Assembly (NCBI GenBank): GCA_021796335.1
Contig: JAJYHZ010000002.1
Span: 192,998-256,997, forward strand
Source: a bacterium
Lineage (GTDB): Bacteria; Patescibacteriota; Minisyncoccia; UBA6257; UBA9933
Reading direction: 5' to 3'
DNA: 64,000 nucleotides
Part shown: positions 1 through 64,000 of the stretch, piece after piece
Layout of the letters: every line of letters begins with the position of its first letter
Numbering within the stretch: the stretch's first letter is position 1
Program-made: the position numbers and the translations under genes
The notes under the pieces: model-generated
What the model was told of the DNA's origin: nothing
The model's input: only the letters and a program-made list of their open reading frames with translations
Databases searched by the model: none

Positions 1-128
1 TTTTGCTGGAAATAAAATAGCAAATAAATGTCGATGCGTAAAGAAATTTATAAATTGGACAAAAGTTGATTGTTATTGTATTCTTATTTTAAGAACTTTT
101 ATTTAAAAATATTGGGAGGTGAGAAGAG

Positions 129-563
129 GTGAAAAAATGTATTTTCTTGATAATGGTTGCTTTTGTTTTTTTGTCCTCCTGCGAGTTTGGAACTCCAGAA
201 GGATCACTATGGGTGCGTCCCAATCTTTTTTTGAATTATAATTATTATCCTTCGCGATTTTATCCGTATGTGAAGGTGGTGGTTATAAATGAAAGTCCGT
301 ATAGGGCTGAAATCAGAAAAGACGGCGTTCCCATAGCCGTTCTTAACCGGCCGGTGATAATTCGGCCGGCGGGAACTTTTCCTGTGTGGGCGAGTGTCCC
401 GTACGAAGCGAATGTGCAGTTCGTTATCACCGCAGTTTTCATAGACAGTTACGGAAATGTGATCTCTGTGGAAAGCCGAGAATTTTCTTTCTACGGAAGC
501 CTTAACCAGGAACAATCGATTTCCTGGGAAATAGGATATTCTTTAAGGCCCCGATATTATTAG
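129..563 (+). CDS. hypothetical secreted protein (N-terminal signal peptide)
   Basis: ORF with hydrophobic N-terminus MKKCIFLIMVAFVFLSSC; followed by hairpin terminator; no recognisable family. Confidence 0.45.
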   Translation: MKKCIFLIMVAFVFLSSCEFGTPEGSLWVRPNLFLNYNYYPSRFYPYVKVVVINESPYRAEIRKDGVPIAVLNRPVIIRPAGTFPVWASVPYEANVQFVITAVFIDSYGNVISVESREFSFYGSLNQEQSISWEIGYSLRPRYY

Positions 564-580
564 GGGCCTTTGCCTTTTTT
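545..580 (+). terminator. rho-independent terminator (aaggcccc...ggggcctt + T-tract)
   Basis: 8-bp GC stem overlapping stop codon followed by tttgcctttttt. Confidence 0.5.
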
Positions 581-698
581 AAACAGCTAAGGCATGCTAT
601 AATTTTTTGGTTATCCCCGTATGAAACTTTAGCGCATTTTTTATAGGGGATTTTACTAATGGAGCTTTGATCAAAACATTAAAGTTCTGCCACAGGGT

Positions 699-1328
699 AT
701 GTTAGAACATTTTTTGATGAATTTTTCGGAATTTCACAGAATTCTGACTTATTCTTTGATTTTTTTAGGAATGTTCATAGAGGGAGAATTGATTTTGATT
801 TTGGCGGGAATTTTGGTCAGCAGCGGACACATAGATTTTTTTGATACAATTGGAATTGCTTTTGTCGCAGTCAATATTCACGATATTTTGTATTGGCATA
901 TCGGCGGGCGGCTGGCGAACTTAAACAAAAAGAAATTTTTATTTTTCAATCTGGAGAAGGTTGAACCGTGGTTTAATAGGATTAAAAGACGCGAAGGATT
1001 ATATATTTTTGTTTCAAAATTCGCTTGGAATTTAAACAGAATAGTTTTGCTCTCAAGCGGTTATCTTGGAACTAAATTTAAAAAATTCGTTAAATTCAGC
1101 ATTCCCGCCGCTTTTCTCTGGACAGCCACCTTTGTTTCGCTGGGTTATTTATTTTCGGACGAACTGGATATTTTGAAAACAGATTTGAAAAGAGTCGCCA
1201 TTTCCGTGACGATTTTTTTCATCGTAATCATTTTTTTGGAAAATGTTATTCGTAAGATTATACGAAGAAGCGTAATCTTGTATAAAAAGCATTTAAAGGA
1301 GAAGATAATAAGGAAAGGGGATGATTAA
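699..1328 (+). CDS. DedA/SNARE-associated (VTT domain) membrane protein
   Basis: multi-TM protein; FIEGELILILAG...GYLG pattern typical of DedA family. Confidence 0.55.
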   Translation: MLEHFLMNFSEFHRILTYSLIFLGMFIEGELILILAGILVSSGHIDFFDTIGIAFVAVNIHDILYWHIGGRLANLNKKKFLFFNLEKVEPWFNRIKRREGLYIFVSKFAWNLNRIVLLSSGYLGTKFKKFVKFSIPAAFLWTATFVSLGYLFSDELDILKTDLKRVAISVTIFFIVIIFLENVIRKIIRRSVILYKKHLKEKIIRKGDD

Positions 1329-1340
1329 GGTTAAAAGTCT

Positions 1341-1415
1341 GCGCGCTTAGCTCAGCTGGTCCAGAGCACCTCGTTTACACCGAGGGGGTCGGGGGTTCGA
1401 ATCCCTCAGCGCGCA
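1341..1415 (+). tRNA. tRNA-Val (anticodon TAC)
   Basis: cloverleaf folded by eye: acceptor gcgcgct/agcgcgc, D stem gctc/gagc, anticodon stem cctcg/cgagg with loop ttTACac, T arm gggggttcgaatccctc. Confidence 0.85.
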
Positions 1416-1535
1416 CAATTAGCCCGGAATTTGTTGTAACGGATACCGATGAGGAGGCAAGGGGTTTGGATCTTTTGCGCCCAGTAGTTAACTTTGTTTA
1501 TTGTACAATCATGATGGTTCGAGGGAGGGCCCAGT

Positions 1536-2264
1536 ATGAGTCAGCGCGGTGTTGAGGGGTCGAAATTGTTTAAATTTACGCAGATGCATTACGAAGAAAA
1601 TCCTTTTGAAAGTGAAAAAGTTGCTCTTGAATGGATAAATAGTGTTGAAAATGAAAAAGGAATGTTTCGAGATAACGATATTTATCCAAGGCTAAAAGAG
1701 TGGATTAAAAAACATGATCCTAATTTTGTTGTTGAAATTGGCTCTGGACAAGGAATTTGTTCGTCAAAACTTGGAAATTTTTTCGGAAATTATATAGGCA
1801 TAGAGCCATCAAATAAATTAGTGGAACGCGCCAAAAAATTATATGAAAGTAAAAATATCAAATTTATTATTGGTAATGCATATCAGTTGCCGATTAACAA
1901 CAATGTGGCGGATGCAATTTTCTCAATAAATGTTTGGTTTCATCTGGAAAGCTTAGAAAAAGCAGCTAAAGAACTGTCAAGAATATTAAAAATCGGCGGA
2001 AAATTTTTAATAATTACAGCCAATCCAAACGTTTATAAATCATGGAAAGATTCATTTATAGAATATAAGGAAGAAAATAAAAAAATCATTGGAAAAGTGA
2101 ATATTCCGGTAAACCCACTATCTAAAGTTATTATTATAAAACATTCTTTAAATGAGATAAAAAAATCTTTAGAAGAAGCAGATTTGAAAATAGAAAATAT
2201 TGAATATTTTTCTTTATTAAAGAAAAAGAATATTTTTATTGCCATAGAAGGAGTAAAGTTATAG
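1536..2264 (+). CDS. class I SAM-dependent methyltransferase
   Basis: motif I VVEIGSGQGICS; Methyltransf_11-like spacing. Confidence 0.6.
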   Translation: MSQRGVEGSKLFKFTQMHYEENPFESEKVALEWINSVENEKGMFRDNDIYPRLKEWIKKHDPNFVVEIGSGQGICSSKLGNFFGNYIGIEPSNKLVERAKKLYESKNIKFIIGNAYQLPINNNVADAIFSINVWFHLESLEKAAKELSRILKIGGKFLIITANPNVYKSWKDSFIEYKEENKKIIGKVNIPVNPLSKVIIIKHSLNEIKKSLEEADLKIENIEYFSLLKKKNIFIAIEGVKL

Positions 2265-2653
2265 ATTTACTCATGGAAATAGAAAAATAAATTATGGAAA
2301 AACGCCAAAAAGCTTTAGAGGCGGTCTAATTATGCCAATCTTTTCATAGGCGCCGATCTTTTAGAAAAAAACATAACAATGTAGTCAAGAAAAATTATAA
2401 ATTTGAGTCCGGAAAAACAGATGCGGAACCATCCCGCCTGGCACCAGGCGAGATTCTTTTCAAATTTCCTGAAATAATTCCAACATCGAACCATAAGTTC
2501 GGCTAAGATCAGTAGGTATCAAACAACTAAAGTGCATAATTTATTTTAAATGGAATTCAATAATTTACAGATTTTATAAATCTTTCGTTGGGACGAAATA
2601 AGGCTGGTTCCGTTTAAATACGCGAGTTTAGTTATAAATTCCGCATTTGCCAA

Positions 2654-3892
2654 TTATTCATACCTTAGCGCTTCAATGGGGGATTTTTGAGCGGCCTGGC
2701 GGGCCGGGTAAAGTCCGAAAATCAAACCGATTATCCCGGAAACTAAAATTCCGATAACGGCTCCTGTTATCGGAAAACCGAAGACCCAGTCAACGGCAAG
2801 AAACTTGCTTAAAATTACCGAAATTAAAAACGAAAATCCCGTTCCCAATATTACGCCGATGATTCCGCCGATGCCGGTCAATAAAACGGACTCCAAAAGA
2901 AACTGGAATAAAATATTTTTTCCGGTGGCGCCAAGCGATTTGCGCAAGCCGATTTCGCGGGTGCGTTCGGTGACGGAAACAAGCATGATGTTCATAATTC
3001 CGATTCCGCCGACAACAAGGGAAATGGCGGCGACGGCCGTCAGGAAAAGGGTCAAAATGGTTGTGATTAAGCTTAGCCGTGAAGCGAGATCGGCCTGGGT
3101 TTCGATGCTGAAATCATCTTTGGAAGGATCGGTAATATTATGCGAATTTCTTAATGTGGTTGTAATATCGTCAACAGTGCGGTTGATGTCATTTTCCGAA
3201 TCCGCAGTTACGATAATGCGGTTGAAATAATTTATGCCGAACAAATAATTTTGGGCGGTGGTATAAGGAACGATTACGCTGTCGTCAAAATTAAAAAACG
3301 ATACCTGCCCTTTGGACGGCAGAACGCCGATGATTCTGAAATTCCTATTCTTGATTTTTATCGTTTCGCCCATCGGGTTGGAAGCGCCGAATAAGTTATC
3401 CTTGACTTTTGATCCGATGACCGCGACTTCGGAGTGGCTTTTTACGTCATCGTCGGTGAAAAAATTCCCCTGGCTGGGGTAAATGTCGAAAAACTGGGAA
3501 ATCAAATCGGTTGCTCCGAAAACTGTCGGCTGATCGGTATTACCCTGGTAATAAAGCGTTTCGGCGCCGATTACAACCGGCATGATTTGGCCGAGAGTGG
3601 GGACGTTATTTTTTTGCTGAAGAGCCGCAAGATCTTTTTCTTTAAGAGAATTGCTTAGTGTTTGGGCAAAATCGGACGGGGTTTTCGCCTGGCGGCCGGG
3701 AATTATGACGATTGTTTTCGAGCCCATTCCCTGGATTTGACTAAGGATTAAATCTTGGGCGCCCTGCCCGATGGACATAATCATGATAATGGAGGTAATG
3801 CCGATAACAATGCCGAGAACGGTTAAGGCGGATCGGGATTTATTTGTTTTTAATCCGGTAAAGGCGGTTTTAAAAGCGTGCTTTAGGGTCAT
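2654..3892 (-). CDS. ABC transporter permease, MacB/FtsX family with large extracytoplasmic domain
   Basis: N-terminal TM, ~250 aa periplasmic region, C-terminal FtsX-like 3 TM with GLYPARQAAQKSPIEALRYE tail; operon with ATPase. Confidence 0.75.
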   Translation of the reverse strand: MTLKHAFKTAFTGLKTNKSRSALTVLGIVIGITSIIMIMSIGQGAQDLILSQIQGMGSKTIVIIPGRQAKTPSDFAQTLSNSLKEKDLAALQQKNNVPTLGQIMPVVIGAETLYYQGNTDQPTVFGATDLISQFFDIYPSQGNFFTDDDVKSHSEVAVIGSKVKDNLFGASNPMGETIKIKNRNFRIIGVLPSKGQVSFFNFDDSVIVPYTTAQNYLFGINYFNRIIVTADSENDINRTVDDITTTLRNSHNITDPSKDDFSIETQADLASRLSLITTILTLFLTAVAAISLVVGGIGIMNIMLVSVTERTREIGLRKSLGATGKNILFQFLLESVLLTGIGGIIGVILGTGFSFLISVILSKFLAVDWVFGFPITGAVIGILVSGIIGLIFGLYPARQAAQKSPIEALRYE

Positions 3893-3955
3893 TTTGGAAT
3901 TTCTAATTACTCCAATGATTAATGATGATTCATTTTTTAGAATAATTAGGTTAAT

Positions 3956-4678
3956 TTATTTGAGCAGCTCCATGTCATTGGCTTTGCGGCGGTTTTTGAC
4001 GATGGAATCGCTTTCGATTTTACCGTCGAAGATTTTAATTATCCGTTGGGCATGCTCGGCGGTATGAGTTTCGTGGGTGATTAAAACTATAGTGCGACCT
4101 TGCTCTTCATTTAATTTTTGGAGAGTTTCCATGACTAAATGGCCCGACTGGGAATCCAAATTTCCGGTTGGTTCGTCGGCAAAGATAACTTCCGGATTAG
4201 TAATCAAGGCGCGGGCGATCGCGGTACGCTGCTGTTCGCCGCCGGAAAGGCGCGAAGGTTCGTGATTAACCCGGTGCGTCAATCCGACTTGTTCAATCGC
4301 TTTTTGCGCCAGCGTATTCCATTCGTTTTCCTTAATTTTAGAATACAGCAAGGGGAGTTTGACGTTTTCAGCCACGGTAGTGCGGGGGAGAAGGTTGAAA
4401 GCTTGAAAAATAAATCCCATTTTTTCATTCCGGATTCGGGCGATTTCGTCGTCGGAATAAGAATCGCTGATCTTGTCCTCAAAAAAATATTTTCCGGAAG
4501 TCGGCTTGTCTAAAAATCCCAAAATCTGGAGAAGGGTCGATTTGCCCGAACCGGACGGACCCATGATTGCGACGAATTCTCCTTTGTCGATCGAAAAAGA
4601 AACGCCGCGAAGCGCGTGAACTTCTCCTTCGCCGTACAGATAAGATTTGGCGATATTTTCGAGTTTGATGAAAGACAC
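3956..4678 (-). CDS. ABC transporter ATP-binding protein (MacB/LolD-type)
   Basis: Walker [10 protein letters not shown], signature [15 protein letters not shown], Walker [13 protein letters not shown]-loop. Confidence 0.9.
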
Positions 4679-4727
4679 TTTTAAATTAAATTTCTAATAA
4701 CTATAGATTAAAACTAATCGTCATTCA

Positions 4728-6281
4728 CTATTGAGGAATGATCACTTTATCTCCCTCGTTTACTCCGCTAAGTATTTCTATATTTCCATCCGTGCTGCGC
4801 AATCCGGTTTTTACCTGAACGGTGCGGAATGATTTTCCATCCACGTTTAAAATTTCAACAGTTTTTTCTCCAGAATCGGAGATAACGGCCCGTTGCGGAA
4901 TTATTATCGCGTTTTTATGTTCGGCGGTTTTTATGTCGATGTTGGCGGTCATGCCGGATTTTATTTTATCCTCGTTATTTAGGAATTGCAGAGTGGTTTT
5001 ATAAGTCGTGACGCCTTCAACAATCGTTTCGGCGGGATCGATAGAAACAACCTTCGCCTTAAATATAACATTACTGCCGTAAGCATCCAGAGTAACGTCG
5101 GCAGGTTCGCCGACGGAAACCGCGGCGATATCGGTTTCGGGAATATCGGCATCGATTTCAAATTTAGAATCTGAGATCAGCGAAATAACGGGAGCACTGA
5201 GAGAAGAAATCTCGCCGATCTTCGAATTGACCTGAGTGACCAACCCGTCGAAAGGCGCGCGGATGTACGTGTTTTCAATCTGCGCTTCGTAATTATCTAT
5301 GTCGGCCTGAGCTTGCCTGACCAGAGCTTCTTGAGCGGCTATGTCTTGAGGAGTGCTGCCAGCTTTGTCCAAATCCAATTCATTTTGAGCGGTTTGGACT
5401 GCAAGTTTTTGGGCGGAAATCGATTGCGCCTGGTTATTCACTTCCGAAGCTGCGGCGTTAACATTGGTTAACCCCGTATTAACGGCGGTTTTGTAGCCGG
5501 ATAAATTCGTCGGCGATAATCCGATGGAATCGTTTAGAGCGACCAGAGCATCATTTAAAAAATCCCTGATATTCGAAAGGCTTTTTTCGGAATCAGCTAT
5601 AGCCGAATCAATATCGGCGGGTGAACTATTATTTTGGAGATTGGCAACTTCAGTCTGCCAAGCGTCGAATTTGGAATTAATGGTAATAAGGCTATTGATG
5701 ACGTTATTTGCGGGTTGCTGATCTTTTGTTGAAAAGGTCAGCTGAGGATTGAGCGTGCTGCCGTTTATAAAAATACCCGCAGTTTGGTTTCTGAGTGCAT
5801 CATTAGCCTTAGAAAATGCATCATTTAAGATATTGGGCGTGCCTGAATAGTAATTATTTAGAGCTTGTTGAGCTTGCGCTAGCTGGGATTCCTTTATTTG
5901 AATCTCTTCGGGACGCGTTCCCGCTTTTAATTGGTCCAGTTTGGCTTGTTGATTTTCAAGGGTGGCTTGGGCTTGTTCAAGCTGGGCTTTCAGGTCGTTG
6001 TTGTCGAGATTGGCCAGGATTTCACCGGCGGAAACGTGGTCTCCCACCGCAATCGCAATGCCGTTTATTCTGCCGACTTTAGCAAATCCCAAATCGGCGT
6101 TTTGAACCGGGCTGACATTTCCAGTCGCGCTAACCTCCTGGACAATATCGCCTTTATAGGCGGCTGCCGTCTGGAACGAAGAATTATTTTTTGAAGAGAA
6201 AGAAAGATAAGCGACGATTGCGACAATTACGACAACGCCGCTTATAAAAAACTTATTTTTGACGATATTCATAAATTTCAT
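4728..6281 (-). CDS. HlyD/MacA-family periplasmic adaptor subunit with extended coiled-coil
   Basis: N-terminal TM anchor, long Q/A-rich coiled-coil, C-terminal beta-barrel region; directly upstream of ABC ATPase/permease on same strand. Confidence 0.65.
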   Translation of the reverse strand: MKFMNIVKNKFFISGVVVIVAIVAYLSFSSKNNSSFQTAAAYKGDIVQEVSATGNVSPVQNADLGFAKVGRINGIAIAVGDHVSAGEILANLDNNDLKAQLEQAQATLENQQAKLDQLKAGTRPEEIQIKESQLAQAQQALNNYYSGTPNILNDAFSKANDALRNQTAGIFINGSTLNPQLTFSTKDQQPANNVINSLITINSKFDAWQTEVANLQNNSSPADIDSAIADSEKSLSNIRDFLNDALVALNDSIGLSPTNLSGYKTAVNTGLTNVNAAASEVNNQAQSISAQKLAVQTAQNELDLDKAGSTPQDIAAQEALVRQAQADIDNYEAQIENTYIRAPFDGLVTQVNSKIGEISSLSAPVISLISDSKFEIDADIPETDIAAVSVGEPADVTLDAYGSNVIFKAKVVSIDPAETIVEGVTTYKTTLQFLNNEDKIKSGMTANIDIKTAEHKNAIIIPQRAVISDSGEKTVEILNVDGKSFRTVQVKTGLRSTDGNIEILSGVNEGDKVIIPQ

Positions 6282-6407
6282 TTAATTTTAGCATACTTAT
6301 TATTCTTTCCCAATTCTACGGAATTTTCAATTAACAAAAAATGACTAAAATGTAAAATTTTGTTATAATTTAAAAAAGGTCGGGAAAGATTAGACTTCTT
6401 TATATTT

Positions 6408-6608
6408 ATGAGAAATTTAAACGCACTTGATTGGATTGCACTCATTCTCCTTACTATTGGCGGACTTGCATGGGGAGTAATTGGCGTGTTTAATTACGAC
6501 TTTGTAACTGGAGCTCTTGGCAGTGTTATTGCCCAAATCGTTTTTATCCTTGTCGGAATTTCGGCTATTTACGAAATTTTTGTAGTCGGCAGTTTGGGCA
6601 AGAAATAA
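6408..6608 (+). CDS. DUF378-family small membrane protein
   Basis: 66 aa, two TM, LNALDWIALILLTIGGLAWG pattern characteristic of DUF378. Confidence 0.5.
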   Translation: MRNLNALDWIALILLTIGGLAWGVIGVFNYDFVTGALGSVIAQIVFILVGISAIYEIFVVGSLGKK

Positions 6609-6679
6609 TTTCGGAGCGGCGGTTTGAAAAATAATTGGGCGCGATAAGCCCGAAGTTTATGTTTCTTTTATAAAATTCA

Positions 6680-7132
6680 TTGATGCAAAAAAGATTATTA
6701 ATCCCCGCGATTATCATCATAATAATGGTAATCACGGGGATGATAGTCTATAATTTTTTTAAAAAAATAATAATTCCTCCGGATCAGGTTCCCGCAAATC
6801 AACCTTACCAAAATTATAATTATCCCGATAGGGTTTCTTCGTCCTCCGATTCCTTGGGGAAGCCCATTATTATTTACAATGGGAACAGTTTTTCTCCAAA
6901 CATATTAAAAATCAAAACAGGGACCGAAGTAGTTTTTAAAAACAACAGTTTGCACCCGATCTCATTGGGCGGAGACGCAAAATTCAAGGATAACTGTTAT
7001 TCAGGATTCGAAACAAAAAATAAGCTGATGCAAGGACAAACCTTTTCTTTCATTTTTCAAAAAACCGGAACCTGGATTTATTCGCAAACTTTAAATCCGG
7101 AAGAAAAAGGAGTTATTTTGGCCGTAAAATAA
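6680..7132 (+). CDS. membrane-anchored cupredoxin-like domain protein
   Basis: N-terminal TM then beta-rich domain with ILKIKTGTEVVFKNNSLHPISLGG resembling cupredoxin/EfeO-like fold; no clear copper ligands. Confidence 0.35.
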   Translation: MMQKRLLIPAIIIIIMVITGMIVYNFFKKIIIPPDQVPANQPYQNYNYPDRVSSSSDSLGKPIIIYNGNSFSPNILKIKTGTEVVFKNNSLHPISLGGDAKFKDNCYSGFETKNKLMQGQTFSFIFQKTGTWIYSQTLNPEEKGVILAVK

Positions 7133-7228
7133 TTATAGATTATAAAATAAAATAAAAGGCAATCTTTGATTCGTGGAATTTTGGCAGATTGGCGGTTAAA
7201 ATAATAATTATTTTGTAAATTACAGATA

Positions 7229-7714
7229 TTGATTATGACGAGAATTAAAAAAGCGACAATTTTGGGATTGGTTTTTATCGCCGCCGCGTTCATAACGATG
7301 TGGATCTTGGTCGCCCATCCGAAATTTTTATTTGCAAAAAAGGAAGCGGCAAATTCCATCTATTTCCCCGACAGCAATCTTGAGGTAAACCTTGAATACG
7401 CGACAACGCCGTATGAATGGACAAAAGGACTGATGTTCCGCACGAGTATGCCGGAAAATTCAGGCATGCTTTTTATTTTTCCGGACGAACAAATTAGGAC
7501 ATTTTGGATGAAGGATACTTTGATTCCGCTTGACATAATATTTATTTCCAAAGACAAAAAGATCGTGGATATAAAAGAAAATTTTCAGCCATGCACTTCA
7601 GGCGTCAGTTGCGGAACTTACGAGTCGAAATTTCCGGCAATGTACGTTTTGGAGGCGAACGCCGGCATTGTTGCCAAATATAATTTGAAAACAGGAGATT
7701 CGGCGGAATTTTAA
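7229..7714 (+). CDS. DUF192 (COG1430) family protein
   Basis: signal/TM then GLMFR...MLFIF...WMKDT..PLD.IF....V motif typical of DUF192. Confidence 0.55.
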   Translation: MIMTRIKKATILGLVFIAAAFITMWILVAHPKFLFAKKEAANSIYFPDSNLEVNLEYATTPYEWTKGLMFRTSMPENSGMLFIFPDEQIRTFWMKDTLIPLDIIFISKDKKIVDIKENFQPCTSGVSCGTYESKFPAMYVLEANAGIVAKYNLKTGDSAEF

Positions 7715-7740
7715 AAATTTTAGAAAATAAGGAGGAAGCT

Positions 7741-8091
7741 GTGGATTCTATTGATAATAGAAAGATCGGATTTGCAATAAAGCAGTTAAGAAAAAATCTT
7801 GGAATGTCGCAAATGCAGCTTGCCGGAAAAATGGGAATTTCGTATCAGCAGGTTCAGAAATACGAGAAAGGAATCAATGAGCTGGGCATGTCGAGGCTAA
7901 GGCAAGTTGCAAAAGCTTTGGGCGTGCCGGCAAGCATCTTTTTCGACGAGGTAATCGCGATAGACATGCAAAAAAATGGATTAACCCGGGAAGAAGAAAA
8001 AATACTGGCGCTTTTTAAAAAAATATCGAATAGAAAAGCAAGGGATTATTTTGTAGGCCTTTTAAAAATAATTGCAAAACTGGCGAAATGA
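7741..8091 (+). CDS. XRE-family helix-turn-helix transcriptional regulator
   Basis: LRKNLGMSQMQLAGKMGISYQQVQKYEKG HTH_3 pattern. Confidence 0.7.
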   Translation: MDSIDNRKIGFAIKQLRKNLGMSQMQLAGKMGISYQQVQKYEKGINELGMSRLRQVAKALGVPASIFFDEVIAIDMQKNGLTREEEKILALFKKISNRKARDYFVGLLKIIAKLAK

Positions 8092-8154
8092 ACTTTTATC
8101 TGGGGCGCGCATGCGCCTCTTTTTATTTTCAATAAAAACTTATAAAATTCGAGC

Positions 8155-8790
8155 ATGGAAATCCTAGATATCTTGAAAAAAGTGGGCGCAATAATGACCG
8201 ACGACCATTTTGTTTACACGTCGGGGAAGCACGGCAGCGTTTATGTGAATAAAGACGCTCTTTATCTGCATATAAACGAGGCTTCGGAAGTAGGGCGATT
8301 ATTCGCGGAAAAGTACAAAGACCTGGATATTGAAGTCGTGGTGGCGCCGGCTTTGGGAGGAATAGTCCTTTCCCAATGGACCGCCTACCATCTTTCAAAA
8401 ATGAAATATAAAAAAATACTTGGTGTTTATACGGAAAAAGATTCCGAAGGAAATCAGATTTTAACAAGGGGGTATGATAAGTTGGTTGCCGGAAAAAAAG
8501 TTTTGATTGTGGAAGATATTACTAATACGGGCGGATCAGTCAAAAAAGTAATGAATAGCGTGCGGGCGGTTAACGCAGATGTTGTTGCGGTTTGCACAAT
8601 GATCAATAGAAATCCTGAAGAAGTAACCTCGGGAACGATGGGGGCGCCATTTTCTTCCCTGGGAATTTTCAAGGCGGAAGCTTTTGAAGAATCCGATTGC
8701 CCGTTGTGCAAACAGAATATTCCAATCAATACGTCGGTTGGACACGGGAAAAAATATTTAGCGAAAAAACAAAATGCCGGTGATCGATAA
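8155..8790 (+). CDS. pyrE: orotate phosphoribosyltransferase-like (type I PRTase)
   Basis: PRPP-binding motif VLIVEDITNTGGS; overlaps and precedes pyrF. Confidence 0.6.
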   Translation: MEILDILKKVGAIMTDDHFVYTSGKHGSVYVNKDALYLHINEASEVGRLFAEKYKDLDIEVVVAPALGGIVLSQWTAYHLSKMKYKKILGVYTEKDSEGNQILTRGYDKLVAGKKVLIVEDITNTGGSVKKVMNSVRAVNADVVAVCTMINRNPEEVTSGTMGAPFSSLGIFKAEAFEESDCPLCKQNIPINTSVGHGKKYLAKKQNAGDR

Positions 8791-9574
8791 ATATAATAGA
8801 AGAGTTGAAAAAATAAATTCGCTTTTATGCGTGGGATTGGACAGCGATTTTGAAAAATTGCCGGAAGAATTCAAGAAGCTGGAAAATCCGCAATTTGAAT
8901 TTAATAAAAAAATAATTGAAGAAACAAATGAATTTGCCGCGTCATTCAAGCTGAATATCGCTTTTTACGAAGGCAGGGGACAAAAAGGAATCGAAGAATT
9001 GAAAATGACAATGGATTATTTTCGAAGCAATTTCCCGGATATATTTTTAATATGTGATTCTAAACGAGGCGATATCGGCAACACCAACCGCGGATATATT
9101 TCTTTTATTTTGGACTGGCTGGGTTTCGATGCTATGACCGTGTCGCCTTATCTGGGGGGAGAATCACTTCAGCCATTTTTTGAAAGAGAAGACAAAGGAA
9201 TAATTATTTTGGCAAAAACTTCCAATCCGGGATCCGGAGAATTCCAGGATTTGGAAATAAACGGAAGGCCTATTTGGAAAATTGTGGCGGAAAAAGCGGC
9301 TAATGAGTGGAATAAAAAAGAAAATTTATTATTGGTAGCCGGAGCGACTTATCCGGAGCAAATGGCGGAAATCAGGAAGATAACGGGCGAAATGACGTTT
9401 CTGGTGCCAGGTATCGGGGCGCAAGGCGGAGACGTGGAAGCAACTGTAAAGGCGGGAATAAACGACGGCAAGAAAGGACTTATCATAAATTCTTCGCGAG
9501 GAATTATTTTTTCTTCAAATCCCAGAGAGGAAGCGAAGAAACTGCGGGCTGAGGTAAATAAGTTCAGGATATAA
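8774..9574 (+). CDS. pyrF: orotidine 5'-phosphate decarboxylase (long type 2 form)
   Basis: LCVGLDSDF and DSKRGDIGNT catalytic motifs. Confidence 0.8.
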   Translation: MPVIDKYNRRVEKINSLLCVGLDSDFEKLPEEFKKLENPQFEFNKKIIEETNEFAASFKLNIAFYEGRGQKGIEELKMTMDYFRSNFPDIFLICDSKRGDIGNTNRGYISFILDWLGFDAMTVSPYLGGESLQPFFEREDKGIIILAKTSNPGSGEFQDLEINGRPIWKIVAEKAANEWNKKENLLLVAGATYPEQMAEIRKITGEMTFLVPGIGAQGGDVEATVKAGINDGKKGLIINSSRGIIFSSNPREEAKKLRAEVNKFRI

Positions 9575-9614
9575 TATTATAGGGTTAGATCTTTAATTTG
9601 TTTAACTATTTTGT

Positions 9615-9660
9615 TGTGGATAACCAATCAAATTTTGAGCGATCGCTCAAAATTTGATTG
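9615..9660. repeat. palindrome family B copy 1 (caatcaaattttgagcgatcgctcaaaatttgattg) preceded by tgtggataa (DnaA-box reverse complement)
   Basis: perfect 36-bp inverted repeat; same sequence at 27183 and 27923. Confidence 0.8.
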
Positions 9661-9765
9661 TGATTTTTCTTATCTCCTTGTTTTTCATATAATGGGGCGC
9701 AACTTGACGAGTGGTTTGAGTTTGTTAATCTTTGTTTAGATTTTTCCAAAAGGAGGGCTTATTAG

Positions 9766-10062
9766 ATGAAAGAACCGATATTAAAGAAAGCAATATTAAT
9801 CATCACCGATAGCGAGGATAAGGCGGAGGCCTTATGCGAAAAAGCTTTTTTGAAAATGCCTGACGGCCAATACGAAGAAACTTTGCTGGATGTCCGGGTT
9901 ATAAAAACAGCGGAAGAAGCGCGTTCGCTGGTAAATAACTATAGCCATCCTGAATATCCATTAATTGAGCTTAAGGAGGTAAATCTTGATTCAAGCCATA
10001 GCAGTTATCACAGGATCGCTATGGCCCTTTCGAGATTCGGGGATAAGGATTTGGGTGTGTAG
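9766..10062 (+). CDS. hypothetical protein
   Basis: 98-aa ORF with RBS aaaaggagg upstream; palindrome B1 ~100 bp upstream; terminator downstream. Confidence 0.4.
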   Translation: MKEPILKKAILIITDSEDKAEALCEKAFLKMPDGQYEETLLDVRVIKTAEEARSLVNNYSHPEYPLIELKEVNLDSSHSSYHRIAMALSRFGDKDLGV

Positions 10063-10083
10063 AGTTAGTTTTGCGAATACAAT

Positions 10084-10115
10084 AAAGGGCGAAAGGAGGA
10101 TCGCCCTTTTTATTT
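10084..10115 (+). terminator. rho-independent terminator
   Basis: agggcgaaaggaggatcgccct stem-loop + ttttatttt. Confidence 0.6.
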
Positions 10116-10298
10116 TACTTCCAATTATTTTAGTATACACTTTTTTCGATCGTTGAAATTGTATACTGAAGCAATTAACAAAATTATTGACAAATGTCGT
10201 AATATCAGCATAATATTTGTCAGTATCATTTCGAAATAAAGAAGCCATTGGCTTCTAAATAAGATAGAATAAAATCGCGATACAAAAGGAGGATTGCA

Positions 10299-10520
10299 AT
10301 GTTTGAGTTTAGTACCGTTGTTGAGAAAATGGGTTATCTTGGCGGTTTCTTCTTTATATCATTGTTGGGTTTTTTGGCCGGCGCAATTGGCCATTTTCTC
10401 AACAAAGCGGAGAAAAAGGTAAAAGACGGCTGGAGAGGTTCGATTGAACCTCTACCACCTTTTTTATTGAAAAAAAATAAAAATTTTGGCAGGATACAAG
10501 CAATAGTTAATGGTGATTAG
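10299..10520 (+). CDS. small hypothetical membrane protein
   Basis: 73 aa, one TM segment, RBS aaaaggagg. Confidence 0.3.
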   Translation: MFEFSTVVEKMGYLGGFFFISLLGFLAGAIGHFLNKAEKKVKDGWRGSIEPLPPFLLKKNKNFGRIQAIVNGD

Positions 10521-10560
10521 TTTTTAGTAATTAGAGAATTAAATAATTAAAAATAAAAAA

Positions 10561-11094
10561 ATGAGCGGTCATAATAAATGGTCTCAAATTAAAAATAAGA
10601 AAGGAGCAACGGATAAAAAACGTAGCCAGATTTTTTCAAAATTATTAAAAGCAATTACAGTCGCCGCCAAGAATGAACCGAATTCTCAGTTTAATCCGAC
10701 TTTAAGGTCGGCGATTGAAAAAGCGAAAGAAAACCAGGTGCCTCAGGAAAATATTGAGAGAGCCATTAAAAAAGCTTCCGAGTCAGGAGATAATTTGGAA
10801 AAATTAATAATGGAAGCATACGGCTCGAATGGTTCGGCATTGCTGGTTCTTGCGATAACGGACAATAAAAACAGGACGGTAAGCGAAGTTAAAAAAATCT
10901 TAAAGGACAATGATGCAAAATGGGCGGATCCCGGAAGCGTCATGTGGGCATTCGAAAAAACAGGCGATGATTATCGGCCAAAGTTCCCGCAGGATGTTTC
11001 CGAGGAGGAAAAGCAGAAATTGGAAAACCTTCTTGATGTTTTGGACGATTACGACGATGTTCAGGAGGTTATTACGAATGCGAAGCTAGAATAG
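10561..11094 (+). CDS. YebC/PmpR-family transcriptional regulator (short form, 177 aa)
   Basis: MSGHNKWSQIKNKKGATDKKRSQIFSKLLKAITVAAK N-terminus diagnostic of YebC; conserved yebC-ruvC gene order. Confidence 0.75.
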   Translation: MSGHNKWSQIKNKKGATDKKRSQIFSKLLKAITVAAKNEPNSQFNPTLRSAIEKAKENQVPQENIERAIKKASESGDNLEKLIMEAYGSNGSALLVLAITDNKNRTVSEVKKILKDNDAKWADPGSVMWAFEKTGDDYRPKFPQDVSEEEKQKLENLLDVLDDYDDVQEVITNAKLE

Positions 11095-11177
11095 GACTAC
11101 AATCTGCAGTCTACGGATTATGGCAAATGAATTACATATTGCTATAGTCTGTAGTCAGTAGACCGTAAGCAGTTTTA

Positions 11178-11660
11178 ATGAAAATTTTAGGAATAGATCC
11201 GGGAACAACCCGGGCGGGATACGGTTTAATAGAGATGAAATCTTTCAATTCTTTTGAATTTTTGGATTGCGGCCTTTTGGAGATTGTCTCAAAAAACAAG
11301 GAAGAACGCCTGGCGGAGCTGGGGAATTCCTTTGAAAAACTTTTAAAAAAAGAAAAACCGGATGCAGTTGCGCTGGAAAAATTATTTTTTATGAAAAATA
11401 TAAAAACCGGAATAGATGTGGCGCAGGCGCGCGGGATTCTGGTCTATCTAGCGGCAAAAAACAAAATTCCAATTTTGGAGATTGCGCCTTCGGAAGTGAA
11501 ATCAAATATAACAGGACATGGAGCCGCGGACAAAAAAGCGGTGGGGAAAATGGTTTGCAGAATTCTAAAAATAGAAAAAATCAACGGGCCGGATGACGTG
11601 TCCGACGCTTTGGCAATCGCGATTGCCGGTTCAGCATATCTTAAATTAACAAAACTTTAA
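11178..11660 (+). CDS. ruvC: crossover junction endodeoxyribonuclease RuvC
   Basis: MKILGIDPGTTRAGYGLIE RNase-H-like N-terminus; length 160 aa. Confidence 0.85.
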   Translation: MKILGIDPGTTRAGYGLIEMKSFNSFEFLDCGLLEIVSKNKEERLAELGNSFEKLLKKEKPDAVALEKLFFMKNIKTGIDVAQARGILVYLAAKNKIPILEIAPSEVKSNITGHGAADKKAVGKMVCRILKIEKINGPDDVSDALAIAIAGSAYLKLTKL

Positions 11661-11718
11661 CATTTTTCTAATTTAAAGGCAGTTGCATTATCTTACAAAT
11701 AAATAAAGGGAGGATGGG

Positions 11719-12168
11719 ATGGGAAAGAAAGGCGATACAACAGAAGAAGTCCAAAAAGTCGAATGCTTTGCGGTTAATAATAATAAAAGCATTCCGTTTG
11801 CGGAATGCCTGAGAATGGGATCCGCCTATAAACGGAACCTGGACGTTTGTACGAAAAATAATTGCACGAGTTTTTGCAGATTATGCCCGACATGCATAAC
11901 AAACGGGCTTAAGGGCGACCTCATGGTGACTTATCCAAAGTATGTCGTTATCCCCGGGACGGGTCATTGTAAAGATCATCAAACTCCGGAGGAGAAAGCT
12001 CAGGCGACGTTTTACTGTCCGGAATATCGGACGGAAATATCGCGGGAGCGGTGCATAAACACAAGCGGGCATTCTGATCAAAATGGGAAATGCGCGGGGC
12101 ATGAATGCGAAAGCCCATGGCGCATATGTGTGGTTTGCGTTAAATTTCATTCATGCAAAACGGAATAG
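11719..12168 (+). CDS. cysteine-rich hypothetical protein
   Basis: 149 aa with ~20 Cys in CxxC-like spacing; overlaps next ORF in different frame. Confidence 0.35.
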   Translation: MGKKGDTTEEVQKVECFAVNNNKSIPFAECLRMGSAYKRNLDVCTKNNCTSFCRLCPTCITNGLKGDLMVTYPKYVVIPGTGHCKDHQTPEEKAQATFYCPEYRTEISRERCINTSGHSDQNGKCAGHECESPWRICVVCVKFHSCKTE

Positions 12169-12761
12169 GGGAAAGATGCGCCTGTAAGGACGCTGCAAGG
12201 GGAAAATGCGAAACGCATCTTAAAAGCCCTTGGGCTTCTCAGAACTGGACAATAGACGTCAGCAGGGAGGAGAAAAAAGATATGGGCGAAAAGAGTCTTC
12301 TGGGCAAAATCAGCGATGCCGTGGCTAAAGGAGATGGTCCGAGTAAGATTTCCAGAGATTTCGGCATAGATATTGCCACCGCATCGAAGTATAAAAAAAT
12401 AATAGATTCTGGGATTGCTCCTGTTAAGGACGCGCTAATAAAGGGCGACATCGGCCTTGCTGCGGCTGTGCTTCTTTCGAAGCAGCCAGGCGATGTTCAG
12501 AGTAAAGTAATAAATACTATTATCGAAAAGGCGTTGAAAGGGAAAAAGGCCGGAAGCTTTATAAAAAGTTTCATTAAAGGAAAAGGGAACGGAACCGATG
12601 ACGGCTGTAGCTGTAAGTCTGTCGCAATTCCTTCGCCGGACACTCTCTCAGCTTCATCGCCTTTACCGGAAAAAGGCGGGGGCATTGGAAAAATCTATTC
12701 TGAAGCCAGGAAGGTTATAATAGAAATTCCTGGCGGCATAAAAATAACAATTGAAAAGTAA
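12153..12761 (+). CDS. hypothetical protein with Cys-rich N-terminus and HTH-like segments
   Basis: ISRDFGIDIATASKYKK and IKGDIGLAAAVLL helix-turn-helix-like stretches; possible frameshifted continuation of 11719 ORF. Confidence 0.35.
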   Translation: MQNGIGERCACKDAARGKCETHLKSPWASQNWTIDVSREEKKDMGEKSLLGKISDAVAKGDGPSKISRDFGIDIATASKYKKIIDSGIAPVKDALIKGDIGLAAAVLLSKQPGDVQSKVINTIIEKALKGKKAGSFIKSFIKGKGNGTDDGCSCKSVAIPSPDTLSASSPLPEKGGGIGKIYSEARKVIIEIPGGIKITIEK

Positions 12762-12767
12762 GCCAGC

Positions 12768-12793
12768 GGGCGGCGGAAGCCGCCCCTTTTTTT
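12768..12793 (+). terminator. rho-independent terminator
   Basis: gggcggc-ggaa-gccgccc followed by cttttttt. Confidence 0.7.
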
Positions 12794-12828
12794 GGTTAAA
12801 AAAAGCGGAGAATTTCCCCGCTTCAGAG

Positions 12829-13065
12829 TTAATCTTCAAGCGTAATTATATTCTGCCATTCTTTATCCTCTGCCCTCTTTTCAAAATCCAAAGCATAAGC
12901 CTCGGATGTTTTGAAATATCTAAGCTTTTTGATAAAATAAAAGAAAAAAAACCTCTCATTTAAAGCAATCCAAAACAATATTGTCGCTATGGTAACTTTA
13001 GCAAATATCCAGAGACCGGAATTGATGACAAGAACTATCAATGGCAGGGTAAGGGCGTAAAACAT
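12829..13065 (-). CDS. small hypothetical membrane protein
   Basis: 78 aa, two predicted TM helices. Confidence 0.3.
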   Translation of the reverse strand: MFYALTLPLIVLVINSGLWIFAKVTIATILFWIALNERFFFFYFIKKLRYFKTSEAYALDFEKRAEDKEWQNIITLED

Positions 13066-13081
13066 TAAAGGGAAAGAATAT

Positions 13082-13432
13082 TTAAATATGATTTTTTTTC
13101 TTTAATGTTTTGTCCGGGAAATTAAAGTAAAAATCCCAGTGCCCGACTTCGTGCGCCAAGATCATTGTTATCTGCTCACGAAATTTTTCATTGAGATTGT
13201 TTAAATCCGGATTATTTATGTTGCAAATCCAAGCAATCGCCCAGATTTTCCAATTGTCGATTGTTATTATGTTTGAAAATAAGCTGAATGTTCCTAGGAC
13301 GGCGATTGGAGAAATCGATTTAAAAATTAATTCGGGCAAGGGATAGCTTCCCCTTTCCGCCATTAATTTTTTCAAGAGCTGTAAATTTAAATTGAATTTT
13401 GGCATTGGTGGAATTTCTCTGAATTTAAACAA
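13082..13432 (-). CDS. small HExxH-motif protein (possible ImmA/IrrE- or DUF45-like metallopeptidase remnant)
   Basis: ILAHEVGHWDF motif near C-terminus; 116 aa. Confidence 0.35.
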   Translation of the reverse strand: MFKFREIPPMPKFNLNLQLLKKLMAERGSYPLPELIFKSISPIAVLGTFSLFSNIITIDNWKIWAIAWICNINNPDLNNLNEKFREQITMILAHEVGHWDFYFNFPDKTLKKKNHI

Positions 13433-13559
13433 ATCATACCTCCCTTATTAAATTTTTATTTTCTAAAAGCATGGAATCAAAAGAAGGCCGCAAAGTCAAT
13501 AATATTATTTAATAAATAAGCTAGCGCTGTTCGGAAACCAGCAAAATAAAAAGGTTTTT

Positions 13560-13639
13560 GTCATACTGAGCGTAAGCGAAGCATCTCGCACCCTCAGAAA
13601 AACTCGATTCCTTCTCCGCCTTTGACGGATCAGAATGAC
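13560..13639. repeat. MITE-like dispersed repeat copy 1 (gtcatactga...ccgcctttgacggatcagaatgac; terminal inverted ends)
   Basis: related copies at 28216-28280, 49096-49158, 52455-52545; ends gtcatactga / tcagaatgac are inverted. Confidence 0.6.
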
Positions 13640-13761
13640 CGAGGGGAAGTTTCCGGGCAGAGGAATGACACTATCCAGAAATAAGCTTGACTTTATGAGC
13701 TAATAAGGTGTATTATTTATATAAAGAGAAATCCGCAGGTCGCGGGTTTTTTTAAAAAAAC

Positions 13762-13857
13762 AAATTTACACGAATGAGTAACGAATCTGCACGAATCACG
13801 AATATTGTTTATCGGTGATTCGTGAAAATTTGTTTTTAATTTGTGAGAATTCGTAAA
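13762..13857. promoter_or_regulatory. array of CACGAAT/CACAAAT heptamers in direct and inverted orientation immediately upstream of nusA
   Basis: acacgaat, aacgaat, cacgaat-cacgaat, then gtgattcgtg, atttgtt, atttgtg, attcgta; same word family flanks GxxExxY gene at 50609-50652/51024-51070. Confidence 0.5.
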
Positions 13858-13860
13858 TAG

Positions 13861-15057
13861 ATGTTGGATCTCAAATCACTTAACTGGGCGGTCAAACAAA
13901 TCGCGGAAGAAAAAGGATTGGCTGAAGACCAGGTGGCGGAAGCGGTGGAATCCGCGATTGCCGCAGCTTATAAAAAGGAATATTGCAAGAAGGGGGAAGT
14001 TGTAAAAGCGAAACTTGATTTAAAATCCGGTGATTTGAAATTCTGGAAAATCAAAACCGTTGTTGACGAATCAATGGTCAGAATTTTGACTGATGAAGAA
14101 GCGGCAGCTGAAGAGCCGCCCAAAGAAGGCGAAGAAAGACTGCCGCGGTATAATCCGGACAGGCATATTTTAATCGACGAGGCGAAAGCAACAGATCCGA
14201 ATGCAAATTTAGGAGATGAACTGCAATTTGAATTGGAAGTTCATCAGGATTTTGGAAGAATTGCTGCACAAACTGCTAAGCAGGTCATTTTGCAAAAAAT
14301 CCGTGAAGCGGAAAGAGACTCCATTAAAAAAGAATTCATTAATAAAGAAGGCGAGATAATCAGCGGCGTCATTCAGCGAATCGAAAGAGGAAATGTTTTT
14401 GTCGATCTCGGCCGCGCCATGGGAATCATGTTTTTCAACGAAGCGATTCCGGGAGAAAGATACAGAATTAGTGAAAGATTGAGATTTTATGTGGTGGCGG
14501 TTCAGGAAGAAGAAGGAAAGAGACCGGGAATTATTTTATCGCGTTCGCATCCGAACTTTGTTTCCAAGCTTTTTGAGCTGGAAGTTCCGGAAATTGCGGA
14601 AGGACTGGTGGAGATTAAAGCAATTGCGAGGGAAGCGGGAAACAGGACGAAAATTGCCGTGTTTTCTAAAGAAGAGGGAGTTGATCCTATAGGCGCTTGC
14701 GTCGGACAAAGGGGAACTCGCGTCATGGCGGTTACCAATGAGCTGGGAAACGAGAAAATCGATATTATCGAATGGCATGAAGATCCTGCTAAGTTTATTG
14801 CTGCGAGTTTGTCGCCGGCAAAAGTCATCAATGTCGATATTCTGCCGCGCCGGGAAGCGAAAGTTTTGGTCAACGACGATCAATTAAGTCTGGCAATCGG
14901 AAAAGACGGGCAAAACGCCAGATTGGCGGCAAAACTCACCGGATGGAAAATAGATATCCGCTCGCAGCAAAATCCGGATGCGGTTCAGGAAGGAGGAGTT
15001 TACGGGGAAGAAGCAGCCGGAAAGGATGATTCTGCTAAAGCCGAATCTGGAGAATAA
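13861..15057 (+). CDS. nusA: transcription termination/antitermination factor NusA
   Basis: N-terminal domain, S1 domain GEIISGVIQRIERGNVFVDLG, two KH domains with GxxG (GKDGQNARLAAKLTGWKIDI). Confidence 0.9.
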   Translation: MLDLKSLNWAVKQIAEEKGLAEDQVAEAVESAIAAAYKKEYCKKGEVVKAKLDLKSGDLKFWKIKTVVDESMVRILTDEEAAAEEPPKEGEERLPRYNPDRHILIDEAKATDPNANLGDELQFELEVHQDFGRIAAQTAKQVILQKIREAERDSIKKEFINKEGEIISGVIQRIERGNVFVDLGRAMGIMFFNEAIPGERYRISERLRFYVVAVQEEEGKRPGIILSRSHPNFVSKLFELEVPEIAEGLVEIKAIAREAGNRTKIAVFSKEEGVDPIGACVGQRGTRVMAVTNELGNEKIDIIEWHEDPAKFIAASLSPAKVINVDILPRREAKVLVNDDQLSLAIGKDGQNARLAAKLTGWKIDIRSQQNPDAVQEGGVYGEEAAGKDDSAKAESGE

Positions 15058-15169
15058 ATAATTTTTGAGATAAAATAAATAATGTAAAAAGTTTTTAACG
15101 TTCGCAAAGTTTTTAAGGCAATTAATCCAGTGCTTTATAAACTTTTGACATTATAACTTTATAAACTAA

Positions 15170-15721
15170 ATGGGTATTTATAATGTTAAAATCGGGGACG
15201 AGGCACCCGAGGTAATAAATGCGGTAATTGAAATACCGAAAAACAGCCAGAATAAATACGAATACGACGAAAAAGGAAATTATTTCAAACTGGATCGCGT
15301 GCTTTATTCCCCTATGCATTATCCGGCCGATTACGGATTTATTCCGGAGACCAGATCGGAAGACGGAGATCACTTAGACGTCATTATTCTAGGAAGTGAT
15401 CCGCTTTTTACGGGCTGCGTGGTGGCGATAAGGCCTATTGGCATTTTAAAGATGATTGATGACGGCGATCCGGATTTTAAAATTTTGGCGGTTCAGGAAA
15501 AAAATCCGCGATTTAAAAATATTAAAGACATCAAAGATATCGAATCCACTCATGAACATTCATTAAAAGAAATCGCGCATTTTTTCCAGGTCTATAAGGA
15601 CTTACAAGGGAAAAAGGTGGAAATTCAGGGCTGGGAAGGAAAAATGGCGGCTATTGAAGAAATAAAAAAAGCGCAGGAAACATTTGCGAATGAAACAAAA
15701 GAAGTGGAGTTGGTTAAATAA
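15170..15721 (+). CDS. ppa: inorganic pyrophosphatase (family I)
   Basis: YPADYGFIPETRSEDGDHLDVIIL signature. Confidence 0.9.
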   Translation: MGIYNVKIGDEAPEVINAVIEIPKNSQNKYEYDEKGNYFKLDRVLYSPMHYPADYGFIPETRSEDGDHLDVIILGSDPLFTGCVVAIRPIGILKMIDDGDPDFKILAVQEKNPRFKNIKDIKDIESTHEHSLKEIAHFFQVYKDLQGKKVEIQGWEGKMAAIEEIKKAQETFANETKEVELVK

Positions 15722-15749
15722 AAAAACAATCACTTGAATCAACTATTAA

Positions 15750-16373
15750 ATGGAAAATAAAAAAAATAACGAACAAATTTATAATCAATATCTGATTCCG
15801 ACCATTATTGAGAAGACTCAATACGGCGAAAGAGCTTACGATATTTATTCGAGGCTTTTAAAAGAAAGAATCATTTTTTTGGGGGGGGTGATTAATGACC
15901 AGGTTGCGAATATCATTATCGCCCAGCTTTTGTTTTTGGAAAACGAAGATTCGAAAAAAGACATTACTCTTTATATTAATTCTCCGGGAGGGTCGGTTTA
16001 CGCGGGCATGGCGATTTACGACACCATGCAATATATTAAACCGGATGTTTCGACAATTTGTGTCGGAATGGCGGCTTCAATGGGGGCATTTTTGCTTTTA
16101 TCCGGGGCTAAGGGAAAGAGAATTGCCTTGCCGAATTCCCAGATTTTGCTTCACCAGGTGATGGGAGGTGCGGAAGGCCAGGCGACGGACGTGGCGATTA
16201 CAGCCAAACAAATCGTAAAAGTGAAAGATAAGCTGAATCAGATTATTTCCAAGCATACCGGACAGTCGTTTGCAAAAGTGGAAAAAGATACGGATAGGGA
16301 TTTTTATATGACTCCGCAGGAAGCTAAAGAATACGGAGTAATTGATGAAATTATTAAGTCAAAAGGAAGATGA
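15750..16373 (+). CDS. clpP: ATP-dependent Clp protease proteolytic subunit
   Basis: [42 protein letters not shown] with catalytic Ser/His context. Confidence 0.9.
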
Positions 16374-16410
16374 TTAAAATAGCGACGAGCGTATTAGAGA
16401 CAAGGTAAAA

Positions 16411-16437
16411 ACAATCCTAAAAGCGGATTGTTTTTTT
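16411..16437 (+). terminator. rho-independent terminator after clpP
   Basis: caatcc-taaaagc-ggattg + ttttttt. Confidence 0.7.
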
Positions 16438-16462
16438 ATGGGCGTTAAAATATTATTTTTAT

Positions 16463-17032
16463 ATGCAGCCAGCCGAATTTGAAATCTTATTTGAAAAAGT
16501 TGCCAGTCTAATAACTTTGGATATGTTTGCAAAAGAAACGGATTTGGAAGGCAATTTCCCCAAAAAAGATCCGAAAACCTCCGCATGGGATGCGGTAGAT
16601 ATATTTTGCGATAATGAATACATAGACATCGGAGACGGCAGATACGTCTCGAATAAAGTTTTTTCCAAAGTTAGGGTGCCGTTTTTTATTATTTTGGCGG
16701 AATTTGAAAGCAGATTATTTCGAATTCACGAGTGGAATGGAGAGAATATCAATGAGTTAAATGATAAAAACCTGAATGACTATATAAAAGAATTAACAAA
16801 TAATCCCGAACTGATGAAACTGCAAAAAGAATACAGGAATAGGAGCGAATTTATGAATGATATGAAAGCGATCAGTTCATTTAGAAACATAATTATGCAC
16901 GTTAATAATAATTTGGAAAAAAACGTGAGCATAGAAACAGTTGTAAAGAGGAAAAAGCAGATTTTCAGGGTTTTGGCCGCATTGCAGGAGATTTTGGACA
17001 AAATGGCGAGTTCCGCATTAAAGAATCGATAA
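16463..17032 (+). CDS. hypothetical protein with HEPN-type RNxxxH motif (possible standalone HEPN RNase / Abi-like)
   Basis: SSFRNIIMHVNNN matches R-[NHQ]-x3-H HEPN catalytic motif in predicted helical C-terminal half; no partner gene evident. Confidence 0.4.
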   Translation: MQPAEFEILFEKVASLITLDMFAKETDLEGNFPKKDPKTSAWDAVDIFCDNEYIDIGDGRYVSNKVFSKVRVPFFIILAEFESRLFRIHEWNGENINELNDKNLNDYIKELTNNPELMKLQKEYRNRSEFMNDMKAISSFRNIIMHVNNNLEKNVSIETVVKRKKQIFRVLAALQEILDKMASSALKNR

Positions 17033-17119
17033 GATAAAACGTCTGGGCGGTTTTATCATGGGTTGTTTTTTATTCTTGATAAATTTATACTGATTTAAAT
17101 CTAATTAATTTTAAAAATT

Positions 17120-18160
17120 ATGAAAGTGTTATTTTCAGAGATTGAAAATTGGGAAGCGGATTATATAAAGCGACAAATCGGCAATCAGGCGGAATTATTT
17201 TTCAACGAGCAGAAAATAATCAAAAGCAATCTTCCGGAACAAAAAGACTTTGATGCAATTTCAGTTTTTGTCGGTTCGAAAATAGACAAGGAAGTAATAG
17301 ATAACTTTCCAAATTTAAAATTAATTACAACCAGGTCAACGGGTTTTGATCATATTGATTTGGATTATGCCAAACAAAAAGGGATCCAGGTGGGATATGT
17401 GCCGGGATACGGAGACAATACCGTGGCGGAATACGCTTTCGGATTACTTTTGGCATTATCAAGAAAAATTTATGACGGAGTCGATCGAATCAAGGAAACG
17501 GAAAATTTCAATTTTGACGGTTTGCGAGGGTTTGATTTAAAAGGGAAAACAATGGGAGTTTTGGGAACCGGGAGAATCGGCCAGCATACCATCAAAATCG
17601 CCAACGGATTCGGCATGAATGTGATCGCTTATGACGCTTTCCAGAAAGAAGAATTGGCGCAAAGTTTGAATTTCAAATACGTTTCTTTGGATGAATTATT
17701 GGGGCAGGCGGATGTAATCAGCATTCATTTGCCATATATTGCTCCTTCGACAATTTCAGGGCAAGCGTCAACGCATCATTTGATAAATAAAGACAATATT
17801 TCAAAAATTAAAAAAGGGGCGATTTTGATCAATACGGCTCGCGGGGCGATTGTGGAAACCGATGCATTGGTGCAGGCTCTGCAACAAGGAATTCTGGGCG
17901 GAGCCGGATTGGACGTTCTGGAAGAAGAAGGGGTTTTGCAGGTTGAGAGGGGAATGGCGTTTAGGGACAGTTTGCGAAGCGCGGATATGAAAACTGTTTT
18001 GGAAGATCATGTTCTGATGCAAATGCCCAATGTTCTGATTACGCCGCATAACGCTTTTAACACAGTTGAAGCTTTAAAAAGAATATTGGATACTGACATA
18101 AACAATATTAAATTTTATTTAAGCAAATCGCAGGTTTCTTTCCCTGTTCCGGCAAAATAA
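17120..18160 (+). CDS. D-isomer-specific 2-hydroxyacid dehydrogenase (D-lactate dehydrogenase-like)
   Basis: NAD-binding GVLGTGRIGQ, catalytic R/E/H arrangement, 346 aa. Confidence 0.8.
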   Translation: MKVLFSEIENWEADYIKRQIGNQAELFFNEQKIIKSNLPEQKDFDAISVFVGSKIDKEVIDNFPNLKLITTRSTGFDHIDLDYAKQKGIQVGYVPGYGDNTVAEYAFGLLLALSRKIYDGVDRIKETENFNFDGLRGFDLKGKTMGVLGTGRIGQHTIKIANGFGMNVIAYDAFQKEELAQSLNFKYVSLDELLGQADVISIHLPYIAPSTISGQASTHHLINKDNISKIKKGAILINTARGAIVETDALVQALQQGILGGAGLDVLEEEGVLQVERGMAFRDSLRSADMKTVLEDHVLMQMPNVLITPHNAFNTVEALKRILDTDINNIKFYLSKSQVSFPVPAK

Positions 18161-18307
18161 ATGAGAAATAAAAAAGGATTTATACAGGTTCTGATAATTT
18201 TGGCAATAATCGGCGCGATAATTTTTGCGATTGTTTGGTTTGTGCAAAATCAACAATGGAGCAAAATCGAAAATACTAATAATAATAATGTAACTAATAC
18301 CCAATAA
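18161..18307 (+). CDS. putative 48-aa single-TM peptide (not in ORF track, <60 aa)
   Basis: ATG directly abuts ldh stop; MRNKKGFIQVLIILAIIGAIIFAIVWFVQNQQWSKIENTNNNNVTNTQ; ends 4 nt before gap start. Confidence 0.3.
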   Translation: MRNKKGFIQVLIILAIIGAIIFAIVWFVQNQQWSKIENTNNNNVTNTQ

Positions 18308-18311
18308 TAAT

Positions 18312-19382
18312 ATGACAAAAATAGCGATAAACGGTTTTGGCAGGATTGGCCGGTTGTTTTTAAGACAGGCGATCGAATTATCTTTTCGACAAGCTCAGGG
18401 CGAACCGGAATTGGAAATTGTGGCAATCAATGATTTGGGGAATTTAGAAAATCTTGCCTACTTGTTGAAATATGATTCTACTTACAGACAGTTTCCTGGA
18501 GAGGTTTCATTTGAGGGCGATCCTTTGACAGGCTCAGGAAAAATCATAATAAGCGGAAAGGGAATAAAATTTATTTCCGAAAAAGACCCGACCAAATTAC
18601 CGTGGAAAGATTTGGGAGTGGATATTGTTGTTGAATCAACAGGAGTTTTTGAGACCTTTGAAAAGTCAAAAGCGCATATTAATGCGGGCGCAAAAAGAGT
18701 GGTTTTAACTGCGCCGGCAAAAGATGCTGACGGAACTTTCGGAAGAACAATTCTAGTCGGGATGAATGAAGGTGAAATAAAATCCTTTGAAATAACTTCG
18801 AATGCGTCATGCACAACCAACGCCACTTCGCCGGTAATCGCGATTATGGCGGAAACAATCGGTATTGAAAAAGCGATTTTAAGCACTGTGCATGCAATGA
18901 CAAACACTCAAACCGTTGTTGATACGGCGGTGAGGGGAGGTGATTTCAGGCGGGGAAGAGCGGCAAGCCATAATATAATTCCGTCAACAACCGGAGCGGC
19001 AATTGCCGTGACGAAAGTTTACAAAGATTTGGAAGGAAAATTTGACGGAATCGCCATGAGAGTTCCGGTAATAACCGGTTCAATCGCGGATATTACTTTT
19101 GTGGCCAAAAGAAAAACTTCAACTGAGGAAATTAAAGAAATTTTCAAAAAAGCGGCGGAATCCGAACAATGGAAGGGAATTTTAAAAGTAACGGAGGATC
19201 AGATCGTTTCCAGCGACATAATAGGCCAGCCGTACGGAGCGATTGTTGATTTGAAATTTACAAAAGTAATAGATGGCGATTTGGTAAAAATTCTGTCGTG
19301 GTATGATAATGAATGGGGGTATACGGCAATGCTGGTAAAACATGTTTTAAAAGCAGCCGAATTAATAACTAACGGCCAATAG
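18312..19382 (+). CDS. gap: glyceraldehyde-3-phosphate dehydrogenase, type I
   Basis: INGFGRIGR NAD motif, active-site SNASCTTN, C-terminal WYDNEWGY. Confidence 0.9.
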   Translation: MTKIAINGFGRIGRLFLRQAIELSFRQAQGEPELEIVAINDLGNLENLAYLLKYDSTYRQFPGEVSFEGDPLTGSGKIIISGKGIKFISEKDPTKLPWKDLGVDIVVESTGVFETFEKSKAHINAGAKRVVLTAPAKDADGTFGRTILVGMNEGEIKSFEITSNASCTTNATSPVIAIMAETIGIEKAILSTVHAMTNTQTVVDTAVRGGDFRRGRAASHNIIPSTTGAAIAVTKVYKDLEGKFDGIAMRVPVITGSIADITFVAKRKTSTEEIKEIFKKAAESEQWKGILKVTEDQIVSSDIIGQPYGAIVDLKFTKVIDGDLVKILSWYDNEWGYTAMLVKHVLKAAELITNGQ

Positions 19383-19398
19383 CAAATAACTATTTACT

Positions 19399-20280
19399 AT
19401 GGATATGCAACCGGTTCAGCCGCAAGTAAATTCAAACCTTTTAAATATCGGGGATTTGTTCAGAGAATCATGGCGATTATTTAAAAAGAAATACGCAACC
19501 CTATTGGGATTATTGCTGGTTCCTTTCGGCGCTTTGATTGCAAGCGCCATCTTAGTTTTATTACTGAGTTTTCTGGGCGCAGATACAACTGCATTCAGGA
19601 TTTTTGTAATCGTATTATTTGTGATTGTCGGAATTATTTTTAGTTTGTGGTCCAAAGCGGCTATGTTTTATTCGGCAAGTTTTGACGGTCGATTTAAAGA
19701 ATCTTTGAGAAAAACCTGGCCGAAAGTTCTTCCGTTTTTTATTCTGGAATTGTTCGTTTTAATTTCAGTTCTGGCGGGATTTATCATCCTCATTATTCCG
19801 GGAATTATATTTTATATTTGGTTTGAATTTGCCGTTTTGATTTTGATCAATGAAAATGATCAAGGAATAAATGCTTTGGCAAAAAGCAAAGAATATGTGA
19901 GAGGAAATTGGTGGCCGATTTTCGGAAGAATTTTTATCCTTTTTCTTTTAAGCCTGGTGGCGTCTTTATTGACAAAAATATTTCCAAATTTTATCGGGCA
20001 GATTTTATCGGCAATATATTTACTGATTTATTCGCCGTTTTCCATAGTTTATTTGTATGTTATTTATAAAAATTTGAGAGAGTTGAAGCCGGGAATATCA
20101 GTGGATCAGAAAGAGGCGAAAACTTTGAAAATTTTTGTAATAGTCGGGGCTGTTTTAGTGGCAGTTGTCGGGTATATTTTAGGGTATGCGTTGATGAATG
20201 CTTCCAAAAACACTTTTTGTGACGGTAATAACTTTAATTGCACAAGTACTTCCAATTATCAATTAATAAGGAAAAAGTGA
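19399..20280 (+). CDS. hypothetical polytopic membrane protein
   Basis: ~6 TM helices, no recognisable catalytic motif. Confidence 0.45.
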   Translation: MDMQPVQPQVNSNLLNIGDLFRESWRLFKKKYATLLGLLLVPFGALIASAILVLLLSFLGADTTAFRIFVIVLFVIVGIIFSLWSKAAMFYSASFDGRFKESLRKTWPKVLPFFILELFVLISVLAGFIILIIPGIIFYIWFEFAVLILINENDQGINALAKSKEYVRGNWWPIFGRIFILFLLSLVASLLTKIFPNFIGQILSAIYLLIYSPFSIVYLYVIYKNLRELKPGISVDQKEAKTLKIFVIVGAVLVAVVGYILGYALMNASKNTFCDGNNFNCTSTSNYQLIRKK

Positions 20281-20438
20281 AGTGCATTTTTACTTTAGCC
20301 TATTTGTGGCGGGCGAGTATGGATTACAGAATTGTTTTCCATGTGTTTGATAGTGAACTTTTTACTAGGTTGTTTTTGTGTTATAATAATAATTAGATAA
20401 TTTCTCCATTTAAAAAAATCCAATACAGGAGGTGCGTT

Positions 20439-21215
20439 TTGAGACAATCACTTTTTTTGCTCGGCTTGTTTATGGTCCTTTTTTTGTTTGCTTGTGGAGG
20501 TGGCGGAGGAATTGGCGGCAATAGCGTGAATACATCAAACTCCAATACTCCTTCGGTTAATAATGACATTGTCTCCGATTCCAATAACAGTCCCGATTAC
20601 CAGGGTCAGAACCAAAGGGCGACGAACCCCGTGGCTCAGCCTGACGCTTTTATTCAGGGAACAACTATAGGCAATTGGCCTGGGCCGGAAACCGGCGTTT
20701 TTGAAACCGGATTCATGCCCAATCCCGGTGTTTTATATCCGGTTTCTGGGCCGTTTTCCATTACGCATGATTATTGCAAGCTAGGCTCTTTTTTCTATTA
20801 CAAGCGCGAGGGATATTTGCATTGCGGCGATATCGGACGAGTTTGGACGGAATGCCCGATTGGTTGCATAAATGGAGCGTGTATAGCTCCGGACATAGTC
20901 GTAAAAAATCCGATTACCGGAAACTATTGGACAAAAGGCAATGAGTATCCAATTGAATGGGATTCGAGCTTCGGTTATGTGTCGTCCGATGTATTCATTT
21001 CTCTTTCTTTTTTTTATAACGGGACAATGCAACGGGCCGGCATCGCCAATGTTTCTAACAGCGGGTCTTATATGTGGAAAGTGTGGGGAGGAATTAAGGG
21101 CGTGGACCTTACGAAAGCTTATTGTAAAATAGAGATAAAAGGGAAAGATTTTTCCGGAGCGGATGTGCTGGGTGTCAGTCCGGTTTTTTATATTGTAAAT
21201 CTTCCTTCAAATTAG
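20439..21215 (+). CDS. hypothetical Cys-rich lipoprotein
   Basis: signal peptide with lipobox LFAC, Gly-rich linker GGGGGIGGN, Cys-rich globular region. Confidence 0.5.
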   Translation: MRQSLFLLGLFMVLFLFACGGGGGIGGNSVNTSNSNTPSVNNDIVSDSNNSPDYQGQNQRATNPVAQPDAFIQGTTIGNWPGPETGVFETGFMPNPGVLYPVSGPFSITHDYCKLGSFFYYKREGYLHCGDIGRVWTECPIGCINGACIAPDIVVKNPITGNYWTKGNEYPIEWDSSFGYVSSDVFISLSFFYNGTMQRAGIANVSNSGSYMWKVWGGIKGVDLTKAYCKIEIKGKDFSGADVLGVSPVFYIVNLPSN

Positions 21216-21234
21216 CTAAAATTTCAAATTATCT

Positions 21235-21258
21235 GCCCCGCTTAAAGCGGGGCATTTT
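21235..21258 (+). terminator. rho-independent terminator
   Basis: gccccgc-ttaaa-gcggggc + attttca. Confidence 0.6.
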
Positions 21259-21260
21259 CA

Positions 21261-21294
21261 ATCGTATATCTTGACGATCGTCAAGATATACGAT
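21261..21294. repeat. palindrome family A copy 1 (atcgtatatcttgacgatcgtcaagatatacgat)
   Basis: perfect 34-bp inverted repeat; variant of 38-bp palindromes at 34471 and 35096. Confidence 0.8.
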
Positions 21295-21727
21295 CATTCA
21301 ATCTATAAACCCCTGGTGCAACCAGGGTTATGTTTGAAGGTGACGCTATATGCATATAATGCAATTAAACACAGTCAAAAAAACAATAATTTTTAGCACA
21401 GGCGTGCCATATAATTGATTTCAATCTCCATAATACCACGCTACGAATAAATTTATATAATTTAGATTAAATAATTTATTAATTATCACAAAGAATAGCC
21501 GGCGATTAAGCCGGCAAAAACAATGCCATCGGATGTCAGTCTGATGGTCGTTTTGAATTATAAGACTCGGTTATCGCCTGAGCTTACTTACCGGCAGGCA
21601 GGCTTGTCAAAGGCATTTTTATATTTAAGCCAAAATTTTATCCCTCGAGAAATTCAGGAAATAAAATTTTAGCAGTTCGTAATTCAAAGCGAGATATTTT
21701 CTCGGATTTATCTGCTATAATAAATTT

Positions 21728-22177
21728 ATGAATATTTATATCGGCGCAGACCATCGGGGGTTCAAATTAAAAGAATCTCTGAAAAAATTTTTGGACAATA
21801 CGGAATATGAGGTGATTGATCTAGGGAATGATCATTACGACGAAGATGATGATTATCCCGATTTTGCAAAAAAAGTGGCGGAAAAAGTTTCAGAAGATCC
21901 GGAAAATAACAGGGGAATAGTGATTTGTCGATCCGGAGTAGGCGTTTCAGTAACGGCTAATAAATTTAAAAATGTGATCGCCGGGTTAATTTTTAATTCT
22001 GATCAGGCGCTGCTTAGCAGACGAGACGACAATGTAAATGTTTTGGCATTGGCTTCCGAATTTATAAATGGAGATAGCGCGGAAAGGATTGTTGATATAT
22101 GGTTAAGAACGCCGTTTTCCGGGAAAGAAAAAGATGAGCGCAGGTTGGAGAAAATCAAGGAAATTGAGAATGGCTGA
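21728..22177 (+). CDS. rpiB: ribose-5-phosphate isomerase B
   Basis: MNIYIGADHRGFKLKE...VICRSGVGVSVTANK RpiB/LacAB signature. Confidence 0.85.
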   Translation: MNIYIGADHRGFKLKESLKKFLDNTEYEVIDLGNDHYDEDDDYPDFAKKVAEKVSEDPENNRGIVICRSGVGVSVTANKFKNVIAGLIFNSDQALLSRRDDNVNVLALASEFINGDSAERIVDIWLRTPFSGKEKDERRLEKIKEIENG

Positions 22178-22346
22178 CGGCGAAGGGCGAATAGTAAATA
22201 GAAAATAACAAATCAAGAATATTTTATTCGGAACTTTTCCGATTTTTTGTTTTCCAATCAAATTTAGTATTTAATCGGTAATTAAAAATTTATTCGGCAG
22301 TGAAATTATTGACATCATTGCCGAATTTTTTTAGGATTATGGCAAT

Positions 22347-23168
22347 ATGGCTTCCAGATCTGAATTTATAAAAAGCAGGTCATTTGAAATCGCATGGGCG
22401 GTTTTTCGTTGTGCTGATTTGGTAAAAAAAGAAAAACTTAAAATAGAACTTGAGGGTGCGGCAGTTGAACTCGTCGCCAAACGAGAACAATTCAAAAGCC
22501 AAAAACATGGCAAGCTTGATTTGCCCCATATTGATAGTCTTCTGGCTATAATAAAATTAGCTGAGGCGGTTAATGAGATAAAGCCGATAAATGCCAAAGT
22601 GCTTTACCGTGAACTGGATAACTTATTAAGAGCTATAAAAGAAGAATTATTTGAAATAGAGAAAGAAGATCGGGAAACTGGAAGCTTAATCGAGGATATC
22701 TTTTCCAAGCCTCCAGCAATTATCCATACGGTTCAGGAAAAAGATATGAGTTCGGCAATTCGGCAAAATATTGATAATTTAGAAAGAACTGAGAAGAAAA
22801 GTGATTTAAAGGAGAGTTTGGCAAGTATTTTTATTGGGCAAGAATTCGGCAATTCGGCGAAATTTACTCACGGGAATTCAAATAAAGCTGTTTTCGACAA
22901 TTCGGCAAATAATAATGCCAAACCAAATTCGGCAGATAATAAAAAAACAGCGGTTTTAGACGAAGGGCAATTGGACTCCTGGCAAGGCCTTATATATAAG
23001 AAGGTAAAAGAATTGGGGTCTATTTCGACCAGGGAAATTTCGGCATTTTTTCCGGAAATAAGCGAAAGAACAGTCAGGTTTTATTTACAAAAGCTGGTGG
23101 AATCAGGGTTTGTTGAAAAAATAGGGAGTACCGGTCCCGGCAGCTACTACAAACTTCCTAATAAGTAA
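22347..23168 (+). CDS. hypothetical protein with C-terminal winged-helix DNA-binding domain and internal NSA-repeat low-complexity region
   Basis: C-terminus ISTREISAFFPEISERTVRFYLQKLVESGFVEK wHTH-like; repeats encoded by iterated aattcggca. Confidence 0.4.
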   Translation: MASRSEFIKSRSFEIAWAVFRCADLVKKEKLKIELEGAAVELVAKREQFKSQKHGKLDLPHIDSLLAIIKLAEAVNEIKPINAKVLYRELDNLLRAIKEELFEIEKEDRETGSLIEDIFSKPPAIIHTVQEKDMSSAIRQNIDNLERTEKKSDLKESLASIFIGQEFGNSAKFTHGNSNKAVFDNSANNNAKPNSADNKKTAVLDEGQLDSWQGLIYKKVKELGSISTREISAFFPEISERTVRFYLQKLVESGFVEKIGSTGPGSYYKLPNK

Positions 23169-23613
23169 TCGGCAAGTAAATACTCGGTAGTTCGGCAAGG
23201 ATTACTATAAGTAGTTTGGCATTAAGTCTAATATTCGACGATCCTGCTGCCGGCAGGCAGGCGTCAAATATTAGATCGGAAATTAAAAATTAGTCTTTAT
23301 TCCAATAAATGAAACAATTTACCCTATATCAGCGTTTTCCTTACAAATCCCTTTTTGGGAGCAGGTTGATTCGATGTCTCGCGAAAGCGGCTGTACAGAG
23401 GATTGACAAAAGAATAAAGCAATTTTAGAATTAATTATTATATTGGTTTGCCCGGTTAACGGGGCAGACCTGCCGGAAGAAATTTAGAACGCATAAATTT
23501 CTACGGGGTTTAGAGTGAGGCTAAACCCAAGGATAGTTATAAGCATTAGTTTTTAGTGATTAGAATTTTACTGATTACTAACGACTGATATCTAACAACT
23601 AATCACTTTTTTA

Positions 23614-23640
23614 GTCTCGCTCAAAAGCGAGTTTTTATTT
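23614..23640 (+). terminator. rho-independent terminator within S-layer gene upstream region
   Basis: ctcgc-tcaaaa-gcgag + tttttattt. Confidence 0.6.
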
Positions 23641-23803
23641 GTTATTAGGACTGTTCTTTTTGTAAAACTGCCACCTAATCCTCACGAGGGTTCGGTAGTT
23701 GGTCGATTATAGATAGGATAGTCTTCTGAAATTCGGTTTTTGTACGATAAAAATTTGTCGTAAAACAAAACAATTAAATTAGTAAATAAAAATTTAGTTC
23801 AAA

Positions 23804-26800
23804 ATGAGTAATATAATCAGAAAGATCGCAGTTGTAGGGCTTTCAGCAACCACTGTGTTGTCTTTTTCTGGAGTTATTTTCTCAGCTTCAGCCGCAACTG
23901 CCGCTGATATCCAAGCCCAAATTCAGGCTTTGGAAACTCAGCTCGCAGCTTTGCAGTCGCAGCTCGGAACCACTTCGGGAACAACTGCTTCAGCAACCAC
24001 TTTTACTCGCAACCTCACTGTGGGTTCAAGAGGAACTGAAGTTTCAGCCTTACAGCAAATTTTGATTAACGCGGGCTTTTTGAAGATCGCTACTCCGACC
24101 ACCTACTTTGGTCCTTTGACAAAAGCAGCTTTGGCTAAATATCAGGCAGCTAATGGCATTAAGCCGGCTGTCGGATATTTCGGACCGATCACAAGAGCTT
24201 ACGTTAATTCATTACAAACAACAACCGGAACTGGAACCGGCACTGGTACTGGAACAGGTACTGGCACTGGAACCGGAACTGGAACCACAACGCCGGCAGC
24301 CGCTGGTTTGACAGTCTCATTGGCTTCAGACAATCCGGCAGCCGCAAGCATTCCTCGAAATTACACTGGACAGGGATCAGAGTTGGTTCCTGTGATGAAA
24401 GTTAATTTCGCAGCAGGAAGCAATGCCGTTACCGTAACCGATTTGAAAGTCAACCGATCAGGCCTTTCAGCCGACAGTGACATTCAAAATGTTTACCTTA
24501 TGGATGGAAGCAATGTAATTGCAACCAACTTAAGCATCAGCAGCGGTGTTATTGATTTCAATAACGGCGCAGGTTTGTTTACGGTTAACGCAAATCAAAC
24601 AAAAGAACTGATTGTTGCAATCAGCTTGGTTGATAGTGTAGCTGCAGGATCAACCTATCAGTTTTCTATTGCCAGCGCTTCATCAGTTACAGCTGGCGGA
24701 GCTGCAATCAACGGAACATTTCCGGTTAGCGGTAATACTATGACTTCTGCTACAGTTACAACTCTTGGCGGAATTCAGATTACCGACAGCTCAACTGGAA
24801 CTTCATCCCCAGGATTATCAGTAAATGCCGGACAAACTCAGTTCCAGGTTGGACAGTTCTCAATTCAGGCGCAGCAGCAATCAATGCAAGTTAAATCAAT
24901 CAAACTTACTTCGGTTGGAAGCGTAGCCTCAACTGATGTACAGAATTTCAAGTTATACAATGGCGGAACTTTGTTGGCCACTGTTCCTTCAGTTGGCTCA
25001 AACAATACCGTTTTGTTTGACTTGTCAGCTAGTCCGTTGCAATTAACCTCGGGACAATCAGCTCAACTTTATGTTTATGCTGATGTTTTGGGCGGTGTAA
25101 ACCGATACTTCCAATTGTCAATCCAGCATGATTACGATGTAGTTGCGCAGGACTTGATGTTTAATATCGGCGTAACACCTTCATTGAACACCGGTTCATT
25201 CCCGATGTATTTGTCTTATGTCAACGTTCAAGCGGGAGCTTTGACTATTACCAAGGATGCAAACTCTCCGGTTAACTATCTGTTGCCGGGAGGAACCAAC
25301 CAAACCATTGCCAAGATTGATTTCCAGGCAACTGGCGAAGCGGTAAGAATCACAAGTTTCGCTGTTAACTTGGCAACTACTACTGGAACAACCGGAACAG
25401 TCTCTAACCTTAAGGTTATTGATGACCAGGGCGTTCAAATCGGTACGACTCAAACATCGCCGACTTTGGGCTCTGATATTTCTTACAGCAATTTGAATTA
25501 CATCATTCCAGCAAATACAACCAGAGTTCTCTCGGTTGTGGTTGATGTATCTTCAGGTTATTCCGGAACATTGCAAGGTACTATAAAGACTATTGTTGGC
25601 CAGGGATACACTTCTCTTGCCTCAATAAGCAATGCTTCCGGTCAGAGCGGCAATTCTTTGACTGCCAACAGCACTCTTTTGAGCGTTGCTCAAAACGGTT
25701 CATTGGGAACAGTCAGCGTTGTTGCCGGACAATCCAATGCCCACATCGCTTCATTTAACTTGACAGCGGGCGCGGCAAGCGGAGTCAGCGTTTCCAACAT
25801 TTCTTTGACCACCGATTCAAAGGCTGGATCAGTACTGAAGAATTTGGTTGTTAAAGTTGGAGGAACTCAGATCGGAACAACTCAGGGCACTGTCAGCGCA
25901 AGCACTGCTTACACTTTCACTGCCTCAACTCCGATTACAATTGCGGCAGGAGGACAGCAGACTGTTGACGTATATGCCGATGTCCAGAGCGGAGCTTCTA
26001 ACGGTACTACAACCATTACCAGCCTTTCCGGCGTATCGGCTATCGCTTCCGCAACAAATCAGGCAATCACCGGAGTTCCGAGTTCTGCAGTAGCCGGTCA
26101 AACCGACACTGTAGCAACTGCCGGAACAATGACTTATGCTGGTTACAACATGCCGGCTGCACAGCAGGTTGGCATGGGAACAACCGGTATCAAGATTGCT
26201 TCATACTTGTTGACAGGTTCTAACAGCGAAGCTATCAACGTTAATAACGTTACGGTAAATTCAACATCGTCAATTGCCGGTTTGCTTTCAAATTACACTT
26301 TGAAAGTCGGCGGAACCACTTATGGCACTCCGTTAACACCGGGATCAGGAACAACAACCTCATTGACATTTGTTGGAACCAATATTCCTGTTGCTCAGAG
26401 CGGAACTGTTGAATTGGATCTTTATGCAGACGCAAACTCATATTCTAATTTGAGCGGCGTTTACACATCGACCAATACGCCTGCAACGGTTACTGTAGGT
26501 ATTCCTTCGATCACTTATCAGGGAACTGCTTCACAGAATACCGGAACTGCAACAAGCACCGATCAAAGCCAGACTTTGACAGTGGTTAGGTCATCCTTGG
26601 CAGCTTCAACTGCTTCGGGTGTTACCTATGGCGGTTCATACAGCAACTACTTGGTTGGCGCTTTCACATTCACTGCTGGAAGCGGCAACAATGTCAGTAT
26701 TTCCGCAATCAATCTTGGAGAATTGATTAACAATGCAAGCTCAAGTAAAACAACTACTACTTTGATCTTGTGGGATAACACTTTGGGACAGGCCGTTGAC

Positions 26801-27079
26801 TCCACCACTACAACTGTAGATGGAACTGGAGCTACAACTACGCTTGCTGCCGCAATTAATATCCCGGCTGGTACTTCTAAAACAATCGCTGTTTACTCAG
26901 ATGTAAGCGGATTTACTACGAAGCCAACCAATCAAACTTCTTCAATCACAGATCAGGTTAACCTGTTTGGCTGGACTTGGAGCGATGGTACAGTTACCAA
27001 TCTTACTCCGGATCCGCGATACAACTTGCCTACAGCGGCAATCACAGGATCAGCTAGCCCGGTCACGATCGTTCAGTAA
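23804..27079 (+). CDS. giant Thr/Ser-rich secreted surface (S-layer-like) protein with peptidoglycan-binding domain
   Basis: signal peptide, coiled-coil ADIQAQIQALETQLAALQSQL, PG_binding_1-like LTVGSRGTEVSALQQIL...AANGI, (TG)11 linker, >800 aa beta-rich T/S/G/A repeats; strong terminator downstream. Confidence 0.7.
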   Translation: MSNIIRKIAVVGLSATTVLSFSGVIFSASAATAADIQAQIQALETQLAALQSQLGTTSGTTASATTFTRNLTVGSRGTEVSALQQILINAGFLKIATPTTYFGPLTKAALAKYQAANGIKPAVGYFGPITRAYVNSLQTTTGTGTGTGTGTGTGTGTGTGTTTPAAAGLTVSLASDNPAAASIPRNYTGQGSELVPVMKVNFAAGSNAVTVTDLKVNRSGLSADSDIQNVYLMDGSNVIATNLSISSGVIDFNNGAGLFTVNANQTKELIVAISLVDSVAAGSTYQFSIASASSVTAGGAAINGTFPVSGNTMTSATVTTLGGIQITDSSTGTSSPGLSVNAGQTQFQVGQFSIQAQQQSMQVKSIKLTSVGSVASTDVQNFKLYNGGTLLATVPSVGSNNTVLFDLSASPLQLTSGQSAQLYVYADVLGGVNRYFQLSIQHDYDVVAQDLMFNIGVTPSLNTGSFPMYLSYVNVQAGALTITKDANSPVNYLLPGGTNQTIAKIDFQATGEAVRITSFAVNLATTTGTTGTVSNLKVIDDQGVQIGTTQTSPTLGSDISYSNLNYIIPANTTRVLSVVVDVSSGYSGTLQGTIKTIVGQGYTSLASISNASGQSGNSLTANSTLLSVAQNGSLGTVSVVAGQSNAHIASFNLTAGAASGVSVSNISLTTDSKAGSVLKNLVVKVGGTQIGTTQGTVSASTAYTFTASTPITIAAGGQQTVDVYADVQSGASNGTTTITSLSGVSAIASATNQAITGVPSSAVAGQTDTVATAGTMTYAGYNMPAAQQVGMGTTGIKIASYLLTGSNSEAINVNNVTVNSTSSIAGLLSNYTLKVGGTTYGTPLTPGSGTTTSLTFVGTNIPVAQSGTVELDLYADANSYSNLSGVYTSTNTPATVTVGIPSITYQGTASQNTGTATSTDQSQTLTVVRSSLAASTASGVTYGGSYSNYLVGAFTFTAGSGNNVSISAINLGELINNASSSKTTTTLILWDNTLGQAVDSTTTTVDGTGATTTLAAAINIPAGTSKTIAVYSDVSGFTTKPTNQTSSITDQVNLFGWTWSDGTVTNLTPDPRYNLPTAAITGSASPVTIVQ
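24234..24286 (+). repeat. in-frame hexanucleotide (ACNGGN)n tract encoding (Thr-Gly)n
   Basis: accgga actgga accggc actggt actgga acaggt actggc actgga accgga actgga acc. Confidence 0.8.
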
Positions 27080-27108
27080 AGATAGTTTTCCGATAGCACA
27101 TAATCGGA

Positions 27109-27140
27109 TTGCAAAACCCCTCGAAAGAGGGGTTTTGTTT
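27109..27140 (+). terminator. strong rho-independent terminator after S-layer-like gene
   Basis: aaacccctc-gaaa-gaggggttt + tgtttttg. Confidence 0.85.
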
Positions 27141-27182
27141 TTGCGTTTTTGCGTATATGCGTATATGTATATGATGAACTTT

Positions 27183-27229
27183 CCAATCAAATTTTGAGCG
27201 ATCGCTCAAAATTTGATTGGTTATCCACA
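27183..27229. repeat. palindrome family B copy 2 (38-bp perfect) immediately followed by TTATCCACA DnaA-box consensus
   Basis: ccaatcaaattttgagcgatcgctcaaaatttgattgg + ttatccaca; ~70 bp upstream of 27301 gene and its TATAAT-like -10. Confidence 0.8.
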
Positions 27230-27300
27230 GAGAAGTTATTTAAAGAATTGCCGTATTATTTGTTATAATTTATTCACATTATATTAATCTTGATAGGGTC

Positions 27301-27852
27301 ATGATAATACATCATATTTTGGAAATAATCAGGGCAGCCGGAATTATTTCGGCTGATGTCGCTTTTACCGATTATCACACTTCTTATAGGAGGATGCGGC
27401 GGATGATGAGATATGGAGTTGATTCTTACTTGGAATTAAACGATTTTAAAAAACATAAGGAGTCCGAGAGAAACAGGTTTAACAGCCTCCTTTGGTATTT
27501 GAAGAAAAAAGGATTGATTGAACGGAAAAAAGGTAATAAATGGAAGATAACGGAAGGCGGAATAAAATGGCTAAAGACGCATTCTCATAAATTGATTCCG
27601 TTTGAAAGCAATGAATTAAAAAAGGGAGAGAAAATAATAATTATTTTCGATATCCCCGAGAAAAGCAAAAAGAAACGAGATTGGCTTAGGAAAAGTTTGG
27701 TTAACATCGATTTTAAAATGCTTCAAAAGAGCGTGTGGATGGGAGATTCGAAATTGCCGGAGGAATTCATTTTGGAAATGAAAAATTTAAACATAATTTC
27801 CTATATCCATATATTTTCGATTAAAGAGAAGGGATCGATTGATTTTAAATAG
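27301..27852 (+). CDS. wHTH + Cas2/VapD-like domain protein (PaaX-like architecture), paralog 1
   Basis: C-terminal IIIFDIPEKSKKKRDWLRKSLVNIDFKMLQKSVWMG matches Cas2 pattern (hhhYDh..KRR.kh.k.L..yG.R.Q.SVF); N-terminal LWYLKKKGLIERKKGNKWKITEGG wing-like; paralog at 34536. Confidence 0.5.
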   Translation: MIIHHILEIIRAAGIISADVAFTDYHTSYRRMRRMMRYGVDSYLELNDFKKHKESERNRFNSLLWYLKKKGLIERKKGNKWKITEGGIKWLKTHSHKLIPFESNELKKGEKIIIIFDIPEKSKKKRDWLRKSLVNIDFKMLQKSVWMGDSKLPEEFILEMKNLNIISYIHIFSIKEKGSIDFK

Positions 27853-27922
27853 AAAGCCTATTTTTTGGAAAACCGCGGACGTAGGATGTAAGCCTGCGGA
27901 TATTTTCGCTTTCGATTTTCTC

Positions 27923-27960
27923 CCAATCAAATTTTGAGCGATCGCTCAAAATTTGATTGG
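27923..27960. repeat. palindrome family B copy 3 (38-bp perfect), immediately downstream of 27301 gene
   Basis: identical to 27183-27220; followed by degenerate box ggatgtccaca. Confidence 0.8.
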
Positions 27961-28215
27961 ATGTCCACATTTGATATTCGGTTTTATTTTTTATAATGGA
28001 ATTAAGCCTTGTGAGGGGGCTGGATATTTTAATTAAATAGTTTTCATTTGCTGTGGAAAGTATTTTAGGGTCTATGAGTATACAGCTCCCTCAGAAATCT
28101 TTTATAAAAATTTTTAATTGAACTACGCCGTTTTCGGCGTATTTTTGGTTGAAAGAATGTTAAGTAATTGCGATTTATGAATTTAAATAACTTTTAGTTG
28201 CGAATCGTGCGCTTT

Positions 28216-28280
28216 GTCATTTTGATTCACTCGCTGGCGAAGAAAGGGATTCTTTCCCGCCTTTGGCGGACCAGGATGAC
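28216..28280. repeat. MITE-like dispersed repeat copy 2 (gtcattttga...cgcctttggcggaccaggatgac)
   Basis: aligns with 13560-13639 copy over both ends. Confidence 0.55.
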
Positions 28281-28318
28281 AGCAAGCAAGTTTGCAGTTA
28301 AAAGTAAATAAATAAAAT

Positions 28319-28858
28319 ATGACTGAATTTAATCAAAACAACAAGAAGTTTAAAAGCAAATATTGGAAATTTGTCGCCGGATTTTTTATTTTAATATTTT
28401 TGGCGATTGCCGGGTATGCTGTTTGGAACAAATATTTCGGTTCTGAAGCTAGGGCTATAAGAGCGAAACAAAAACAAATTCAATTTACTTTGGACGCGCA
28501 GAAAAAATACGAAGAGGCGATGAAAAACGACACGTACGGCGGCAAAACTCCGGAGGAAACTTTACAGATGTTTACGGGCGCTTTAAAGAAGGGTGATATT
28601 GATTTAGCGAGCAAGTATTTTGTTTTAAGAGAAGACGGAAGTGTTGATCCAAAGTGGGTGGAGGGATTGGGAAAAGAAAAAACGGATGGGAGATTGCAAC
28701 AAATTATAGGCATTATTCAAAGGTCAAAATCTGATTCAGCTCAATTAACTGATTACTCAGCTTGGTTTACCGTAGATGATAATTCAGGGATGGCTGAATA
28801 TACAATAATTTTAAATTTAGATAAGCAATCAGGAATATGGAAAATAGAAAGCTTGTAG
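28319..28858 (+). CDS. membrane-anchored hypothetical protein (N-terminal TM, extracytoplasmic domain)
   Basis: single TM WKFVAGFFILIFLAIAGYAVW; 22-bp overlap with downstream giant gene suggests operon. Confidence 0.45.
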   Translation: MTEFNQNNKKFKSKYWKFVAGFFILIFLAIAGYAVWNKYFGSEARAIRAKQKQIQFTLDAQKKYEEAMKNDTYGGKTPEETLQMFTGALKKGDIDLASKYFVLREDGSVDPKWVEGLGKEKTDGRLQQIIGIIQRSKSDSAQLTDYSAWFTVDDNSGMAEYTIILNLDKQSGIWKIESL

Positions 28859-31800
28859 ATTTTTTATTTTTAATTTTAATATTGGTAATTTTTATCGGAT
28901 CGGGTTTTATAAATCAAACGTTTGCGTATGACACGGAAACGCACGCTTATTTGACGAGCGAGATTTTTGATTTTTACAACAAAAATTTTCCGCAAAACAA
29001 ATTGGCTGATGAGTTTAAGAATTATTTGATTGACGGCAGCAGAAATGAGGATAATACGCCGAGATGGATGAATCATTTCTACGACCCCGTGAATAACCGA
29101 GGGCTTACTTGCGATAGCGCGATTGATTTAATTTGCTTAGGTAATTGGGAAAGTTCGAAAATTTGGGCAAATGACAACAATAATCAAAATAGTTTGACCT
29201 ACAAAGTGCCGGCAACAATCGCTTCGACTTTGACTGCGATTGAGCAAAAAAATTTGAGTTTAATTTCAGGCGAAACTGATTTTACCTGGAATGAGGCAAT
29301 TAAAGATTGGATTACTGGCAATAAGGGGAAAGCAATATTTATTCTCGGGCATATTCTGCATCTAATTGAAGATATTTCCGTGCCTGATCATACCAGGAAT
29401 GATTCGCATCCCGGAGACAGCCCTTATGAAAATTATAGCCAGCAATTCACTTTGGCTAATCCGGACCAAAACCTGAATAACAGGATGGTTGGCAAAAATC
29501 CGATAATTTTAAGCGATTTGGGAAATTATTTTGACGAATTGGCAAAATATTCCAATAAATATTTTTACAGCAAAGACACGATTGGAATTCAAAGCGGATA
29601 TGAATTTCCGCAACCGGATTTTACAAAATTAGAGTCAGGTGGGAAGTATTACTATGTTTTAAATAGAGATTCAGATGGCCAAAATTATTACCTCATTACA
29701 AAGAAGTCATTGGGAAATATAATTATTAGTTACCCGAATGACTATGCGTTTGATGACAAAATTTCGTCTTCCTACTGGGCTCTTCTTTCCGTGAAATCGG
29801 TTCAATACGGCGCCGGAGCGATAAATCTTTTCTTTCAGGACGTTGAAAAGGCGAAAAACGATTCGAACTTTATCAAGGCGGATACGGCGGAAAACAAATC
29901 AACTTTTTCCGCAATTTATGACACGGCAAAAACATTCGCAAACAATCTTGGCAATTCTTTGGCTTCGATTTGGACTGCGGCAAAAGGCGTTTTCAGCACT
30001 GATCAAAATTTCAATCAAGTAGCCGAAATTGATTTGCAAAACAATGCGAGCGATTCGAATTTGACCACAACCCAAAATCAAAATAAATCCCGGACAAACG
30101 CCAAAACAGTTTCTTTAAAAACGGATAGCTCGAAAACCAAAACAGATGCCGAGGTGGCAAATTTAAAAGATCAAATTAATAATCTGAAAAATAATATTGC
30201 GGCTTTGGAAAAAGAAAATCAGGCGCTTGTAAAATCGCAATCGCAGACAACCGGGGAGATTTCTAAAAATACCGCGATCGGAACGGCCGGGCAAACGAAC
30301 AATTCATCGCCGGCGCAAGTTTCTTGCGGCTTCAATACAGCTCAATCGCCGAGCCGCAATAAATTAATAATAAACGAAGTGGCCTGGATGGGTTCAAGTG
30401 CAAGCGCGAGCGACGAGTGGATTGAGTTAAAAAATATTTCCGGCGGAGATTTAAATATTTCCGGATGGCAATTAATAAGTCAGAATAATCAGATAGAAAT
30501 TAATTTAGAAGGTTTAAAAAATCAAAAAATCGGCGCGGGAAGATTTATTTTGCTGGAGCGGACCGATGATAATTCCGCCATAGGCGTTCCGGCGGATCTG
30601 ATCTACAGCGGCAGTTTGGCCAACACAAACACGGGATTGCGATTATTCGATAGCGATTGCAATTTAACTGATGAAGTTTTTGCTAATCCGAATTGGCCGG
30701 CTGGCGATAATTCTTCAAAGAAAACAATGGAAAGGGATACAAACGGCTTAAACTGGCACACTTCCGGCAATGTCGGCGGAACTCCGAAACAAGAAAATTC
30801 TTCGGCATCTTTCGCTCCAAGCGGCGGATACACAACATTTTCTCCGGCGAATACCGGCCAAAATCAAAATAATGCCGTTCAGTCGGCAGCGGCTCCGCAA
30901 TATTATCCCGTAAAAATAACGGAAATCATGTACAATCCCGAAGGAAGCGATACGGACAGGGAGTGGATAGAAATTTATAATGGCGGGATGTCGGCTGTCG
31001 ATTTAACCGGTTGGAAAATCAATGAAGGCAATGCGAATCATGGCTTGAAATTGTCCGACATCAAAACTTTAAATACGGGAGAGTACGCCGTTATAGCAAG
31101 CAATAAGGCGGGATTTCTTTCAGACTTTCCCGATTATTCGGGAAATATTTTTGAAAGCGCGATTTCTTTAAATAATGGCGGAGAATCGATTGCTTTGAAA
31201 AACGGAGATTTGAAAATTGACGAAATAAATTATTCGCCGGAAACGGGAGCTGACGGAAATGGAAAAAGCCTGCAGTTAATAGGTGGCTTTTGGAAAGAAG
31301 GAACGCCGTCGCCGGGAAAAGAAAATGCGCCGGACGCAGCGGACAAAAATCCGACAGCAGTTTTTGTTTTTAGTCCCGATAATCCGACAGCTGGGGGCGA
31401 GATAAGTTTCGATGCCTCTTCCTCGACTGATTCGGATGGAAATATTGTTGAATATGATTGGGATTTCGGCGACGGCATTTTTGCCACTACAAGCAGCAAT
31501 GCGATTACTCACACATATGCGAATCCCGGAGATTTCATGATTAGTCTGACAGTTTTTGATGATCAAAGCGTTTCGTCATCGGCAACTACTTCGATTTCAA
31601 TAAGACCAGCCGAGGATAATAACATAAATAATTCCGCAAGTCCCGCAAATATTTTTATAAGCGAGATTGTTTATGACGGCGAAGGCGATGACAGCGGAAA
31701 AGAATTTGCGGAATTGTATAATGCGTCCGATCAGACCGATTTAACAGGCTGGGGCTTAAAATATAAAAAAGGAGACGCGACTTCAGCCGAAACCTTGGCG

Positions 31801-33036
31801 GTTTTTGGAAACAATAGCAATGACATCACTGTGATTCCGAAAAACGGATTTCTACTGATCGGCTTAAATAATTATGACGCAGCTAATTATAACCAGGCTG
31901 CGGCCGATATTTTAAGATCAACGAGTTTGCCAAATGGAACAGCTACGGAAACTGTCGACGTAATTTTATACGATGAGAACGGGAATAAAATTAATAGCGT
32001 AAATTATAATGCGGATTCCGCTGCTAGCGGGGCAAGTTTGGAGCGGAGGGCTTTGGTGAACGGCGAATGTGTTATTGCACAAAACGAAAACGAATATTCG
32101 GGAAACGGATGCGATTCGAATAACGTTCTCGACAAACGGGAAATTCCAAATCCGCAGAATTCAAAAAGCCAAAGCGAGCCGAGAACTCCGCCGCCTGCGC
32201 CGGAAAATTTCACCATTAATTTTGAAGAAAATCCCATGCCGGAAGGATATAAACTTGATTGGAAACCATTGGATTTAAATTTAAGCTGGGGGGCGCCGCA
32301 AGGGTACGAAAATTTAAATTATGAAATAAAGGATATAAGCGATTCGGCAAATCATTTTCCCGACATTAAAGCAAAGGCGACTTCGGCAAAGATTTACATC
32401 AATGAGGTCGGCCGGGATTATAAATTTGAAATTTCGGCGATTGACGATATTGGTTTAAAATCCAGTTCAACGCAGTTTTCCATAAATGTTCCCAGTTTTT
32501 TTAAATCCGTTTCGTTTTATTCCAATAGCACATCTTCTTATTCACTTGATTTGAGTTGGGATAAATATCCGTTCATTCCCGATCCAAAAGCCGGAAGAAA
32601 AGTTGTAATTTTTTATTATAACCAGGATGCGCCGGCAATAGGCGATATCAAATGGATTTTCGGGAATGATTATAAAATGTGGGGATTGATCGGACCTGCA
32701 GGCGCCTTGTCTTTGGAATATCCGAATTGCTCGACTCTTTATCCGACTAAAGGAAAATCTTTAATACTTCCCGACAGTCCCAAGTACTGCAACGTTGATA
32801 CGGATCAGGGGAAATACGCAATTAATTACAATTTATTAAATAATCAAAAAATTTCTTTGACCGTATCGAGCAATCAATTTAATTCCGCTCCGGAATCCGG
32901 AAAGGATTATGTGACAATGGCGTTTTATTCTTTTATCCCCGGATATGAGCCGAATGATTACGGAACAAGAATAGTGGGAGTTGATAAAACTAAATATTAT
33001 TTTGAAGGAATTAAAGAAAATTTAAATCCCCTTTGA
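28837..33036 (+). CDS. giant secreted multidomain protein: Zn-dependent phospholipase C/S1-P1 nuclease-like domain + coiled coil + three lamin-tail domains (LTD) + PKD domain + C-terminal beta domains
   Basis: HFYDP and HLIEDISVPDHTRND (Zn-PLC-like); coiled coil ~aa 440-470; LTD motifs INEVAWMGS...DEWIELKNISGGDLNISGWQL, ITEIMYNPEGSDTDREWIEIYNGGMSAVDLTGWKI, ISEIVYDGEGDDSGKEFAELYNASDQTDLTGWGL; PKD VFVFSPDNPTAGGEISFDASSSTDSDGNIVEYDWDFGDG. Confidence 0.75.
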   Translation: MENRKLVDFLFLILILVIFIGSGFINQTFAYDTETHAYLTSEIFDFYNKNFPQNKLADEFKNYLIDGSRNEDNTPRWMNHFYDPVNNRGLTCDSAIDLICLGNWESSKIWANDNNNQNSLTYKVPATIASTLTAIEQKNLSLISGETDFTWNEAIKDWITGNKGKAIFILGHILHLIEDISVPDHTRNDSHPGDSPYENYSQQFTLANPDQNLNNRMVGKNPIILSDLGNYFDELAKYSNKYFYSKDTIGIQSGYEFPQPDFTKLESGGKYYYVLNRDSDGQNYYLITKKSLGNIIISYPNDYAFDDKISSSYWALLSVKSVQYGAGAINLFFQDVEKAKNDSNFIKADTAENKSTFSAIYDTAKTFANNLGNSLASIWTAAKGVFSTDQNFNQVAEIDLQNNASDSNLTTTQNQNKSRTNAKTVSLKTDSSKTKTDAEVANLKDQINNLKNNIAALEKENQALVKSQSQTTGEISKNTAIGTAGQTNNSSPAQVSCGFNTAQSPSRNKLIINEVAWMGSSASASDEWIELKNISGGDLNISGWQLISQNNQIEINLEGLKNQKIGAGRFILLERTDDNSAIGVPADLIYSGSLANTNTGLRLFDSDCNLTDEVFANPNWPAGDNSSKKTMERDTNGLNWHTSGNVGGTPKQENSSASFAPSGGYTTFSPANTGQNQNNAVQSAAAPQYYPVKITEIMYNPEGSDTDREWIEIYNGGMSAVDLTGWKINEGNANHGLKLSDIKTLNTGEYAVIASNKAGFLSDFPDYSGNIFESAISLNNGGESIALKNGDLKIDEINYSPETGADGNGKSLQLIGGFWKEGTPSPGKENAPDAADKNPTAVFVFSPDNPTAGGEISFDASSSTDSDGNIVEYDWDFGDGIFATTSSNAITHTYANPGDFMISLTVFDDQSVSSSATTSISIRPAEDNNINNSASPANIFISEIVYDGEGDDSGKEFAELYNASDQTDLTGWGLKYKKGDATSAETLAVFGNNSNDITVIPKNGFLLIGLNNYDAANYNQAAADILRSTSLPNGTATETVDVILYDENGNKINSVNYNADSAASGASLERRALVNGECVIAQNENEYSGNGCDSNNVLDKREIPNPQNSKSQSEPRTPPPAPENFTINFEENPMPEGYKLDWKPLDLNLSWGAPQGYENLNYEIKDISDSANHFPDIKAKATSAKIYINEVGRDYKFEISAIDDIGLKSSSTQFSINVPSFFKSVSFYSNSTSSYSLDLSWDKYPFIPDPKAGRKVVIFYYNQDAPAIGDIKWIFGNDYKMWGLIGPAGALSLEYPNCSTLYPTKGKSLILPDSPKYCNVDTDQGKYAINYNLLNNQKISLTVSSNQFNSAPESGKDYVTMAFYSFIPGYEPNDYGTRIVGVDKTKYYFEGIKENLNPL

Positions 33037-33103
33037 TTCTATTCAAAGAGGACTGAATAAAAATCGCCGTCCCGTTGGGCGGGACGGCGGAGTCCGAGGT
33101 AGA

Positions 33104-33661
33104 TTATTTGCTTTCTTTTTTCGGGACCGGAGATGAGACGGCTTCTATTTTAAGATCTTCGTCTAAAAGGATTATTCTGTCGGCCCTGTCTTTTAATTCT
33201 CTGGAAATCGTGCCTTTTGACGACACAATCGTGACTTTAATATCAATATTTTTCAGAGAATCAATAAGATACGCAAAGTCGGAATCTCCCGAGATGAGCA
33301 CGACTTCGTTGCAATCGCGACGCCAGGCATGACGGCAGATATCAGTGGCGATTTCAACATCGAAGTTCGCCTTATTTTTGATACTACCGTTACTGAGACT
33401 GATCGTCTTGATCTCTTTTGCGACAACCCTGAAGCCGGAAAGTTCAAGATAGTCATAAAATTTTTTCCAGCCGGGATTTTCGGGTTTTTCTATATAGATC
33501 GATTTCTCGACCAAGTCTGACCCGAGCGTCACTGTTTCTACGAGCTTGTTAAAGTCAAGCCTAACCTGGGTCAAGCTCATTTTTTTTGCCTGGATGATTG
33601 CGGCAAAGGCCGCTCCGATGTTTGCTTTGTCTATCAGCACGACAGACTTTGATTGCGGCAT
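33104..33661 (-). CDS. NYN-domain (LabA-like/DUF88) PIN-fold nuclease
   Basis: VVLIDKANIG...DVEIATDI...VVLISGDSDFAYLI acidic-residue pattern of NYN domains. Confidence 0.7.
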   Translation of the reverse strand: MPQSKSVVLIDKANIGAAFAAIIQAKKMSLTQVRLDFNKLVETVTLGSDLVEKSIYIEKPENPGWKKFYDYLELSGFRVVAKEIKTISLSNGSIKNKANFDVEIATDICRHAWRRDCNEVVLISGDSDFAYLIDSLKNIDIKVTIVSSKGTISRELKDRADRIILLDEDLKIEAVSSPVPKKESK

Positions 33662-33973
33662 AAAAAACCTCCTTTCATACGGGAAAAATTAATTCCAGAT
33701 CATGCGTATAAACCGGTAAATTTTTACCCCCTCTCTTTTTAAGATTAAAAACGGGCTATAGAAGACATTATTAAAAAAGAGGTTGTTTGTCAAAGCGTCC
33801 GGCGCTGTTCGGAAGTATGGAATCTAATTATTTTGTTATACTGAACCATTAGCTGTCGGAAAAACGCCTTGTAAAATATAAATTGAAGCAACTAGAGATT
33901 TTTCGCAAAACTTAAAATGACTTTCCAAACAGCGCTAAAGCGGCGGGAGAATATTTTATGCTAAAATAAGCGC

Positions 33974-34462
33974 ATGGTTGCGATTTTATACAATATTCGA
34001 AGTTTGCATAATGTGGGGTCGATTTTTAGAACTGCGGATGCGGCGGGAGTAAAGAAAATCTATCTTTGCGGATTAACGCCGACGCCTTATGACGAATTCG
34101 GAAAAAAACGGTCGCAATTGGCAAAAGTTTCCTTGGGAGCGGAAGATTATATTCCGTGGGAGAAAATCGGAAGTGCACGATCGCCAATAGCGACTTTAAG
34201 GCTAATCGATAATTTAAAAAAAACAGGGTACAAAATTTTGGCAATCGAGCAATCAAAAAATTCAGTTCCGTATTACAAATTTGCTTCTACACGAAGAAAC
34301 AATCAAAAGATGGTTTTAATCGTGGGGAATGAAGTGAAAGGGCTATCAAAGACAATTTTAAACAGAGCGGATAAAATCCTGGAAATTCCGATGCACGGAA
34401 AAAAAGAATCATTGAATGTGGCGGTGGCATTCGGAATTGTTGTTTTTGGAATCAAAAAATAA
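33974..34462 (+). CDS. SpoU/TrmH-family (SPOUT) RNA 2'-O-methyltransferase
   Basis: LYNIRSLHNVGSIFRTADAAGV ... LIVGNEVKGLS ... IPMHGKKESLNVAVAFGIV SPOUT motifs. Confidence 0.75.
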   Translation: MVAILYNIRSLHNVGSIFRTADAAGVKKIYLCGLTPTPYDEFGKKRSQLAKVSLGAEDYIPWEKIGSARSPIATLRLIDNLKKTGYKILAIEQSKNSVPYYKFASTRRNNQKMVLIVGNEVKGLSKTILNRADKILEIPMHGKKESLNVAVAFGIVVFGIKK

Positions 34463-34470
34463 TTTACCTA

Positions 34471-34508
34471 TTATCGTATATTTTGACGATCGTCAAAATA
34501 TACGATAA
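34471..34508. repeat. palindrome family A copy 2 (ttatcgtatattttgacgatcgtcaaaatatacgataa), 28 bp upstream of 34536 gene
   Basis: perfect 38-bp inverted repeat. Confidence 0.85.
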
Positions 34509-34535
34509 GATGAAAAATATTAATTATTAATTAGA

Positions 34536-35093
34536 ATGAAAGGAGAAAAACGATTAAGAATTTTAGAGGGAATTGAATTAGGGATGGATACTATCGGAGA
34601 TTTAGTTTTTATATTTAGTTTGCCGTACGGAACTTCCTTTTCTAAAATGAGATATCTGCTTGCAAATAGGGATAGATTTAAAAAATCAGACAATAATAAT
34701 GAAAAAAAGAGATTCCAGGATTTAATGTATCATTTGCGAAGAGACGGTCTAATCGACGAATCCAAAAGAAAGCTCATTTTAACTTTAAAAGGAAAAAAAT
34801 TTTTAAATAGAAAAAAATTTACAACTTTTTCATATAAAAAAGAAAGCGACAATATAATAAAAATAATAATATTTGATATTCCCGAATCTCAGAGAAGAAA
34901 AAGGGTGTGGTTGAGGCAGGCTATAAAAACAATGGGGTTCCAAATGATACAAAAAAGCGTCTGGTTGGGTAAAGTAAAAATCCCGGAAGAATTTTTAAAT
35001 GATTTAAAAAATATGAATCTGATGAATTATATAGAGATTATCGGAATTACAAAGATAGGAACTTTAAAACAAATGAAATATTTTAATCTTTAA
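34536..35093 (+). CDS. wHTH + Cas2/VapD-like domain protein (PaaX-like architecture), paralog 2
   Basis: IKIIIFDIPESQRRKRVWLRQAIKTMGFQMIQKSVWLG aligns with paralog 1 and Cas2 pattern; N-terminal LMYHLRRDGLIDESKRKLILTLKGKKFL wHTH-like. Confidence 0.5.
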   Translation: MKGEKRLRILEGIELGMDTIGDLVFIFSLPYGTSFSKMRYLLANRDRFKKSDNNNEKKRFQDLMYHLRRDGLIDESKRKLILTLKGKKFLNRKKFTTFSYKKESDNIIKIIIFDIPESQRRKRVWLRQAIKTMGFQMIQKSVWLGKVKIPEEFLNDLKNMNLMNYIEIIGITKIGTLKQMKYFNL

Positions 35094-35095
35094 TC

Positions 35096-35133
35096 TAATC
35101 GTATATTTTGACGATCGTCAAAATATACGATTA
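35096..35133. repeat. palindrome family A copy 3, 3 bp downstream of 34536 gene stop
   Basis: taatcgtatattttgacgatcgtcaaaatatacgatta perfect 38-bp inverted repeat. Confidence 0.85.
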
Positions 35134-35307
35134 GGGCATGCGTGGGGAGCGCATGTCTAGCCAGATTTTTTTAAGTCCAATATTTTTAAGTCCAATATTT
35201 CGCGCAGTTTTTCGGTATTTTGCCTGGGCCTTTTAAATTTGTTATAATTAATTTAAATAAGTGCTTCCTGGGATAGTATTCTTTTAAAAAATAAACTTCT
35301 TAACTTT

Positions 35308-36147
35308 ATGACTAACAATGCCTACAAAATAGGGATTGTTGGCACGGGAATGGTGGGAGGAGCGTTGAAGCGATATTACGAATCGATAGGACAAAAGACT
35401 TTTATTTATGACAAATATAAAAACCTCGGATCGCCGAAAGAGCTTAATGAGGCTGATTTGATATTTATTTGCGTGCCGACTCCTTATAGTTTTGAATACG
35501 GGTGCGACCTCTCTTTTATTAAGGATGCGCTTAGTTTTATAAAAGGATCAAAAACGATCGTAATAAAATCGACCATTTTGCCGGGAACGACGGAAATTTT
35601 TCAAAAAAAATATTTGCAGCACAGGTTTTTATTCAATCCGGAATTTTTGTCGGAGGCTACGGCGGATGACGACATGAGTAATCCGGATATTCAGGTTGTG
35701 GGATTTACCATACAGAGCAGGTTTATTGCGGAAGATGTTTTGAAAACTTTGCCAAAAGCGCCGTTTGAAAAAATAATGCCGGCTACCGAGGCGGAAATGG
35801 TCAAATATTTCCATAACACGCACGGGACCGTCAAGGTAAGTTTTGCAAACCAGATGCATGATTTGTGCGAAGCGCTAAACGTTAATTACGAAAATGTAAT
35901 GCAGTGTGCGGTGAAAACAAAAAATATCCAAATAACGAATTATTTACATGTGTGGCATAAAGGGTTTCGCGGATATGGCGGAACGTGTTTTCCAAAAGAC
36001 ATTCGGGCGCTGATTTGGCTGGGCGATAATTTAGGAGTTGATTTAAAAATACATAAAGCGGCCGAGGAAGTGAATAATAAACTGATGGAAAAGCAAAATA
36101 TAAGCGATCCGGAATCTATGGGAAGAAGCTGGAGTATTTTGAACTAA
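35308..36147 (+). CDS. UDP-glucose/GDP-mannose dehydrogenase-family protein (short form lacking C-terminal UDP-binding domain)
   Basis: N-terminal Rossmann IGIVGTGMVGGAL and family signature FNPEFLSEATADDDMSNPDIQVVG; only 279 aa. Confidence 0.5.
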   Translation: MTNNAYKIGIVGTGMVGGALKRYYESIGQKTFIYDKYKNLGSPKELNEADLIFICVPTPYSFEYGCDLSFIKDALSFIKGSKTIVIKSTILPGTTEIFQKKYLQHRFLFNPEFLSEATADDDMSNPDIQVVGFTIQSRFIAEDVLKTLPKAPFEKIMPATEAEMVKYFHNTHGTVKVSFANQMHDLCEALNVNYENVMQCAVKTKNIQITNYLHVWHKGFRGYGGTCFPKDIRALIWLGDNLGVDLKIHKAAEEVNNKLMEKQNISDPESMGRSWSILN

Positions 36148-36152
36148 AACCT

Positions 36153-36180
36153 AAAAGCCGCTTTTAACAGCGGCTTTTAG
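36153..36180 (+). terminator. rho-independent terminator
   Basis: aaaagccgc-ttttaaca-gcggctttt. Confidence 0.6.
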
Positions 36181-36402
36181 GTTTGGAAAAGAAGCGGTAT
36201 TTATCCAAAATTGTTTTGGATTTTTGGGGCGATCTGACACTATATTAATATTGTCCGCAATATTGATTATAAAGTCTGGCTGTATTAGTATTAATAAATA
36301 ATAAAATCCCGTAATTTGGGATTTATATTTTATATAAAAACTTCATGCTCAAGGATTGCGTAGGCTCAAAGAAAGACTTAGCAATACTTTAACAGGGAAG
36401 TT

Positions 36403-38574
36403 ATGCGCAGAATGAAGCTTTTGATGAAAATATCCCTTTGGATATTGGCCTTTATTCCTCTTGTTATCGCCAATTCGGCATTTTTCCCTTACATTAGCGG
36501 AAAAAGTTTGATGATCAGAGCGGCCATTGCAGCAGTATCTTTGTTATTTATAATCCATCTAAACTTTTCCAAATATTTCAGAAAAGAAATTACCGGAAAA
36601 ATAAAAAAATACTGGAAGAATCCTCTTACTATAACGACTTTTTCATTTATTTTACTGACAACTATCAGCGCGATTTTCGCTTTTAACTCTTATAAAGCAT
36701 TTTTCGGCGACGTGGAGAGGGGAGAAGGGCTTTTGGGAATTCTTTCATTTTTTGCATTTTTCGTTTTTTCTCTTTTAATTTTTGAAAAGGAGGATTGGAA
36801 TTGGTTCTTCAGGTTCAATCTTTTTACGGGAATCATTTTGTTTGTAAACGAATTTTCGGCATTTCATTCCGGTACGGTGAGGCCGGGCGCAAATACGGGA
36901 AACCCGACTTTTTTGGCGGGATATTTTCTATTCGTGATTATGGCGGCTATAGCGAGTTATGCTATGGCGGAAAGAGATTCGGCCGCGGGATTGAGTTGGA
37001 AAATCCTATCGGCTATAACCGGAATTTTGGCAGTGGCCGGAATATTTATCACGGAAACCCGCGGAACCATTGTCGGATTGGCGATCGGGGTTTTGGCAAT
37101 AATTATTTATGCGGCTATAAAAGGAAAGGAAACCAAAATCTTCAACAAAATCAGTTTGCAAAAATTTTCTTTGGTTTTATTGGGAGTGTTGGTTGCATTG
37201 ATGCTGATTTTTGCCGCAACAAGGACAAATCCGGTTTGGGAAAAAGTTCCGGGATTAAACAGGTTGGCTCAAATCGGAACTGCGAGCGGAGACAGTTCGA
37301 TAAATACGCGTTTGATTTCCTTGGGAGTCAGCTTGAAAGCGATTAACCCGACCAATAATTCACTGAAGGAATTTTTAATCGGATGGGGGCAGGATAATTT
37401 CAGCATCGCTTATAACAGAAATTACAATCCGCAATATTATAAATACGAGCACTCTTGGTTTGACAGGGCGCACAACAAAATAATGGATGTTCTGGTGATG
37501 GACGGGGTTGCCGGTTTGGTTTCATACCTGGCATTGTGGGGAGCGTTTTTATGGCTGGTGTTCAGGAAAAAAGGATTTTCCGCCTTGGCGATGGCGACTT
37601 TGCTTTTCGGCGTAAGCTATTTTGCACATATTTTCGTGGTGTTCGATCAAATATCCACCTGGATTCCGTTTTTCGCGGCATTGGCGTTTTTGGTTTTCGT
37701 ATCGGAATTCAAGGATGAAGAAAAAAAGCCTGCCCATAAAACCGCAGAAGCAGGCGAGGCAAATAACTATACGCTGCCCTTAATTTTCGGGGCAATCGCA
37801 ATTTTCTTTTTATACAGTTTGATTTTTTGGACCGTAATCCCTTTTTCACAAATGAGCACGTATTTGGGCGCATATTCTTCAAGCAATCTGACGGATTTTA
37901 CAAATGCGGTAAAAAGCTCTTTAACTCCGTTTACTTACGCGCAGGAAGATATAAGAGGACATTTTTTGTCGATGGCGATGTCGTCTTATGCCAAAAACCC
38001 GAATTTCAAGGATTTGTTCAATTTGGCTTTGAACGAAATGGTTGATTTGGTGAACAGGGATCCGGCGAATCCGAGGTACGCTTTGCAAGCGGGTGAAGCG
38101 TATAATTTTCGAGGAAAGATGACAAATAACGCGGATGATTTAAAAACGGCGGAAAAATATTTCCGACAGGCTTTGGCTTGGGCGCCGCGAAGGCAGGATG
38201 TCATTTATGATCTATCCATGAGCGTATTGTCCCAAGGCAGAATCAATGAGGCCCTGGATCTTTTAAACGGATCAATGAAAGATGACAGTCAGGTTCCGGA
38301 GACTCATTATTATCTGGCTGTCGCTCAGACTTATTCGGGCGATTATAAGGATGCGTTGGCCAATGCCGAGTATGCCGCAAGCAGAATAAGCATGCCGCAA
38401 ATGAGCAATTTGTATCAGCAATTTTTGGCGTATTTCTACAAAGAAAAGGACAAGGCGGATTTTATGACAACGGCAAACAGGCTGGAAATTTTGGAGTCGG
38501 ACAAAAAATCCGAATTAGATCAGATTTTAAATTACGTAAACAAAGGCCAATGGCCGGTGATTAATTTTCAGTAA
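36403..38574 (+). CDS. O-antigen ligase/Wzy_C-like polytopic membrane protein with C-terminal TPR repeats (candidate O-oligosaccharyltransferase or polymerase)
   Basis: ~11 TM helices in first 450 aa, large loop, C-terminal ~250 aa TPR-like (YYLAVAQTYSGDYKDALANAEYA). Confidence 0.5.
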   Translation: MRRMKLLMKISLWILAFIPLVIANSAFFPYISGKSLMIRAAIAAVSLLFIIHLNFSKYFRKEITGKIKKYWKNPLTITTFSFILLTTISAIFAFNSYKAFFGDVERGEGLLGILSFFAFFVFSLLIFEKEDWNWFFRFNLFTGIILFVNEFSAFHSGTVRPGANTGNPTFLAGYFLFVIMAAIASYAMAERDSAAGLSWKILSAITGILAVAGIFITETRGTIVGLAIGVLAIIIYAAIKGKETKIFNKISLQKFSLVLLGVLVALMLIFAATRTNPVWEKVPGLNRLAQIGTASGDSSINTRLISLGVSLKAINPTNNSLKEFLIGWGQDNFSIAYNRNYNPQYYKYEHSWFDRAHNKIMDVLVMDGVAGLVSYLALWGAFLWLVFRKKGFSALAMATLLFGVSYFAHIFVVFDQISTWIPFFAALAFLVFVSEFKDEEKKPAHKTAEAGEANNYTLPLIFGAIAIFFLYSLIFWTVIPFSQMSTYLGAYSSSNLTDFTNAVKSSLTPFTYAQEDIRGHFLSMAMSSYAKNPNFKDLFNLALNEMVDLVNRDPANPRYALQAGEAYNFRGKMTNNADDLKTAEKYFRQALAWAPRRQDVIYDLSMSVLSQGRINEALDLLNGSMKDDSQVPETHYYLAVAQTYSGDYKDALANAEYAASRISMPQMSNLYQQFLAYFYKEKDKADFMTTANRLEILESDKKSELDQILNYVNKGQWPVINFQ

Positions 38575-38577
38575 AAT

Positions 38578-39627
38578 ATGAAAATTCTCGTTACAGGAGG
38601 CGCAGGATTTATTGGATCAAATTTTATTAGATACATCTTAAATAAATATAATGATGCACAAATTTTAAATTACGATGCGCTTACTTATTCTGGGAATTTA
38701 GAAAATTTAAAAGATATTAAAGAAAATGGAAGATATAAATTCGTTCAGGGAAATGTTGCAGATAAAAATTCCTTAGATGAAGTTTTTGCAGATTTTCAAC
38801 CAGATCTTGTTATTAATTTTGCAGCAGAAACCCATGTAGATAGAAGTATTCATGTTGGCGCAAAAGAATTTATTGATACAAATATTACAGGTGTTTTTAA
38901 TATTTTGGAAGCGGTCAAAAATGATTCGAATATTAAAAAATATGTTCAGGTTTCAACTGATGAAGTTTATGGGAGTTTGGATTTAGATTCAGAAAATGAG
39001 TTTTCAGAAGAAACTTCTTTTGCGCCAAACGTTCCTTATGCCGCAACTAAAGCAGGGGGAGATCTTTTGTGTAGGGCCTATAACCACACATTTGGAGTTC
39101 CTGTTGTTGTAACTCATTGCTCGAATAATTACGGGCCTTATCAATATCCAGAAAAACTAATTCCGTTTTTAATTTTGAGAATGTTAGAGGATAAAAAAAT
39201 TCCATTGTATGGAGATGGGGAAAATGTTAGGGATTGGATATATGTTTTAGATCATTGCAGTGCATTAGAATCTTGTTTATTTAATGGAAAATCTGGAGAA
39301 GTTTATAACATTGGAGGTGATAATGAATTGGCAAATGTTGAAATTGCAAAAAGAATTTTAAGATATTTTAACAGAGATGAATCATGGATTGAATATGTAA
39401 AAGACAGACCAGGACATGATCGAAGATATGCGATCGATTCTTCTAAAATACAGCAAGAATTGGGTTGGAAACCAAAATATAATTTTGAACAGGCTTTTGA
39501 TGAAACGGTCAAATGGTATTTGAATAATCCCGAATGGATCGATGGTGTTAGAAAAAAAACAGGCGTTTTTAATCCTCATATAGATTTATGGAAAGAACAT
39601 AAAAGTTTAGACGATAATAAAGTATGA
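38578..39627 (+). CDS. rfbB: dTDP-glucose 4,6-dehydratase
   Basis: MKILVTGGAGFIGSNF, catalytic YxxxK (YAATKAG), RmlB-specific DALTYSGNLENL. Confidence 0.9.
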   Translation: MKILVTGGAGFIGSNFIRYILNKYNDAQILNYDALTYSGNLENLKDIKENGRYKFVQGNVADKNSLDEVFADFQPDLVINFAAETHVDRSIHVGAKEFIDTNITGVFNILEAVKNDSNIKKYVQVSTDEVYGSLDLDSENEFSEETSFAPNVPYAATKAGGDLLCRAYNHTFGVPVVVTHCSNNYGPYQYPEKLIPFLILRMLEDKKIPLYGDGENVRDWIYVLDHCSALESCLFNGKSGEVYNIGGDNELANVEIAKRILRYFNRDESWIEYVKDRPGHDRRYAIDSSKIQQELGWKPKYNFEQAFDETVKWYLNNPEWIDGVRKKTGVFNPHIDLWKEHKSLDDNKV

Positions 39628-40334
39628 AGGGTATTATTTTGGCGGGAGGAAATGGAACACGTTTAAGGCCATTGACTCTTATAACAAATAAGCATCTTTT
39701 GCCGGTTTATAATAAGCCGATGATTTTATATCCCTTAGAAACTTTAAGAAAATCGGGCATTGATGAAATTATGATAGTTTGCGGGAAAGAACATGCCGGA
39801 CATTTTATGAATTTTCTGAGTTCTGGGGAAAATTATGGAGTAAAATTATCTTATGCACTTCAGCATGATGCTGGGGGAATAGCTGAGGCATTGGGATTAG
39901 CAGAGGATTTTGCTGATAATGGTAAAATTGCAGTTATACTGGGGGACAATATTTTTGAAGATGATTTTTCGAATAATATTAAATCTTTTAGGAAACAAAA
40001 TGGAGCAAAGGTTTTTATAAAAAAAGTTACTGATCCGACTAGGTTTGGTATTGCAGTAATAAAAGAAGGGAAAATAATCAGTATTGAAGAGAAGCCTAAA
40101 AATCCTAAATCGAATTTTGCAACAGTCGGGTTTTATCTTTACGATTCCGATGTTTTTAAAAAAATTAAAAATCTAAAACCATCCAAAAGAGGGGAATTGG
40201 AAATAACGGATGTCCATAATATGTACATAAAAGAAAATAATTTATCCTATGGTGTTGTTAAGGGATTTTGGTCAGATGCCGGCACATTTGAATCTTTATT
40301 TAAGACCTCTAAGTGGGCACTATCTAGAAAATAA
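39624..40334 (+). CDS. rfbA: glucose-1-phosphate thymidylyltransferase (short form)
   Basis: MKGIILAGGNGTRLRPLT nucleotidyltransferase motif; position within rml operon; 236 aa lacks sedimentation/allosteric C-terminus. Confidence 0.75.
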   Translation: MKGIILAGGNGTRLRPLTLITNKHLLPVYNKPMILYPLETLRKSGIDEIMIVCGKEHAGHFMNFLSSGENYGVKLSYALQHDAGGIAEALGLAEDFADNGKIAVILGDNIFEDDFSNNIKSFRKQNGAKVFIKKVTDPTRFGIAVIKEGKIISIEEKPKNPKSNFATVGFYLYDSDVFKKIKNLKPSKRGELEITDVHNMYIKENNLSYGVVKGFWSDAGTFESLFKTSKWALSRK

Positions 40335-40886
40335 ATGGCAGCTAATTTTATACAAACAAATTTTAGAGAATCTTTTATTATTGAACCCAAAGCTTTTGAA
40401 GACCATAGGGGTTATTTTATGGAGTCTTATAATATTAAAGATTTTCAAAACAAAGGGATTACTGATAAATTTATTCAGGAGAATTTTTCTTTTTCCCAGA
40501 AAAACGTTTTGAGGGGAATGCACTTCCAAAAATCACCTCATGAAACAAGCAAATTTATTCGTTGTGTGGAAGGGGAAATTTACAATGTTATGATAGATAT
40601 TCGCAAAAACTCGTCGACTTTTGGTAACTGGCAAGGGTTTTTCTTATCCAAAGAAAACAGAAAGATGCTTTACGTGCCTAAAGGATTTGCCAATGGATTT
40701 TGTGCCATAAGCAATGGAGCGGGAGTTGCTTATATGGTGGATGAGTTATATTATCCTGATTTTGCTGGAATTATTAGATGGGATGATCCTGATATTGGTA
40801 TTTCTTGGCCAGTCAAAAATCCAGTTCTTTCTGAACAAGACAAAAACGCTCCATTTTTAAAGGAAATTATTGATTTTCTAGGGTAA
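40335..40886 (+). CDS. rfbC: dTDP-4-dehydrorhamnose 3,5-epimerase
   Basis: FIIEPKAFEDHRGYFMESYN ... LRGMHFQ ... cupin fold motifs of RmlC. Confidence 0.85.
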   Translation: MAANFIQTNFRESFIIEPKAFEDHRGYFMESYNIKDFQNKGITDKFIQENFSFSQKNVLRGMHFQKSPHETSKFIRCVEGEIYNVMIDIRKNSSTFGNWQGFFLSKENRKMLYVPKGFANGFCAISNGAGVAYMVDELYYPDFAGIIRWDDPDIGISWPVKNPVLSEQDKNAPFLKEIIDFLG

Positions 40887-40903
40887 GTTGCTTATTCTAA
40901 AAT

Positions 40904-41731
40904 ATGGATTTTTCAAAAACCTTAATTACTGGTGGCGATGGGATGGTCGGCAGCTATGTCGATTTTGGTGTTAAAACAAATAAAAGATCTCTAGATATAA
41001 CAGATTTAAAAGAAGTCTTACTTGTGGTAAATAAATATAAACCTAAAGCCATATTACATTTAGCGGCAGAGACCGATGTTGATCGCTGTGAGCGTGATCC
41101 ACAATTTGCTTATTTTATAAATTCAATCGGAACTTATAATATTGCTTTAGCTGCCAAGCAGATTGGGGCAAAACTGGTTTATGTATCTACAAATGCTATC
41201 TTTGATGGAAAGAAAAAAACTCCTTACCAAGAAAATGATGCACCCAATCCGCAAAATTATTATGGTCATTCTAAATTTTTGGGAGAAGCAGCAATAAAAG
41301 AATTATTAGAGGACTACCTCATTGTTAGAGCTTCTTGGATGTTTGGTGGAGGGCCAGCAAAAGATCAAAAGTTTGTTGCAAAAATTATCAATCAAATAAA
41401 AAATCCAGAAATTAAAGAAATTAAAGCAGTCACAGATCAAATAGGTGCCCCTACTTCTGGGAAAGATTTGGTAAAAGGAATAAAATTTCTTTTAGAAAAA
41501 GATGAGAAAGGAATTTTTAATTTGCCAAATTCTGGAATAGCTTCAAGGTATGATGTCGCTAAATTTATAATAAATACATTAAGACCAGAAGTTAATGTGA
41601 TTCCCGTGGATTCTTCTTATTTTAATTTAGATGCTAAGAGAATTGGGAATGACGGTTTAATATCAAAAATTAATATAATGCGTTCATGGCAGGATGCTAT
41701 GGCAGAATATTTAAAAGAAGAATGGATTTAA
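40904..41731 (+). CDS. rfbD: dTDP-4-dehydrorhamnose reductase
   Basis: short-chain reductase GGDGMVGS, ILHLAAETDVDRCERDP, STNAIFDG RmlD motifs. Confidence 0.8.
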   Translation: MDFSKTLITGGDGMVGSYVDFGVKTNKRSLDITDLKEVLLVVNKYKPKAILHLAAETDVDRCERDPQFAYFINSIGTYNIALAAKQIGAKLVYVSTNAIFDGKKKTPYQENDAPNPQNYYGHSKFLGEAAIKELLEDYLIVRASWMFGGGPAKDQKFVAKIINQIKNPEIKEIKAVTDQIGAPTSGKDLVKGIKFLLEKDEKGIFNLPNSGIASRYDVAKFIINTLRPEVNVIPVDSSYFNLDAKRIGNDGLISKINIMRSWQDAMAEYLKEEWI

Positions 41732-41748
41732 AATAATTAATCAAAGCT

Positions 41749-42981
41749 ATGAAAGAAGAATTTGTTCATAATAATAAATGTAAAAGTTGCGATGGTGTTA
41801 ATTTAGTGAAGTTTTTGGATTTGGGATCTATGCCTCCAGCCAATGCTTTTTTACCTAAAGATGAACTGAATAATGCCGAAGATAAATTTCCTTTGGCTGT
41901 TTATTTTTGTCAGGATTGTGCCATGGTCCAACTTTTGGATGTTGTTGACCAAGATATTCTTTTTGGCCGCTATAACTATTTAACATCAGCTAGTAAACCA
42001 TTGGTGGATCATTTTATCCAAATGGGGAATGAATTAGTAAATAAATTCATTAAATCCAGAGATGATTTAGTGGTTGAGATTGGAGGAAATGATGGGGTAT
42101 TAGTTGGTGCTATTAAAGATAAATGCAGAGTTTTAAATGTGGAACCTGCAAGCAATATTGCGGAAATTTCTAGAGAAAAGGGGATAGAGACCATTAATAA
42201 ATTTTTCAATAAAGATTTAGTGGAGGAAATTTTGAAGAAATATGGCAATGCTAAAGTTATTGTCGCCAATAATGTTATGGCTCATATAGATGATTTAAAG
42301 AGCGTATTTGAAGGCATAAAAATTTTAATTGGAGGGGATGGGGTTTTTGTGTTTGAAGTTCACTGGGTTGGTAATTTGTTGGGCGAAGGCGGATTTGATC
42401 AAATTTATCATGAGCATCTTTATTACCACTCTTTAATTTCTTTGAGGAATTTTGTAAAGCAATTTGGTTTGAATATTTTTGATATTGAAACGGTCCCTAT
42501 ACATGGCGAATCAATGCGAGTTTATGTAAGTAAAAATATGCCAATAAGTGAAAATGTTGAAAAATTTTTAACAAAGGAAAAACAACTCGGACTTGATAGA
42601 GCGGAAACATTTTTAAATTTTTCAAAAAAAGTTGAAGATAATAAAATAAGATTAAAATCGATTCTTAACGAATTAAAAAAAGAAAATAAAAAAATAATTG
42701 GCTATGGTGCGCCCGCAAAAGGCAATACATTACTTAATTATTTTGAAATAGACAGCACTATTTTAGGTTACATAATTGATACAACGCCTCTAAAACAAGG
42801 AATGTACACGCCTGGAACACATATTATCGTGAGTTCGCCAGATAGAATAAAAGAAGAATTACCGGATTACATTTTGCTTTTAGCTTGGAATTATGCAGAT
42901 GCTATTTTAAATAAAGAAAAAGAATTGCGAGAAAGAGGCGTGAAATTTATTATCCCCGTGCCTGAAGCAAAAATTGTGTAA
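41749..42981 (+). CDS. NDP-hexose C-methyltransferase-like (TylC3/Methyltransf_13+14 architecture) with N-terminal zinc ribbon
   Basis: CKSCDG...CQDCAM zinc-ribbon, class I MTase motif VVEIGGNDG, C-terminal domain typical of sugar C-methyltransferases; 410 aa. Confidence 0.55.
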   Translation: MKEEFVHNNKCKSCDGVNLVKFLDLGSMPPANAFLPKDELNNAEDKFPLAVYFCQDCAMVQLLDVVDQDILFGRYNYLTSASKPLVDHFIQMGNELVNKFIKSRDDLVVEIGGNDGVLVGAIKDKCRVLNVEPASNIAEISREKGIETINKFFNKDLVEEILKKYGNAKVIVANNVMAHIDDLKSVFEGIKILIGGDGVFVFEVHWVGNLLGEGGFDQIYHEHLYYHSLISLRNFVKQFGLNIFDIETVPIHGESMRVYVSKNMPISENVEKFLTKEKQLGLDRAETFLNFSKKVEDNKIRLKSILNELKKENKKIIGYGAPAKGNTLLNYFEIDSTILGYIIDTTPLKQGMYTPGTHIIVSSPDRIKEELPDYILLLAWNYADAILNKEKELRERGVKFIIPVPEAKIV

Positions 42982-43026
42982 TTTTTATCTATTGCTTCAA
43001 GCAAGATTTCTTTAACTATCATAATT

Positions 43027-43977
43027 ATGAAGAGTATTTGTAATATTTGTAAACATGACGATGCAAGGCTAATTTTTTATACAAAGGATAATCGTTATAA
43101 TCCAAAAAATAATAAAAAATTTCGTCTTATACAATGTCTTAACTGTGGGTTGGTTTATATAAATCCTTTACCGGATGATTCCGCTATTAAAGATTCTTAT
43201 GGATTTAATTATTTTAAATTAAAGGATGGATCTAAACCAAAAGGAAGAATAATTCAGATTTTAAAATTCATTAAAAAAAAATTCTCTCTAAACATTTATC
43301 CTACCTACAAATTTTATAGACTTAAAAATAAATTTTTCAGTAATAATTCCGGGAAATTTCTTGATGTCGGATGTGCTACGGGATTATTAGATGAATTTCT
43401 AATAAAAGAATTTCCTAGGTGGAAATTTTTCGGAATTGAGCCTAGTGAGGGAGCTTTTAAAAGAGCTTCACGAGTGAATGAATTTAAAGTTTTTAAAGGT
43501 GCTTTAGAAGACGCGAAATATCCATCCGATTATTTCGATATTATTTTAATAAATCAAGTTTTAGAACATGTTTATGATCCTGCCTCAGTAATAAATAAAT
43601 GTTCTCACATTTTAAAGTCGACCGGGAAATTAATTATTGCTGTCCCAGATTTTAATTCTTTCAGCTCTAAAATCTTTGGTAAATATTGGTATCATCTCGA
43701 TGTTCCCAGGCATTTATATCACTTTAATATAAAATCGTTAGAACTGATCCTTGAAAGGAATGGATTTCTTATTCAGAAGAAAGAGAAAGAATCTTTACCC
43801 GGATCTTTTGTAAAAAGCATTTTTCTTTTATTCGGTTCAAACCCTGATTCATTAGATAGTTCGTATGCATGGGTTGCAGTTAAAATTTTATTTAACCCTA
43901 TTTTAAATTTTTTGAATATCTTATTTGAAAAATTTGGTATTTCCAATGGAATTTTTATTATTGCAATAAAGAATTAA
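43027..43977 (+). CDS. class I SAM-dependent methyltransferase with N-terminal Cys4 zinc ribbon
   Basis: CNICKHD...CLNCGLVY, motif I FLDVGCATG, Methyltransf_11/23-like. Confidence 0.6.
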   Translation: MKSICNICKHDDARLIFYTKDNRYNPKNNKKFRLIQCLNCGLVYINPLPDDSAIKDSYGFNYFKLKDGSKPKGRIIQILKFIKKKFSLNIYPTYKFYRLKNKFFSNNSGKFLDVGCATGLLDEFLIKEFPRWKFFGIEPSEGAFKRASRVNEFKVFKGALEDAKYPSDYFDIILINQVLEHVYDPASVINKCSHILKSTGKLIIAVPDFNSFSSKIFGKYWYHLDVPRHLYHFNIKSLELILERNGFLIQKKEKESLPGSFVKSIFLLFGSNPDSLDSSYAWVAVKILFNPILNFLNILFEKFGISNGIFIIAIKN

Positions 43978-43979
43978 TT

Positions 43980-44915
43980 ATGCCTAAAGTTTTTATTCTG
44001 ATTTTACATTGGCAAAAATATGATATTACGAGGGAATGTCTAGAATCATTTAAAAAATTAGATTATCCAAATTATAAGATTGTGGTTTTAGACAATGCAT
44101 CATCTAATGATTCGGCGCGCAGATTAGAACAAGAATTTCCACAGAACTTATTTATTTTCAATAAAGAAAACAAAGGCTATGGGGCGGGTATGAATCCAGG
44201 AATAAAATATGCTTTGGATAACGGTGCAGATTATATTTTTCTTTTAAATAACGATGTCATTGTTAGCAAAAATGATTTTTTAGTTAGACTGATTAACTTG
44301 ATGGAAAGTAATAAAAAGGTCGGTATTGCTGGCCCTAAATTATTATTTAGAGATATGACATATCAAAGATCTTATAGAAATTATTTCTTTTCCATAGCTC
44401 TTGGATTCTGGGCACCTGAAAAAGTGTTTATTTTTTTTAGAAAGATATTTGGCATACTTCCAAAAGACAATATTACTCACAAAGTTGATTGGCTAAATGC
44501 TGTTGCTTTGTTATTTAAAAGAGAAGTGTTTGAAAAAATTGGTTTGATGGATGAAAGATTTTTTTTGGGCGCTGAAGATGTCGATTTATCATTAAGCGCT
44601 AAAAATAAAGGATGGGAGACTTGGTATTGTGCTGAGTCAGAGTTAGTGCACTTAAGTTTTGTCAGTCACGACAATGAAGGCGGTGCCGGATATGATAAAT
44701 ATTGGATAGAGAGTACAATATTATTTTTAGAAAAACATTACTCTAAGATTACAGTTTTCGTAATAAGATTTTTAATTGTTTTAGGTTTATTTTTGAGAGG
44801 GCTGCAGTGGTCAATTCTTGGATTATTTAATCAATCTTATTTTTTAAGAGCAAAAAATTTTTTTAGAATAAGCTACTTTTCATTGATTATTAGACCTAGA
44901 TTTGCCAATAAATGA
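43980..44915 (+). CDS. family 2 glycosyltransferase
   Basis: VVLDNASSNDS, DYIFLLNNDV (DxD) GT-A motifs. Confidence 0.7.
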   Translation: MPKVFILILHWQKYDITRECLESFKKLDYPNYKIVVLDNASSNDSARRLEQEFPQNLFIFNKENKGYGAGMNPGIKYALDNGADYIFLLNNDVIVSKNDFLVRLINLMESNKKVGIAGPKLLFRDMTYQRSYRNYFFSIALGFWAPEKVFIFFRKIFGILPKDNITHKVDWLNAVALLFKREVFEKIGLMDERFFLGAEDVDLSLSAKNKGWETWYCAESELVHLSFVSHDNEGGAGYDKYWIESTILFLEKHYSKITVFVIRFLIVLGLFLRGLQWSILGLFNQSYFLRAKNFFRISYFSLIIRPRFANK

Positions 44916-45814
44916 TTATGAATCCTTTAGTATCTATATTGGTTTTAAATTGGAATAATTTTGATGACACTAATAATTGTGTGACTTCATTATTATCACT
45001 AAATTATAACAATTTTAATATTTTAATTATTGATAATGGTTCTACCGACAATTCTTTTATAAGACTAAAAAATAAATTCCGCGATGAGAGAATCATTTTT
45101 TTAAAAAATAAAGAAAATTTTGGTTATGCTGGAGGTATAAATATAGGCATAAAGTATGTTTTTGAAAAATTATCTTCCGATTTCATTTGGATTCTAAATA
45201 ACGATATTATGGTTGATAAAGATTCTTTAAAATTTTTAATCGATGCTGTAAATAAAAATAAGAAAATTGGTATTGCTGGTCCAACGATTTATTTGGCTGG
45301 AACTAAAAAAATAATGGAACAATATTATCGTTTAAATTTACTTTTTGGACGTTTTTTGGTTAAAACCAATCTTAATGAGAATGAAGTAGTTAAAATAGAA
45401 AATAAAAAAAATAATTACATAGGAGGAGCCGCTGTTTTTTTACGAAAGGAAATTCTAAATAAAATTGGCTATATTCCCGAAGAATATTTTATGTATAATG
45501 AGGATATAGCATGGCATCAAAAAATAAAAAATACTCAATTAGAATATTTATATGTTGGTCCAGCAAAGGTATGGCATAAAAAAGGCGCTTCTAGCGGTGG
45601 GAAAAAAACTATAATGCCTGATTATTATGACTCCAGAAATTTTCTTTATTTTATAAAAAAATTTTATCCGCTTTGGTTGCCTTATGAATTTTTTATGTCA
45701 ATTATTAATAAGGTCTTTCCCAAAGTGTTAAGAGGAGAATGGGAAAGACTCAGATATGTTTTTATGGGATTTAGAGACTTTGCAAAAGGTAAAATGGGAA
45801 AATTCGAAAATTAA
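44912..45814 (+). CDS. family 2 glycosyltransferase
   Basis: ILIIDNGSTDNS, FIWILNNDIMVD GT-A motifs. Confidence 0.7.
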   Translation: MIMNPLVSILVLNWNNFDDTNNCVTSLLSLNYNNFNILIIDNGSTDNSFIRLKNKFRDERIIFLKNKENFGYAGGINIGIKYVFEKLSSDFIWILNNDIMVDKDSLKFLIDAVNKNKKIGIAGPTIYLAGTKKIMEQYYRLNLLFGRFLVKTNLNENEVVKIENKKNNYIGGAAVFLRKEILNKIGYIPEEYFMYNEDIAWHQKIKNTQLEYLYVGPAKVWHKKGASSGGKKTIMPDYYDSRNFLYFIKKFYPLWLPYEFFMSIINKVFPKVLRGEWERLRYVFMGFRDFAKGKMGKFEN

Positions 45815-45816
45815 CT

Positions 45817-46614
45817 ATGCCAAAGGTTTCGATAATAACCCCCTTTTATAAAGGAGAAAAATATATTGGTAGGGCTATTGAAAGTATTTTAAATCAAAAT
45901 TATAAAGATTTTGAATATCTTATCGTTGATGATGGGTCAAAAACTAATTTTAATAATTATCTAACTAATAAATATGGAGGCAAAATTATTTATATAGAAA
46001 AAAGCAATGGTGGTCAGGCTTCGGCAGTAAATGTTGGGATAAAAAAAGCAAGGGGGGAATTTATTGCTTTCTGTGATCAAGATGATTGGTATTTGGATGA
46101 TAAATTATTAAAACAAGTCAATTTTTTAAAAAGCCATCCCGAAATTGCTATGGTTTATTCTGATGTCTTAATGGGAGATGAGAATGGTAAAATACTTGAT
46201 AAAACATGGATGCAATCTAGAAAAGTACGATTTTGCAGTGGAGGTTATGCCGATTGTGCGGCCAAATTATTTAAAAGGAATTTTATTCCCGCACCTTTGG
46301 CAGTTATGATTAGGAAATCTATTTTTGATCAAATAGGTTTATTTAATGAAAAATTTTCTAGCGCTTATGATTATGATTTTTGGTTTAGAATTCTAGAAGC
46401 CGGAATGCGTATTGGGAATATGGAAAATAAGTCAGCTGTTTGGAGAACTCATAGCGGCCAAGAAAGCAGGAATATAAAAAAGGCTAAAATAATGCAAATT
46501 GGAATTTTAAGAAGTTTTTTAAAGAGAAATCCAAAATTTGTATTAAACCACCCATTTTTAACTGCCTATAAAATCGTAAAATCATATATCGCTTTAATAT
46601 TCAGTTTGATATGA
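45817..46614 (+). CDS. family 2 glycosyltransferase
   Basis: VSIITPFYKGEKYIGRAIESILNQ, LIVDDGS, FCDQDD. Confidence 0.7.
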   Translation: MPKVSIITPFYKGEKYIGRAIESILNQNYKDFEYLIVDDGSKTNFNNYLTNKYGGKIIYIEKSNGGQASAVNVGIKKARGEFIAFCDQDDWYLDDKLLKQVNFLKSHPEIAMVYSDVLMGDENGKILDKTWMQSRKVRFCSGGYADCAAKLFKRNFIPAPLAVMIRKSIFDQIGLFNEKFSSAYDYDFWFRILEAGMRIGNMENKSAVWRTHSGQESRNIKKAKIMQIGILRSFLKRNPKFVLNHPFLTAYKIVKSYIALIFSLI

Positions 46615-46686
46615 ATCTATGTTTAAAAAAAAGTATATAAATTTAATAAGGAAATTTGTTGGCAATATAGAAAGAGAAAGAGTGGG

Positions 46687-47832
46687 GTGGCAGAAAAATT
46701 TATTTTAATAAATATGAGGATAGGAATTAATTTAATTCAATATAGGGGATTACATGGTATTGAGGCTTTTGCTCGAGAAATTATCGAAAAATTGATTTTA
46801 TTGGATAAAGATGATGAATTCATCCTTTTTACGAATCAAAATTCTTCAGTTATTTTTAAATTTAGTGGTTCAAATGTAAAAATAATTGAAGAAAAATTTA
46901 AAAATTTTTCTAGATTTAATTTAATTTTATATCAACAAATCTTGTTGCCTCGGATACTAAAAAGAGAAAAAATTGATTTGCTTTATTGCCCATCTGTAGC
47001 TATGCCAATTTTTTATAAAAATAAAATTGTTACTATCCATGATTGTGCAGCTTTTAAATTCAAGAACGAGGTGGGGTTCTCATCAAGAATTTATCTTAAA
47101 ATGGCATTTTGGTCCGCTAAAAATTTTAGTAAAAAAATTGTAACAATTTCCGAATTTTCAAAAAATGAGTTGATAAATGATTATAAAGTTAATCCAGATT
47201 TAATTAGTGTTATCTCTGAAGGAGTTGCGCGAATTCCAGACGTTTCTCTGGATTTTATTGAAAAAACAAAAGAAAAATTTAAAATAGAAAATCCATATTT
47301 TTTTTATTTAGGAAACATTCATTATCGAAAAAATTTAATTGGTTTGTTGGAATCTTTTAAAAAATTTAAAGAAAATCATAACGAATTTTATTTGGTTTTT
47401 GGAGGAAGGATAAATAGTTGTTTTATTAATATTCGGGAAGAAGCGAAGAGATTAAATATTAGTAATAGTTTAATTCAGACGGGGTTTATTTCAGATGAAG
47501 AAAAAGTGGCATTATATAAAGGTGCAATCGCCCATGTCTTTCCTTCTTTTTATGAGGGATTTGGACTTTCTATTTTGGAGGCACAGTCTTTGGGTGTCCC
47601 GGTTTTGACTTCAAACATAACTTCAATGCCGGAAGTGGCTGGGAAAGGGGCCTTATTTGTTAACCCTTATAGTATAGAGGAAATTGCAAGTGGTTTGGAA
47701 GAAATCGTTTTTAATAAAGAATTGAGAAAAAAAATAATAAATAGAGGATTTGAAAATGTAAAAAGATTTTCTTGGGAATTTACTGCAAGGAAAATGATTA
47801 ACATTTTTGAAATTTTTAATAATTACGAATGA
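46687..47832 (+). CDS. family 4 (GT-B) glycosyltransferase
   Basis: C-terminal EGFGLSILEAQSLGVPVLTSN motif. Confidence 0.75.
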   Translation: MAEKFILINMRIGINLIQYRGLHGIEAFAREIIEKLILLDKDDEFILFTNQNSSVIFKFSGSNVKIIEEKFKNFSRFNLILYQQILLPRILKREKIDLLYCPSVAMPIFYKNKIVTIHDCAAFKFKNEVGFSSRIYLKMAFWSAKNFSKKIVTISEFSKNELINDYKVNPDLISVISEGVARIPDVSLDFIEKTKEKFKIENPYFFYLGNIHYRKNLIGLLESFKKFKENHNEFYLVFGGRINSCFINIREEAKRLNISNSLIQTGFISDEEKVALYKGAIAHVFPSFYEGFGLSILEAQSLGVPVLTSNITSMPEVAGKGALFVNPYSIEEIASGLEEIVFNKELRKKIINRGFENVKRFSWEFTARKMINIFEIFNNYE

Positions 47833-47867
47833 ATTCGATAGTTTAATTTCGTTTCAAATAAAAATAA

Positions 47868-49088
47868 ATGTCAATGCTTAAAAAATATAAAAAATTATTT
47901 CAAAAGTTTTTGGGGAATATTTATAGAAAAAGTTTGGAATGGCAACGTAATCTAATTAAGGCATTGAAGTTTTTTTATTTATTGGCAATGTTTCCGATTG
48001 AAATAGTCGGGGATATTTTATTTTTAGGGAAAAGGTTTAAAAAAGGGAAGATACATAATCCTAAGAGAATTTTAATCGTAAAAATCGACCAGTTTGGGGA
48101 TGTTCTTTTTTCGACCTTTATGTTGCCCTTGATTAAAGAAAAATATCCGGAGGCGCAAATAGATTACCTTATAAATCCGAAAACGGAATTTGTCATTAAA
48201 AATAATCCCCATATTTCCAATATTTATTATTGGGAAGATCCATTTTTGCATTTTCTTTTGGGCAGAGAAAAAAGCAATAAGCCGCCGATTTGGAAAATTT
48301 TAAAAAGGGATTTTGATTTGGTTAAAACAATAAGAAAAGAAAATTACGATGCGGTTATAAATACACGCGCTTATTCCCCCAGCACGAATATTTTTTGGAA
48401 ATTATTAAGGCCGAAAAATTTAATCGCTTTTGACATTGCGGAACAAAGCTTTTTGGCGGATTTTTGGGTTGATTACGATTTATATGACGAAGAATGGAGG
48501 AATTATTTAAATCTGTTGTTGCCTTTGGGAATAAATAAAAGTAAGGCAGAATTTAAACCGGGATTCTTTAATTTTAATGAAAAAGAATTTATGGAAAAAC
48601 TTCCCGGGTTAAATAAAAAATTTATTGTGATTTCGCCAGTTTCTTTTGACAAAGAAAGGAATTGGCCAGTGGAAAGATGGAAAGAGGTTATTGATTTTTT
48701 AACAGAAAGAAATTATCAAGTGGTTTTAACGGGGCTTAAATCGCAGGAAAATTATCTTTTAAGTATTTCTGCGGCAGTTGCTTCGCCAAATCTATTTATC
48801 ATTTCAGATATTTCAATTCCGGGATTGGGCAGTGTTTTTAACAATGCCGAATTTTTTATTGGAATTGATTCTTTTCCAGCTCATTTAGCCTTGGCTCTAA
48901 ATAAACCAATAATTTGTTTTGTTAACGAGCAAATTTATTTTCTAAAGAACTTTTCTCAAAAGAAATTTTATATGGACGCGAGGTGTATGATCCCTTTAGT
49001 TGATAAGGTAAAAATTGTTCCAACAACAAATAGCACAAGCGAATATGTTATTTCGTTGGCAGAGGAGTTGATTGGCGGGGAGATGTAA
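47868..49088 (+). CDS. family 9 glycosyltransferase (heptosyltransferase-like)
   Basis: ILIVKIDQFGDVLFSTFMLPLIKEKYPEAQIDYL N-terminus and C-terminal GIDSFPAHLA motif typical of GT9. Confidence 0.6.
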   Translation: MSMLKKYKKLFQKFLGNIYRKSLEWQRNLIKALKFFYLLAMFPIEIVGDILFLGKRFKKGKIHNPKRILIVKIDQFGDVLFSTFMLPLIKEKYPEAQIDYLINPKTEFVIKNNPHISNIYYWEDPFLHFLLGREKSNKPPIWKILKRDFDLVKTIRKENYDAVINTRAYSPSTNIFWKLLRPKNLIAFDIAEQSFLADFWVDYDLYDEEWRNYLNLLLPLGINKSKAEFKPGFFNFNEKEFMEKLPGLNKKFIVISPVSFDKERNWPVERWKEVIDFLTERNYQVVLTGLKSQENYLLSISAAVASPNLFIISDISIPGLGSVFNNAEFFIGIDSFPAHLALALNKPIICFVNEQIYFLKNFSQKKFYMDARCMIPLVDKVKIVPTTNSTSEYVISLAEELIGGEM

Positions 49089-49095
49089 AGGAAAC

Positions 49096-49158
49096 AGATT
49101 CTTCGTCCGCCGGCTGGGCGGATTCAGGATGACAAGGAGGCGGATCAGGATAACAGAA
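49096..49158. repeat. MITE-like repeat fragments copy 3 (tandem ggcggattcaggatgac / ggcggatcaggataac)
   Basis: shares ggcgga(t)caggatgac core with copies 1, 2, 4. Confidence 0.55.
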
Positions 49159-49175
49159 ACTAATAGCGAATGGCG

Positions 49176-50627
49176 TTATTGTCTTTGCAGGATGATGTTT
49201 TTAATATCAATCGCGGTTTCTTCTTTTAAAATAATCAGAGAGACAATATAAGCCAGAGCGGAGGAGATTATTATCAGGAGGACATTGATGTTGAGGTTTA
49301 ATAGCCCTTCGATAAAGCCGACCATAACAGCCGAGGCGATAATTGTTTTTGTAAAACTGCTAATAACTCTAAACTGAAGGTGTTTTTTAAGACTGAAGTA
49401 TAGATACAGGGTTATTATGATTGTGTTTATAAGCGAAGCCAAAGCAGATCCGGCAATGCCAAATGGAGGTATGAGCAAAATATCAAAAAACAGATTTCCG
49501 AAAATTCCAAGAGCCGCATAAATAAGCAATTGACGCTCTTTTCTAAGGGCAAATAATTGATTGCCAAGCGCATTGGACATAAAGGTGGGAATAAACATCA
49601 GGCTCATTATCATAAAAGTGATTGTGGCCGGAATATACCGGTATCCGAATAATAAAACGATAATTTTTTGCGATAATAAAATTCCGCCAATTGTTAAGGG
49701 GAGGGCTAAAATTATCATCAGTGCCAAACTTTTTTCAACTATTTTTACCAGCCTTTCTTTTTGGTCGGCTAATTTCGCGGTTTGGGGGAAAAGGGCAACG
49801 GTTATCATGGCAGGCACAATAAAAATAATTTGGGTTATTCTTAATGGCGCGGAGTAGTAGCCTACCTCGGTGATGCTTTTTAACCAAGCAATCATAAGGT
49901 TGTCCGTGTTGAGCATTACTGTTCCCATAACAGCCAGAATTCCCATGGGCCAGCTGGAATAAAGAAGGGTTTTTATTATGCTTTTCGAAAAAGTTTTTTT
50001 GACGTTTTTGAGATAACGGCGGAACGGATAGAATGCGCTTATCATGCCCAGTCCTGTTCCAAGCACATATCCAAGAGAAAGAGCTTTCGGGGTTTTGGAA
50101 TAATAAAGGGCGAGAAAACCGCCGGCGACAATAAAGACATTGGTGATAATTTGAACAACAGCTTCGATCTCCATTTTTTCCCAGGCGCGGGCAAGAGAGG
50201 CGCCAAAATCCCTCAAGCTGTCAAAGGCGACAATTAGAATAACTATCGGCATCAAGTCGGCGACGGCTTTATCTTTAAAGAGAAGAGGAGACAAAACAAT
50301 TACTGAGATGGAGATGAGGGCGAGCATTATCAGTTTTATAACTAAGGCGGTGGAAAAATATTTTTCCTGGATAGAAAGATCCTTGCTGGATTCGCGGACA
50401 ATGGTCGCGTTTAATCCGAAATCGGCGAAGGTTGTGAAAAATCCGGCTAAACTTAAGGCATAAGAAAAAGCGCCGTATCCGTTAACGCTGAGGACGCGAG
50501 CGGCATAAACGATGATGGCCAGCTTGATAAGCTTTGAAAAAATCTGGCCGAAAAACAGCCAAAAGGTATTTTTGGCGACAGTCTGGCGGGCGGTTTTATT
50601 TTTGAATAAGAATTCACGAATATTCAC
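49176..50627 (-). CDS. wzx: Wzx-type polysaccharide flippase (MOP superfamily)
   Basis: 12-14 TM helices, polysacc_synt-like N-terminus; GTG start inferred. Confidence 0.7.
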   Translation of the reverse strand: MNIREFLFKNKTARQTVAKNTFWLFFGQIFSKLIKLAIIVYAARVLSVNGYGAFSYALSLAGFFTTFADFGLNATIVRESSKDLSIQEKYFSTALVIKLIMLALISISVIVLSPLLFKDKAVADLMPIVILIVAFDSLRDFGASLARAWEKMEIEAVVQIITNVFIVAGGFLALYYSKTPKALSLGYVLGTGLGMISAFYPFRRYLKNVKKTFSKSIIKTLLYSSWPMGILAVMGTVMLNTDNLMIAWLKSITEVGYYSAPLRITQIIFIVPAMITVALFPQTAKLADQKERLVKIVEKSLALMIILALPLTIGGILLSQKIIVLLFGYRYIPATITFMIMSLMFIPTFMSNALGNQLFALRKERQLLIYAALGIFGNLFFDILLIPPFGIAGSALASLINTIIITLYLYFSLKKHLQFRVISSFTKTIIASAVMVGFIEGLLNLNINVLLIIISSALAYIVSLIILKEETAIDIKNIILQRQ

Positions 50628-50652
50628 AAATTAAACACAAATTTCACAAATG
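50609..50652. promoter_or_regulatory. heptamer array (cacgaat, cacaaat x3) overlapping wzx start and GxxExxY stop
   Basis: gaattcacgaatattcacaaattaaacacaaatttcacaaatg; ~85% identical to reverse complement of nusA-upstream array. Confidence 0.5.
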
Positions 50653-51045
50653 CTAATTAAGCACTCTTCGAAATTCAAGCTTGTTATGTTTGAAATTAGC
50701 AATAATTCCCAATTTTAATCCTGTAGCTTCTAAATATCGTAGAACTTGCTTTATGTCATTTTGACTTATTTTCCAAATAACTTTTGTTTCCAATAAGATT
50801 TGATTATTTATTATAAAATCAGCAAAAAATTCACCCAACTCTTCATCTTCAAATTTTGTTTTTATCTGAACTTCTTTTTTATCGAGAAGACTATATTTCC
50901 CCAGTTTTATAGCAATGGCTTTTTGATAATGTTTTTCTTGGTATTTATTTCCCAGCTTATTATGCACTTCAAATAGAATTCCCATTAGTTTATAACTTAA
51001 TTCTGGATAAATAAGTTTTTCTTTATTCGTGATATTCGTGATCAT
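50653..51045 (-). CDS. GxxExxY-family protein (predicted PD-(D/E)xK nuclease fold)
   Basis: YPELSYKLMGILFEVHNKLGNKYQEKHYQKAIAIKL carries the GxxExxY signature (GILFEVHNKLGNKY). Confidence 0.7.
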   Translation of the reverse strand: MITNITNKEKLIYPELSYKLMGILFEVHNKLGNKYQEKHYQKAIAIKLGKYSLLDKKEVQIKTKFEDEELGEFFADFIINNQILLETKVIWKISQNDIKQVLRYLEATGLKLGIIANFKHNKLEFRRVLN

Positions 51046-51070
51046 TTGTGTAAATTTGTGCGTAAATTAT
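51024..51070. promoter_or_regulatory. heptamer array (attcgtg x2, atttgtg x2, cgtaaat) overlapping GxxExxY start
   Basis: ttattcgtgatattcgtgatcatttgtgtaaatttgtgcgtaaatt. Confidence 0.5.
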
Positions 51071-52404
51071 TTCTGGTTCACAAAAAATAACTTAAGCGTT
51101 TTTAAAACAATAAGCAAATCCAAAAAAATCGAGCGGTTTTCAATGTAAAATATGTCATATTGGAGTTTTTCGACTGCGTCTTGAACGGAGGCGCCGTAGC
51201 GGTAATTGATTTGCGCCCAGCCGGTGATACCGGGTTTGGTCAAATGGCGGATTTCGTAATAAGGGATTTGATCCTTCAATTCTTTGACGAATTCGGGGCG
51301 TTCGGGACGGGGGCCGACAAAAGAAATATTTCCTTTAAAGACGTTGACTAGTTGCGGCAATTCGTCTAAGTGTGTGTATCTTAGAAATTTTCCGAATTTA
51401 GTTACGCGGTTGTCGCCGGGCTGGGACCATTGAGCGCCGTTTTTCTCGGCATCAAGGCGCATCGTTCTGAATTTATAAAGAGTAAATTCTTTTTCATTTT
51501 TTCCGATGCGGATTTGCTTATAAATCACAGGACCGAGAGAAGTCAGTTTGCCGATTAAAAATATAATAAGAAAAAACGGAGAAAAAATAATCAAGGCAAT
51601 TAAGGCGAAAATTTCATCAAGAATGTTTTTCCCCATGTCATATAGGCCGGTTTTATAAATGAAGTTTTCCAAAAACCAAGCTTCTTCCAACTCGGTTAGC
51701 GGGACCTTTTGGAAAATATTTTCATAGAATTCGGAAAGGTTGAGAACTCGGATTCCCAAGGGGAGATTTTTATAAATTAATTTCGCCAAGCGGATTTTTT
51801 CGGTTAAGTGGGCGGGAATGACAATTAATTTTATATTGTTTTTTAAAATGATTTGAGAAAGATTTTCGGCATTGGTCAGCTCATTTTCATGGATTTTCAA
51901 TTTAATTTGAAAACCGAATTGAGCGTGGATTTTTAAAAATTCGTCGAGTTTTTCCGGCAGATCATTTTTTTGATCAGAGGTGATAATTAAAACATTTTCG
52001 GGCGATTTTGATCTGATATTGAAAAAGTTAAAAAAGTATCGCCAGGCGAATTCCAAAATTCCAAAAACAATTATAAAGATAAGCAAGTTTGTTTTAGGAG
52101 CAATGCCAAAGAAGGGAATCAAATAAAAGAAGGCGATGGCTATAAAGATATTAATCAAAAGAGAAATGGCGAATTTTTTGAAAAAATTAAGATTATTGCG
52201 CAGAGTTTTGCTTTCGTAAAGGTCGTTGATATAAAAGACAATCAGCCAGATGATGAAAATAAGAGAAAAAGGCAGGATGTGAAGAGAAATCTTGCTCGCG
52301 AATTGTTGCGGACCATAACGCAAATCAAGGGTCAGAAGCAGAGATCCGTATAAAATAATAATATCGCTTATTAAAAGAAGAAATTGTTTAAATTTGGAAA
52401 GCAT
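51067..52404 (-). CDS. undecaprenyl-phosphate sugar phosphotransferase (WbaP/WcaJ-like bacterial sugar transferase)
   Basis: N-terminal TM bundle, C-terminal IRIGKNEKEFTLYKFRTM...GPRPERPEF catalytic domain. Confidence 0.8.
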   Translation of the reverse strand: MLSKFKQFLLLISDIIILYGSLLLTLDLRYGPQQFASKISLHILPFSLIFIIWLIVFYINDLYESKTLRNNLNFFKKFAISLLINIFIAIAFFYLIPFFGIAPKTNLLIFIIVFGILEFAWRYFFNFFNIRSKSPENVLIITSDQKNDLPEKLDEFLKIHAQFGFQIKLKIHENELTNAENLSQIILKNNIKLIVIPAHLTEKIRLAKLIYKNLPLGIRVLNLSEFYENIFQKVPLTELEEAWFLENFIYKTGLYDMGKNILDEIFALIALIIFSPFFLIIFLIGKLTSLGPVIYKQIRIGKNEKEFTLYKFRTMRLDAEKNGAQWSQPGDNRVTKFGKFLRYTHLDELPQLVNVFKGNISFVGPRPERPEFVKELKDQIPYYEIRHLTKPGITGWAQINYRYGASVQDAVEKLQYDIFYIENRSIFLDLLIVLKTLKLFFVNQK

Positions 52405-52454
52405 TAATTCTTAAATCGTTCTAATTAGTTTAATTTTGATTATGAGCTTTTTCC

Positions 52455-52545
52455 CCGTCGATTGGCGGATCAGGATGACGCAGAGGGGACTCAGGATAGC
52501 ACCCTTTTCGCTTTATTCAGGACGATATGGCAGACGATAGACGGT
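52455..52545. repeat. MITE-like repeat fragments copy 4 (ggcggatcaggatgacg, actcaggatagc, attcaggacgat)
   Basis: same core as copies 1-3; with copy 3 brackets the minus-strand wzx-GxxExxY-wbaP block. Confidence 0.55.
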
Positions 52546-52755
52546 TTTTGAAATTGCTTTTGTTGACTATAGTTTCGGGGTGAATTATTATTTTAAAAAG
52601 CCGAAAATATATTTAAATTCTAATCTTTTTTTAACAAATTATGAAGGTTTCTCCCGGGCAAGATTCAGGGATAGACCTTTGTTGCGGTATTGCTCGTCCA
52701 AAATGAAAAAATCTTATTTTTTCATTTTGTTCCCTGCTTGTCCGCATTAAACAAA

Positions 52756-53577
52756 ATGGACAATAAAAATTCTAACAAATGGGCAATACCGGCAGCTATA
52801 ATTTTTGCAGCTCTTCTTATCGGAGGCGCATTAATTTATTCAACCGGGAAGAAAAGCATTGATTCCCAGCAAGGAAATGGCGCCAACCAACAGCAAAATC
52901 AGCAGGCAAATCAACCGGGAAATGCAAACCAGCAGCAAACAAATTCGGGCCAGGCCTCGGGTCCTTCCATAGACAGCAGCGATGTTGTTTTGGGAAATGC
53001 AAATGCTCCGCTGACAATTATCGAATTCGGGGATTTCCAATGCCCGTTTTGCACGAAGTTTTCTCAGGAAATCGAGCCTCAATTAAGGACTAATTATATA
53101 GATACGGGCAAGGCGAAAATGGTTTACAAGCCGCTGGCGTTTTTGGATTCCCAATCGCAATATAAAGAATCGCAAAATGCCGTAGCTGCGGTGGAATGCG
53201 CCAAAGAGCAAGGCAAGTTTTGGGATTTTCATGACGCGATTTTCAAATTCGAATACGGAGAATTGCAAAAGGAAATGGCCGGCCAGCTTCAAACTACGGA
53301 AAATATCGGAGTTTTGAACAGGGCTTTATTCCAGAGAATCGCGGGTGATCTTAAAATGGATACAAATAAGTTTTTGTCTTGCTATGATTCGGGGAAATAT
53401 GCCAACGCCTACCAAACTTACATGCAAGAGGGAGAGGCGGCTATGCCACAGGGAATCGGCACTCCCGCAGTTTTCGTAAACGGGCAAAAGGCGGAACTTC
53501 AGATTAATTCTTCGGGACAATTTGATTTCAACGCTTTTTCCCGGGTTCTGGATGGAATGCTGGGGAATGGCAAATAG
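52756..53577 (+). CDS. DsbA-family thiol:disulfide oxidoreductase, membrane-anchored, with Q/N-rich linker
   Basis: FGDFQCPFC thioredoxin-fold CxxC; start chosen at MDNKNSNKW preceding TM helix. Confidence 0.7.
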   Translation: MDNKNSNKWAIPAAIIFAALLIGGALIYSTGKKSIDSQQGNGANQQQNQQANQPGNANQQQTNSGQASGPSIDSSDVVLGNANAPLTIIEFGDFQCPFCTKFSQEIEPQLRTNYIDTGKAKMVYKPLAFLDSQSQYKESQNAVAAVECAKEQGKFWDFHDAIFKFEYGELQKEMAGQLQTTENIGVLNRALFQRIAGDLKMDTNKFLSCYDSGKYANAYQTYMQEGEAAMPQGIGTPAVFVNGQKAELQINSSGQFDFNAFSRVLDGMLGNGK

Positions 53578-53679
53578 CGGATAGCTAATGGCGAATAGCC
53601 ACAGCTAAACAGAAAGGATTATTAACAGATGTGGTAAAATCCAAAGAAAGGTCGTTAGATCAGAATAGCAGAAAGTTAT

Positions 53680-53919
53680 ATGGCCAAAGTTACAATTTAT
53701 TCAACTCCAACTTGTCCTTATTGCGAAATGACAAAGGAGTATTTGAAAAAGAACAATATTGAGTTTGAAAATAAAGATGTCAGCGAGGATGAAAATTCCG
53801 CACGGGAAATGGTTGAAAAATCCCACCAATTGGGAGTTCCGGTCATAGATATTGACGGAGCAATAATCGTCGGCTTTAACCGGCCCGAAATAGATAAGGC
53901 ATTGGGGTTGCAAAAATAA
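53680..53919 (+). CDS. glutaredoxin-like protein (NrdH/YruB-like)
   Basis: VTIYSTPTCPYCEMTKEYL CPYC active site, 79 aa. Confidence 0.7.
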   Translation: MAKVTIYSTPTCPYCEMTKEYLKKNNIEFENKDVSEDENSAREMVEKSHQLGVPVIDIDGAIIVGFNRPEIDKALGLQK

Positions 53920-53981
53920 CTACAGCCTACAGGCCACAGGCTGCACACTAATCGTTGTAGTCCGTAGCCTGTAGTCGGTCT

Positions 53982-54935
53982 ATGCAAAAATACGATTTGA
54001 TAATTTTAGGCGGAGGTCCGGCCGGAGTGGCTGCCGGAATTTATGCCGCGCGAAAAAAAATAAATGCTCTGCTTTTGACAAAAAGCGTCGGAGGCCAGTC
54101 AATCGTATCAGCTAAAATAGAAAATGTTATCGGCTTGAATTCCCTTTCAGGCGAGGAGCTTTCAAATATTTTCGAGAATCAGCTGAAATCTTATCCGAAC
54201 TTGGAATTGGAAACGGGAATTTCCGTTGAATCCATAAAAAAAATCGAGGATGTATTTGAAATAAAGGATTCAAGCGGGAATTCCTATCAGGCAAATTATG
54301 TTTTGAACGCGATGGGCAGCGGATACCGGAAGCTTGGCGTGCCCGGCGAAAAAGAATTCGGAGGCGAGGGAGTTTTTTATTGCTCAACCTGCGATGCGCC
54401 TTTGATGAAAAATAAAATAGCGGCGGTAATCGGCGGAGGAAACAGCGGGTTTAACGCGGTTATCGATTTACTGCCGTATGCGTCGGAAATTTATCTTCTG
54501 GAAGCAGCCGGCCAATTGAGAGGAGATCCGATTTTACAGGATAAAATAAAAAACGAAAGAGTAAGGGTTATTTTAAACGCCAAAGTTTTGGAAATTTCCG
54601 GAAGCGGGTTAGTAAACGGCTTAAAATATTTGGATTTGGCCGCAAACGAAGAAAAATTCCTGAATCTTTCCGGTATTTTTGTGGAAATCGGATATGAGCC
54701 GAATACCGAATTGGTAAACGGAATGGTGAATTTGAATGAAAAGAGACAAATTATTGTCGATCACAAAACAATGAGAACGTCTATTGACGGAATGTGGGCA
54801 GCCGGAGACATAACCGACGGTTTGTATAATCAAATAAACACTGCTATTGGAGACGGCATAAAAGCGATTTTAAACATCTACGACACTATTAAATCCCGCA
54901 GCGAAAAAGATAAAATTTTGGAGCCAATAAATTAA
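53982..54935 (+). CDS. trxB: thioredoxin-disulfide reductase
   Basis: FAD motif YDLIILGGGPAGVAAGIYAAR, redox CSTCD, NADPH motif VIGGGNSG, C-terminal GDITDG. Confidence 0.8.
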   Translation: MQKYDLIILGGGPAGVAAGIYAARKKINALLLTKSVGGQSIVSAKIENVIGLNSLSGEELSNIFENQLKSYPNLELETGISVESIKKIEDVFEIKDSSGNSYQANYVLNAMGSGYRKLGVPGEKEFGGEGVFYCSTCDAPLMKNKIAAVIGGGNSGFNAVIDLLPYASEIYLLEAAGQLRGDPILQDKIKNERVRVILNAKVLEISGSGLVNGLKYLDLAANEEKFLNLSGIFVEIGYEPNTELVNGMVNLNEKRQIIVDHKTMRTSIDGMWAAGDITDGLYNQINTAIGDGIKAILNIYDTIKSRSEKDKILEPIN

Positions 54936-55283
54936 TTTTATATACTTGCCTCTGTTAGTAAGCGAAACTACGGGCGCAAGTTCGCGGATATCCGGCATAT
55001 TTCATAATGCTTCCATATGTGTAAGCATTATGAATAAGCGAAGTTCGTAATTAATATAATAATATAAGCATTCTGCTTAGCGGAATATTTATCCGAAAAC
55101 CAAATGCCATAGCCGTGAGGCTGCAATGATTGTTCTTTCTTTTTTGCACGGATATATTCTGACAAAGACGGAATTTTGCCGCAGGGCTTGAATTCTTCCT
55201 TTTTATTTATTACACTTTTCTTATTGTTTAGCCCTGAATGGGCCTTTTTGGTCAAAGGCCGATCGGGCTTAACTTTTTTATAT

Positions 55284-56081
55284 ATGGCAGAAGAAGCACA
55301 AAAATTAAATGCGGATTTGGATGAGATAGTCCAGGAGGAAAGCTTTGATGAAAGCGAAATTAAGCTTTTGCGGGAAATGGCGGAAAAGGGAATAATGTAC
55401 GGACATAAGAAAAACAGGACTAATCCGAAATTCAAGCCTTATATTTTTGCCACCAGAAACGGATTAGAAATAATAGATCTGGGGAAAACAGTTAAAGGAT
55501 TGGAAACGGCGATTGAATTTTTAAAAAAGCAGCTGAGCGAGAATAAGACAGTTCTTTTAATCGGGATGCAGCCGGCGAGCTGGGAATCCATGGGCGAATT
55601 GGCGAAGAAATATAATTTTTCAATGGCAAAGAACGGCTGGATCGGCGGTTTACTGACAAACTTTAAGAATGTTTCGCAGAGAATCGAGTATTTCAAAAAA
55701 CTGCGAGACGGCATGGCAAAGGGAGAATTTGAAAAATATACCAAAAAGGAAAGAGTGATGATCAGCAAGAATATCGAAAAAATGAAACTGATGTTCGAGG
55801 GATTGGAAAATCTGGTCAAGATCCCCGATGTTGTTTTCGTAATTGACACCGCATTAAAGAGCCATGTTACCGCCATTAAGGAAGCAAAATTGTTAAATAT
55901 ACCCGTTATAGCGGTAATGGACAGCGATGACGATCCGGAACGGGCCAAGTACGTTATTCCCGCCAACGATCATTCAAAATTAAGCATTGATTGGATCATG
56001 GAGAAAATCGGCCAAGAATTGTCTTCTGTTAAAATAAGCGAAAACATCAACAAACCGCAATCTACAGACAGCGGCAAATAA
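55284..56081 (+). CDS. rpsB: 30S ribosomal protein S2
   Basis: MYGHKKNRTNPKFKPYIF and PDVVFVIDT conserved S2 motifs; start moved to MAEEAQ inside longer track ORF. Confidence 0.85.
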   Translation: MAEEAQKLNADLDEIVQEESFDESEIKLLREMAEKGIMYGHKKNRTNPKFKPYIFATRNGLEIIDLGKTVKGLETAIEFLKKQLSENKTVLLIGMQPASWESMGELAKKYNFSMAKNGWIGGLLTNFKNVSQRIEYFKKLRDGMAKGEFEKYTKKERVMISKNIEKMKLMFEGLENLVKIPDVVFVIDTALKSHVTAIKEAKLLNIPVIAVMDSDDDPERAKYVIPANDHSKLSIDWIMEKIGQELSSVKISENINKPQSTDSGK

Positions 56082-56123
56082 AATTCGCAAATTTATTTGT
56101 GTTGCCGTCAGATTTTTATTTTT

Positions 56124-56570
56124 ATGGCAAATGCAACCGACATTCAAAAATTACGAGAAGTTACCGGCGCCGGAGTCATGGAATGTAAAAAAGCGCTGGA
56201 CGAAGCAGGCGGTGATTTCGAAAAGGCAAAAGCAATTATTTACGAAAGAGGATTAGCCAAGGCGGAAAAACGCGGGGGAAGGGCGACCGGAGCCGGAGTT
56301 CTGGAAACTTATATCCACAACGAAAGGGTCGGAGTTTTGCTGGAGTTGCGCTGTGAAACCGATTTCGTGGCAAGGACGGAAATGTTCCGCGAGTTGGCTC
56401 ATGATCTGGTAATGCACATCGTCGCAATGAATCCGGAGAATGTCGAGGAATTATCGAAGCAAAATTTCGTTAAGGACGAATCAAAGACTGTCGATGATCT
56501 GGTGAAAACCGCAATTGCCAAATCCGGAGAAAATATAAGAGTGGAAAAATTCTGCAGGTATGAACTCTAG
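56124..56570 (+). CDS. tsf: elongation factor Ts (short form)
   Basis: [32 protein letters not shown]-like N-terminus and [16 protein letters not shown]; start at MANATD. Confidence 0.8.
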
Positions 56571-56600
56571 CCAATAGCTATTTACAACCGGCTTAATTCA

Positions 56601-57011
56601 ATGTATAGCTTCATCCTTCAAATTTTAATAATGGGCTCTTTGGGGGCAATGATATATTTAATTGCCCGGAAAATCCCTTTAATCAGCGACAGGGCCGAAG
56701 AAAACGGTTTAATGCATCCGAAAGGATTTTTCGGCAAGGTGGAATTTATGATTGAGTCGTTGCCGCTTGAAAAAATGGATTTTGCATTCAGCCGATTTTT
56801 TGAGAAAAAATTAAGGCAGTTGCGGATCGGTTTGATGAAGATGGATAATTATTTGGTTAAGCATTTGGAGACTTTTAAAAATATTAAAAACGCGCGGCAT
56901 TCTCTTAATGTCAGAAGGGCAAGATTCGAGAAACTATATGAGAGTCAGCTGGAGAATAACGGAGGAGCGGGAAAAAAAGAAGCTGATGCAACATCTAAAG
57001 AAATCGAGTAA
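56601..57011 (+). CDS. hypothetical protein with N-terminal TM helix
   Basis: 136-aa ORF, no family recognised. Confidence 0.35.
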   Translation: MYSFILQILIMGSLGAMIYLIARKIPLISDRAEENGLMHPKGFFGKVEFMIESLPLEKMDFAFSRFFEKKLRQLRIGLMKMDNYLVKHLETFKNIKNARHSLNVRRARFEKLYESQLENNGGAGKKEADATSKEIE

Positions 57012-57022
57012 GATTCTTGAAA

Positions 57023-57109
57023 TGCGCAGGTGGCAGAGCGGTCAATTGCATCAGACTGTAAATCTGACGCCTTTATGGCTACGGGGGTTCGAATCCCTCC
57101 CTGCGCACC
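57023..57109 (+). tRNA. tRNA-Tyr (anticodon GTA), CCA encoded
   Basis: acceptor gcgcagg/cctgcgc, anticodon stem tcaga/tctga loop ctGTAaa, long variable arm, T arm gggggttcgaatccctc. Confidence 0.85.
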
Positions 57110-57120
57110 AGTAAGGAGAT

Positions 57121-57191
57121 TGCCTCCTTAGCTTAGTGGCAAAGCAATGCTTTTGTAAAGCAAGGACGGGGGTTCGATTCCTCCAGGAGGC
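57121..57191 (+). tRNA. tRNA-Thr (anticodon TGT)
   Basis: acceptor gcctcct/aggaggc, D stem gctt/aagc, anticodon loop ttTGTaa, T arm gggggttcgattcctcc; one A-A mismatch in anticodon stem lowers confidence in isotype. Confidence 0.6.
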
Positions 57192-57251
57192 TCACTAAAT
57201 AATAGTCAGTATCTTTCCTATTATTTAGTAGTTAGTTTAAAAATAAGCAAA

Positions 57252-57324
57252 TGCCAATGTAGCTCAGCTGGTAGAGCAACTCCATGGTAAGGAGTAGGTC
57301 GCCGGTTCGACTCCGGCCATTGGC
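57252..57324 (+). tRNA. tRNA-Thr (anticodon GGT)
   Basis: acceptor gccaatg/cattggc, anticodon stem actcc/ggagt loop atGGTaa, T arm gccggttcgactccggc. Confidence 0.85.
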
Positions 57325-57426
57325 TCACAAAGCAGAGTATAGGATATAGGATTTAGGATTGACGTATATATCTTTTTGCTGTAAATTGATTTAGGCTAAA
57401 TTCTACATCCTGAATTCTATTTAAAT

Positions 57427-57597
57427 ATGGCAAAATCAAAATTAAAAGAACAATTAACCAGGCTTCGTTGCTCCAAATGCAAGCATGTAAACTATCATAC
57501 TCGCAAAAACAAGAAGACAGTGGACAGAAAGCTGGAATTCAAAAAATATTGCAAATGGTGTAAAGCCACCACTGTGCACAAAGAGGCTAGAAGATAG
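57427..57597 (+). CDS. rpmG: 50S ribosomal protein L33 (56 aa; absent from ORF track because <60 aa)
   Basis: MAKSKLKEQLTRLRCSKCKHVNYHTRKNKKTVDRKLEFKKYCKWCKATTVHKEARR: Cys4 zinc-ribbon and KKYC..C..HT..KE pattern of L33. Confidence 0.8.
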   Translation: MAKSKLKEQLTRLRCSKCKHVNYHTRKNKKTVDRKLEFKKYCKWCKATTVHKEARR

Positions 57598-57603
57598 TCT
57601 CTT

Positions 57604-58434
57604 TTGTATTTTTGGATTATGGAAAAGAAAAATTTTCCTATAACTGAATCAATCCCGCTGAAAGAAAATAAAGAAAAAGAATTGGTTGAATTTATAAAGG
57701 CAATTTCCGAGCAGTTGCGAAATGAGGGCATTCCGGTTAAAGATGACGGCCGAATTGATATGGATGCTTTTGAGGGAGAGTTATCTTCAAAAAACGATAT
57801 TGAAGCGGATAAAAAAGTAGTGGAAGAATATGAAAAAGAATGGCATAAAGATTTGAGCCAAGAAGAAATCGAAAAATCAAAAACAAAACGAGACGGGCCG
57901 AAACTGGAGATGTTTAAGACGGCCTTATTTAATAAATTTTTAAATAAGGATTTTATTGTGGCCAGGTCATCCGAATTTGATGATATAAAGCGCGGGATTG
58001 ATAATGTTATTTTGGAGAGATCGACCGGCAATTTAGTTTGCGCTTTGGATGAAGTGGCGGATGAATCGGGAGACAGGTTCTTAAATAAAAAAGATTCGGT
58101 TTTAGAAAAAAATAAAGAATATAATGGGAATAAATTAAGGTATGCCCTCAGTGTCCGGAATGGAAAAGTTGTGAAAATAAAAGAAGTGCAATCGCCGGTT
58201 TTTTATTTGGCGTTATCAAAGAAAACATTAGATGAGGGAATTCAGGGATTTATTCCGTCTTTAGAGGAAAAATCGGAAAAAGAGATTGATATTTTCAATC
58301 ATTTTATTAGTTCTATTTATAATCAATATACAACTTTAAAATTGAGGGGAGATTTGCAGCCGGTTTTTAAGAAAAAGTTGGAATATTTGCGAGATACAAT
58401 CGGGAAATTGGCAGAGAAAATGCAAATAAATTAA
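57604..58434 (+). CDS. hypothetical acidic/K-rich protein (start possibly at 57619 MEKKNF)
   Basis: 276-aa ORF between rpmG and tRNA-Trp where secE-nusG would be expected; no family recognised. Confidence 0.4.
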   Translation: MYFWIMEKKNFPITESIPLKENKEKELVEFIKAISEQLRNEGIPVKDDGRIDMDAFEGELSSKNDIEADKKVVEEYEKEWHKDLSQEEIEKSKTKRDGPKLEMFKTALFNKFLNKDFIVARSSEFDDIKRGIDNVILERSTGNLVCALDEVADESGDRFLNKKDSVLEKNKEYNGNKLRYALSVRNGKVVKIKEVQSPVFYLALSKKTLDEGIQGFIPSLEEKSEKEIDIFNHFISSIYNQYTTLKLRGDLQPVFKKKLEYLRDTIGKLAEKMQIN

Positions 58435-58604
58435 TCGGTATATTCATCTTTACCAGGCTTGATTTAGCCTTTATAATGCATATGTCATATGTGCAGATTG
58501 GGTTCATAGTTTAATGGCAGAATTTCGGTCTCCAATCCACCGAAATAAAATGGGTCTGTCGGTCATGGCAATATTTGTCTCTATCCTAGCAACTTTCTTC
58601 AAAT

Positions 58605-58675
58605 GGGTGTTTAGGTAAGTGGTATACCTGCGGTCTCCAAAACCGCGATCGGGGGTTCGATTCCCTCAACACCCG
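58605..58675 (+). tRNA. tRNA-Trp (anticodon CCA)
   Basis: acceptor gggtgtt/aacaccc, D stem ggta/tacc, anticodon stem gcggt/accgc loop ctCCAaa, T arm gggggttcgattccctc. Confidence 0.85.
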
Positions 58676-58853
58676 CCCCGTTGAGCAGCGGTTCAAGGGA
58701 CTGCATTTGTTTGTATCAGAAAAAACTTCAAGTAAAATTGATTCAATGGAAAACTTAGATTATCAGGATTATCTTGATGGGACAAAAAAGATTTTGGACG
58801 ATAGTCAGAAGGAATCGGAGCTATATATACAACCGTTCTAGGAAAAGAATTTA

Positions 58854-59425
58854 TTGTTTATCCCAATTTTTTTCCCTAAGTATTTTAATGATACGGAAAT
58901 TTTTGCTCAAAATTTACCAGTTAAAAAAAATGACGAGATGTTGGAAATAGGATCTGGGACTGGCGTAATAAGCATTTTTGCAGGTATTAAGGGAGCAAAA
59001 AGAGTCCTTGCAATAGATATAAATCCTGATGCTTTAAAAAACACCGAAGAAAACATCAAAGGTATAATTTGAAAGATAGGATTAAGGTAAGACAGGGAGA
59101 TTTATATGATTCGCTTAAAAAGGGAGAAAAATTTGAGGTTATTTTTTGGAATACTCCTTTTGGGTTTGTGGATAAGGGAAATATTTCTGATCTAGAAAAG
59201 TCAGTTTACGATCCAGGCTATAAATCTACTGAGAGATTTATAAAAGAGGCAAAAAATCATCTAAAATCAAAGGGGAAATTACTAATAGGATTTAGCTCAA
59301 TCTTGGGGAAGTTAGAGTTGATTAAAAAATTTGTGAAAGAAGCGGGATTTAATTTGCAACTTTTATTTGAGGCCGAATCGGAGGAGATCTATCCTGTTAA
59401 GTTTGAAATTTTCGAAGTGCAATAA
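58854..59425 (+). pseudogene. frameshifted HemK/Mtq2-like small SAM-dependent methyltransferase (protein N5-glutamine or rRNA MTase family)
   Basis: ORF 58854-59072 carries motif I LEIGSGTGVIS; ORF 59069-59425 in another frame carries GDLYD and NTPF (NPPY/F-type) motif; junction near ggtataatttgaaagat. Confidence 0.5.
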
Positions 59426-59630
59426 ATGGAATCAATTGAAAAATTCAGTAGTGATTTATCTAAAAAAATGATAACAGAAGAAGCAGCGGGCAGTTTCCAA
59501 GGAGAGGTAAAAAGAGATGAAGTATTTTTAAATTTATTGAGATAGGAATTGTTGCAATAAGCTGTTTACAAAACTTTGACAAATTTGTTATAACCTTTAT
59601 TATTTAAAGCAGCTCTAAAATAAATCTTTT

Positions 59631-60011
59631 TTGGGAAGGAGGCAGAAAGAATTGCGTTTATTTCCGAACAGAGAGGAAATTTCTTATGTCTGCAGCCGGG
59701 ATCATATTCGCAATATGGACAGGTGGGCTATGGCGGTTATTATATTTTCTACCATAGACATCGTTATTACAATAATTTTTATAAACGTATTGAGAAAAAA
59801 TGGAGGAATGGTTTTTTCGTGGATTTATAACCATGGGGGGTGCTTTACGATATCCGTCTATAAGATATTCACGACTGCAATTCCACTGTATGCAATCGGG
59901 AAAAAGAAAAAAGCGGGCCATGTAGTTGCAGCGGCTGTAATTGTCGCAATAGGTCTAAATTATATAATCTTCTTTCTTTTCCCTTATTTGAAGGGCCGGG
60001 GCTATTTTTAA
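59631..60011 (+). CDS. hypothetical membrane protein
   Basis: three predicted TM helices; start uncertain. Confidence 0.3.
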   Translation: MGRRQKELRLFPNREEISYVCSRDHIRNMDRWAMAVIIFSTIDIVITIIFINVLRKNGGMVFSWIYNHGGCFTISVYKIFTTAIPLYAIGKKKKAGHVVAAAVIVAIGLNYIIFFLFPYLKGRGYF

Positions 60012-60032
60012 AGCCTGCGGCCCGTTTTTTTT
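59993..60032 (+). terminator. rho-independent terminator
   Basis: gggccg...cggccc stem followed by gttttttttgg. Confidence 0.6.
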
Positions 60033-60198
60033 GGTTTGTTTCGCAAAATCTTACCGAAATAAGCAGTATACAATTGCAGCGATCGTTGCGATTGTATACC
60101 GTTTGAGGAGTTTATTTCCTGTTTTATTCCTTGATTTTAAGAGTTTGGCATTGTTTTGAAAATTGCTTATACTATAAAAATAAAATTCTTATATCTAA

Positions 60199-60924
60199 AT
60201 GGAAACTAGAAATTTTGAAAATAAAGATTCCATAAAACCTGATTTTAGAAAAATATTTAAGGAGAAACTAGAGTCCATTGAACCAATTTCTGAAAAAGAG
60301 CAAAAGGATGCCGCCAGCGGATTTGAGGATGTTGGTATTGAAAAAATAAAAAAAGAAATTCCAGCCATGATTATTAGAATGGCCGGAAATGAAGATTTTG
60401 ATTTATGGATAGAGGATAGCAATAATTTTAAGAATGTATTTGAGCCTCATGACGAATTAAGAGGGTTTCTTTGTATATTTTTGAATATAAAAGATGAATA
60501 TGATCCAAAATTTCCCAGATTTCAATTAGGAGGAACCATTCTTCAAGATGAGAGTAATTCACTGTATTTACTAATGGATGAAATTCGCGAAGATGGATTA
60601 AGAGGTTTTATGAAAATTGAGGAGGTCGGGCCATTATTATTAGATTTGTTACGAGTATATAATATTAAAAAGGTTATCGGAAGATTTTCTAAAGAAGAAA
60701 GAGGAAAAAAATTTAGCGGTTTTAGGACTGCATCGCGAGATATAATTGATGAAGATCTAATAGGAAAAAGGAGGGAGCTTTTTTATTTTGTAAATTTAGC
60801 TCGCAAGTATAATATGACAAACGCGCAATTTTTGAGATTAAGAGTTATGGGTTTGAGCGCCTTCCAGGCAGGAGTTTCTATAAACTTGGAAGATATTGCA
60901 AAAGAGATTATTAAAGATGATTAA
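60199..60924 (+). CDS. hypothetical protein
   Basis: 241-aa ORF ending 2 nt before pyrG start; no family recognised. Confidence 0.4.
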   Translation: METRNFENKDSIKPDFRKIFKEKLESIEPISEKEQKDAASGFEDVGIEKIKKEIPAMIIRMAGNEDFDLWIEDSNNFKNVFEPHDELRGFLCIFLNIKDEYDPKFPRFQLGGTILQDESNSLYLLMDEIREDGLRGFMKIEEVGPLLLDLLRVYNIKKVIGRFSKEERGKKFSGFRTASRDIIDEDLIGKRRELFYFVNLARKYNMTNAQFLRLRVMGLSAFQAGVSINLEDIAKEIIKDD

Positions 60925-60925
60925 A

Positions 60926-62671
60926 ATGAAAACACCGAAATACATTTTTATAGTGGGCGGGGTTATGTCGGGAGTGGGAAAGGGAATAGCTTCCGCTTCG
61001 ATTGCCAAAATTCTTCAGGCTAAAGGATATGAAACAACAGCTATAAAAATAGATCCCTACGTAAATGTGGACGCGGGAACCATGAATCCCACCGAACACG
61101 GCGAGGTTTTTGTTTTGGATGACGGAATGGAATGCGATCAGGATATGGGAAATTACGAAAGATTTTTAAACAAAAACCTTTCAAGCGCGAATTACATGAC
61201 AACCGGAAGCGTTTATCTTTCTCTGATCCAAAAAGAAAGAGCGCTGCAATTCGGCGGGAAAAACGTGGAGGTAGTGCCGCATGTGCCTTTGGAAGTTATC
61301 GGAAAAATAAATAAGGCGGCGGAAAAAGAAAAAGCGGAAATCGCGATTATTGAAATCGGCGGAACTGTGGGAGAATATCAGAATATTTTGTTTCTGGAAG
61401 CGGTCAGAATGCTGAAAATAAAAAGTCCTCAAGATGTCGTTTTGGGGCTTGTAAGTTATCTGCCTCAGCAAGGAGATGCCGGAGAATTAAAAACAAAACC
61501 GACGCAATATGCGGTAAGAACTTTAAATTCAGCCGGACTTCAGCCGGATTTGGTTTTGGCAAGGGCGGGCGTTTCTTTGGACGAAAAACGAAAAGAAAAA
61601 ATCGCTTTCAACTGCAATATAGACGAGAACGCGGTTATTTCCGCGCCGGATGTTGAAAGCATTTATGAAGTACCGCTTAATTTTGAAAGAGACAAGCTCA
61701 GCGAGATTATTTTGAAAAAATTAAATCTGAAGCCGAAGAAAAAAGATTTGAAGGAATGGGCGGCTTTGGTAAAAAAGATACATTCGGCGAAAACTCCGGT
61801 AAAAATCGGAATTGTGGGGAAATATTTCTCAACCGGTAAATTCGTTCTGGCGGATTCGTATATTTCCGTAATCGAAGCGATTAAGCATGCGGCTTATACG
61901 CAAAACAGGAAGCCTGAAATTCATTGGCTAAACGCGGATGACTTCGAGTCATCCGCCGCGGAACTGCGCGGACTGAAACGCGAAATCACGCGGAAAAATA
62001 AAACAGGATTGAGAAAAGATTTTAGCGAATTAGAACAATATGACGGGGTTATAATCCCGGGCGGATTCGGAAGCAGGGGGATAGAAGGGAAAATCGCCGT
62101 CATCAGCCATTTGCGGGAAAATAAGATTCCATTTTTGGGGCTTTGTTACGGCATGCAGCTGGCGACAATCGAATACGCGAGGAATAAAGCGGGAATGGAA
62201 GGAGCGCATACGACTGAGGTGGATAAAAAAACGAAATATCCAGTAATTGATATTTTGCCCGAACAGAAAAAGAATCTGACCGAAAAAAATTTCGGAGCAA
62301 CTATGAGATTGGGAGCTTATCCGGCAATCGTGAAACCGGGTAGCATCGCATACGGCGCTTATCGTGGCACAGCTTGGGAGGTAAAAGACAAAAAATTGCG
62401 GGATAAATACGGAGCCGGGCCGAAAGATTTGCTGATTTTTGAAAGGCACAGGCACAGGTACGAAGTAAATCCGCTTTATATAGACAATTTAATTGACAGC
62501 GGATTGGTTTATTCCGGAATTTCTCCGGATCAACGCTTGATGGAAATTCTGGAATTGCCGAAAAAAATCCATCCGTTTTTTGCGGCAACTCAGTTTCATC
62601 CGGAGTTGAAATCCCGGCCGTTGGATCCGCATCCTTTATTCAAAGAATTCATTAAAGCCGCGATGAAATAA
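60926..62671 (+). CDS. pyrG: CTP synthase
   Basis: KYIFIVGGVMSGVGKGIASASI synthase N-terminus, C-terminal glutamine amidotransferase GLCYGMQ ... HPE; start set at MKTPKYIF. Confidence 0.9.
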   Translation: MKTPKYIFIVGGVMSGVGKGIASASIAKILQAKGYETTAIKIDPYVNVDAGTMNPTEHGEVFVLDDGMECDQDMGNYERFLNKNLSSANYMTTGSVYLSLIQKERALQFGGKNVEVVPHVPLEVIGKINKAAEKEKAEIAIIEIGGTVGEYQNILFLEAVRMLKIKSPQDVVLGLVSYLPQQGDAGELKTKPTQYAVRTLNSAGLQPDLVLARAGVSLDEKRKEKIAFNCNIDENAVISAPDVESIYEVPLNFERDKLSEIILKKLNLKPKKKDLKEWAALVKKIHSAKTPVKIGIVGKYFSTGKFVLADSYISVIEAIKHAAYTQNRKPEIHWLNADDFESSAAELRGLKREITRKNKTGLRKDFSELEQYDGVIIPGGFGSRGIEGKIAVISHLRENKIPFLGLCYGMQLATIEYARNKAGMEGAHTTEVDKKTKYPVIDILPEQKKNLTEKNFGATMRLGAYPAIVKPGSIAYGAYRGTAWEVKDKKLRDKYGAGPKDLLIFERHRHRYEVNPLYIDNLIDSGLVYSGISPDQRLMEILELPKKIHPFFAATQFHPELKSRPLDPHPLFKEFIKAAMK

Positions 62672-62754
62672 TTTACGGATGAATTTGGTTTTATGTTTAG
62701 GACCAAGTGGATAAACTGATATCAAATTATTTTTTATTCATTTAGGAAGGTTTT

Positions 62755-63411
62755 ATGATTAAAGCTATTATTTTTGACATGGATGGCGTCATTGTTGATT
62801 CCGAGCCGTTAAACAAAGAGGCTGATAAGTGGGTTTGCGAACAATATGGAATAAAAGTTCCGGCATCTGAATGGAATAATCTGAAAGGAAAAACAAACAG
62901 GGATATTTTCTCTTATCTCATTGATAATTTTTCAGAGGGGGGGAATTTTAATCCGGAAGAATTGTCGCAAGCAAAAAAAAGGAGGTATTTGGAAATCGCT
63001 CCACTACGAATTTCTTTGGTTGAAGGGTCAAAGGATTTTATCCATCAGATCAGGCAATTGGCAGACAAAATCGCTTTAACGACTTCAAGCAGTAAAGCCA
63101 TACAGGAAATGACATTTAATATTTTTGATTTGCATGATTATTTTGACGAGATTGTGACCGGCGATGAGATAAATAATGGCAAGCCACATCCAGAGTCATA
63201 TCTGAAAACATTGGAGAAATTGAAGATAGAGCCGCGACATGCCGTTGTTATAGAAGATTCGGTTAACGGCATAAGGGCGGCAAAAGCTGCCGGCTGCAGA
63301 ACAATAGGAATCACGACTTCCTTTCCGAAAGATACTTTAAAAAACGCAGGAGCTGATTATGCGGTTGATAAATTCGAGGAAATCTATCGGGTGATTTTGG
63401 ATAATTATTAG
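62755..63411 (+). CDS. HAD-superfamily hydrolase (beta-phosphoglucomutase-like subfamily IA)
   Basis: IKAIIFDMDGVIVDSE motif I, TTSS motif II, GKPHPE, EDSVNGIRAAKAAG motif IV. Confidence 0.75.
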   Translation: MIKAIIFDMDGVIVDSEPLNKEADKWVCEQYGIKVPASEWNNLKGKTNRDIFSYLIDNFSEGGNFNPEELSQAKKRRYLEIAPLRISLVEGSKDFIHQIRQLADKIALTTSSSKAIQEMTFNIFDLHDYFDEIVTGDEINNGKPHPESYLKTLEKLKIEPRHAVVIEDSVNGIRAAKAAGCRTIGITTSFPKDTLKNAGADYAVDKFEEIYRVILDNY

Positions 63412-63534
63412 GCAATTTTCCGGCCTTGCTATTTGATTTTTTCAGTACAGAGATTATCCACATTACGGGTAATTACTTTTGTGATATAATAAATCAAAAT
63501 TAATAAAAGGGCGCTTTAACCTATTAAAAATATT

Positions 63535-64000
63535 ATGAGAAAATACTTTTTGACGGCAGCCATTTTTTGCGCTGTTTTTTTGTTGTTTTTAGTTGGGTCG
63601 ACTAATATAACAAGAGCGGCGGTTACCGCCACCGTAACGCCGATGAATTCCAATAGCGCAAATACTATAAAGGCAAATGCAACGCAGCCTGTCCTTAGAA
63701 TCAATATGTCGGAGAGCGCGGGCGAGACCCTTACCAGTGTTACGGTTCATATCTCGAGCGCGACAACGGCAACTCCGACAGCATTTAGTCTTTCCAGTTT
63801 GGCACCTGTTGTTGATTTGGTACGGGATGCGGACGGAAACGGGTTATTCGATGCGACCGATACTGTTATAGCCACCGCAACTCCGAATCTCGCGCTTACC
63901 CAATTAAGCGTTTCAGCCACAACCACGGCAAGCGGAACTTTTTTCGTCGCGATAAACACGGCAAGTTCAACGGCGTGGACGGATAACGGTTATCCGGAAA
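63535..64000 (+). CDS. partial (3'-truncated by window edge) secreted Thr/Ala-rich surface protein
   Basis: ATG at 63535, signal peptide MRKYFLTAAIFCAVFLLFLVGS, open to end of window; not in ORF track because no stop; composition resembles 23804-27079 protein. Confidence 0.5.
   Translation, partial: MRKYFLTAAIFCAVFLLFLVGSTNITRAAVTATVTPMNSNSANTIKANATQPVLRINMSESAGETLTSVTVHISSATTATPTAFSLSSLAPVVDLVRDADGNGLFDATDTVIATATPNLALTQLSVSATTTASGTFFVAINTASSTAWTDNGYPE

Follow-up and report, generated by a model that had tools for sequence, protein, structure and literature searches.

Two paralogous genes, R-B and R-A, each lie between their own pair of long palindromes in the window, that is the whole stretch of 64,000 nucleotides analyzed here, and this gene-plus-palindrome arrangement was found across hundreds of related genomes. 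We consider it somewhat better than an even bet (roughly 55%) that the encoded proteins are truncated PaaX-type dimers, which bind private operators of about 36–40 bp, regulate their own expression, and control or insulate the operons next to them. Proteins and sites suggest a large, undescribed family of protein/DNA-site pairs in CPR bacteria, whose most likely targets are their own genes and neighboring cell-surface operons. No earlier description of such a mini-PaaX/palindrome family was found in the literature searched.

The window contains six perfect, strandless palindromes of 34–40 bp, which fall into two families. Family B comprises the identical 38 bp palindromes B2 (27183–27220) and B3 (27923–27960) and a solo copy of 36 bp, B1 (9625–9660). 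Family A comprises A2 (34471–34508, 38 bp), A3 (35095–35134, 40 bp) and the solo copy A1 (21261–21294, 34 bp). A previous sequence-only reading had placed all of them correctly except A3, given as 38 bp starting at 35096, and had rightly recognized the shared core ttttga[g]CGATCG[c]tcaaaa. It described both flanking pairs as identical, which holds for B2/B3, whereas A2 and A3 differ at one position mirrored in both arms (TTATCG... versus TAATCG...). A1 departs from A2 and A3 by T>C / A>G, again mirrored. All other perfect palindromes in the window are 16 bp or shorter, and in 100 dinucleotide-preserving shuffles of the window chance produced none longer than 22 bp (mean 17). CGATCG as such is not enriched, with 20 sites versus 13.4 expected, 8 of the 20 lying inside the palindromes. 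A decayed and likewise strandless family C, overlooked before, is present at 10133–10168 (C1, CGATCG with arms GTATAC) and 60064–60099 (C2). It retains the CGATCG center and the outer arms CAGTATACAAT, while the spacer is asymmetric; C2 is symmetric at 12 of 14 positions and has no cognate gene within the 83 kb examined.

B2 is located upstream of R-B, after a terminator-like hairpin at 27111–27138, and an extended -10 element (TGTTATAAT at 27261–27269, promoter read by eye) puts a candidate start site ~75 bp downstream of its dyad. B3 begins 71 bp past the R-B stop codon, upstream of the X-GIANT operon. All three family B sites abut a DnaA-box motif: a perfect 9-mer, TTATCCACA, at 27221–27229 on the plus strand next to B2, the same motif at 9615–9623 on the minus strand next to B1, and a version with two mismatches, ATGTCCACA, at 27961–27969 next to B3. 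A2 lies 28 bp upstream of the R-A start codon and its center provides the -35 element of a promoter-like site, TTGACG-17-TAAGAT (34483–34511), so that a protein bound at A2 would occlude this promoter. A3 begins 2 bp past the stop codon of R-A, and ~110 bp separate its end from the -10 element of the ugd/polysaccharide cluster downstream. B1 is found between pyrF (end 9574) and a 98-aa ORF (9766); judging by TATAAT at 9688–9693, transcription would start ~57 bp downstream of its dyad. Separate terminator-like hairpins directly precede A1 (21234–21254), B2, B3 and C1 (10084–10109), and promoter-like sites follow B1, B2, B3 and C1 (10187–10214 for C1). Given this position these palindromes are probably untranscribed DNA sites.

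R-B (27301..27852, plus strand, 183 aa) combines a winged helix at its N-terminus with a C-terminal PaaX_M/Cas2-like domain, which bears the motifs FDIPE...KRDWLR...LQKSVW. R-A (34536..35093, plus strand, 185 aa) is 36% identical to it (E=3e-26), and the two are, as had been proposed, diverged paralogs of one wHTH plus Cas2-like family with a private palindrome each. Both match Pfam PaaX_M (PF20803; E=1.4e-13 for R-B, E=6e-12 for R-A) and more weakly Cas2 and winged-helix models (R-B Cas2 E=5e-6). With an AlphaFold model of R-B (pLDDT 79) the top PDB match was E. coli PaaX (8a39), covering the wHTH and Cas2-like domains, followed by Cas2 structures. R-A also scores above the NCBIfam cas2 cut-off (TIGR01573, 30.9 versus 24.5 bits), over the first half of the model only. 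The Cas2 catalytic Asp is kept in the family, where FDIPE aligns with YDIT of SSO1404, as is a set of invariant polar residues, which leaves room for an enzymatic role of R.

We compared 79 Patescibacteria loci with ~78 homologs. CGATCG-centered palindromes flank the gene on both sides in 47 cases, on one side in 12 and on neither in 18; bracketing from both sides, as pointed out for the two genes of the window, is therefore what family members normally show. Of 120 CGATCG sites no more than 250 bp from a family gene, 111 are palindromic and 42 perfectly so, while distant CGATCG sites resemble background. Symmetry extends over positions 4–17 from the dyad and is down to background by position 22. 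Long palindromes occur at 1.9 per kb near the gene versus 0.044 per kb elsewhere, and with this ~40-fold density and few copies per family they do not behave as a generic high-copy REP element independent of the gene, an outcome the sequence-only reading had considered. The dyad of the downstream palindrome is mostly situated 20–65 bp past the R stop codon, with the next gene co-directional (29) or convergent (18) alike. R genes are chromosomal and stable: they are syntenic across species whose neighboring proteins share 58–70% identity, and no homologs were present in IMG/VR viral contigs.

Palindrome arms differ in every locus, also between paralogs within one genome; the center and the Cas2-like motifs are near-invariant. 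Orthologs at least 60% identical have 12.4 of 17 arm positions in common versus ~6 of 17 in unrelated pairs, with the outer arms kept. How far the outer arms have diverged can be predicted from the divergence of the wHTH domain (beta 0.52, permutation p<0.0005); that of the Cas2-like domain has no such predictive value, and the protein blocks correlating best with the arms are helix 2 and the recognition helix. Asymmetries are fewest at positions 12–16 and most frequent in the spacer, and mirrored double changes number 54 versus ~3 expected. Copies change in concert in three syntenic loci (L017, L019, L021): the centers beside the gene are lineage-specific, TGATCA in L017 and L021 and CGATCG in L019, and a solo copy behind one shared neighboring gene matches them, being TGATCA in L021 and, in decayed form, CGACCG in L019; none was seen at the corresponding position in L017. 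The sequence-only reading had suggested co-evolved operators. Co-evolution of protein and site is borne out, the arms tracking the wHTH domain; the sites are candidate operators at most, the downstream one being present regardless of the direction of the next gene.

These patterns also bear on the idea that the palindromes work without R, as structures formed by the nucleic acid itself (bidirectional transcription terminators, RNA-stability hairpins or supercoil-absorbing cruciforms at operon ends, for example), with only incidental linkage to the gene. Self-complementarity maintained through compensatory changes would suit such structures, as would the location of most sites just after 3' ends, convergent spacers included, and B1 itself scores terminator-like. 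We nevertheless regard this explanation as very improbable, since the sites concentrate at R genes and their arms co-evolve with the wHTH domain, four palindromes of the window are preceded by a canonical terminator of their own and no T-tract was found after the sites. Moreover, asymmetry is tolerated in the spacer and not in outer arms or center, the opposite of a pure stem requirement, and both strands show Watson-Crick symmetry, without any hint that G-U pairs are tolerated.

Under the preferred reading R is a mini-PaaX, i.e. a winged helix and a Cas2-like dimerization domain without the C-terminal ligand domain of PaaX, belonging to a large family in Patescibacteria. An R dimer would occupy its own palindrome of ~36–40 bp, with the variable helix-turn-helix reading the variable outer arms ~12–18 bp from the dyad and the invariant Cas2-like dimer covering the invariant CGATCG center. 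The A/T-rich spacer would not be read base by base, and its symmetry may be kept largely neutrally by template-switch correction of quasi-palindromes in replication. The upstream site, as at A2, would serve autoregulation, and the remaining sites may control neighboring transcription units or insulate them. In the B type this unit would be the X-GIANT operon, which has a site at either end, and in the A type possibly the polysaccharide cluster.

In the B-type subfamily R is associated with a conserved operon, which encodes a small protein of the membrane and a giant one of the cell surface. Gene X (28319..28858, plus strand) encodes a membrane-anchored protein of 179 aa without significant match in a Pfam search, and X homologs (E 1e-14 to 1e-56) lie at most two genes from R in 15 other loci. 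The second gene, GIANT (28837..33036, plus strand), encodes a secreted or surface protein of 1399 aa with LTD and PKD domains, and a gene of at least 1200 aa follows most X homologs where the contig continues. The 7-kb island that the two R genes were thought to delimit does not hold up as a unit: the segment is unremarkable in composition, it opens with the two genes of the conserved partner operon of R-B, and the cassettes are independent.

R and X-GIANT are arranged in tandem, divergent, convergent or swapped order, with R-specific palindromes at the junctions. These are all four states expected from inversions between adjacent palindromes, and together with homology limits in two related MAGs (L043/L028) they lend some support to the alternative raised earlier, that the palindromes are cassette boundaries or recombination sites. 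R or X-GIANT would be inverted, excised or re-inserted at the palindromes, either by R itself, its Cas2-like domain acting on the CGATCG center, or by host recombination, and solo copies would be footprints or landing pads. In L043/L028 homology (78% at the nucleotide level) comprises only palindrome, gene and palindrome and reaches no further than the far border of the downstream palindrome, while another locus pair of the same MAGs is syntenic with flanks of 84–91% nucleotide identity. Contigs of this organism from other samples stop at palindromes, one of 673 bp corresponding exactly to A2-to-A3. Two identical palindromes are direct and inverted repeats at once, the Cas2 catalytic Asp is conserved, and the sites resemble loxP, FRT and dif in length (~34–40 bp) and in their inverted protein-binding arms around a short central region, 6–8 bp in those systems. 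The 6-bp center of R sites is symmetric, unlike theirs, and thus confers no directionality. We consider this scenario unlikely: R has no recombinase fold, the cassette encodes no tyrosine or serine recombinase, and to our knowledge Cas2-like domains have no known strand-transfer chemistry. Orientation is unchanging in three syntenic ortholog sets and in every contig of this organism, a contig of 236 kb runs straight through all sites, and no recombination products were observed. Contig breaks, like a fold-back of 142 bp in L057, are artefacts to be expected when perfect palindromes are assembled from short reads, and the four arrangements stem from few independent events.

A gene-independent palindrome search returned mostly solo copies, with an R gene in only ~12 of 62 palindrome loci and the same palindrome on at least five contigs of one metagenome; solo copies may perhaps number 5–10 per family per genome. 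Solo copies are intergenic and occupy convergent, tandem and divergent spacers in background proportions (6 of 34 in convergent spacers versus 15% background), ~70 bp from the preceding 3' end versus ~145 bp from the next start codon, so that simple promoter-operator logic cannot account for all sites. This distribution recalls REP/REPIN elements and their RAYT genes (REPtrons), in which a single-copy gene is bracketed by palindromic repeats also dispersed near 3' ends in any orientation, with one repeat family per paralog. R might accordingly be a protein, selfish or domesticated, by which a private set of repeats is spread or maintained around the genome, its own gene being flanked by the repeats it acts on. 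Gene and palindromes evolve faster (67–76% nucleotide identity) than their flanks (84–91%). We judge this quite unlikely, as the fold of R is unrelated to HUH/Y1 transposases, each family has a handful of copies rather than hundreds, and the palindromes exceed REP elements in length, are in many cases perfect and persist at orthologous sites, including a solo copy kept across deep divergence. The gene is syntenic across species, its conserved partner operon points to a host function and no insertion polymorphism was seen.

Binding by mini-PaaX dimers, the reading we favor, also meets with difficulties. Downstream and solo sites are indifferent to gene orientation, symmetry that is perfect over the full length is more than a dimeric repressor needs, and outside the X-GIANT subfamily the neighbors are miscellaneous housekeeping genes, with 125 Pfam families among 138. 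The kept Cas2 catalytic Asp and polar residues would suit an enzyme as well.

Among known systems, HIP1 of cyanobacteria (GCGATCGC) has the CGATCG / GCGATCGC core in common with R sites, family B containing GAGCGATCGCTC; HIP1 is however an 8-mer with thousands of copies per genome, whereas CGATCG here occurs at chance frequency outside the long palindromes. Cas2 and VapD share with R the ferredoxin-like fold, the Asp at the end of beta-1 and QxSV[FW]. Unlike Cas2, which acts in CRISPR adaptation, and VapD, R is fused to a DNA-binding domain and Cas2 models match over their first half only. Neither cas1, other cas genes nor a CRISPR array was seen in the window, and the repeats are two palindromes ~700 bp apart instead of an array. 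PaaX, the GntR-type repressor of phenylacetate catabolism (Pfam PaaX/PaaX_M/PaaX_C; PDB 8a39, 3l09), likewise has a winged helix followed by a Cas2-like domain and a long inverted-repeat operator. PaaX is an autorepressor and its operator, TGATTC-N27-GAATCA, spans 39 bp in all (PMC9493321). R is shorter (~185 versus ~305 aa), lacks PaaX_C, the C-terminal phenylacetyl-CoA-binding domain, and scores far under the NCBIfam PaaX cut-off (15.9 versus 264 bits). In contrast to PaaX, R does not adjoin paa genes and has many paralogs per genome, and its sites are fully palindromic, share an invariant CGATCG center and lie on both sides of the gene.

The window (G+C content 37.8%) belongs to a 236-kb ENA metagenome contig of a Patescibacteria organism. 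A scan of the window found six perfect palindromes of 34–40 bp: B1 to B3 of family B at 9625–9660, 27183–27220 and 27923–27960, and A1 to A3 of family A at 21261–21294, 34471–34508 and 35095–35134. The next longest perfect palindrome spans only 16 bp, and in 100 dinucleotide-preserving shuffles of the window the longest never exceeded 22 bp. The ORFs R-B (27301–27852) and R-A (34536–35093), which are 36% identical, are each bracketed by two copies of their own palindrome family. The coordinates reported in the sequence-only reading were reproduced, but A2 and A3 are not identical as it had stated: one position differs, mirrored in both arms. Nor does the 7-kb island proposed between the two genes stand out as a compositional unit, G+C content at 28–34 kb being ordinary.

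A decayed family C (C1, 10133–10168; C2, 60064–60099) retains the centre and the outer arms around an asymmetric spacer, and no cognate gene was found for it within the 83 kb examined. A 98-aa ORF (9766–10062) sits between B1 and C1, which belong to different families. Adding about 9 kb on each side of the window revealed no more palindromes and no more family genes, and the 83 kb of source genome hold three A, three B and two C copies. The CGATCG hexamer at the centre of these palindromes is not enriched in the window once they are set aside. Inverted-repeat matches near 9.5 kb (I1, I15) had raised the possibility of a third paralogue; since no more than two genes in the window match the family HMM, this similarity is that of the palindrome and its DnaA-box flank. 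An RNA-element reading of the palindromes was likewise dismissed, as an Rfam search of the whole window at gathering thresholds returned five tRNAs only. The 430 bp from A1 to rpiB (21295–21727) contain several hairpins and a consensus-like -10 element CATATAATG at about 21352; neither an ORF of at least 90 aa nor an Rfam match was found there, and the stretch may encode an unannotated small RNA or leader.

Both R proteins match Pfam PaaX_M (PF20803) above the gathering score (E=1.4e-13 for R-B and 6.3e-12 for R-A), a family described by Pfam as 'PaaX protein central Cas2-like domain', while matches to the Cas2 model PF09827 are weaker (E=5e-6 and 1e-5). The AlphaFold model (pLDDT 79) shows an N-terminal winged helix in residues 2–94, consisting of helix-strand-helix-helix and a beta-hairpin wing, followed by a C-terminal beta-alpha-beta-beta-alpha-beta domain. 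The winged helix is supported by weak HTH_45, Mrr_N and MarR-type matches; the Pfam model of the PaaX N-terminus did not match the R proteins. A sequence search of the PDB gave weak wHTH and Cas2 matches only, and the link to PaaX depended on a fold search: Foldseek against the PDB ranked E. coli PaaX (8a39) first, covering both domains, and Cas2 structures at ranks 2–19. No Pfam match to the PaaX_C domain was obtained, the R protein stopping about 70 residues past its FDIPE motif. The NCBIfam PaaX equivalog TIGR02277 scored 15.9 bits against a cut-off of 264.55, and no paa genes were found in the window or among 138 flanking genes of the family. For TIGR01573 (cas2) R-A reached 30.9 bits, which is over the cut-off, yet across half of the model only.

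In an alignment of 31 sequences the invariant residues of the Cas2-like domain are D, P and E of FDIPE, two arginines and Q, S, V, W and G of LQKSVWxG; Gly87 in the winged helix is the sole invariant residue outside this domain. The FDIPE aspartate aligns with that of YDIT in Sulfolobus Cas2 SSO1404, which we take to be the catalytic residue. Cas1 was absent from the ORF lists and Pfam tables covering 1–11,328, 24,536–45,093 and 52,755–64,000 of the window and about 9 kb past each end, and a direct-repeat scan of the whole window detected no CRISPR array. Pfam, NCBIfam and fold searches gave no match to an HUH Y1 (IS200/IS605-type) transposase. A profile search of 1.84 billion representatives of 50%-identity clusters returned 852 sequences at E<=1e-30 and 3115 at E<=1e-10; among the matches listed, nearly all family members have 180–215 aa. 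Genomes were scanned with a narrower alignment, the wider one being too diverse, and all 79 loci retrieved (numbered with the prefix L, as are further related contigs) come from Patescibacteria MAGs, several of which carry 2–4 paralogues. A phage or defense origin was rejected, as no family homologue was found among IMG/VR viral contigs and PADLOC reported only partial Cas2 matches.

We scored every CGATCG in the 79 loci and the window for symmetry at positions 4–17, counted outward from the dyad (14 positions). Of the 120 sites within 250 bp of a family gene, 111 are symmetric at 8 or more positions, 42 of them perfectly so. Among the 221 distant sites scores are distributed as in background, with a mode of 4/14, save for about 17 palindromic solo copies, which have no family gene beside them. 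Long palindromes occur at 1.9 per kb beside a family gene and at 0.044 per kb elsewhere, a difference of about 40-fold. Of the approximately 78 family genes 47 are flanked by them on each side and 12 on a single side, and 18 lack them; at some genes the centre is TGATCA, CAATTG, CATATG or CGGCCG instead. Bracketing by palindromes is a family trait.

When JGI metagenomes were searched independently of the gene with the core common to families A and B, ATTTTGA[N]CGATCG[N]TCAAAAT, 62 loci were recovered, mostly full perfect palindromes, and one palindrome occurred on at least 5 contigs of a single metagenome. A family gene lies nearby in only about 12 of the 62. A generic high-copy REP element, which the sequence-only reading had named as an outcome that would speak against it, was rejected in view of the enrichment at the gene, the chance frequency of CGATCG elsewhere and the few copies seen in the DNA examined. 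A gene bracketed on both sides with solo copies elsewhere in the same genomes does fit the architecture of a REP/RAYT-like system, in which R would be paired with dispersed private palindromes. Such a system is a poor fit to the low copy number seen in the DNA examined, the fold, the conserved positions of solo copies and the partner operon described below.

Symmetry amounts to 94–100% up to position 17 and has dropped to the background level by position 22, in a sample preselected as near-perfect, so that these values are partly built in. As symmetry ends by position 22, the functional unit should comprise about 34–40 bp, with arms of 14–17 bp surrounding an invariant 6-bp centre. Across loci, 68 CGATCG palindromes share little beyond the centre, a non-T at position 4 and A/T-rich positions 6–11. 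Position 4 of the left arm is never T and TCGATCGA therefore never occurs; G is absent from positions 8–9 and rare at 10, and position 13 is mostly A. These preferences form a weak family-wide consensus over locus-specific arms. Extra or nested palindromes were seen by R in L028 (9761 and 9857), L044 (7582, 7802 and 8648) and L136 (1570, 2440 and 2551); among them are duplicates in tandem at a spacing of 96 bp, one family lying inside another, and copies with the same outer arms and a variant spacer.

The dyad of the downstream palindrome mostly lies 20–65 bp past the stop codon of R, and this palindrome is found both where the next gene is co-directional (29 cases) and where it is convergent (18). 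Solo copies are distributed over tandem (24), convergent (6) and divergent (4) spacers in background proportions, and lie closer to the preceding 3' end (about 70 bp) than to the start codon that follows (about 145 bp). Within the window, A1, B2, B3 and C1 each follow directly 3' of a separate terminator-like hairpin. B1, B2, B3 and C1 lie upstream of promoter-like sites, some of them read by eye, with dyads at roughly -57 to -76, and A2 overlaps a -35/-10 pair. From this placement between terminators and promoters we conclude that the sites occupy transcription-unit boundaries, mostly in DNA that is probably untranscribed. The palindromes are not terminators themselves: only B1 passes the terminator scan, most sites follow a separate hairpin, and no T-tract was found in the flanks of 68 palindromes. 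For the downstream and solo sites the picture of a regulator is incomplete.

Of 145 distinct palindromes taken from unrelated genomes, 9 have a perfect DnaA-box 9-mer (TTATCCACA / TGTGGATAA) directly at their outer edge, 20–34 bp from the dyad. In the window these boxes are found at 27221–27229 and 9615–9623, with a two-mismatch version at 27961–27969; the others are at 10647 in L006, 5810 in L015, 5188 in L020, 10695 in L034, 4322 in L050, 3246 in L053 and 170 in L091. Among 7-mers, those of the DnaA box show the strongest enrichment in the flanks of palindromes (about 10-fold), and several DnaA boxes fall in the interval that separates the downstream palindrome from gene X, the gene following B3. 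A replication origin was rejected for the window, where GC skew is positive throughout and DnaA boxes are unclustered.

Same-family copies within a locus differ by 54 mirrored double changes, whereas about 3 would be expected from the observed asymmetry rate if the arms mutated independently; a stricter set gives 52 versus 17. Imperfect sites make up 69 of the 111 gene-proximal palindromes, and their asymmetry peaks in the spacer (positions 5–7 and 10–11) and is rarest at positions 12–16. In our reading, selection keeps the outer half-sites and the centre, and a neutral symmetrizing process acts in the spacer. Quasi-palindrome template-switch mutagenesis, as in Ripley's model and Lovett's E. 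coli studies, is reportedly such a process, and since it would supply the symmetry no special enzyme need be postulated. A strict hairpin or cruciform requirement was discarded, as it would not tolerate the spacer asymmetries observed.

No two loci share arms, and the paralogues of one MAG also differ in theirs. Protein pairs of at least 60% identity have 12.4 of 17 arm positions in common, mainly in the outer part, while every lower bin has about 6 of 17. In a regression over 56 gene/palindrome pairs outer-arm distance depended on winged-helix distance (beta 0.52, 0 of 2000 permutations as high) and not on the distance of the Cas2-like domain (beta -0.02, p=0.57). Within the protein, correlation is highest for the second helix and for the helix just before the wing. 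Loci L017, L019 and L021 are syntenic, and the copies flanking the gene have the centre TGATCA in L017 and L021 and CGATCG in L019. A solo copy after a common neighboring gene follows the centre of its lineage: in L021 it has TGATCA and in L019 a decayed CGACCG, and none was seen at this position in L017. Co-evolution of this kind is what one would expect of a helix-turn-helix that reads the variable outer arms, in which case recognition of the invariant centre would fall to the invariant domain or to a conserved host factor. In two pairs of close genomes (L006 and L020, L024 and L046) flanking genes show 84–91% nucleotide identity, the family gene shows 67–76% and the palindrome spacers differ; within these neighborhoods the regulator and its sites evolve fastest.

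Gene X (28319–28858) encodes a membrane-anchored protein of 179 aa without a Pfam family. In 15 other loci a homologue of X is located no more than two genes from R and, where the contig continues, is almost always followed by a giant gene of about 1200–1900 aa; here this gene, GIANT (28837–33036), encodes 1399 aa with LTD and PKD domains. R and X-GIANT are arranged in tandem in 12 loci, divergently in L019 and L021 and convergently in L014, and X-GIANT lies upstream of R in L050. R-specific palindromes are found at the module junctions and, in L053, L051, L050 and L019, also past the 3' end of GIANT. Since the association is kept through these rearrangements we argue for a functional link, which would most simply be regulation of the surface-protein operon by R. 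What appears to be a leader of about 315 nt ahead of X (28003–28318), for which Rfam gave no match, includes a terminator-like hairpin at 28124–28141 followed by TTTTTGG, which could be an attenuator. Of 78 family genes, 19 have an ORF of at least 900 aa no more than two genes away, versus about 9 expected. Outside the X-GIANT subfamily the neighbors of L001–L079 are miscellaneous, the only recurrent Pfam family being TrxB-like Pyr_redox_2 (11 of 138 flanking genes). R-A precedes a ugd/Wzy/rml/glycosyltransferase cluster. A block at 40000–48000 with a G+C content of 0.28–0.33 versus 0.38 overall coincides with this polysaccharide/O-antigen-like cluster (Wzy_C, rml, methyltransferases and glycosyltransferases), which begins directly past R-A and A3; horizontal acquisition or hypervariability of the block is probable.

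These data are also compatible with a cassette or recombination reading, in which the palindromes would be sites at which R or X-GIANT segments rearrange. Two identical palindromes are inverted and direct repeats at once, and inverting the DNA between adjacent palindromes would yield precisely the four states of orientation and order in which R and X-GIANT occur. Between two related MAGs, one R locus is homologous only over palindrome-gene-palindrome, the homology stopping where the downstream palindrome ends on its outer side. R with its palindromes also evolves faster than its flanks (67–76% versus 84–91% nucleotide identity). Furthermore, short contigs of the source organism from other samples end at or beside palindromes: in window coordinates L142 ends at 27902, L143 at 27955 and L145 at 35092, L149 starts at 60148, and L146 (34450–35122, 673 bp) is exactly the A2-to-A3 segment. 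Perfect palindromes cause breaks and fold-back artifacts in short-read assemblies, and those described here coincide with contig ends and appear to break them; L057 is an example, its positions 1–142 being a 142-bp perfect fold-back centred on CGATCG. We therefore regard the contig ends and the fold-back as probable assembly artifacts, although population-level inversion or excision could also produce such ends. Against the recombination reading, one orientation is seen in all contigs of the source organism and in three syntenic orthologue sets, no recombinase gene was found in or beside the cassettes, and we know of no recombinase chemistry for the Cas2-like fold. We consider it improbable that the wHTH-Cas2-like proteins are enzymes which nick or recombine their private palindromes at CGATCG through the Cas2 aspartate, with palindrome-gene-palindrome and X-GIANT as invertible or transposable cassettes. 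If true, giant surface proteins of episymbiotic Patescibacteria would be subject to phase variation or shuffling, and the Cas2 module would have a free-living relative that acts on repeat DNA.

A role as regulators acting on their own palindromes is the reading we favor for these mini-PaaX proteins, at a probability of roughly 0.55. We infer DNA binding, a division of labor between the domains and the role of the sites at 3' ends. Patescibacteria have tiny genomes with few recognizable transcription factors, and to our knowledge almost nothing is known about gene regulation in these organisms (CPR). Their genomes usually hold several paralogues of the family, and the putative binding site of each member is legible from sequence, which would give a ready map of orthogonal protein/DNA pairs and a candidate recognition code between helix-turn-helix and outer arm that is open to testing. 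At least one subfamily is tied to operons of giant surface proteins, which probably mediate host attachment. A puzzle is the role of a Cas2 domain with an intact catalytic aspartate tethered to repeat-like palindromes outside CRISPR.

Among known systems PaaX is the closest, sharing the two-domain core with the R proteins. PaaX is an autorepressor whose operator is a 39-bp inverted repeat (PMC9493321), a geometry with which the palindromes of about 36–40 bp described here appear compatible. In contrast to PaaX, the R family lacks the C-terminal domain, the equivalog score and the paa gene context; we therefore call it truncated PaaX-like, and it probably binds DNA as PaaX does. Cas2 has the fold and the beta-1 aspartate in common with the R proteins, but since neither cas1, other cas genes nor a CRISPR array is seen in the window, they are not Cas2 proper. 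A REPtron is likewise flanked on both sides by a dispersed palindromic repeat, and is set apart from the R system by its HUH transposase. Core sites of tyrosine and serine recombinases resemble the palindromes in having inverted arms around a short centre, but come with a cognate recombinase and inversion or excision products, neither of which is seen here. A HIP1-like element was rejected in view of the low copy number in the DNA examined and of CGATCG occurring at chance frequency outside long palindromes. No description of the R family or its palindromes was found in the literature searched. New here are private full-length palindromes with an invariant CGATCG centre, gene bracketing and sites at operon 3' ends, together with several orthogonal paralogues and the link to giant surface-protein operons.

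Follow-up and report, generated by a model that had tools for sequence, protein, structure and literature searches.

The closest described relatives of the proteins considered here are PaaX, the phenylacetyl-CoA-responsive repressor of Escherichia coli and Pseudomonas (structures 8a39 and 3l09), the CRISPR protein Cas2, and the VapD toxins of the VapD-VapX and VapD-VapW systems. The E. coli PaaX represses its own promoter, its binding site, TGATTC(N27)GAATCA, is 39 bp long, and a 'dimerization motif' lies in the central part of the protein (PMC9493321). The Pfam label of PF20803 is 'PaaX protein central Cas2-like domain', and E. coli PaaX, in which all three PaaX domains are present, scores 33.5 bits on this model. 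Cas2 is a stand-alone protein of ~90-100 aa, and VapD has either vapX or vapW as its antitoxin partner.

Two paralogous genes, designated W1 and W2, were examined in a 64-kb stretch of DNA (hereafter the window, meaning the whole stretch that was analysed, 64,000 nucleotides in length) from the genome of an uncultivated member of the Patescibacteria (CPR). In a preliminary description of the window, a Cas2/VapD-like domain fused to a winged-helix domain had been recognised in both products outside any CRISPR context, and a ribonuclease, a toxin and the effector domain of a PaaX-like regulator had been named as options for the fold. The analysis identified W1 and W2 as short PaaX relatives, composed of a winged helix and a Cas2-type ferredoxin fold, with no CRISPR link. 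This domain architecture is already in Pfam, but the near-universal bracketing of the genes by cognate CGATCG palindromes was not found in the searchable literature. A search for literature linking PaaX/Cas2-like proteins, Patescibacteria and CGATCG palindromes returned only work on cyanobacterial HIP1 and a PaaX review as relevant. The flanking palindromes, which had gone unnoticed in the preliminary description, are the more informative feature.

Domain composition and genomic context of W1 and W2

Alignment of the W1 and W2 proteins from end to end gives 36% identity (E 3e-26). The Cas2 motifs quoted earlier for the C-terminal part of both paralogs are present in IIIIFDIPEKSKKKRDWLRKSLVNIDFKMLQKSVWMG of W1 and IIIFDIPESQRRKRVWLRQAIKTMGFQMIQKSVWLG of W2, and a six-frame motif scan of the window found the motif strings confined to these two ORFs. 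One detail of the pattern G-F-[QK]-M-[IL]-Q-K-S-V-W needs to be amended, as the G-F is true of W2 only and W1 has D-F at this position; the remainder of the pattern is as described.

Both proteins scored above the gathering thresholds of PaaX_M (PF20803; 51.2 bits for W1 and 45.9 bits for W2 against a threshold of 24) and CRISPR_Cas2 (PF09827; 27.0 and 25.7 bits, respectively, against 23.8), with matches spanning residues ~110-179, and the suspected relationship to the Cas2 and PaaX models was thereby borne out. On the NCBIfam cas2 model TIGR01573 (cutoff 24.5), W2 passes with 30.9 bits and W1 falls just below with 23.3 bits. The Cas2 profiles align over the first half of the model only (strand 1, helix 1 and strand 2), and the 14-16 PADLOC models matched by each protein at E≤1 are nearly all Cas2 models that cover the first half of the domain. 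No match to the inducer-binding domain PaaX_C (PF08223) was detected in W1 or W2, and the C-terminus of W1 is located ~5 residues past the Cas2-like domain. The PF07848 model for the N-terminal winged helix of PaaX did not match either protein even at E≤10, and W1 scored 15.9 bits on the PaaX equivalog TIGR02277, as compared with a cutoff of 264.55.

The N-terminal fold of W1 and W2 is a winged helix of the MarR/PadR type, and the reported fusion to a winged-helix domain therefore stands, although the Pfam matches in this half are weak. They consist of sub-threshold winged-helix matches to Mrr_N and HTH_45 only, and the MarR (PF01047) and PadR (PF03551) models did not match W1 or W2; a precomputed PF03551 match is present in a few homologs. 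A sequence-only search of the PDB gave weak MarR and Cas2 matches and nothing more, and in a comparison with PaaX using hhalign, the recognition helix and wing were aligned, weakly, at 4% probability. The comparison of a predicted structure with Cas2 that had been proposed at the outset also supported the relationship. With the AF2 model as the query, Foldseek returned E. coli PaaX (8a39) as the best solved match, followed by Cas2 structures and then VapD, for which the similarity was weak (9kan, E 0.12; 3ui3, E 0.15-0.24).

In an alignment of 114 homologs, D117, E120, R126, R130, Q142 and W146 (W1 numbering) are invariant, and F116, I118, P119, K143, S144 and V145 are nearly invariant. When W1 was aligned pairwise with Sulfolobus Cas2 SSO8090, D117 fell on the Asp of YDV and QKSVW on QRSAF. 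In a manual alignment, the corresponding sequence of the central domain of E. coli PaaX is WLLLLSEG...ALAPSLM, and hence the Asp, Gln and Trp are replaced there by Ser, Ala and Met, respectively. As judged by these alignments, the CPR family has the PaaX domain order without PaaX_C and has kept the Cas2 signature.

Clustered at 50% identity, the family comprised at least 884 clusters in an exhaustive profile search at E≤1e-30, and relaxing the limit to E≤1e-10 gave 3159; the members of the best 150 clusters are nearly all 183-227 aa long and matched over their full length. A word-indexed search gave 553 homologs of ~190 aa, with PF20803 in nearly all of those listed. The named members all belong to the Patescibacteria, e.g. 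Wolfebacteria, Liptonbacteria and Colwellbacteria, and the homologs are called hypothetical, PaaX, Cas2, VapD or PadR depending on the source.

No CRISPR-like array (repeats at a regular spacing of 45-100 nt) was detected in the 64-kb window. The 51 other window ORFs of at least 100 aa matched six PADLOC families at E≤1e-8, none of which is Cas, and no cas gene was a shared neighbour across 82 loci (80 genome loci and the two window copies). The location of W1 and W2 outside a CRISPR context is thus confirmed. The window is ordinary chromosome that includes genes for CTP synthase, NusA, GAPDH and ClpP, rhamnose and exopolysaccharide genes, and five tRNAs. Phenylacetate-catabolism families were not found in the ten neighbouring gene products scanned, nor among the top NCBIfam families of the other window ORFs. 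A polysaccharide gene cluster is present downstream of W2 and its palindrome, palB.

Orthologs of W1 with 40-47% protein identity were found in about a dozen genomes, where they form part of a conserved block. In this block, the family gene with its upstream and downstream palindromes is preceded by genes for proteins of ~250 aa, 75 aa (glutaredoxin-like) and 305 aa (thioredoxin-reductase-like), the latter two names being taken from sequence motifs alone, and is followed by a gene of ~190 aa and by a giant one of 1300-1700 aa. As the orthologs have the same neighbours at this level of identity, the gene is therefore resident rather than mobile.

Palindromes flanking W1, W2 and related genes

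Only six palindromes with arms of at least 17 nt and no loop occur in the 64 kb, and these are three copies of a sequence designated palA and three of another designated palB. Two palA copies bracket W1 and two palB copies bracket W2 (Table 1). The palB core, ...ATCGTATATTTTGA-CGATCG-TCAAAATATACGAT..., differs from that of palA, and no match to palA was obtained in 100 shuffles. Downstream of the solo palA copy there are a TATAAT box and a small ORF, the start of which is at position 9767. The hexamer CGATCG occurs 20 times in the window, and 8 of the 20 are in palindrome contexts, including two sites of a third type, palC, for which no cognate gene was found in the window.

Table 1. Features of the W1 and W2 regions; positions are counted from the first nucleotide of the window.
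Feature	Position	Strand	Description
palA, solo copy	9625..9660		Arms of 18; reversed flank orientation
DnaA-box-like copy	9615-9623	reverse	Related to TTATCCACA; near solo palA
palC, site 1	10132..10167		CGATCG centre, outer half-site AGTATACA, imperfect spacer
palB, solo copy	21261..21294		One symmetric (compensatory) change in both arms relative to the gene-flanking copies
Intrinsic terminator	27111..27138	+	Strong; belongs to upstream 1091-aa gene
palA, upstream copy	27183..27220		38-nt perfect palindrome CCAATCAAATTTTGAG-CGATCG-CTCAAAATTTGATTGG; between upstream-gene terminator and W1 promoter
DnaA-box consensus	27221..27229	+	TTATCCACA; abuts upstream palA
TATAAT box	27264-27269		After upstream palA, before W1; identified by eye
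W1 gene	27301..27852	+	ATG start; ORF of 183 aa
W1 winged helix			Residues ~1-95, followed by linker
W1 Cas2-like/PaaX_M domain, overall			Residues ~108-179
W1 Cas2-like (PaaX_M) domain	27637..27837	+	Residues 113-179
Terminator-like hairpins	27880..27909	+	Between W1 stop codon and downstream palA
palA, downstream copy	27923..27960		Identical to upstream copy; past W1 terminator-like hairpins, ahead of next operon's promoter
DnaA-box-like copy	27962-27969		TGTCCACA; related to TTATCCACA; near downstream palA
Downstream genes	28319..33036	+	Syntenic with W1 orthologs; 179-aa protein without Pfam match and 1399-aa Lamin-tail and PKD protein
palB, upstream copy	34471..34508		TTATCGTATATTTTGA-CGATCG-TCAAAATATACGATAA
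Promoter-like sequence	34483-34511		TTGACG-17-TAAGAT; inside upstream palB
W2 gene	34536..35093	+	185 aa; paralog of W1 with same architecture
palB, downstream copy	35095..35134		Arms of 20; 1 nt past W2 stop codon, upstream of polysaccharide cluster
palC, site 2	60065..60100		Outer half-site and centre as in palC site 1

Given the intrinsic terminator of the 1091-aa gene, the upstream palA copy lies outside the transcript of that gene, and the flanking terminators, the hairpins and the TATAAT box of W1 together place both palA sites outside the predicted transcripts. As the sites are outside the W1 transcription unit, a DNA-level role is favoured. A replication origin was considered at the DnaA-box-like sequences and rejected, since the GC skew is positive over the whole window and TTATCCACA-like matches are overall no more numerous than by chance, with 20 as compared with 16 expected.

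A first set of 80 related loci was collected from GTDB species genomes by a locus scan with an 18-sequence alignment. Strict palindromes, defined by arms of at least 15 nt and no loop, occur in these loci at 1.64 per kb within 250 nt of the gene and at 0.043 per kb elsewhere. In 65 independent, non-redundant metagenome loci, a flanking palindrome was found in 54, and palindromes on both sides in 22. In many of the loci without a perfect palindrome, the two flanks still have a bipartite site in common, and such a site was therefore defined as a centre with at most one mismatch from CGATCG together with symmetry at 7 or more of the 8 positions 11-18. Such a site is present within 300 nt of the gene in 118 of 146 loci (about 80%), and on both sides in 85 of them. 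The density of bipartite sites across the 146 loci is 2.50 per kb near the gene and 0.018 per kb elsewhere, a 139-fold difference, and the majority of the sites in a genome are found beside genes of the family itself. The median arm length is 20 nt, and the median gaps are 31 nt from the end of the upstream site to the ATG and 25 nt from the stop codon to the downstream site.

Positions 1-4 from the dyad (R-C-G-A / T-C-G-Y) are constant throughout the family, and at positions 5-11 the upstream copy of a locus is unlike its downstream copy in 9-27% of cases. At positions 12-16, the two copies of a locus differ in only 0-3%, but these positions vary between loci and paralogs and hold little information across loci; symmetry falls to the background level by position ~21. 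The half-sites of paralogs from the same genome differ, e.g. those of W1 and W2 or of the four loci of CAYJCQ01, and the half-site ATCGTAT is common to W2 and the related loci L046 and L057 from other genomes. Among the sites distant from a gene, 7 of 13 have the half-site of the local gene. This pattern reads as the signature of a paralog-specific reader of positions 12-16 combined with a family-constant reader of the centre, and long sites with recognition in outer inverted repeats appear, by analogy, to be of the same kind as the E. coli PaaX site. A scan of the E. coli paaX region for the PaaX operator gave chance-level matches only. Covariation between protein columns and half-site bases was higher for winged-helix columns than for the Cas2 core, but it is confounded by phylogeny and is only suggestive.

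When the two copies within each locus were compared, 37 double changes proved to be compensatory and 4 were of other kinds, and there were 28 single changes. The compensatory changes imply either selection for pairing within one strand, as in a hairpin or cruciform, or a known mutational bias in which quasi-palindromes are corrected through template switching. Stem mismatches comprise 17 G:T and 14 A:C, i.e. there is no RNA wobble bias, and a reading of the palindromes as RNA hairpins is disfavoured by this test. Asymmetric variants of the centre (CGGTCG in 5 loci, CTATCG in 2, CAATCG and TGATCG in 1 each) always affect the gene-upstream half, with 9 loci against 0 mirror forms. This asymmetry relative to the gene direction suggests a strand-specific constraint.

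The relation of the sites to promoters and neighbouring genes was also assessed. Hexamers resembling a -10 box are moderately enriched 15-39 nt downstream of the upstream-site centres (59, as compared with 33 in the mirror orientation), which would put the site over the -35 box and spacer, as expected for a repressor. The possibility that the palindrome arms themselves serve as directional -10 boxes was not convincing (TANNNT, 177 inward and 145 outward). Downstream sites were found in 16 of 26 cases before a convergent next gene and in 25 of 45 before a co-oriented one, and some occupy gaps of 50-160 nt between convergent genes, where there is no room for a promoter. As the downstream site is equally frequent before convergent genes, its role as a mere operator of the next gene was rejected. 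The distances between site centres (579-1066 bp) showed no significant periodicity at 9.5-12 bp.

Among 65 pairs of loci with genes of at least ~76% nucleotide identity, all aligned flanks are collinear, and neither an inversion nor an empty site was seen. The sole evolutionary inversion found is in the clade of L017, L019, L021 and L054, where the gene occupies the same position, with the same neighbours on either side, but in the reverse orientation. In the paralogs L082 and L097, located on one 585-kb contig, homology stops at the outer edge of the downstream palindrome. Active mobility or inversion was rejected on the grounds that the aligned flanks of close relatives are collinear and that only one in-place inversion, an ancient one, was found.

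Possible roles of the proteins and their sites

Of the options originally listed for the Cas2-like domain, PaaX-like DNA binding is favoured because cognate palindromic sites flank the genes, and catalysis by the Cas2 fold is still conceivable because the Cas2 Asp motif is invariant. From the fold, the family membership, the site architecture and the gene association that were observed, we infer DNA binding, dimerisation and a regulatory outcome, and W1 and W2 are considered, with a probability of roughly 55%, to be homodimeric site-specific DNA-binding regulators of a short PaaX type. The MarR/PadR-like winged helix would read DNA, and the Cas2-fold domain most likely forms a homodimer like the central domain of PaaX. 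Each dimer would bind its own two-fold symmetric site of ~34-40 bp, with the two winged helices reading the paralog-specific half-sites at positions ~12-16 on each side of the dyad and the conserved dimer core placed over the family-wide CGATCG centre. An upstream site that overlaps or abuts the promoter would provide for autoregulation, and further binding would be expected at the second site just past the stop codon and at the few solo sites in other intergenic regions. The protein may thus repress or insulate its own transcription unit and control adjacent promoters, the predicted targets being the operon for the 179-aa and 1399-aa LTD/PKD proteins in the case of W1 and the polysaccharide gene cluster in the case of W2.

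Several observations speak against a regulator. The frequency of downstream sites before convergent genes is left unexplained, and it is unusual for a regulator that most sites flank the family's own genes. Neither the arm symmetry, which in the spacers is often perfect, nor the compensatory changes are needed by a dimer that binds duplex DNA, and both are unexplained, as is the retention of the Cas2 hallmark residues, including the strand-1 Asp that is lost in E. coli PaaX. One-sided variants of the centre are not predicted by purely symmetric duplex recognition, and there is no ligand-binding domain to account for signal sensing.

Some of these observations would be accommodated by a site-specific DNA-processing module, in which the winged helix sits on the outer half-sites and an Asp pair of the Cas2 fold, placed on the dyad, nicks, cleaves or recombines the DNA at CGATCG, possibly acting on an extruded cruciform. 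Formally, two palindromes around a gene together with solo copies are equivalent to attL/attR and attB in which the core is symmetric, so that inversion as well as excision would be feasible. The six invariant residues, the agreement of the motifs with Cas2 YD(I/V), KR and Q-x-S-V-F, their loss in E. coli PaaX, the perfect and loop-free palindromes with compensatory evolution, and bracketing whatever the orientation of the neighbours are consistent with such an activity, as are the in-place inversion in one clade and the end of L082/L097 homology at the palindrome edge. However, synteny of the orthologs is kept at 40-47% identity, the flanks of the 65 close pairs show neither an inversion nor an empty site, sites away from the genes are very few (~0.018 per kb), the proteins have no recombinase or HUH fold, and only one evolutionary inversion was seen. 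Furthermore, the nuclease activity of Cas2 is dispensable for CRISPR adaptation. Overall, a DNA-processing role is rather unlikely. It is unlikely, too, that the family represents a free-standing 'repeat plus Cas2-fold' module, i.e. a Cas2-type dimer that is guided by fused winged helices to the palindromic repeats of ~36-40 bp beside its own gene and is catalytic (by nicking, cleavage or strand exchange) at the CGATCG dyad, possibly in a cruciform. If this were true, the family would constitute a novel class of enzymes that process DNA at specific sites. It would also be a living link from the Cas2/VapD nucleases to the PaaX repressors, relevant to the origin of Cas2 action on palindromic CRISPR repeats.

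The bracketing irrespective of neighbour orientation, the enclosure of the whole W1 transcription unit with its promoter and terminator, and the small number of other sites would also suit an architectural, insulator or partition-like protein that binds on either side of the gene and thereby creates a loop or boundary, in place of classical regulation at a promoter. Among proteins of this sort, ParB binds parS and KorB binds OB sites. Such a role is improbable for W1 and W2, as there is no helical phasing between the site centres, several orthogonal paralogs per genome would not be expected of a segregation system, and the conserved neighbours include no NTPase partner. A function at the RNA level, with the palindromes forming hairpins at the 5' and 3' ends of mRNAs or bidirectional terminators and a Cas2/VapD-like endoribonuclease binding or cleaving them, draws on the titles of PDB entries 3exc and 3ui3, in which Cas2 and VapD homologs are reported as endoribonucleases, on the proximity of the sites to the ORF (medians of 31 nt on the ATG side and 25 nt on the stop side), and on the asymmetry of the centre variants. 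It is judged quite improbable given that the stems lack a G:U wobble excess, the hairpins lack the U-tracts of intrinsic terminators, and both W1 sites, being located past intrinsic terminators and ahead of promoters, fall outside the predicted transcripts; reading of positions 12-16 by a winged helix would also fit B-form DNA better than A-form RNA. Finally, the weak resemblance of the model to VapD (9kan, 3ui3) and the naming of a homolog as VapD in one data source could point to a VapD-like toxin or abortive-infection effector with an autoregulatory DNA-binding domain. This is very improbable, since the genes are not adjoined by a conserved antitoxin-like or small partner gene or by conserved defence neighbours, the PADLOC matches are almost exclusively to Cas2 models, and the family is vertically inherited in synteny with housekeeping and envelope genes.

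The presence of flanking sites at ~80% of 146 genes suggests a large family of site-specific DNA-binding proteins that has so far gone unstudied. Patescibacteria are uncultivated, have small genomes, and almost no regulators are known from them experimentally. With a predicted site beside each member, the family offers scores of protein-site pairs that are orthogonal in specificity and open to testing. Such pairs would be useful for studies of gene control in CPR bacteria and as parts for synthetic biology. The link of the W1 orthologs to operons encoding giant LTD/PKD surface proteins suggests a part in controlling the cell envelope, a structure of central importance for life as an episymbiont. 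The family also bridges Cas2/VapD and PaaX, combining the domain order and long symmetric site of PaaX with Cas2 signature residues, and the role of the Cas2 fold outside CRISPR thereby becomes directly testable.

Comparison with known systems

Features of the W1/W2 family are shared with several known systems. The resemblance to REP/RAYT elements and site-specific recombination cassettes lies in a gene situated between its own cognate palindromes, with solo copies elsewhere. However, W1 and W2 have neither an HUH/Y1 nor a recombinase fold, there are few sites per genome, synteny is conserved in the family, and no mobility polymorphism was seen. In comparison with MarR and PadR regulators, the dimerisation module of W1 and W2 would, according to the model, be a Cas2 fold and not helical, and their site, which is far longer, includes a conserved centre of its own.

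The VapD toxins have a Cas2-type fold with weak Foldseek similarity to W1 and W2, but the latter carry a fused DNA-binding domain, and no small partner gene comparable to vapX or vapW is conserved beside them. Like Cas2, W1 and W2 include a ferredoxin-like fold with a strand ending in Asp, a K/R-rich helix and a Q-K-S-V-W motif resembling Q-x-S-V-F. In contrast to Cas2, W1 is a protein of 183 aa with a fused winged helix, and W1 and W2 are located among housekeeping and envelope genes, with no cas1, CRISPR array or other cas gene nearby.

The closest counterpart is PaaX, in which a winged helix is likewise followed by the central Cas2-like domain PF20803. Similarly, the autorepressing PaaX has a ~39-bp site made up of outer inverted repeats (PMC9493321), and W1 and W2 are flanked by palindromes of 34-40 bp that are their predicted sites. 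Unlike PaaX, W1 and W2 lack the ligand-binding domain PaaX_C and end at 183-185 aa, have no paa genes nearby, and have kept the Cas2 hallmark residues. Their sites differ from that of PaaX in having a conserved CGATCG centre, in often being perfect palindromes, and in their presence on both sides of the gene.

In-place inversion and one-sided palindrome centres

In one clade of related loci (L017, L019, L021 and L054), the family gene, which encodes a winged-helix protein with a Cas2-like/PaaX_M domain, is flipped in place as compared with its orientation in L006, L015, L020, L044 and L051. The inverted clade retains the same neighbours, with the thioredoxin-reductase-like gene on one side and the genes for the ~190-aa and giant proteins on the other. 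This arrangement is consistent with a single inversion, ancient in date, between the palindromes on either side of the gene.

The CGATCG palindrome centre has asymmetric variants (CGGTCG, CTATCG, CAATCG and TGATCG), which were found in L011, L018, L052, L057, L062, L045, L058, L079 and L157. The change lies invariably in the gene-upstream-facing half, being present in this form in 9 loci, whereas mirror forms occur in none. Symmetric recognition of the duplex leaves these one-sided variants unexplained.

Motifs and repeats around the palindromes

The outer end of the palindrome is adjoined, at a distance of 0-10 nt, by a DnaA-box-like motif, (A)GTTATCCACA(GG), mainly in the group of loci orthologous to that of the family gene W1. 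The motif is in direct orientation in L004, L013, L015, L034, L053, L069, L105, L142 and L146, and reversed in L006, L007, L020, L044, L126, L143 and L157. Its density is 1.0/kb close to palindromes versus 0.15/kb overall. GC skew does not indicate a replication origin anywhere in the window; the motif could serve DnaA-dependent control or be the site for a second factor.

Beyond the downstream copy of palA, the palindrome bracketing W1, lies a leader, AAGCCTTGTGAGGGGGCT, that is kept in the orthologous loci L004, L015, L053 and L002. This segment may represent a small RNA or a leader with a regulatory function.

Repeats that resemble iterons, with the pattern (A/T)RTTCGGCAA, form arrays in the window and also, in L006, L020, L004 and L051, in the stretch separating the family gene from the gene that follows it; in L006 and L020, numerous copies occupy the ~700-nt gap ahead of the giant-protein operon. 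Six of the 12 exact window copies are grouped 5' of the 1091-aa surface-protein gene, and hence the 273-aa ORF there may be spurious.

Positions of features in the window
Feature	Position	Strand	Location
DnaA-box-like motif	27221-27229, 27962-27969, 9615-9623		beside palA copies
Segment with conserved leader	27992-28150		3' of downstream palA copy
TATAAT box	27992-27997		beyond downstream palA copy, ahead of leader
Terminator-like hairpins	28005-28021, 28124-28141		after leader
Start of next gene after W1	28319
Iteron-like arrays	22318-23198
273-aa ORF	22347-23168
palC copies	10132-10167, 60065-60100		intergenic
Lone palA half-site	22252-22265		intergenic, after rpiB
NYN-domain (LabA-like nuclease) gene	33104-33661	-	strand opposite to W2
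Low-GC stretch	40000-48000		downstream of W2

Further sites and wider surroundings

A third site type, palC, has a CGATCG centre, an imperfect spacer and an outer half-site, AGTATACA, common to both copies. No cognate family gene for palC lies within the window, implying that the genome carries one or more additional paralogs elsewhere. A single exact palA half-site, TTCCAATCAAATTT, is without the CGATCG centre and may be a relic or due to chance.

The NYN-domain gene is separated from W2, the paralog of W1, by a SpoU methylase gene, and PADLOC matches among the window ORFs include mad2, mad3 and mad8. Downstream of W2, the glycosyltransferase and rhamnose part of a long plus-strand cluster has a GC content of 0.28-0.31, as compared with about 0.38-0.40 elsewhere, and may represent a horizontally acquired polysaccharide island.

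What the first reader, a model, noticed from the sequence alone, without database searches (positions are those of the whole stretch)
28319..33036. Giant 1399-aa secreted protein combines a Zn-phospholipase-C-like domain, three lamin-tail domains and a PKD domain, co-transcribed with a membrane anchor protein
The N-terminal domain carries HFYDP and H-x3-D-x3-PDH motifs typical of Zn-dependent PLC and S1/P1 nucleases. A coiled coil follows, then three LTDs (EWIELKN...GWQL-type), a PKD domain and about 400 aa of beta-rich sequence. Gene 28319 encodes a single-TM protein and overlaps the start of the giant gene by 22 bp. The protein is likely a host- or membrane-attacking or adhesion factor. In a putative episymbiont this would be a candidate effector. 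The architecture is, to my knowledge, not a described family.
Basis: partly seen in the sequence, partly recalled or inferred. Interest (0 to 1): 0.6.

Follow-up and report, generated by a model that had tools for sequence, protein, structure and literature searches.

The report
Secreted phospholipase-C-like enzyme with membrane partner
This ultrasmall (Patescibacteria) bacterium encodes a very long secreted protein whose tip looks like an intact zinc phospholipase C, always paired with a small membrane protein; the pair occurs in hundreds of related species and is a good but untested candidate for how these lipid-dependent bacteria attack or harvest a neighbour's membrane.

Summary

It is not an assembly artefact and not unique. 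At least 561 species-representative genomes, all labelled as Patescibacteria-type MAGs or left unclassified, encode the head domain. LTD, PKD, SNase and C-module content varies. The constant feature is the small partner, which sits immediately upstream in 89/89 loci, including LTD-less relatives. Its ectodomain is weakly NTF2/DUF4878-like. The 22-nt dual-coding junction (WKIESL*/MENRKLV) recurs in 40/84 loci.

The best reading is a secreted trinuclear-zinc phosphodiesterase of the PLC lineage, carried on a beta-sandwich stalk and working with an obligate membrane-tethered partner. It most likely cleaves foreign phospholipids. Substrate and partner role (anchor, foldase, inhibitor or lipid acceptor) are inferred only. 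I found no paper on this family.

The parts
28319..28858 (+). Partner gene: a 179-aa protein with a Lys-rich cytoplasmic N-terminus, one TM helix (aa ~17-37) and a ~110-aa extracytoplasmic domain ending in the conserved motif WKIESL.
   Evidence: ORF. Hydropathy. A homologue lies immediately upstream of the PLC-like gene in 89/89 loci. The family has 1672 clusters, none with a functional name or a curated Pfam match.
28526..28855 (+). Ectodomain of the partner (aa ~70-179), weakly NTF2-like / DUF4878-like. It carries the invariant motif D-x2-GG-x-TPEETL-x2-F-x2-AL-x3-D-x3-A-x2-Y.
   Evidence: The A4 profile's best PDB hits are designed NTF2 proteins (E = 0.002-0.1). 21 of 40 members give sub-threshold DUF4878 hits (best E = 5.9e-4). 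Invariant columns are listed.
28837..28858 (+). 22-nt dual-coding junction: the same bases encode ...W-K-I-E-S-L-stop of the partner and M-E-N-R-K-L-V of the giant protein.
   Evidence: Sequence. The same junction occurs in 36 loci (22 nt) and 4 loci (28 nt) of 84. In loci without the overlap the partner still ends in WKIES(L/M) while the big protein starts differently.
28837..33036 (+). Giant gene: a 1399-aa secreted multidomain protein.
28837..28926 (+). Signal peptide (aa 1-30). The predicted signal-peptidase I site is T-F-A|Y31.
   Evidence: This is the only hydrophobic segment in the protein. Position -1 is A (75) or G (10) of 85, position -3 is A, V, T, I or S, and +1 is Tyr in 85/85. 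Cleavage itself is inferred.
28927..29871 (+). Zn-PLC-like catalytic head (aa 31-345). It has an all-alpha core (aa ~31-245) and a family-specific beta-hairpin plus long-helix extension. Candidate metal ligands are Y31 (N-terminus), H36, D72, H80, H175, D179, H185, H191 and E198.
30145..30246 (+). Short leucine-zipper coiled coil (aa 437-470) inside an S/T/N/Q-rich linker (aa ~346-496).
   Evidence: Heptad register a = V,I,I,N and d = L,L,L,L. There are weak TSC22 and Tektin hits. SNase is inserted in this region in some homologues.
30346..30678 (+). Lamin-tail domain 1 (aa 504-614).
   Evidence: PF00932, 41.4 bits against a cut-off of 34.3.
30901..31233 (+). Lamin-tail domain 2 (aa 689-799).
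   Evidence: PF00932, 67.9 bits.
31348..31593 (+). PKD domain (aa 838-919).
   Evidence: PF18911 at 68.7 bits and PF00801 at 52.7 bits.
31633..32010 (+). Lamin-tail domain 3 (aa 933-1058).
   Evidence: PF00932, 52.8 bits.
32092..32508 (+). C1 module: an FN3-like beta-sandwich (aa ~1086-1224).
32527..33033 (+). C2 module: a second beta-sandwich (aa ~1231-1399) with conserved Cys1298 and Cys1318. No specific structural match and no C-terminal anchor.
   Evidence: The C1-C2 module recurs in most homologues.
33065..33089 (.). GC-rich hairpin (10 bp, 9 of them G-C) between the giant gene's stop codon and the convergent NYN gene. Probably a terminator closing the two-gene unit.
   Evidence: This is a consensus scan only.

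Best explanation
The locus is a conserved two-gene unit of Parcubacteria-type Patescibacteria. The large gene encodes a Sec-exported protein. Signal peptidase probably cleaves it after Ala30, leaving Tyr31 as the new N-terminus, just as Trp1 is in B. cereus PLC and P1 nuclease. Tyr31 then completes a trinuclear zinc site with H36, D72, H80, H175, D179, H185, H191 and E198. This head is a phosphodiesterase of the phospholipase C branch of the PLC/P1 superfamily. It is followed by a flexible linker with a short leucine zipper (probable oligomerisation) and a stalk of six beta-sandwich domains (LTD, LTD, PKD, LTD, FN3-like, unnamed sandwich), which would give reach or binding on the cell surface. 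The small upstream gene is translationally coupled through a 22-nt overlap. It encodes a type-II membrane protein with a small NTF2/DUF4878-like ectodomain, and it is the obligate partner of the catalytic head. The most likely function is hydrolysis of the phosphodiester head-group bond of phospholipids in a neighbouring (host) cell's membrane, to breach it, to release diacylglycerol and phospho-head groups for an organism that cannot make its own lipids, or both. SHOWN here: the domain content, the fold, the invariance of the ligands, the secretion signals, the strict gene pairing and the wide distribution. INFERRED: signal-peptide cleavage, zinc binding, catalytic activity, phospholipid as substrate, a physical complex with the partner, and what the partner does (tether, foldase, inhibitor or lipid acceptor).
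Against: This protein's direct Pfam score for Zn_dep_PLPC is below the gathering threshold. The N-terminal ligand residue is Tyr, not Trp, and it lies 5 residues before the first His, which is the spacing I recall for P1 nuclease; in PLC I recall 13. H191 does not align in sequence with PLC H142, and I could not inspect model coordinates to confirm ligand geometry. Some family members carry a staphylococcal-nuclease domain, and LTDs are known from extracellular nucleases such as ExeM, so a nucleic-acid substrate is not excluded. No residue-level test of a lipid or head-group pocket was possible. There is no expression, localisation or activity data. The host of this lineage is unknown.
Confidence: 0.5

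Rival explanations
1. The head is functionally a nuclease or 3'-nucleotidase, like S1/P1 and the Leishmania surface 3'-nucleotidase/nuclease. The protein would then be a surface device that scavenges nucleic acids for a nucleotide-auxotrophic bacterium, with the LTDs helping to hold DNA or RNA.
Confidence: 0.2
2. The enzyme acts on the bacterium's own envelope rather than on a host. It might remodel scavenged phospholipids or cleave phosphodiester-linked wall polymers. The partner would be a membrane-tethered regulator or inhibitor that protects the producer's own membrane.
For: The partner is membrane-anchored in the producer and strictly co-inherited. The locus is chromosomal and sits among envelope and polysaccharide genes and housekeeping genes, with conserved neighbours such as SpoU, not on a mobile island. 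From my own knowledge, small NTF2-like proteins are a recurrent fold among immunity proteins and inhibitors.
Against: A stalk of roughly 1000 aa of beta-sandwich domains plus a cleaved signal peptide suggests action at a distance from the producer's membrane. SNase-bearing variants suggest attack on foreign macromolecules. No data discriminate between these readings.
Confidence: 0.15
3. The protein is mainly a structural adhesin or surface fibre, and the PLC-like head is a non-catalytic binding module.
For: About 70% of the protein consists of LTD, PKD, FN3-like and beta-sandwich domains of the kind typical of adhesins. The stalk composition varies freely between species.
Against: All nine metal-ligand candidates and several neighbouring residues (E71, R76, R187, D189) are invariant across 85 species-level sequences at 40-57% overall identity. 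That is unusual for a dead enzyme. The head is the only part that is never lost.
Confidence: 0.05

Closest known systems
Zinc-dependent phospholipase C (B. cereus PC-PLC 1AH7, Listeria PlcB 8CQM, the N-domain of C. perfringens/absonum alpha-toxin; Pfam PF00882)
   Different: Only about 21% identity, and below the Pfam cut-off. The N-terminal residue is Tyr instead of Trp. The D72-H80 loop is shorter, and the eighth ligand (H191) is displaced in sequence. There is a roughly 100-aa family-specific extension. There is no PLAT-like membrane-binding domain as in alpha-toxin; instead there is a coiled coil and a stalk of LTD, PKD and FN3 domains. It has an obligate upstream membrane partner, which I do not know of for classical PLCs. 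It was found only in genomes labelled as Patescibacteria-type MAGs or left unclassified.
S1/P1 nucleases (S1 5FB9, SmNuc1 8QJL, plant ENDO2 3W52; Pfam PF02265)
   Same: The same superfamily fold and trinuclear-zinc logic. The spacing between the N-terminal residue and the first His is similar (recalled from memory). They are extracellular scavenging enzymes in auxotrophic organisms.
LTD-containing extracellular hydrolases such as Shewanella ExeM
   Same: A secreted or surface hydrolase carrying one or more lamin-tail domains. The LTD is non-catalytic.
   Different: ExeM's catalytic domains are an EEP nuclease plus OB folds, it has a single LTD, and no PLC-like head or partner gene is described.
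Secreted lipolytic enzyme plus dedicated membrane-anchored helper (Pseudomonas/Burkholderia lipase LipA with its foldase Lif), and toxin-immunity pairs with NTF2-like immunity proteins. Both are recalled from my own knowledge.
   Same: A one-to-one adjacent gene pair in which a secreted membrane-active hydrolase is coupled to a small N-terminally anchored extracytoplasmic protein.
   Different: No sequence or fold relationship to Lif was tested or found. Gene order differs: here the partner is upstream. The role of the partner is unknown.

Membership tests
Zn-dependent PLC / P1 nuclease structural superfamily | The characteristic all-alpha fold | tested here: met
Zn-dependent PLC / P1 nuclease structural superfamily | Nine conserved ligands for three Zn ions, including the mature N-terminal residue | tested here: inconclusive
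   Nine candidates (Y31, H36, D72, H80, H175, D179, H185, H191, E198) are invariant in 85/85 sequences. Four of them align with PLC ligands in hhalign. But the N-terminal residue is Tyr rather than Trp, H191 does not align in sequence with PLC H142, and the 3D geometry could not be inspected.
Pfam PF00882 Zn_dep_PLPC | Score at or above the gathering threshold (26.8 bits) | tested here: not met
   16.2 bits for the full protein and 20.3-20.4 for the N-domain alone. 19 of 42 relatives match at E<0.01, with a best E of 8.7e-6.
Pfam PF00882 Zn_dep_PLPC | Hydrolysis of the phospholipid glycerol-phosphate bond | not testable with these tools
   This needs an enzyme assay.
S1/P1 nuclease (PF02265) | Profile match, and closest structural neighbours being S1/P1 | tested here: not met
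   No S1-P1 Pfam hit in 42 members. No S1/P1 chain among the PDB profile hits at E<=10. Structural similarity is lower than to PLCs.
Lamin tail domain (PF00932) | Profile match above the gathering score | tested here: met
   Three copies at 41.4, 67.9 and 52.8 bits against a cut-off of 34.3.
PKD domain (PF18911 / PF00801) | Profile match above the gathering score | tested here: met
   68.7 and 52.7 bits at aa 838-919.
Fibronectin type III (C1 module) | FN3 beta-sandwich fold or profile match | tested here: inconclusive
NTF2-like / DUF4878 (partner ectodomain) | Profile or fold match to NTF2-like proteins | tested here: inconclusive
   The best PDB profile hits are designed NTF2 proteins, E = 0.002-0.1. 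21 of 40 members give DUF4878 hits, all sub-threshold, with a best E of 5.9e-4.
Toxin-immunity or enzyme-foldase gene pair | A physical 1:1 complex, and protection or activation of the enzyme by the partner | not testable with these tools
   Only strict adjacency (89/89 loci) and translational coupling are shown.

The most novel reading that the evidence does not exclude
The pair is a two-component lipid-harvesting machine, and so the missing lipid-acquisition route of Patescibacteria. The stalk-borne PLC head would cleave head groups from a host cell's phospholipids. The membrane-tethered NTF2-like partner would capture the diacylglycerol (or other lipid) product and feed it into the symbiont's own membrane; from my own knowledge, the NTF2-like fold also carries phospholipids in MlaC. 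Variants carrying SNase would harvest nucleic acids with the same scaffold.
Probability: 0.15. Interest if true: 0.85.

Novelty: new variant of a known kind. Interest (0 to 1): 0.6.

Why it matters
Patescibacteria (CPR) make up a large share of bacterial diversity, and they cannot synthesise lipids or nucleotides. A 2024 review states that no lipid uptake or breakdown mechanism has been identified in them (PMC11665869). This locus belongs to a widespread and strictly conserved pair: a secreted enzyme with an intact PLC-type site, and a small membrane partner. The pair occurs in at least 561 species-level genomes. That gives a concrete, clonable candidate for host-membrane attack or lipid salvage in the Parcubacteria branch, where there are few cultures and no genetics. 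It also defines two unannotated protein families: a Tyr1 variant of the zinc PLC fold, and its NTF2-like partner. And it shows that the 'lamin tail domain-containing protein' label hides an enzyme.

Tried and rejected
1. Direct Pfam and NCBIfam scans of the head gave only sub-threshold PLPC hits and nothing in NCBIfam. phmmer of the head against PDB found nothing.

2. The assembly-fusion artefact is rejected. The identical protein was read on 4 contigs, including an ENA and a Logan assembly, and the domain order is conserved in many MAGs.

3. An S1/P1 nuclease identity is not supported by profiles or by structural ranking. I keep it as a functional rival because of the SNase-bearing variants.

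4. The conserved 'MENRK' N-terminus looked like a special export signal. It is rejected as such. It is a by-product of the dual-coding overlap with the partner's conserved WKIES C-terminus, and it disappears where the genes do not overlap.

5. The C-terminal 320 aa were tested for a hidden catalytic or anchoring domain. Only FN3-like and generic beta-sandwich folds came out, and there is no C-terminal hydrophobic anchor.

6. Promoter scanning was uninformative (17 sites found against 16 expected).

7. Literature searches for LTD or PLC in CPR/Patescibacteria found no description of this family.

8. Scanning the window's other genes for lipid-salvage functions (DAG kinase, CdsA and similar) found none within these 64 kb. 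The rest of the genome was not available.

Full report
OBSERVATION. The two ORFs are exactly as described: 28319..28858 (179 aa) and 28837..33036 (1399 aa), both on the + strand and overlapping by 22 nt. Pfam confirms three lamin-tail domains. Scanned separately they score 41.4, 67.9 and 52.8 bits against a cut-off of 34.3, at aa ~504-614, 689-799 and 933-1058. A PKD domain covers aa 838-919 (PKD_4 68.7 bits). The motifs HFYDP (aa 80-84) and H175-x3-D-x3-PDH185 are present. A clean leucine-zipper heptad pattern (a = V,I,I,N; d = L,L,L,L) lies at aa 437-470, inside an S/T/N/Q-rich linker. Each protein has a single N-terminal hydrophobic segment. The beta-rich tail after LTD3 is about 320 aa rather than about 400. 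The gene is not an assembly artefact: the identical protein was read on 4 contigs, including an ENA and a Logan assembly, and the same domain order recurs in many MAGs.

THE HEAD DOMAIN. I therefore collected the family. A search with aa 1-401 returned 69 proteins; the named ones are mostly Patescibacteria MAGs. In an alignment of 42 of them (A1), Y31, H36, D72, H80, H175, D179, H185, H191 and E198 are invariant or nearly so. The A1 profile's best PDB hits are all Bacillus and Listeria phospholipases C, at E about 0.01. 19 of the 42 members hit PF00882 at E<0.01, and none hits the S1-P1 nuclease model. hhalign of A1 against the B. cereus PLC sequence gives 91% probability and pairs H175, D179, H185 and E198 with H118, D122, H128 and E146.

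I conclude that the head is an intact member of the PLC/P1 structural superfamily, on the PLC side. It has its own peculiarities: Tyr1, a shorter D72-H80 loop, an eighth ligand shifted in sequence, and a family-specific extension of about 100 aa made of a beta-hairpin and a long helix.

DISTRIBUTION AND ARCHITECTURE. A full-length search returned more than 400 homologues of 1200-1900 aa. They are named at best 'lamin tail domain-containing protein', and many cover 99% of the query. Among the 80 loci kept, the named records are Jorgensen-, Wolfe-, Brenner-, Colwell- and Harrisonbacteria, Paceibacter, Tyrphobacter, Minisyncoccia and Parcubacteria-group MAGs. Others are labelled only 'bacterium' or 'uncultured Candidatus Saccharibacteria'. 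One is the complete 984-kb Wolfebacteria genome CP011209. An exhaustive profile search found 7367 50%-identity clusters at E<=1e-3 and 4881 at E<=1e-10, and in the 150 listed hits the best match begins at or within about 55 residues of the N-terminus.

Using HMMs built from the window protein's own segments, I classified 70 complete genes. The head is always present and always first. It is followed by 0-4 LTDs, an optional PKD, an optional staphylococcal-nuclease domain inserted just after the head (6 of 70), and usually one or more C1-C2 modules. The window's N-L-L-P-L-C1-C2 arrangement is one of the commoner types. So the architecture is a modular family theme, not a one-off.

THE PARTNER GENE. 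In four distant loci a gene of 157-212 aa lies immediately upstream on the same strand, and these proteins are homologous to the window's 179-aa protein. An HMM of them finds a homologue directly upstream in 86 of 86 loci. It is also present upstream of the three most divergent relatives I examined, at E = 3e-53, 6e-17 and 3.5e-11. These include a 541-aa Magasanikbacteria protein and a 617-aa Falkowbacteria protein consisting only of PLC-like + SNase, neither of which has LTDs. Because the partner persists when everything but the head is lost, it must serve the head. This is an inference.

The junction sequence TATGGAAAATAGAAAG encodes both the partner's C-terminus (WKIESL-stop) and the giant protein's N-terminus (MENRK). 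It is kept in 40 of 84 loci. Where the genes do not overlap, the partner still ends in WKIES(L/M) while the big protein starts differently. So the widespread 'MENRK' start is a by-product of the overlap, and the constrained element is the partner's last strand.

The partner family comprises 1672 clusters, none with a functional name or a curated Pfam match. Its ectodomain profile weakly matches designed NTF2 proteins (E = 0.002), and 21 of 40 members give sub-threshold DUF4878 hits. An NTF2-like fold is therefore likely but not established.

CONTEXT. The locus sits in ordinary chromosomal DNA. Upstream are NusA, pyrophosphatase, ClpP, a 2-hydroxyacid dehydrogenase, GAPDH and RpiB. Downstream are SpoU and a surface-polysaccharide cluster. 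Similar neighbours (SpoU, ClpP, NusA, 2-Hacid_dh) flank the cassette in other genomes, so it is core genome and not a mobile island. A strong hairpin at 33065-33089 separates it from a convergent NYN gene.

MECHANISM. The following are shown: secretion signals, a PLC-type fold, an invariant metal site, a long beta-sandwich stalk, a short zipper, and strict translationally coupled pairing with a membrane protein. My best explanation (confidence about 0.5) is a secreted trinuclear-zinc phosphodiesterase of the PLC lineage that cleaves phospholipid head groups on a neighbouring cell. The enzyme would be carried on, or reach through, a multi-domain stalk and work together with its membrane-tethered partner. 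This fits the biology. According to a 2024 review, Patescibacteria lack lipid synthesis, no lipid uptake or breakdown mechanism is known, and phospholipases have been proposed to compromise host envelopes.

The partner could be a tether, a Lif-like foldase, a self-protecting inhibitor or a lipid acceptor, and nothing here discriminates among these roles. The main rival (about 0.2) is a P1-like nuclease or 3'-nucleotidase role. It is suggested by the SNase-bearing variants, by LTDs in nucleases such as ExeM and by the P1-like Tyr-His spacing, but the profile and structural rankings contradict it. A role in remodelling the bacterium's own envelope (about 0.15) and a purely adhesive role (about 0.05) are less likely. 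The invariance of the active site argues against a dead enzyme.

NOVELTY. The fold and every stalk domain are known. What is new is the combination: a Tyr1 variant of the zinc-PLC fold that escapes Pfam, an obligate NTF2-like membrane partner with a conserved dual-coding junction, and a modular LTD/PKD/FN3 (and sometimes SNase) stalk. The combination appears confined to Patescibacteria-type genomes and is widespread there. I found no paper describing it. I rate it a new variant of a known kind, with moderate-to-high interest because it offers a testable handle on lipid acquisition or host attack in CPR bacteria. This particular gene is an ordinary member of its family.

Noticed in passing
window 27301-27852 (+) and 34536-35093 (+): Two paralogous proteins of 183 and 185 aa (36% identical) flank the cassette. 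Each has a winged-helix region and a PaaX_M/Cas2-like domain. A PaaX_M protein also sits next to the cassette in L004. They may be local regulators.
   Followed up: partly
window 23804-27079 (+): A second large secreted protein (1091 aa). It has a PG_binding_1 domain at aa 76-130, a (Thr-Gly)n linker and about 900 aa of unannotated beta-rich repeats. Unannotated proteins of similar size lie upstream of the cassette in L005 and L006.
   Followed up: no
window 28837-28858 and 84 related loci: The frequent 'MENRK' start of these giant proteins is a by-product of a conserved 22-nt dual-coding overlap with the partner's WKIES(L/M)-stop C-terminus. It is not an export motif.
   Followed up: yes
L006, L029, L030, L041, L045, L080 (for example L006:5001-10061); L088:4001-5854: A sub-clade inserts a staphylococcal-nuclease (SNase) domain directly after the PLC-like head. 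A Falkowbacteria relative consists only of PLC-like + SNase. This suggests the scaffold can carry two different hydrolase heads.
   Followed up: partly
window 33104-33661 (-) and 33065-33089: A NYN-domain (RNase-like) gene is convergent with the giant gene. The two are separated by a 10-bp hairpin with 9 G-C pairs that could terminate transcription from both sides.
   Followed up: no
window ~36400-52400: A surface-polysaccharide cluster containing a Wzy_C ligase-like gene, rmlABCD, a C-methyltransferase, three GT2 genes plus GT4 and GT9, a flippase and a sugar transferase. GC drops to 28-30% at 42-48 kb against about 38-40% elsewhere.
   Followed up: no
window 2654-6281 (-): A MacB-like ABC exporter operon (FtsX/MacB_PCD permease, ABC ATPase, HlyD-like adaptor) in an organism presumed to lack an outer membrane.
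   Followed up: no
L014 and L037 (both from the Brennerbacteria MAG JAZDNP01): One genome carries two copies of the cassette on different contigs, so paralogous duplication of the pair occurs.
   Followed up: no
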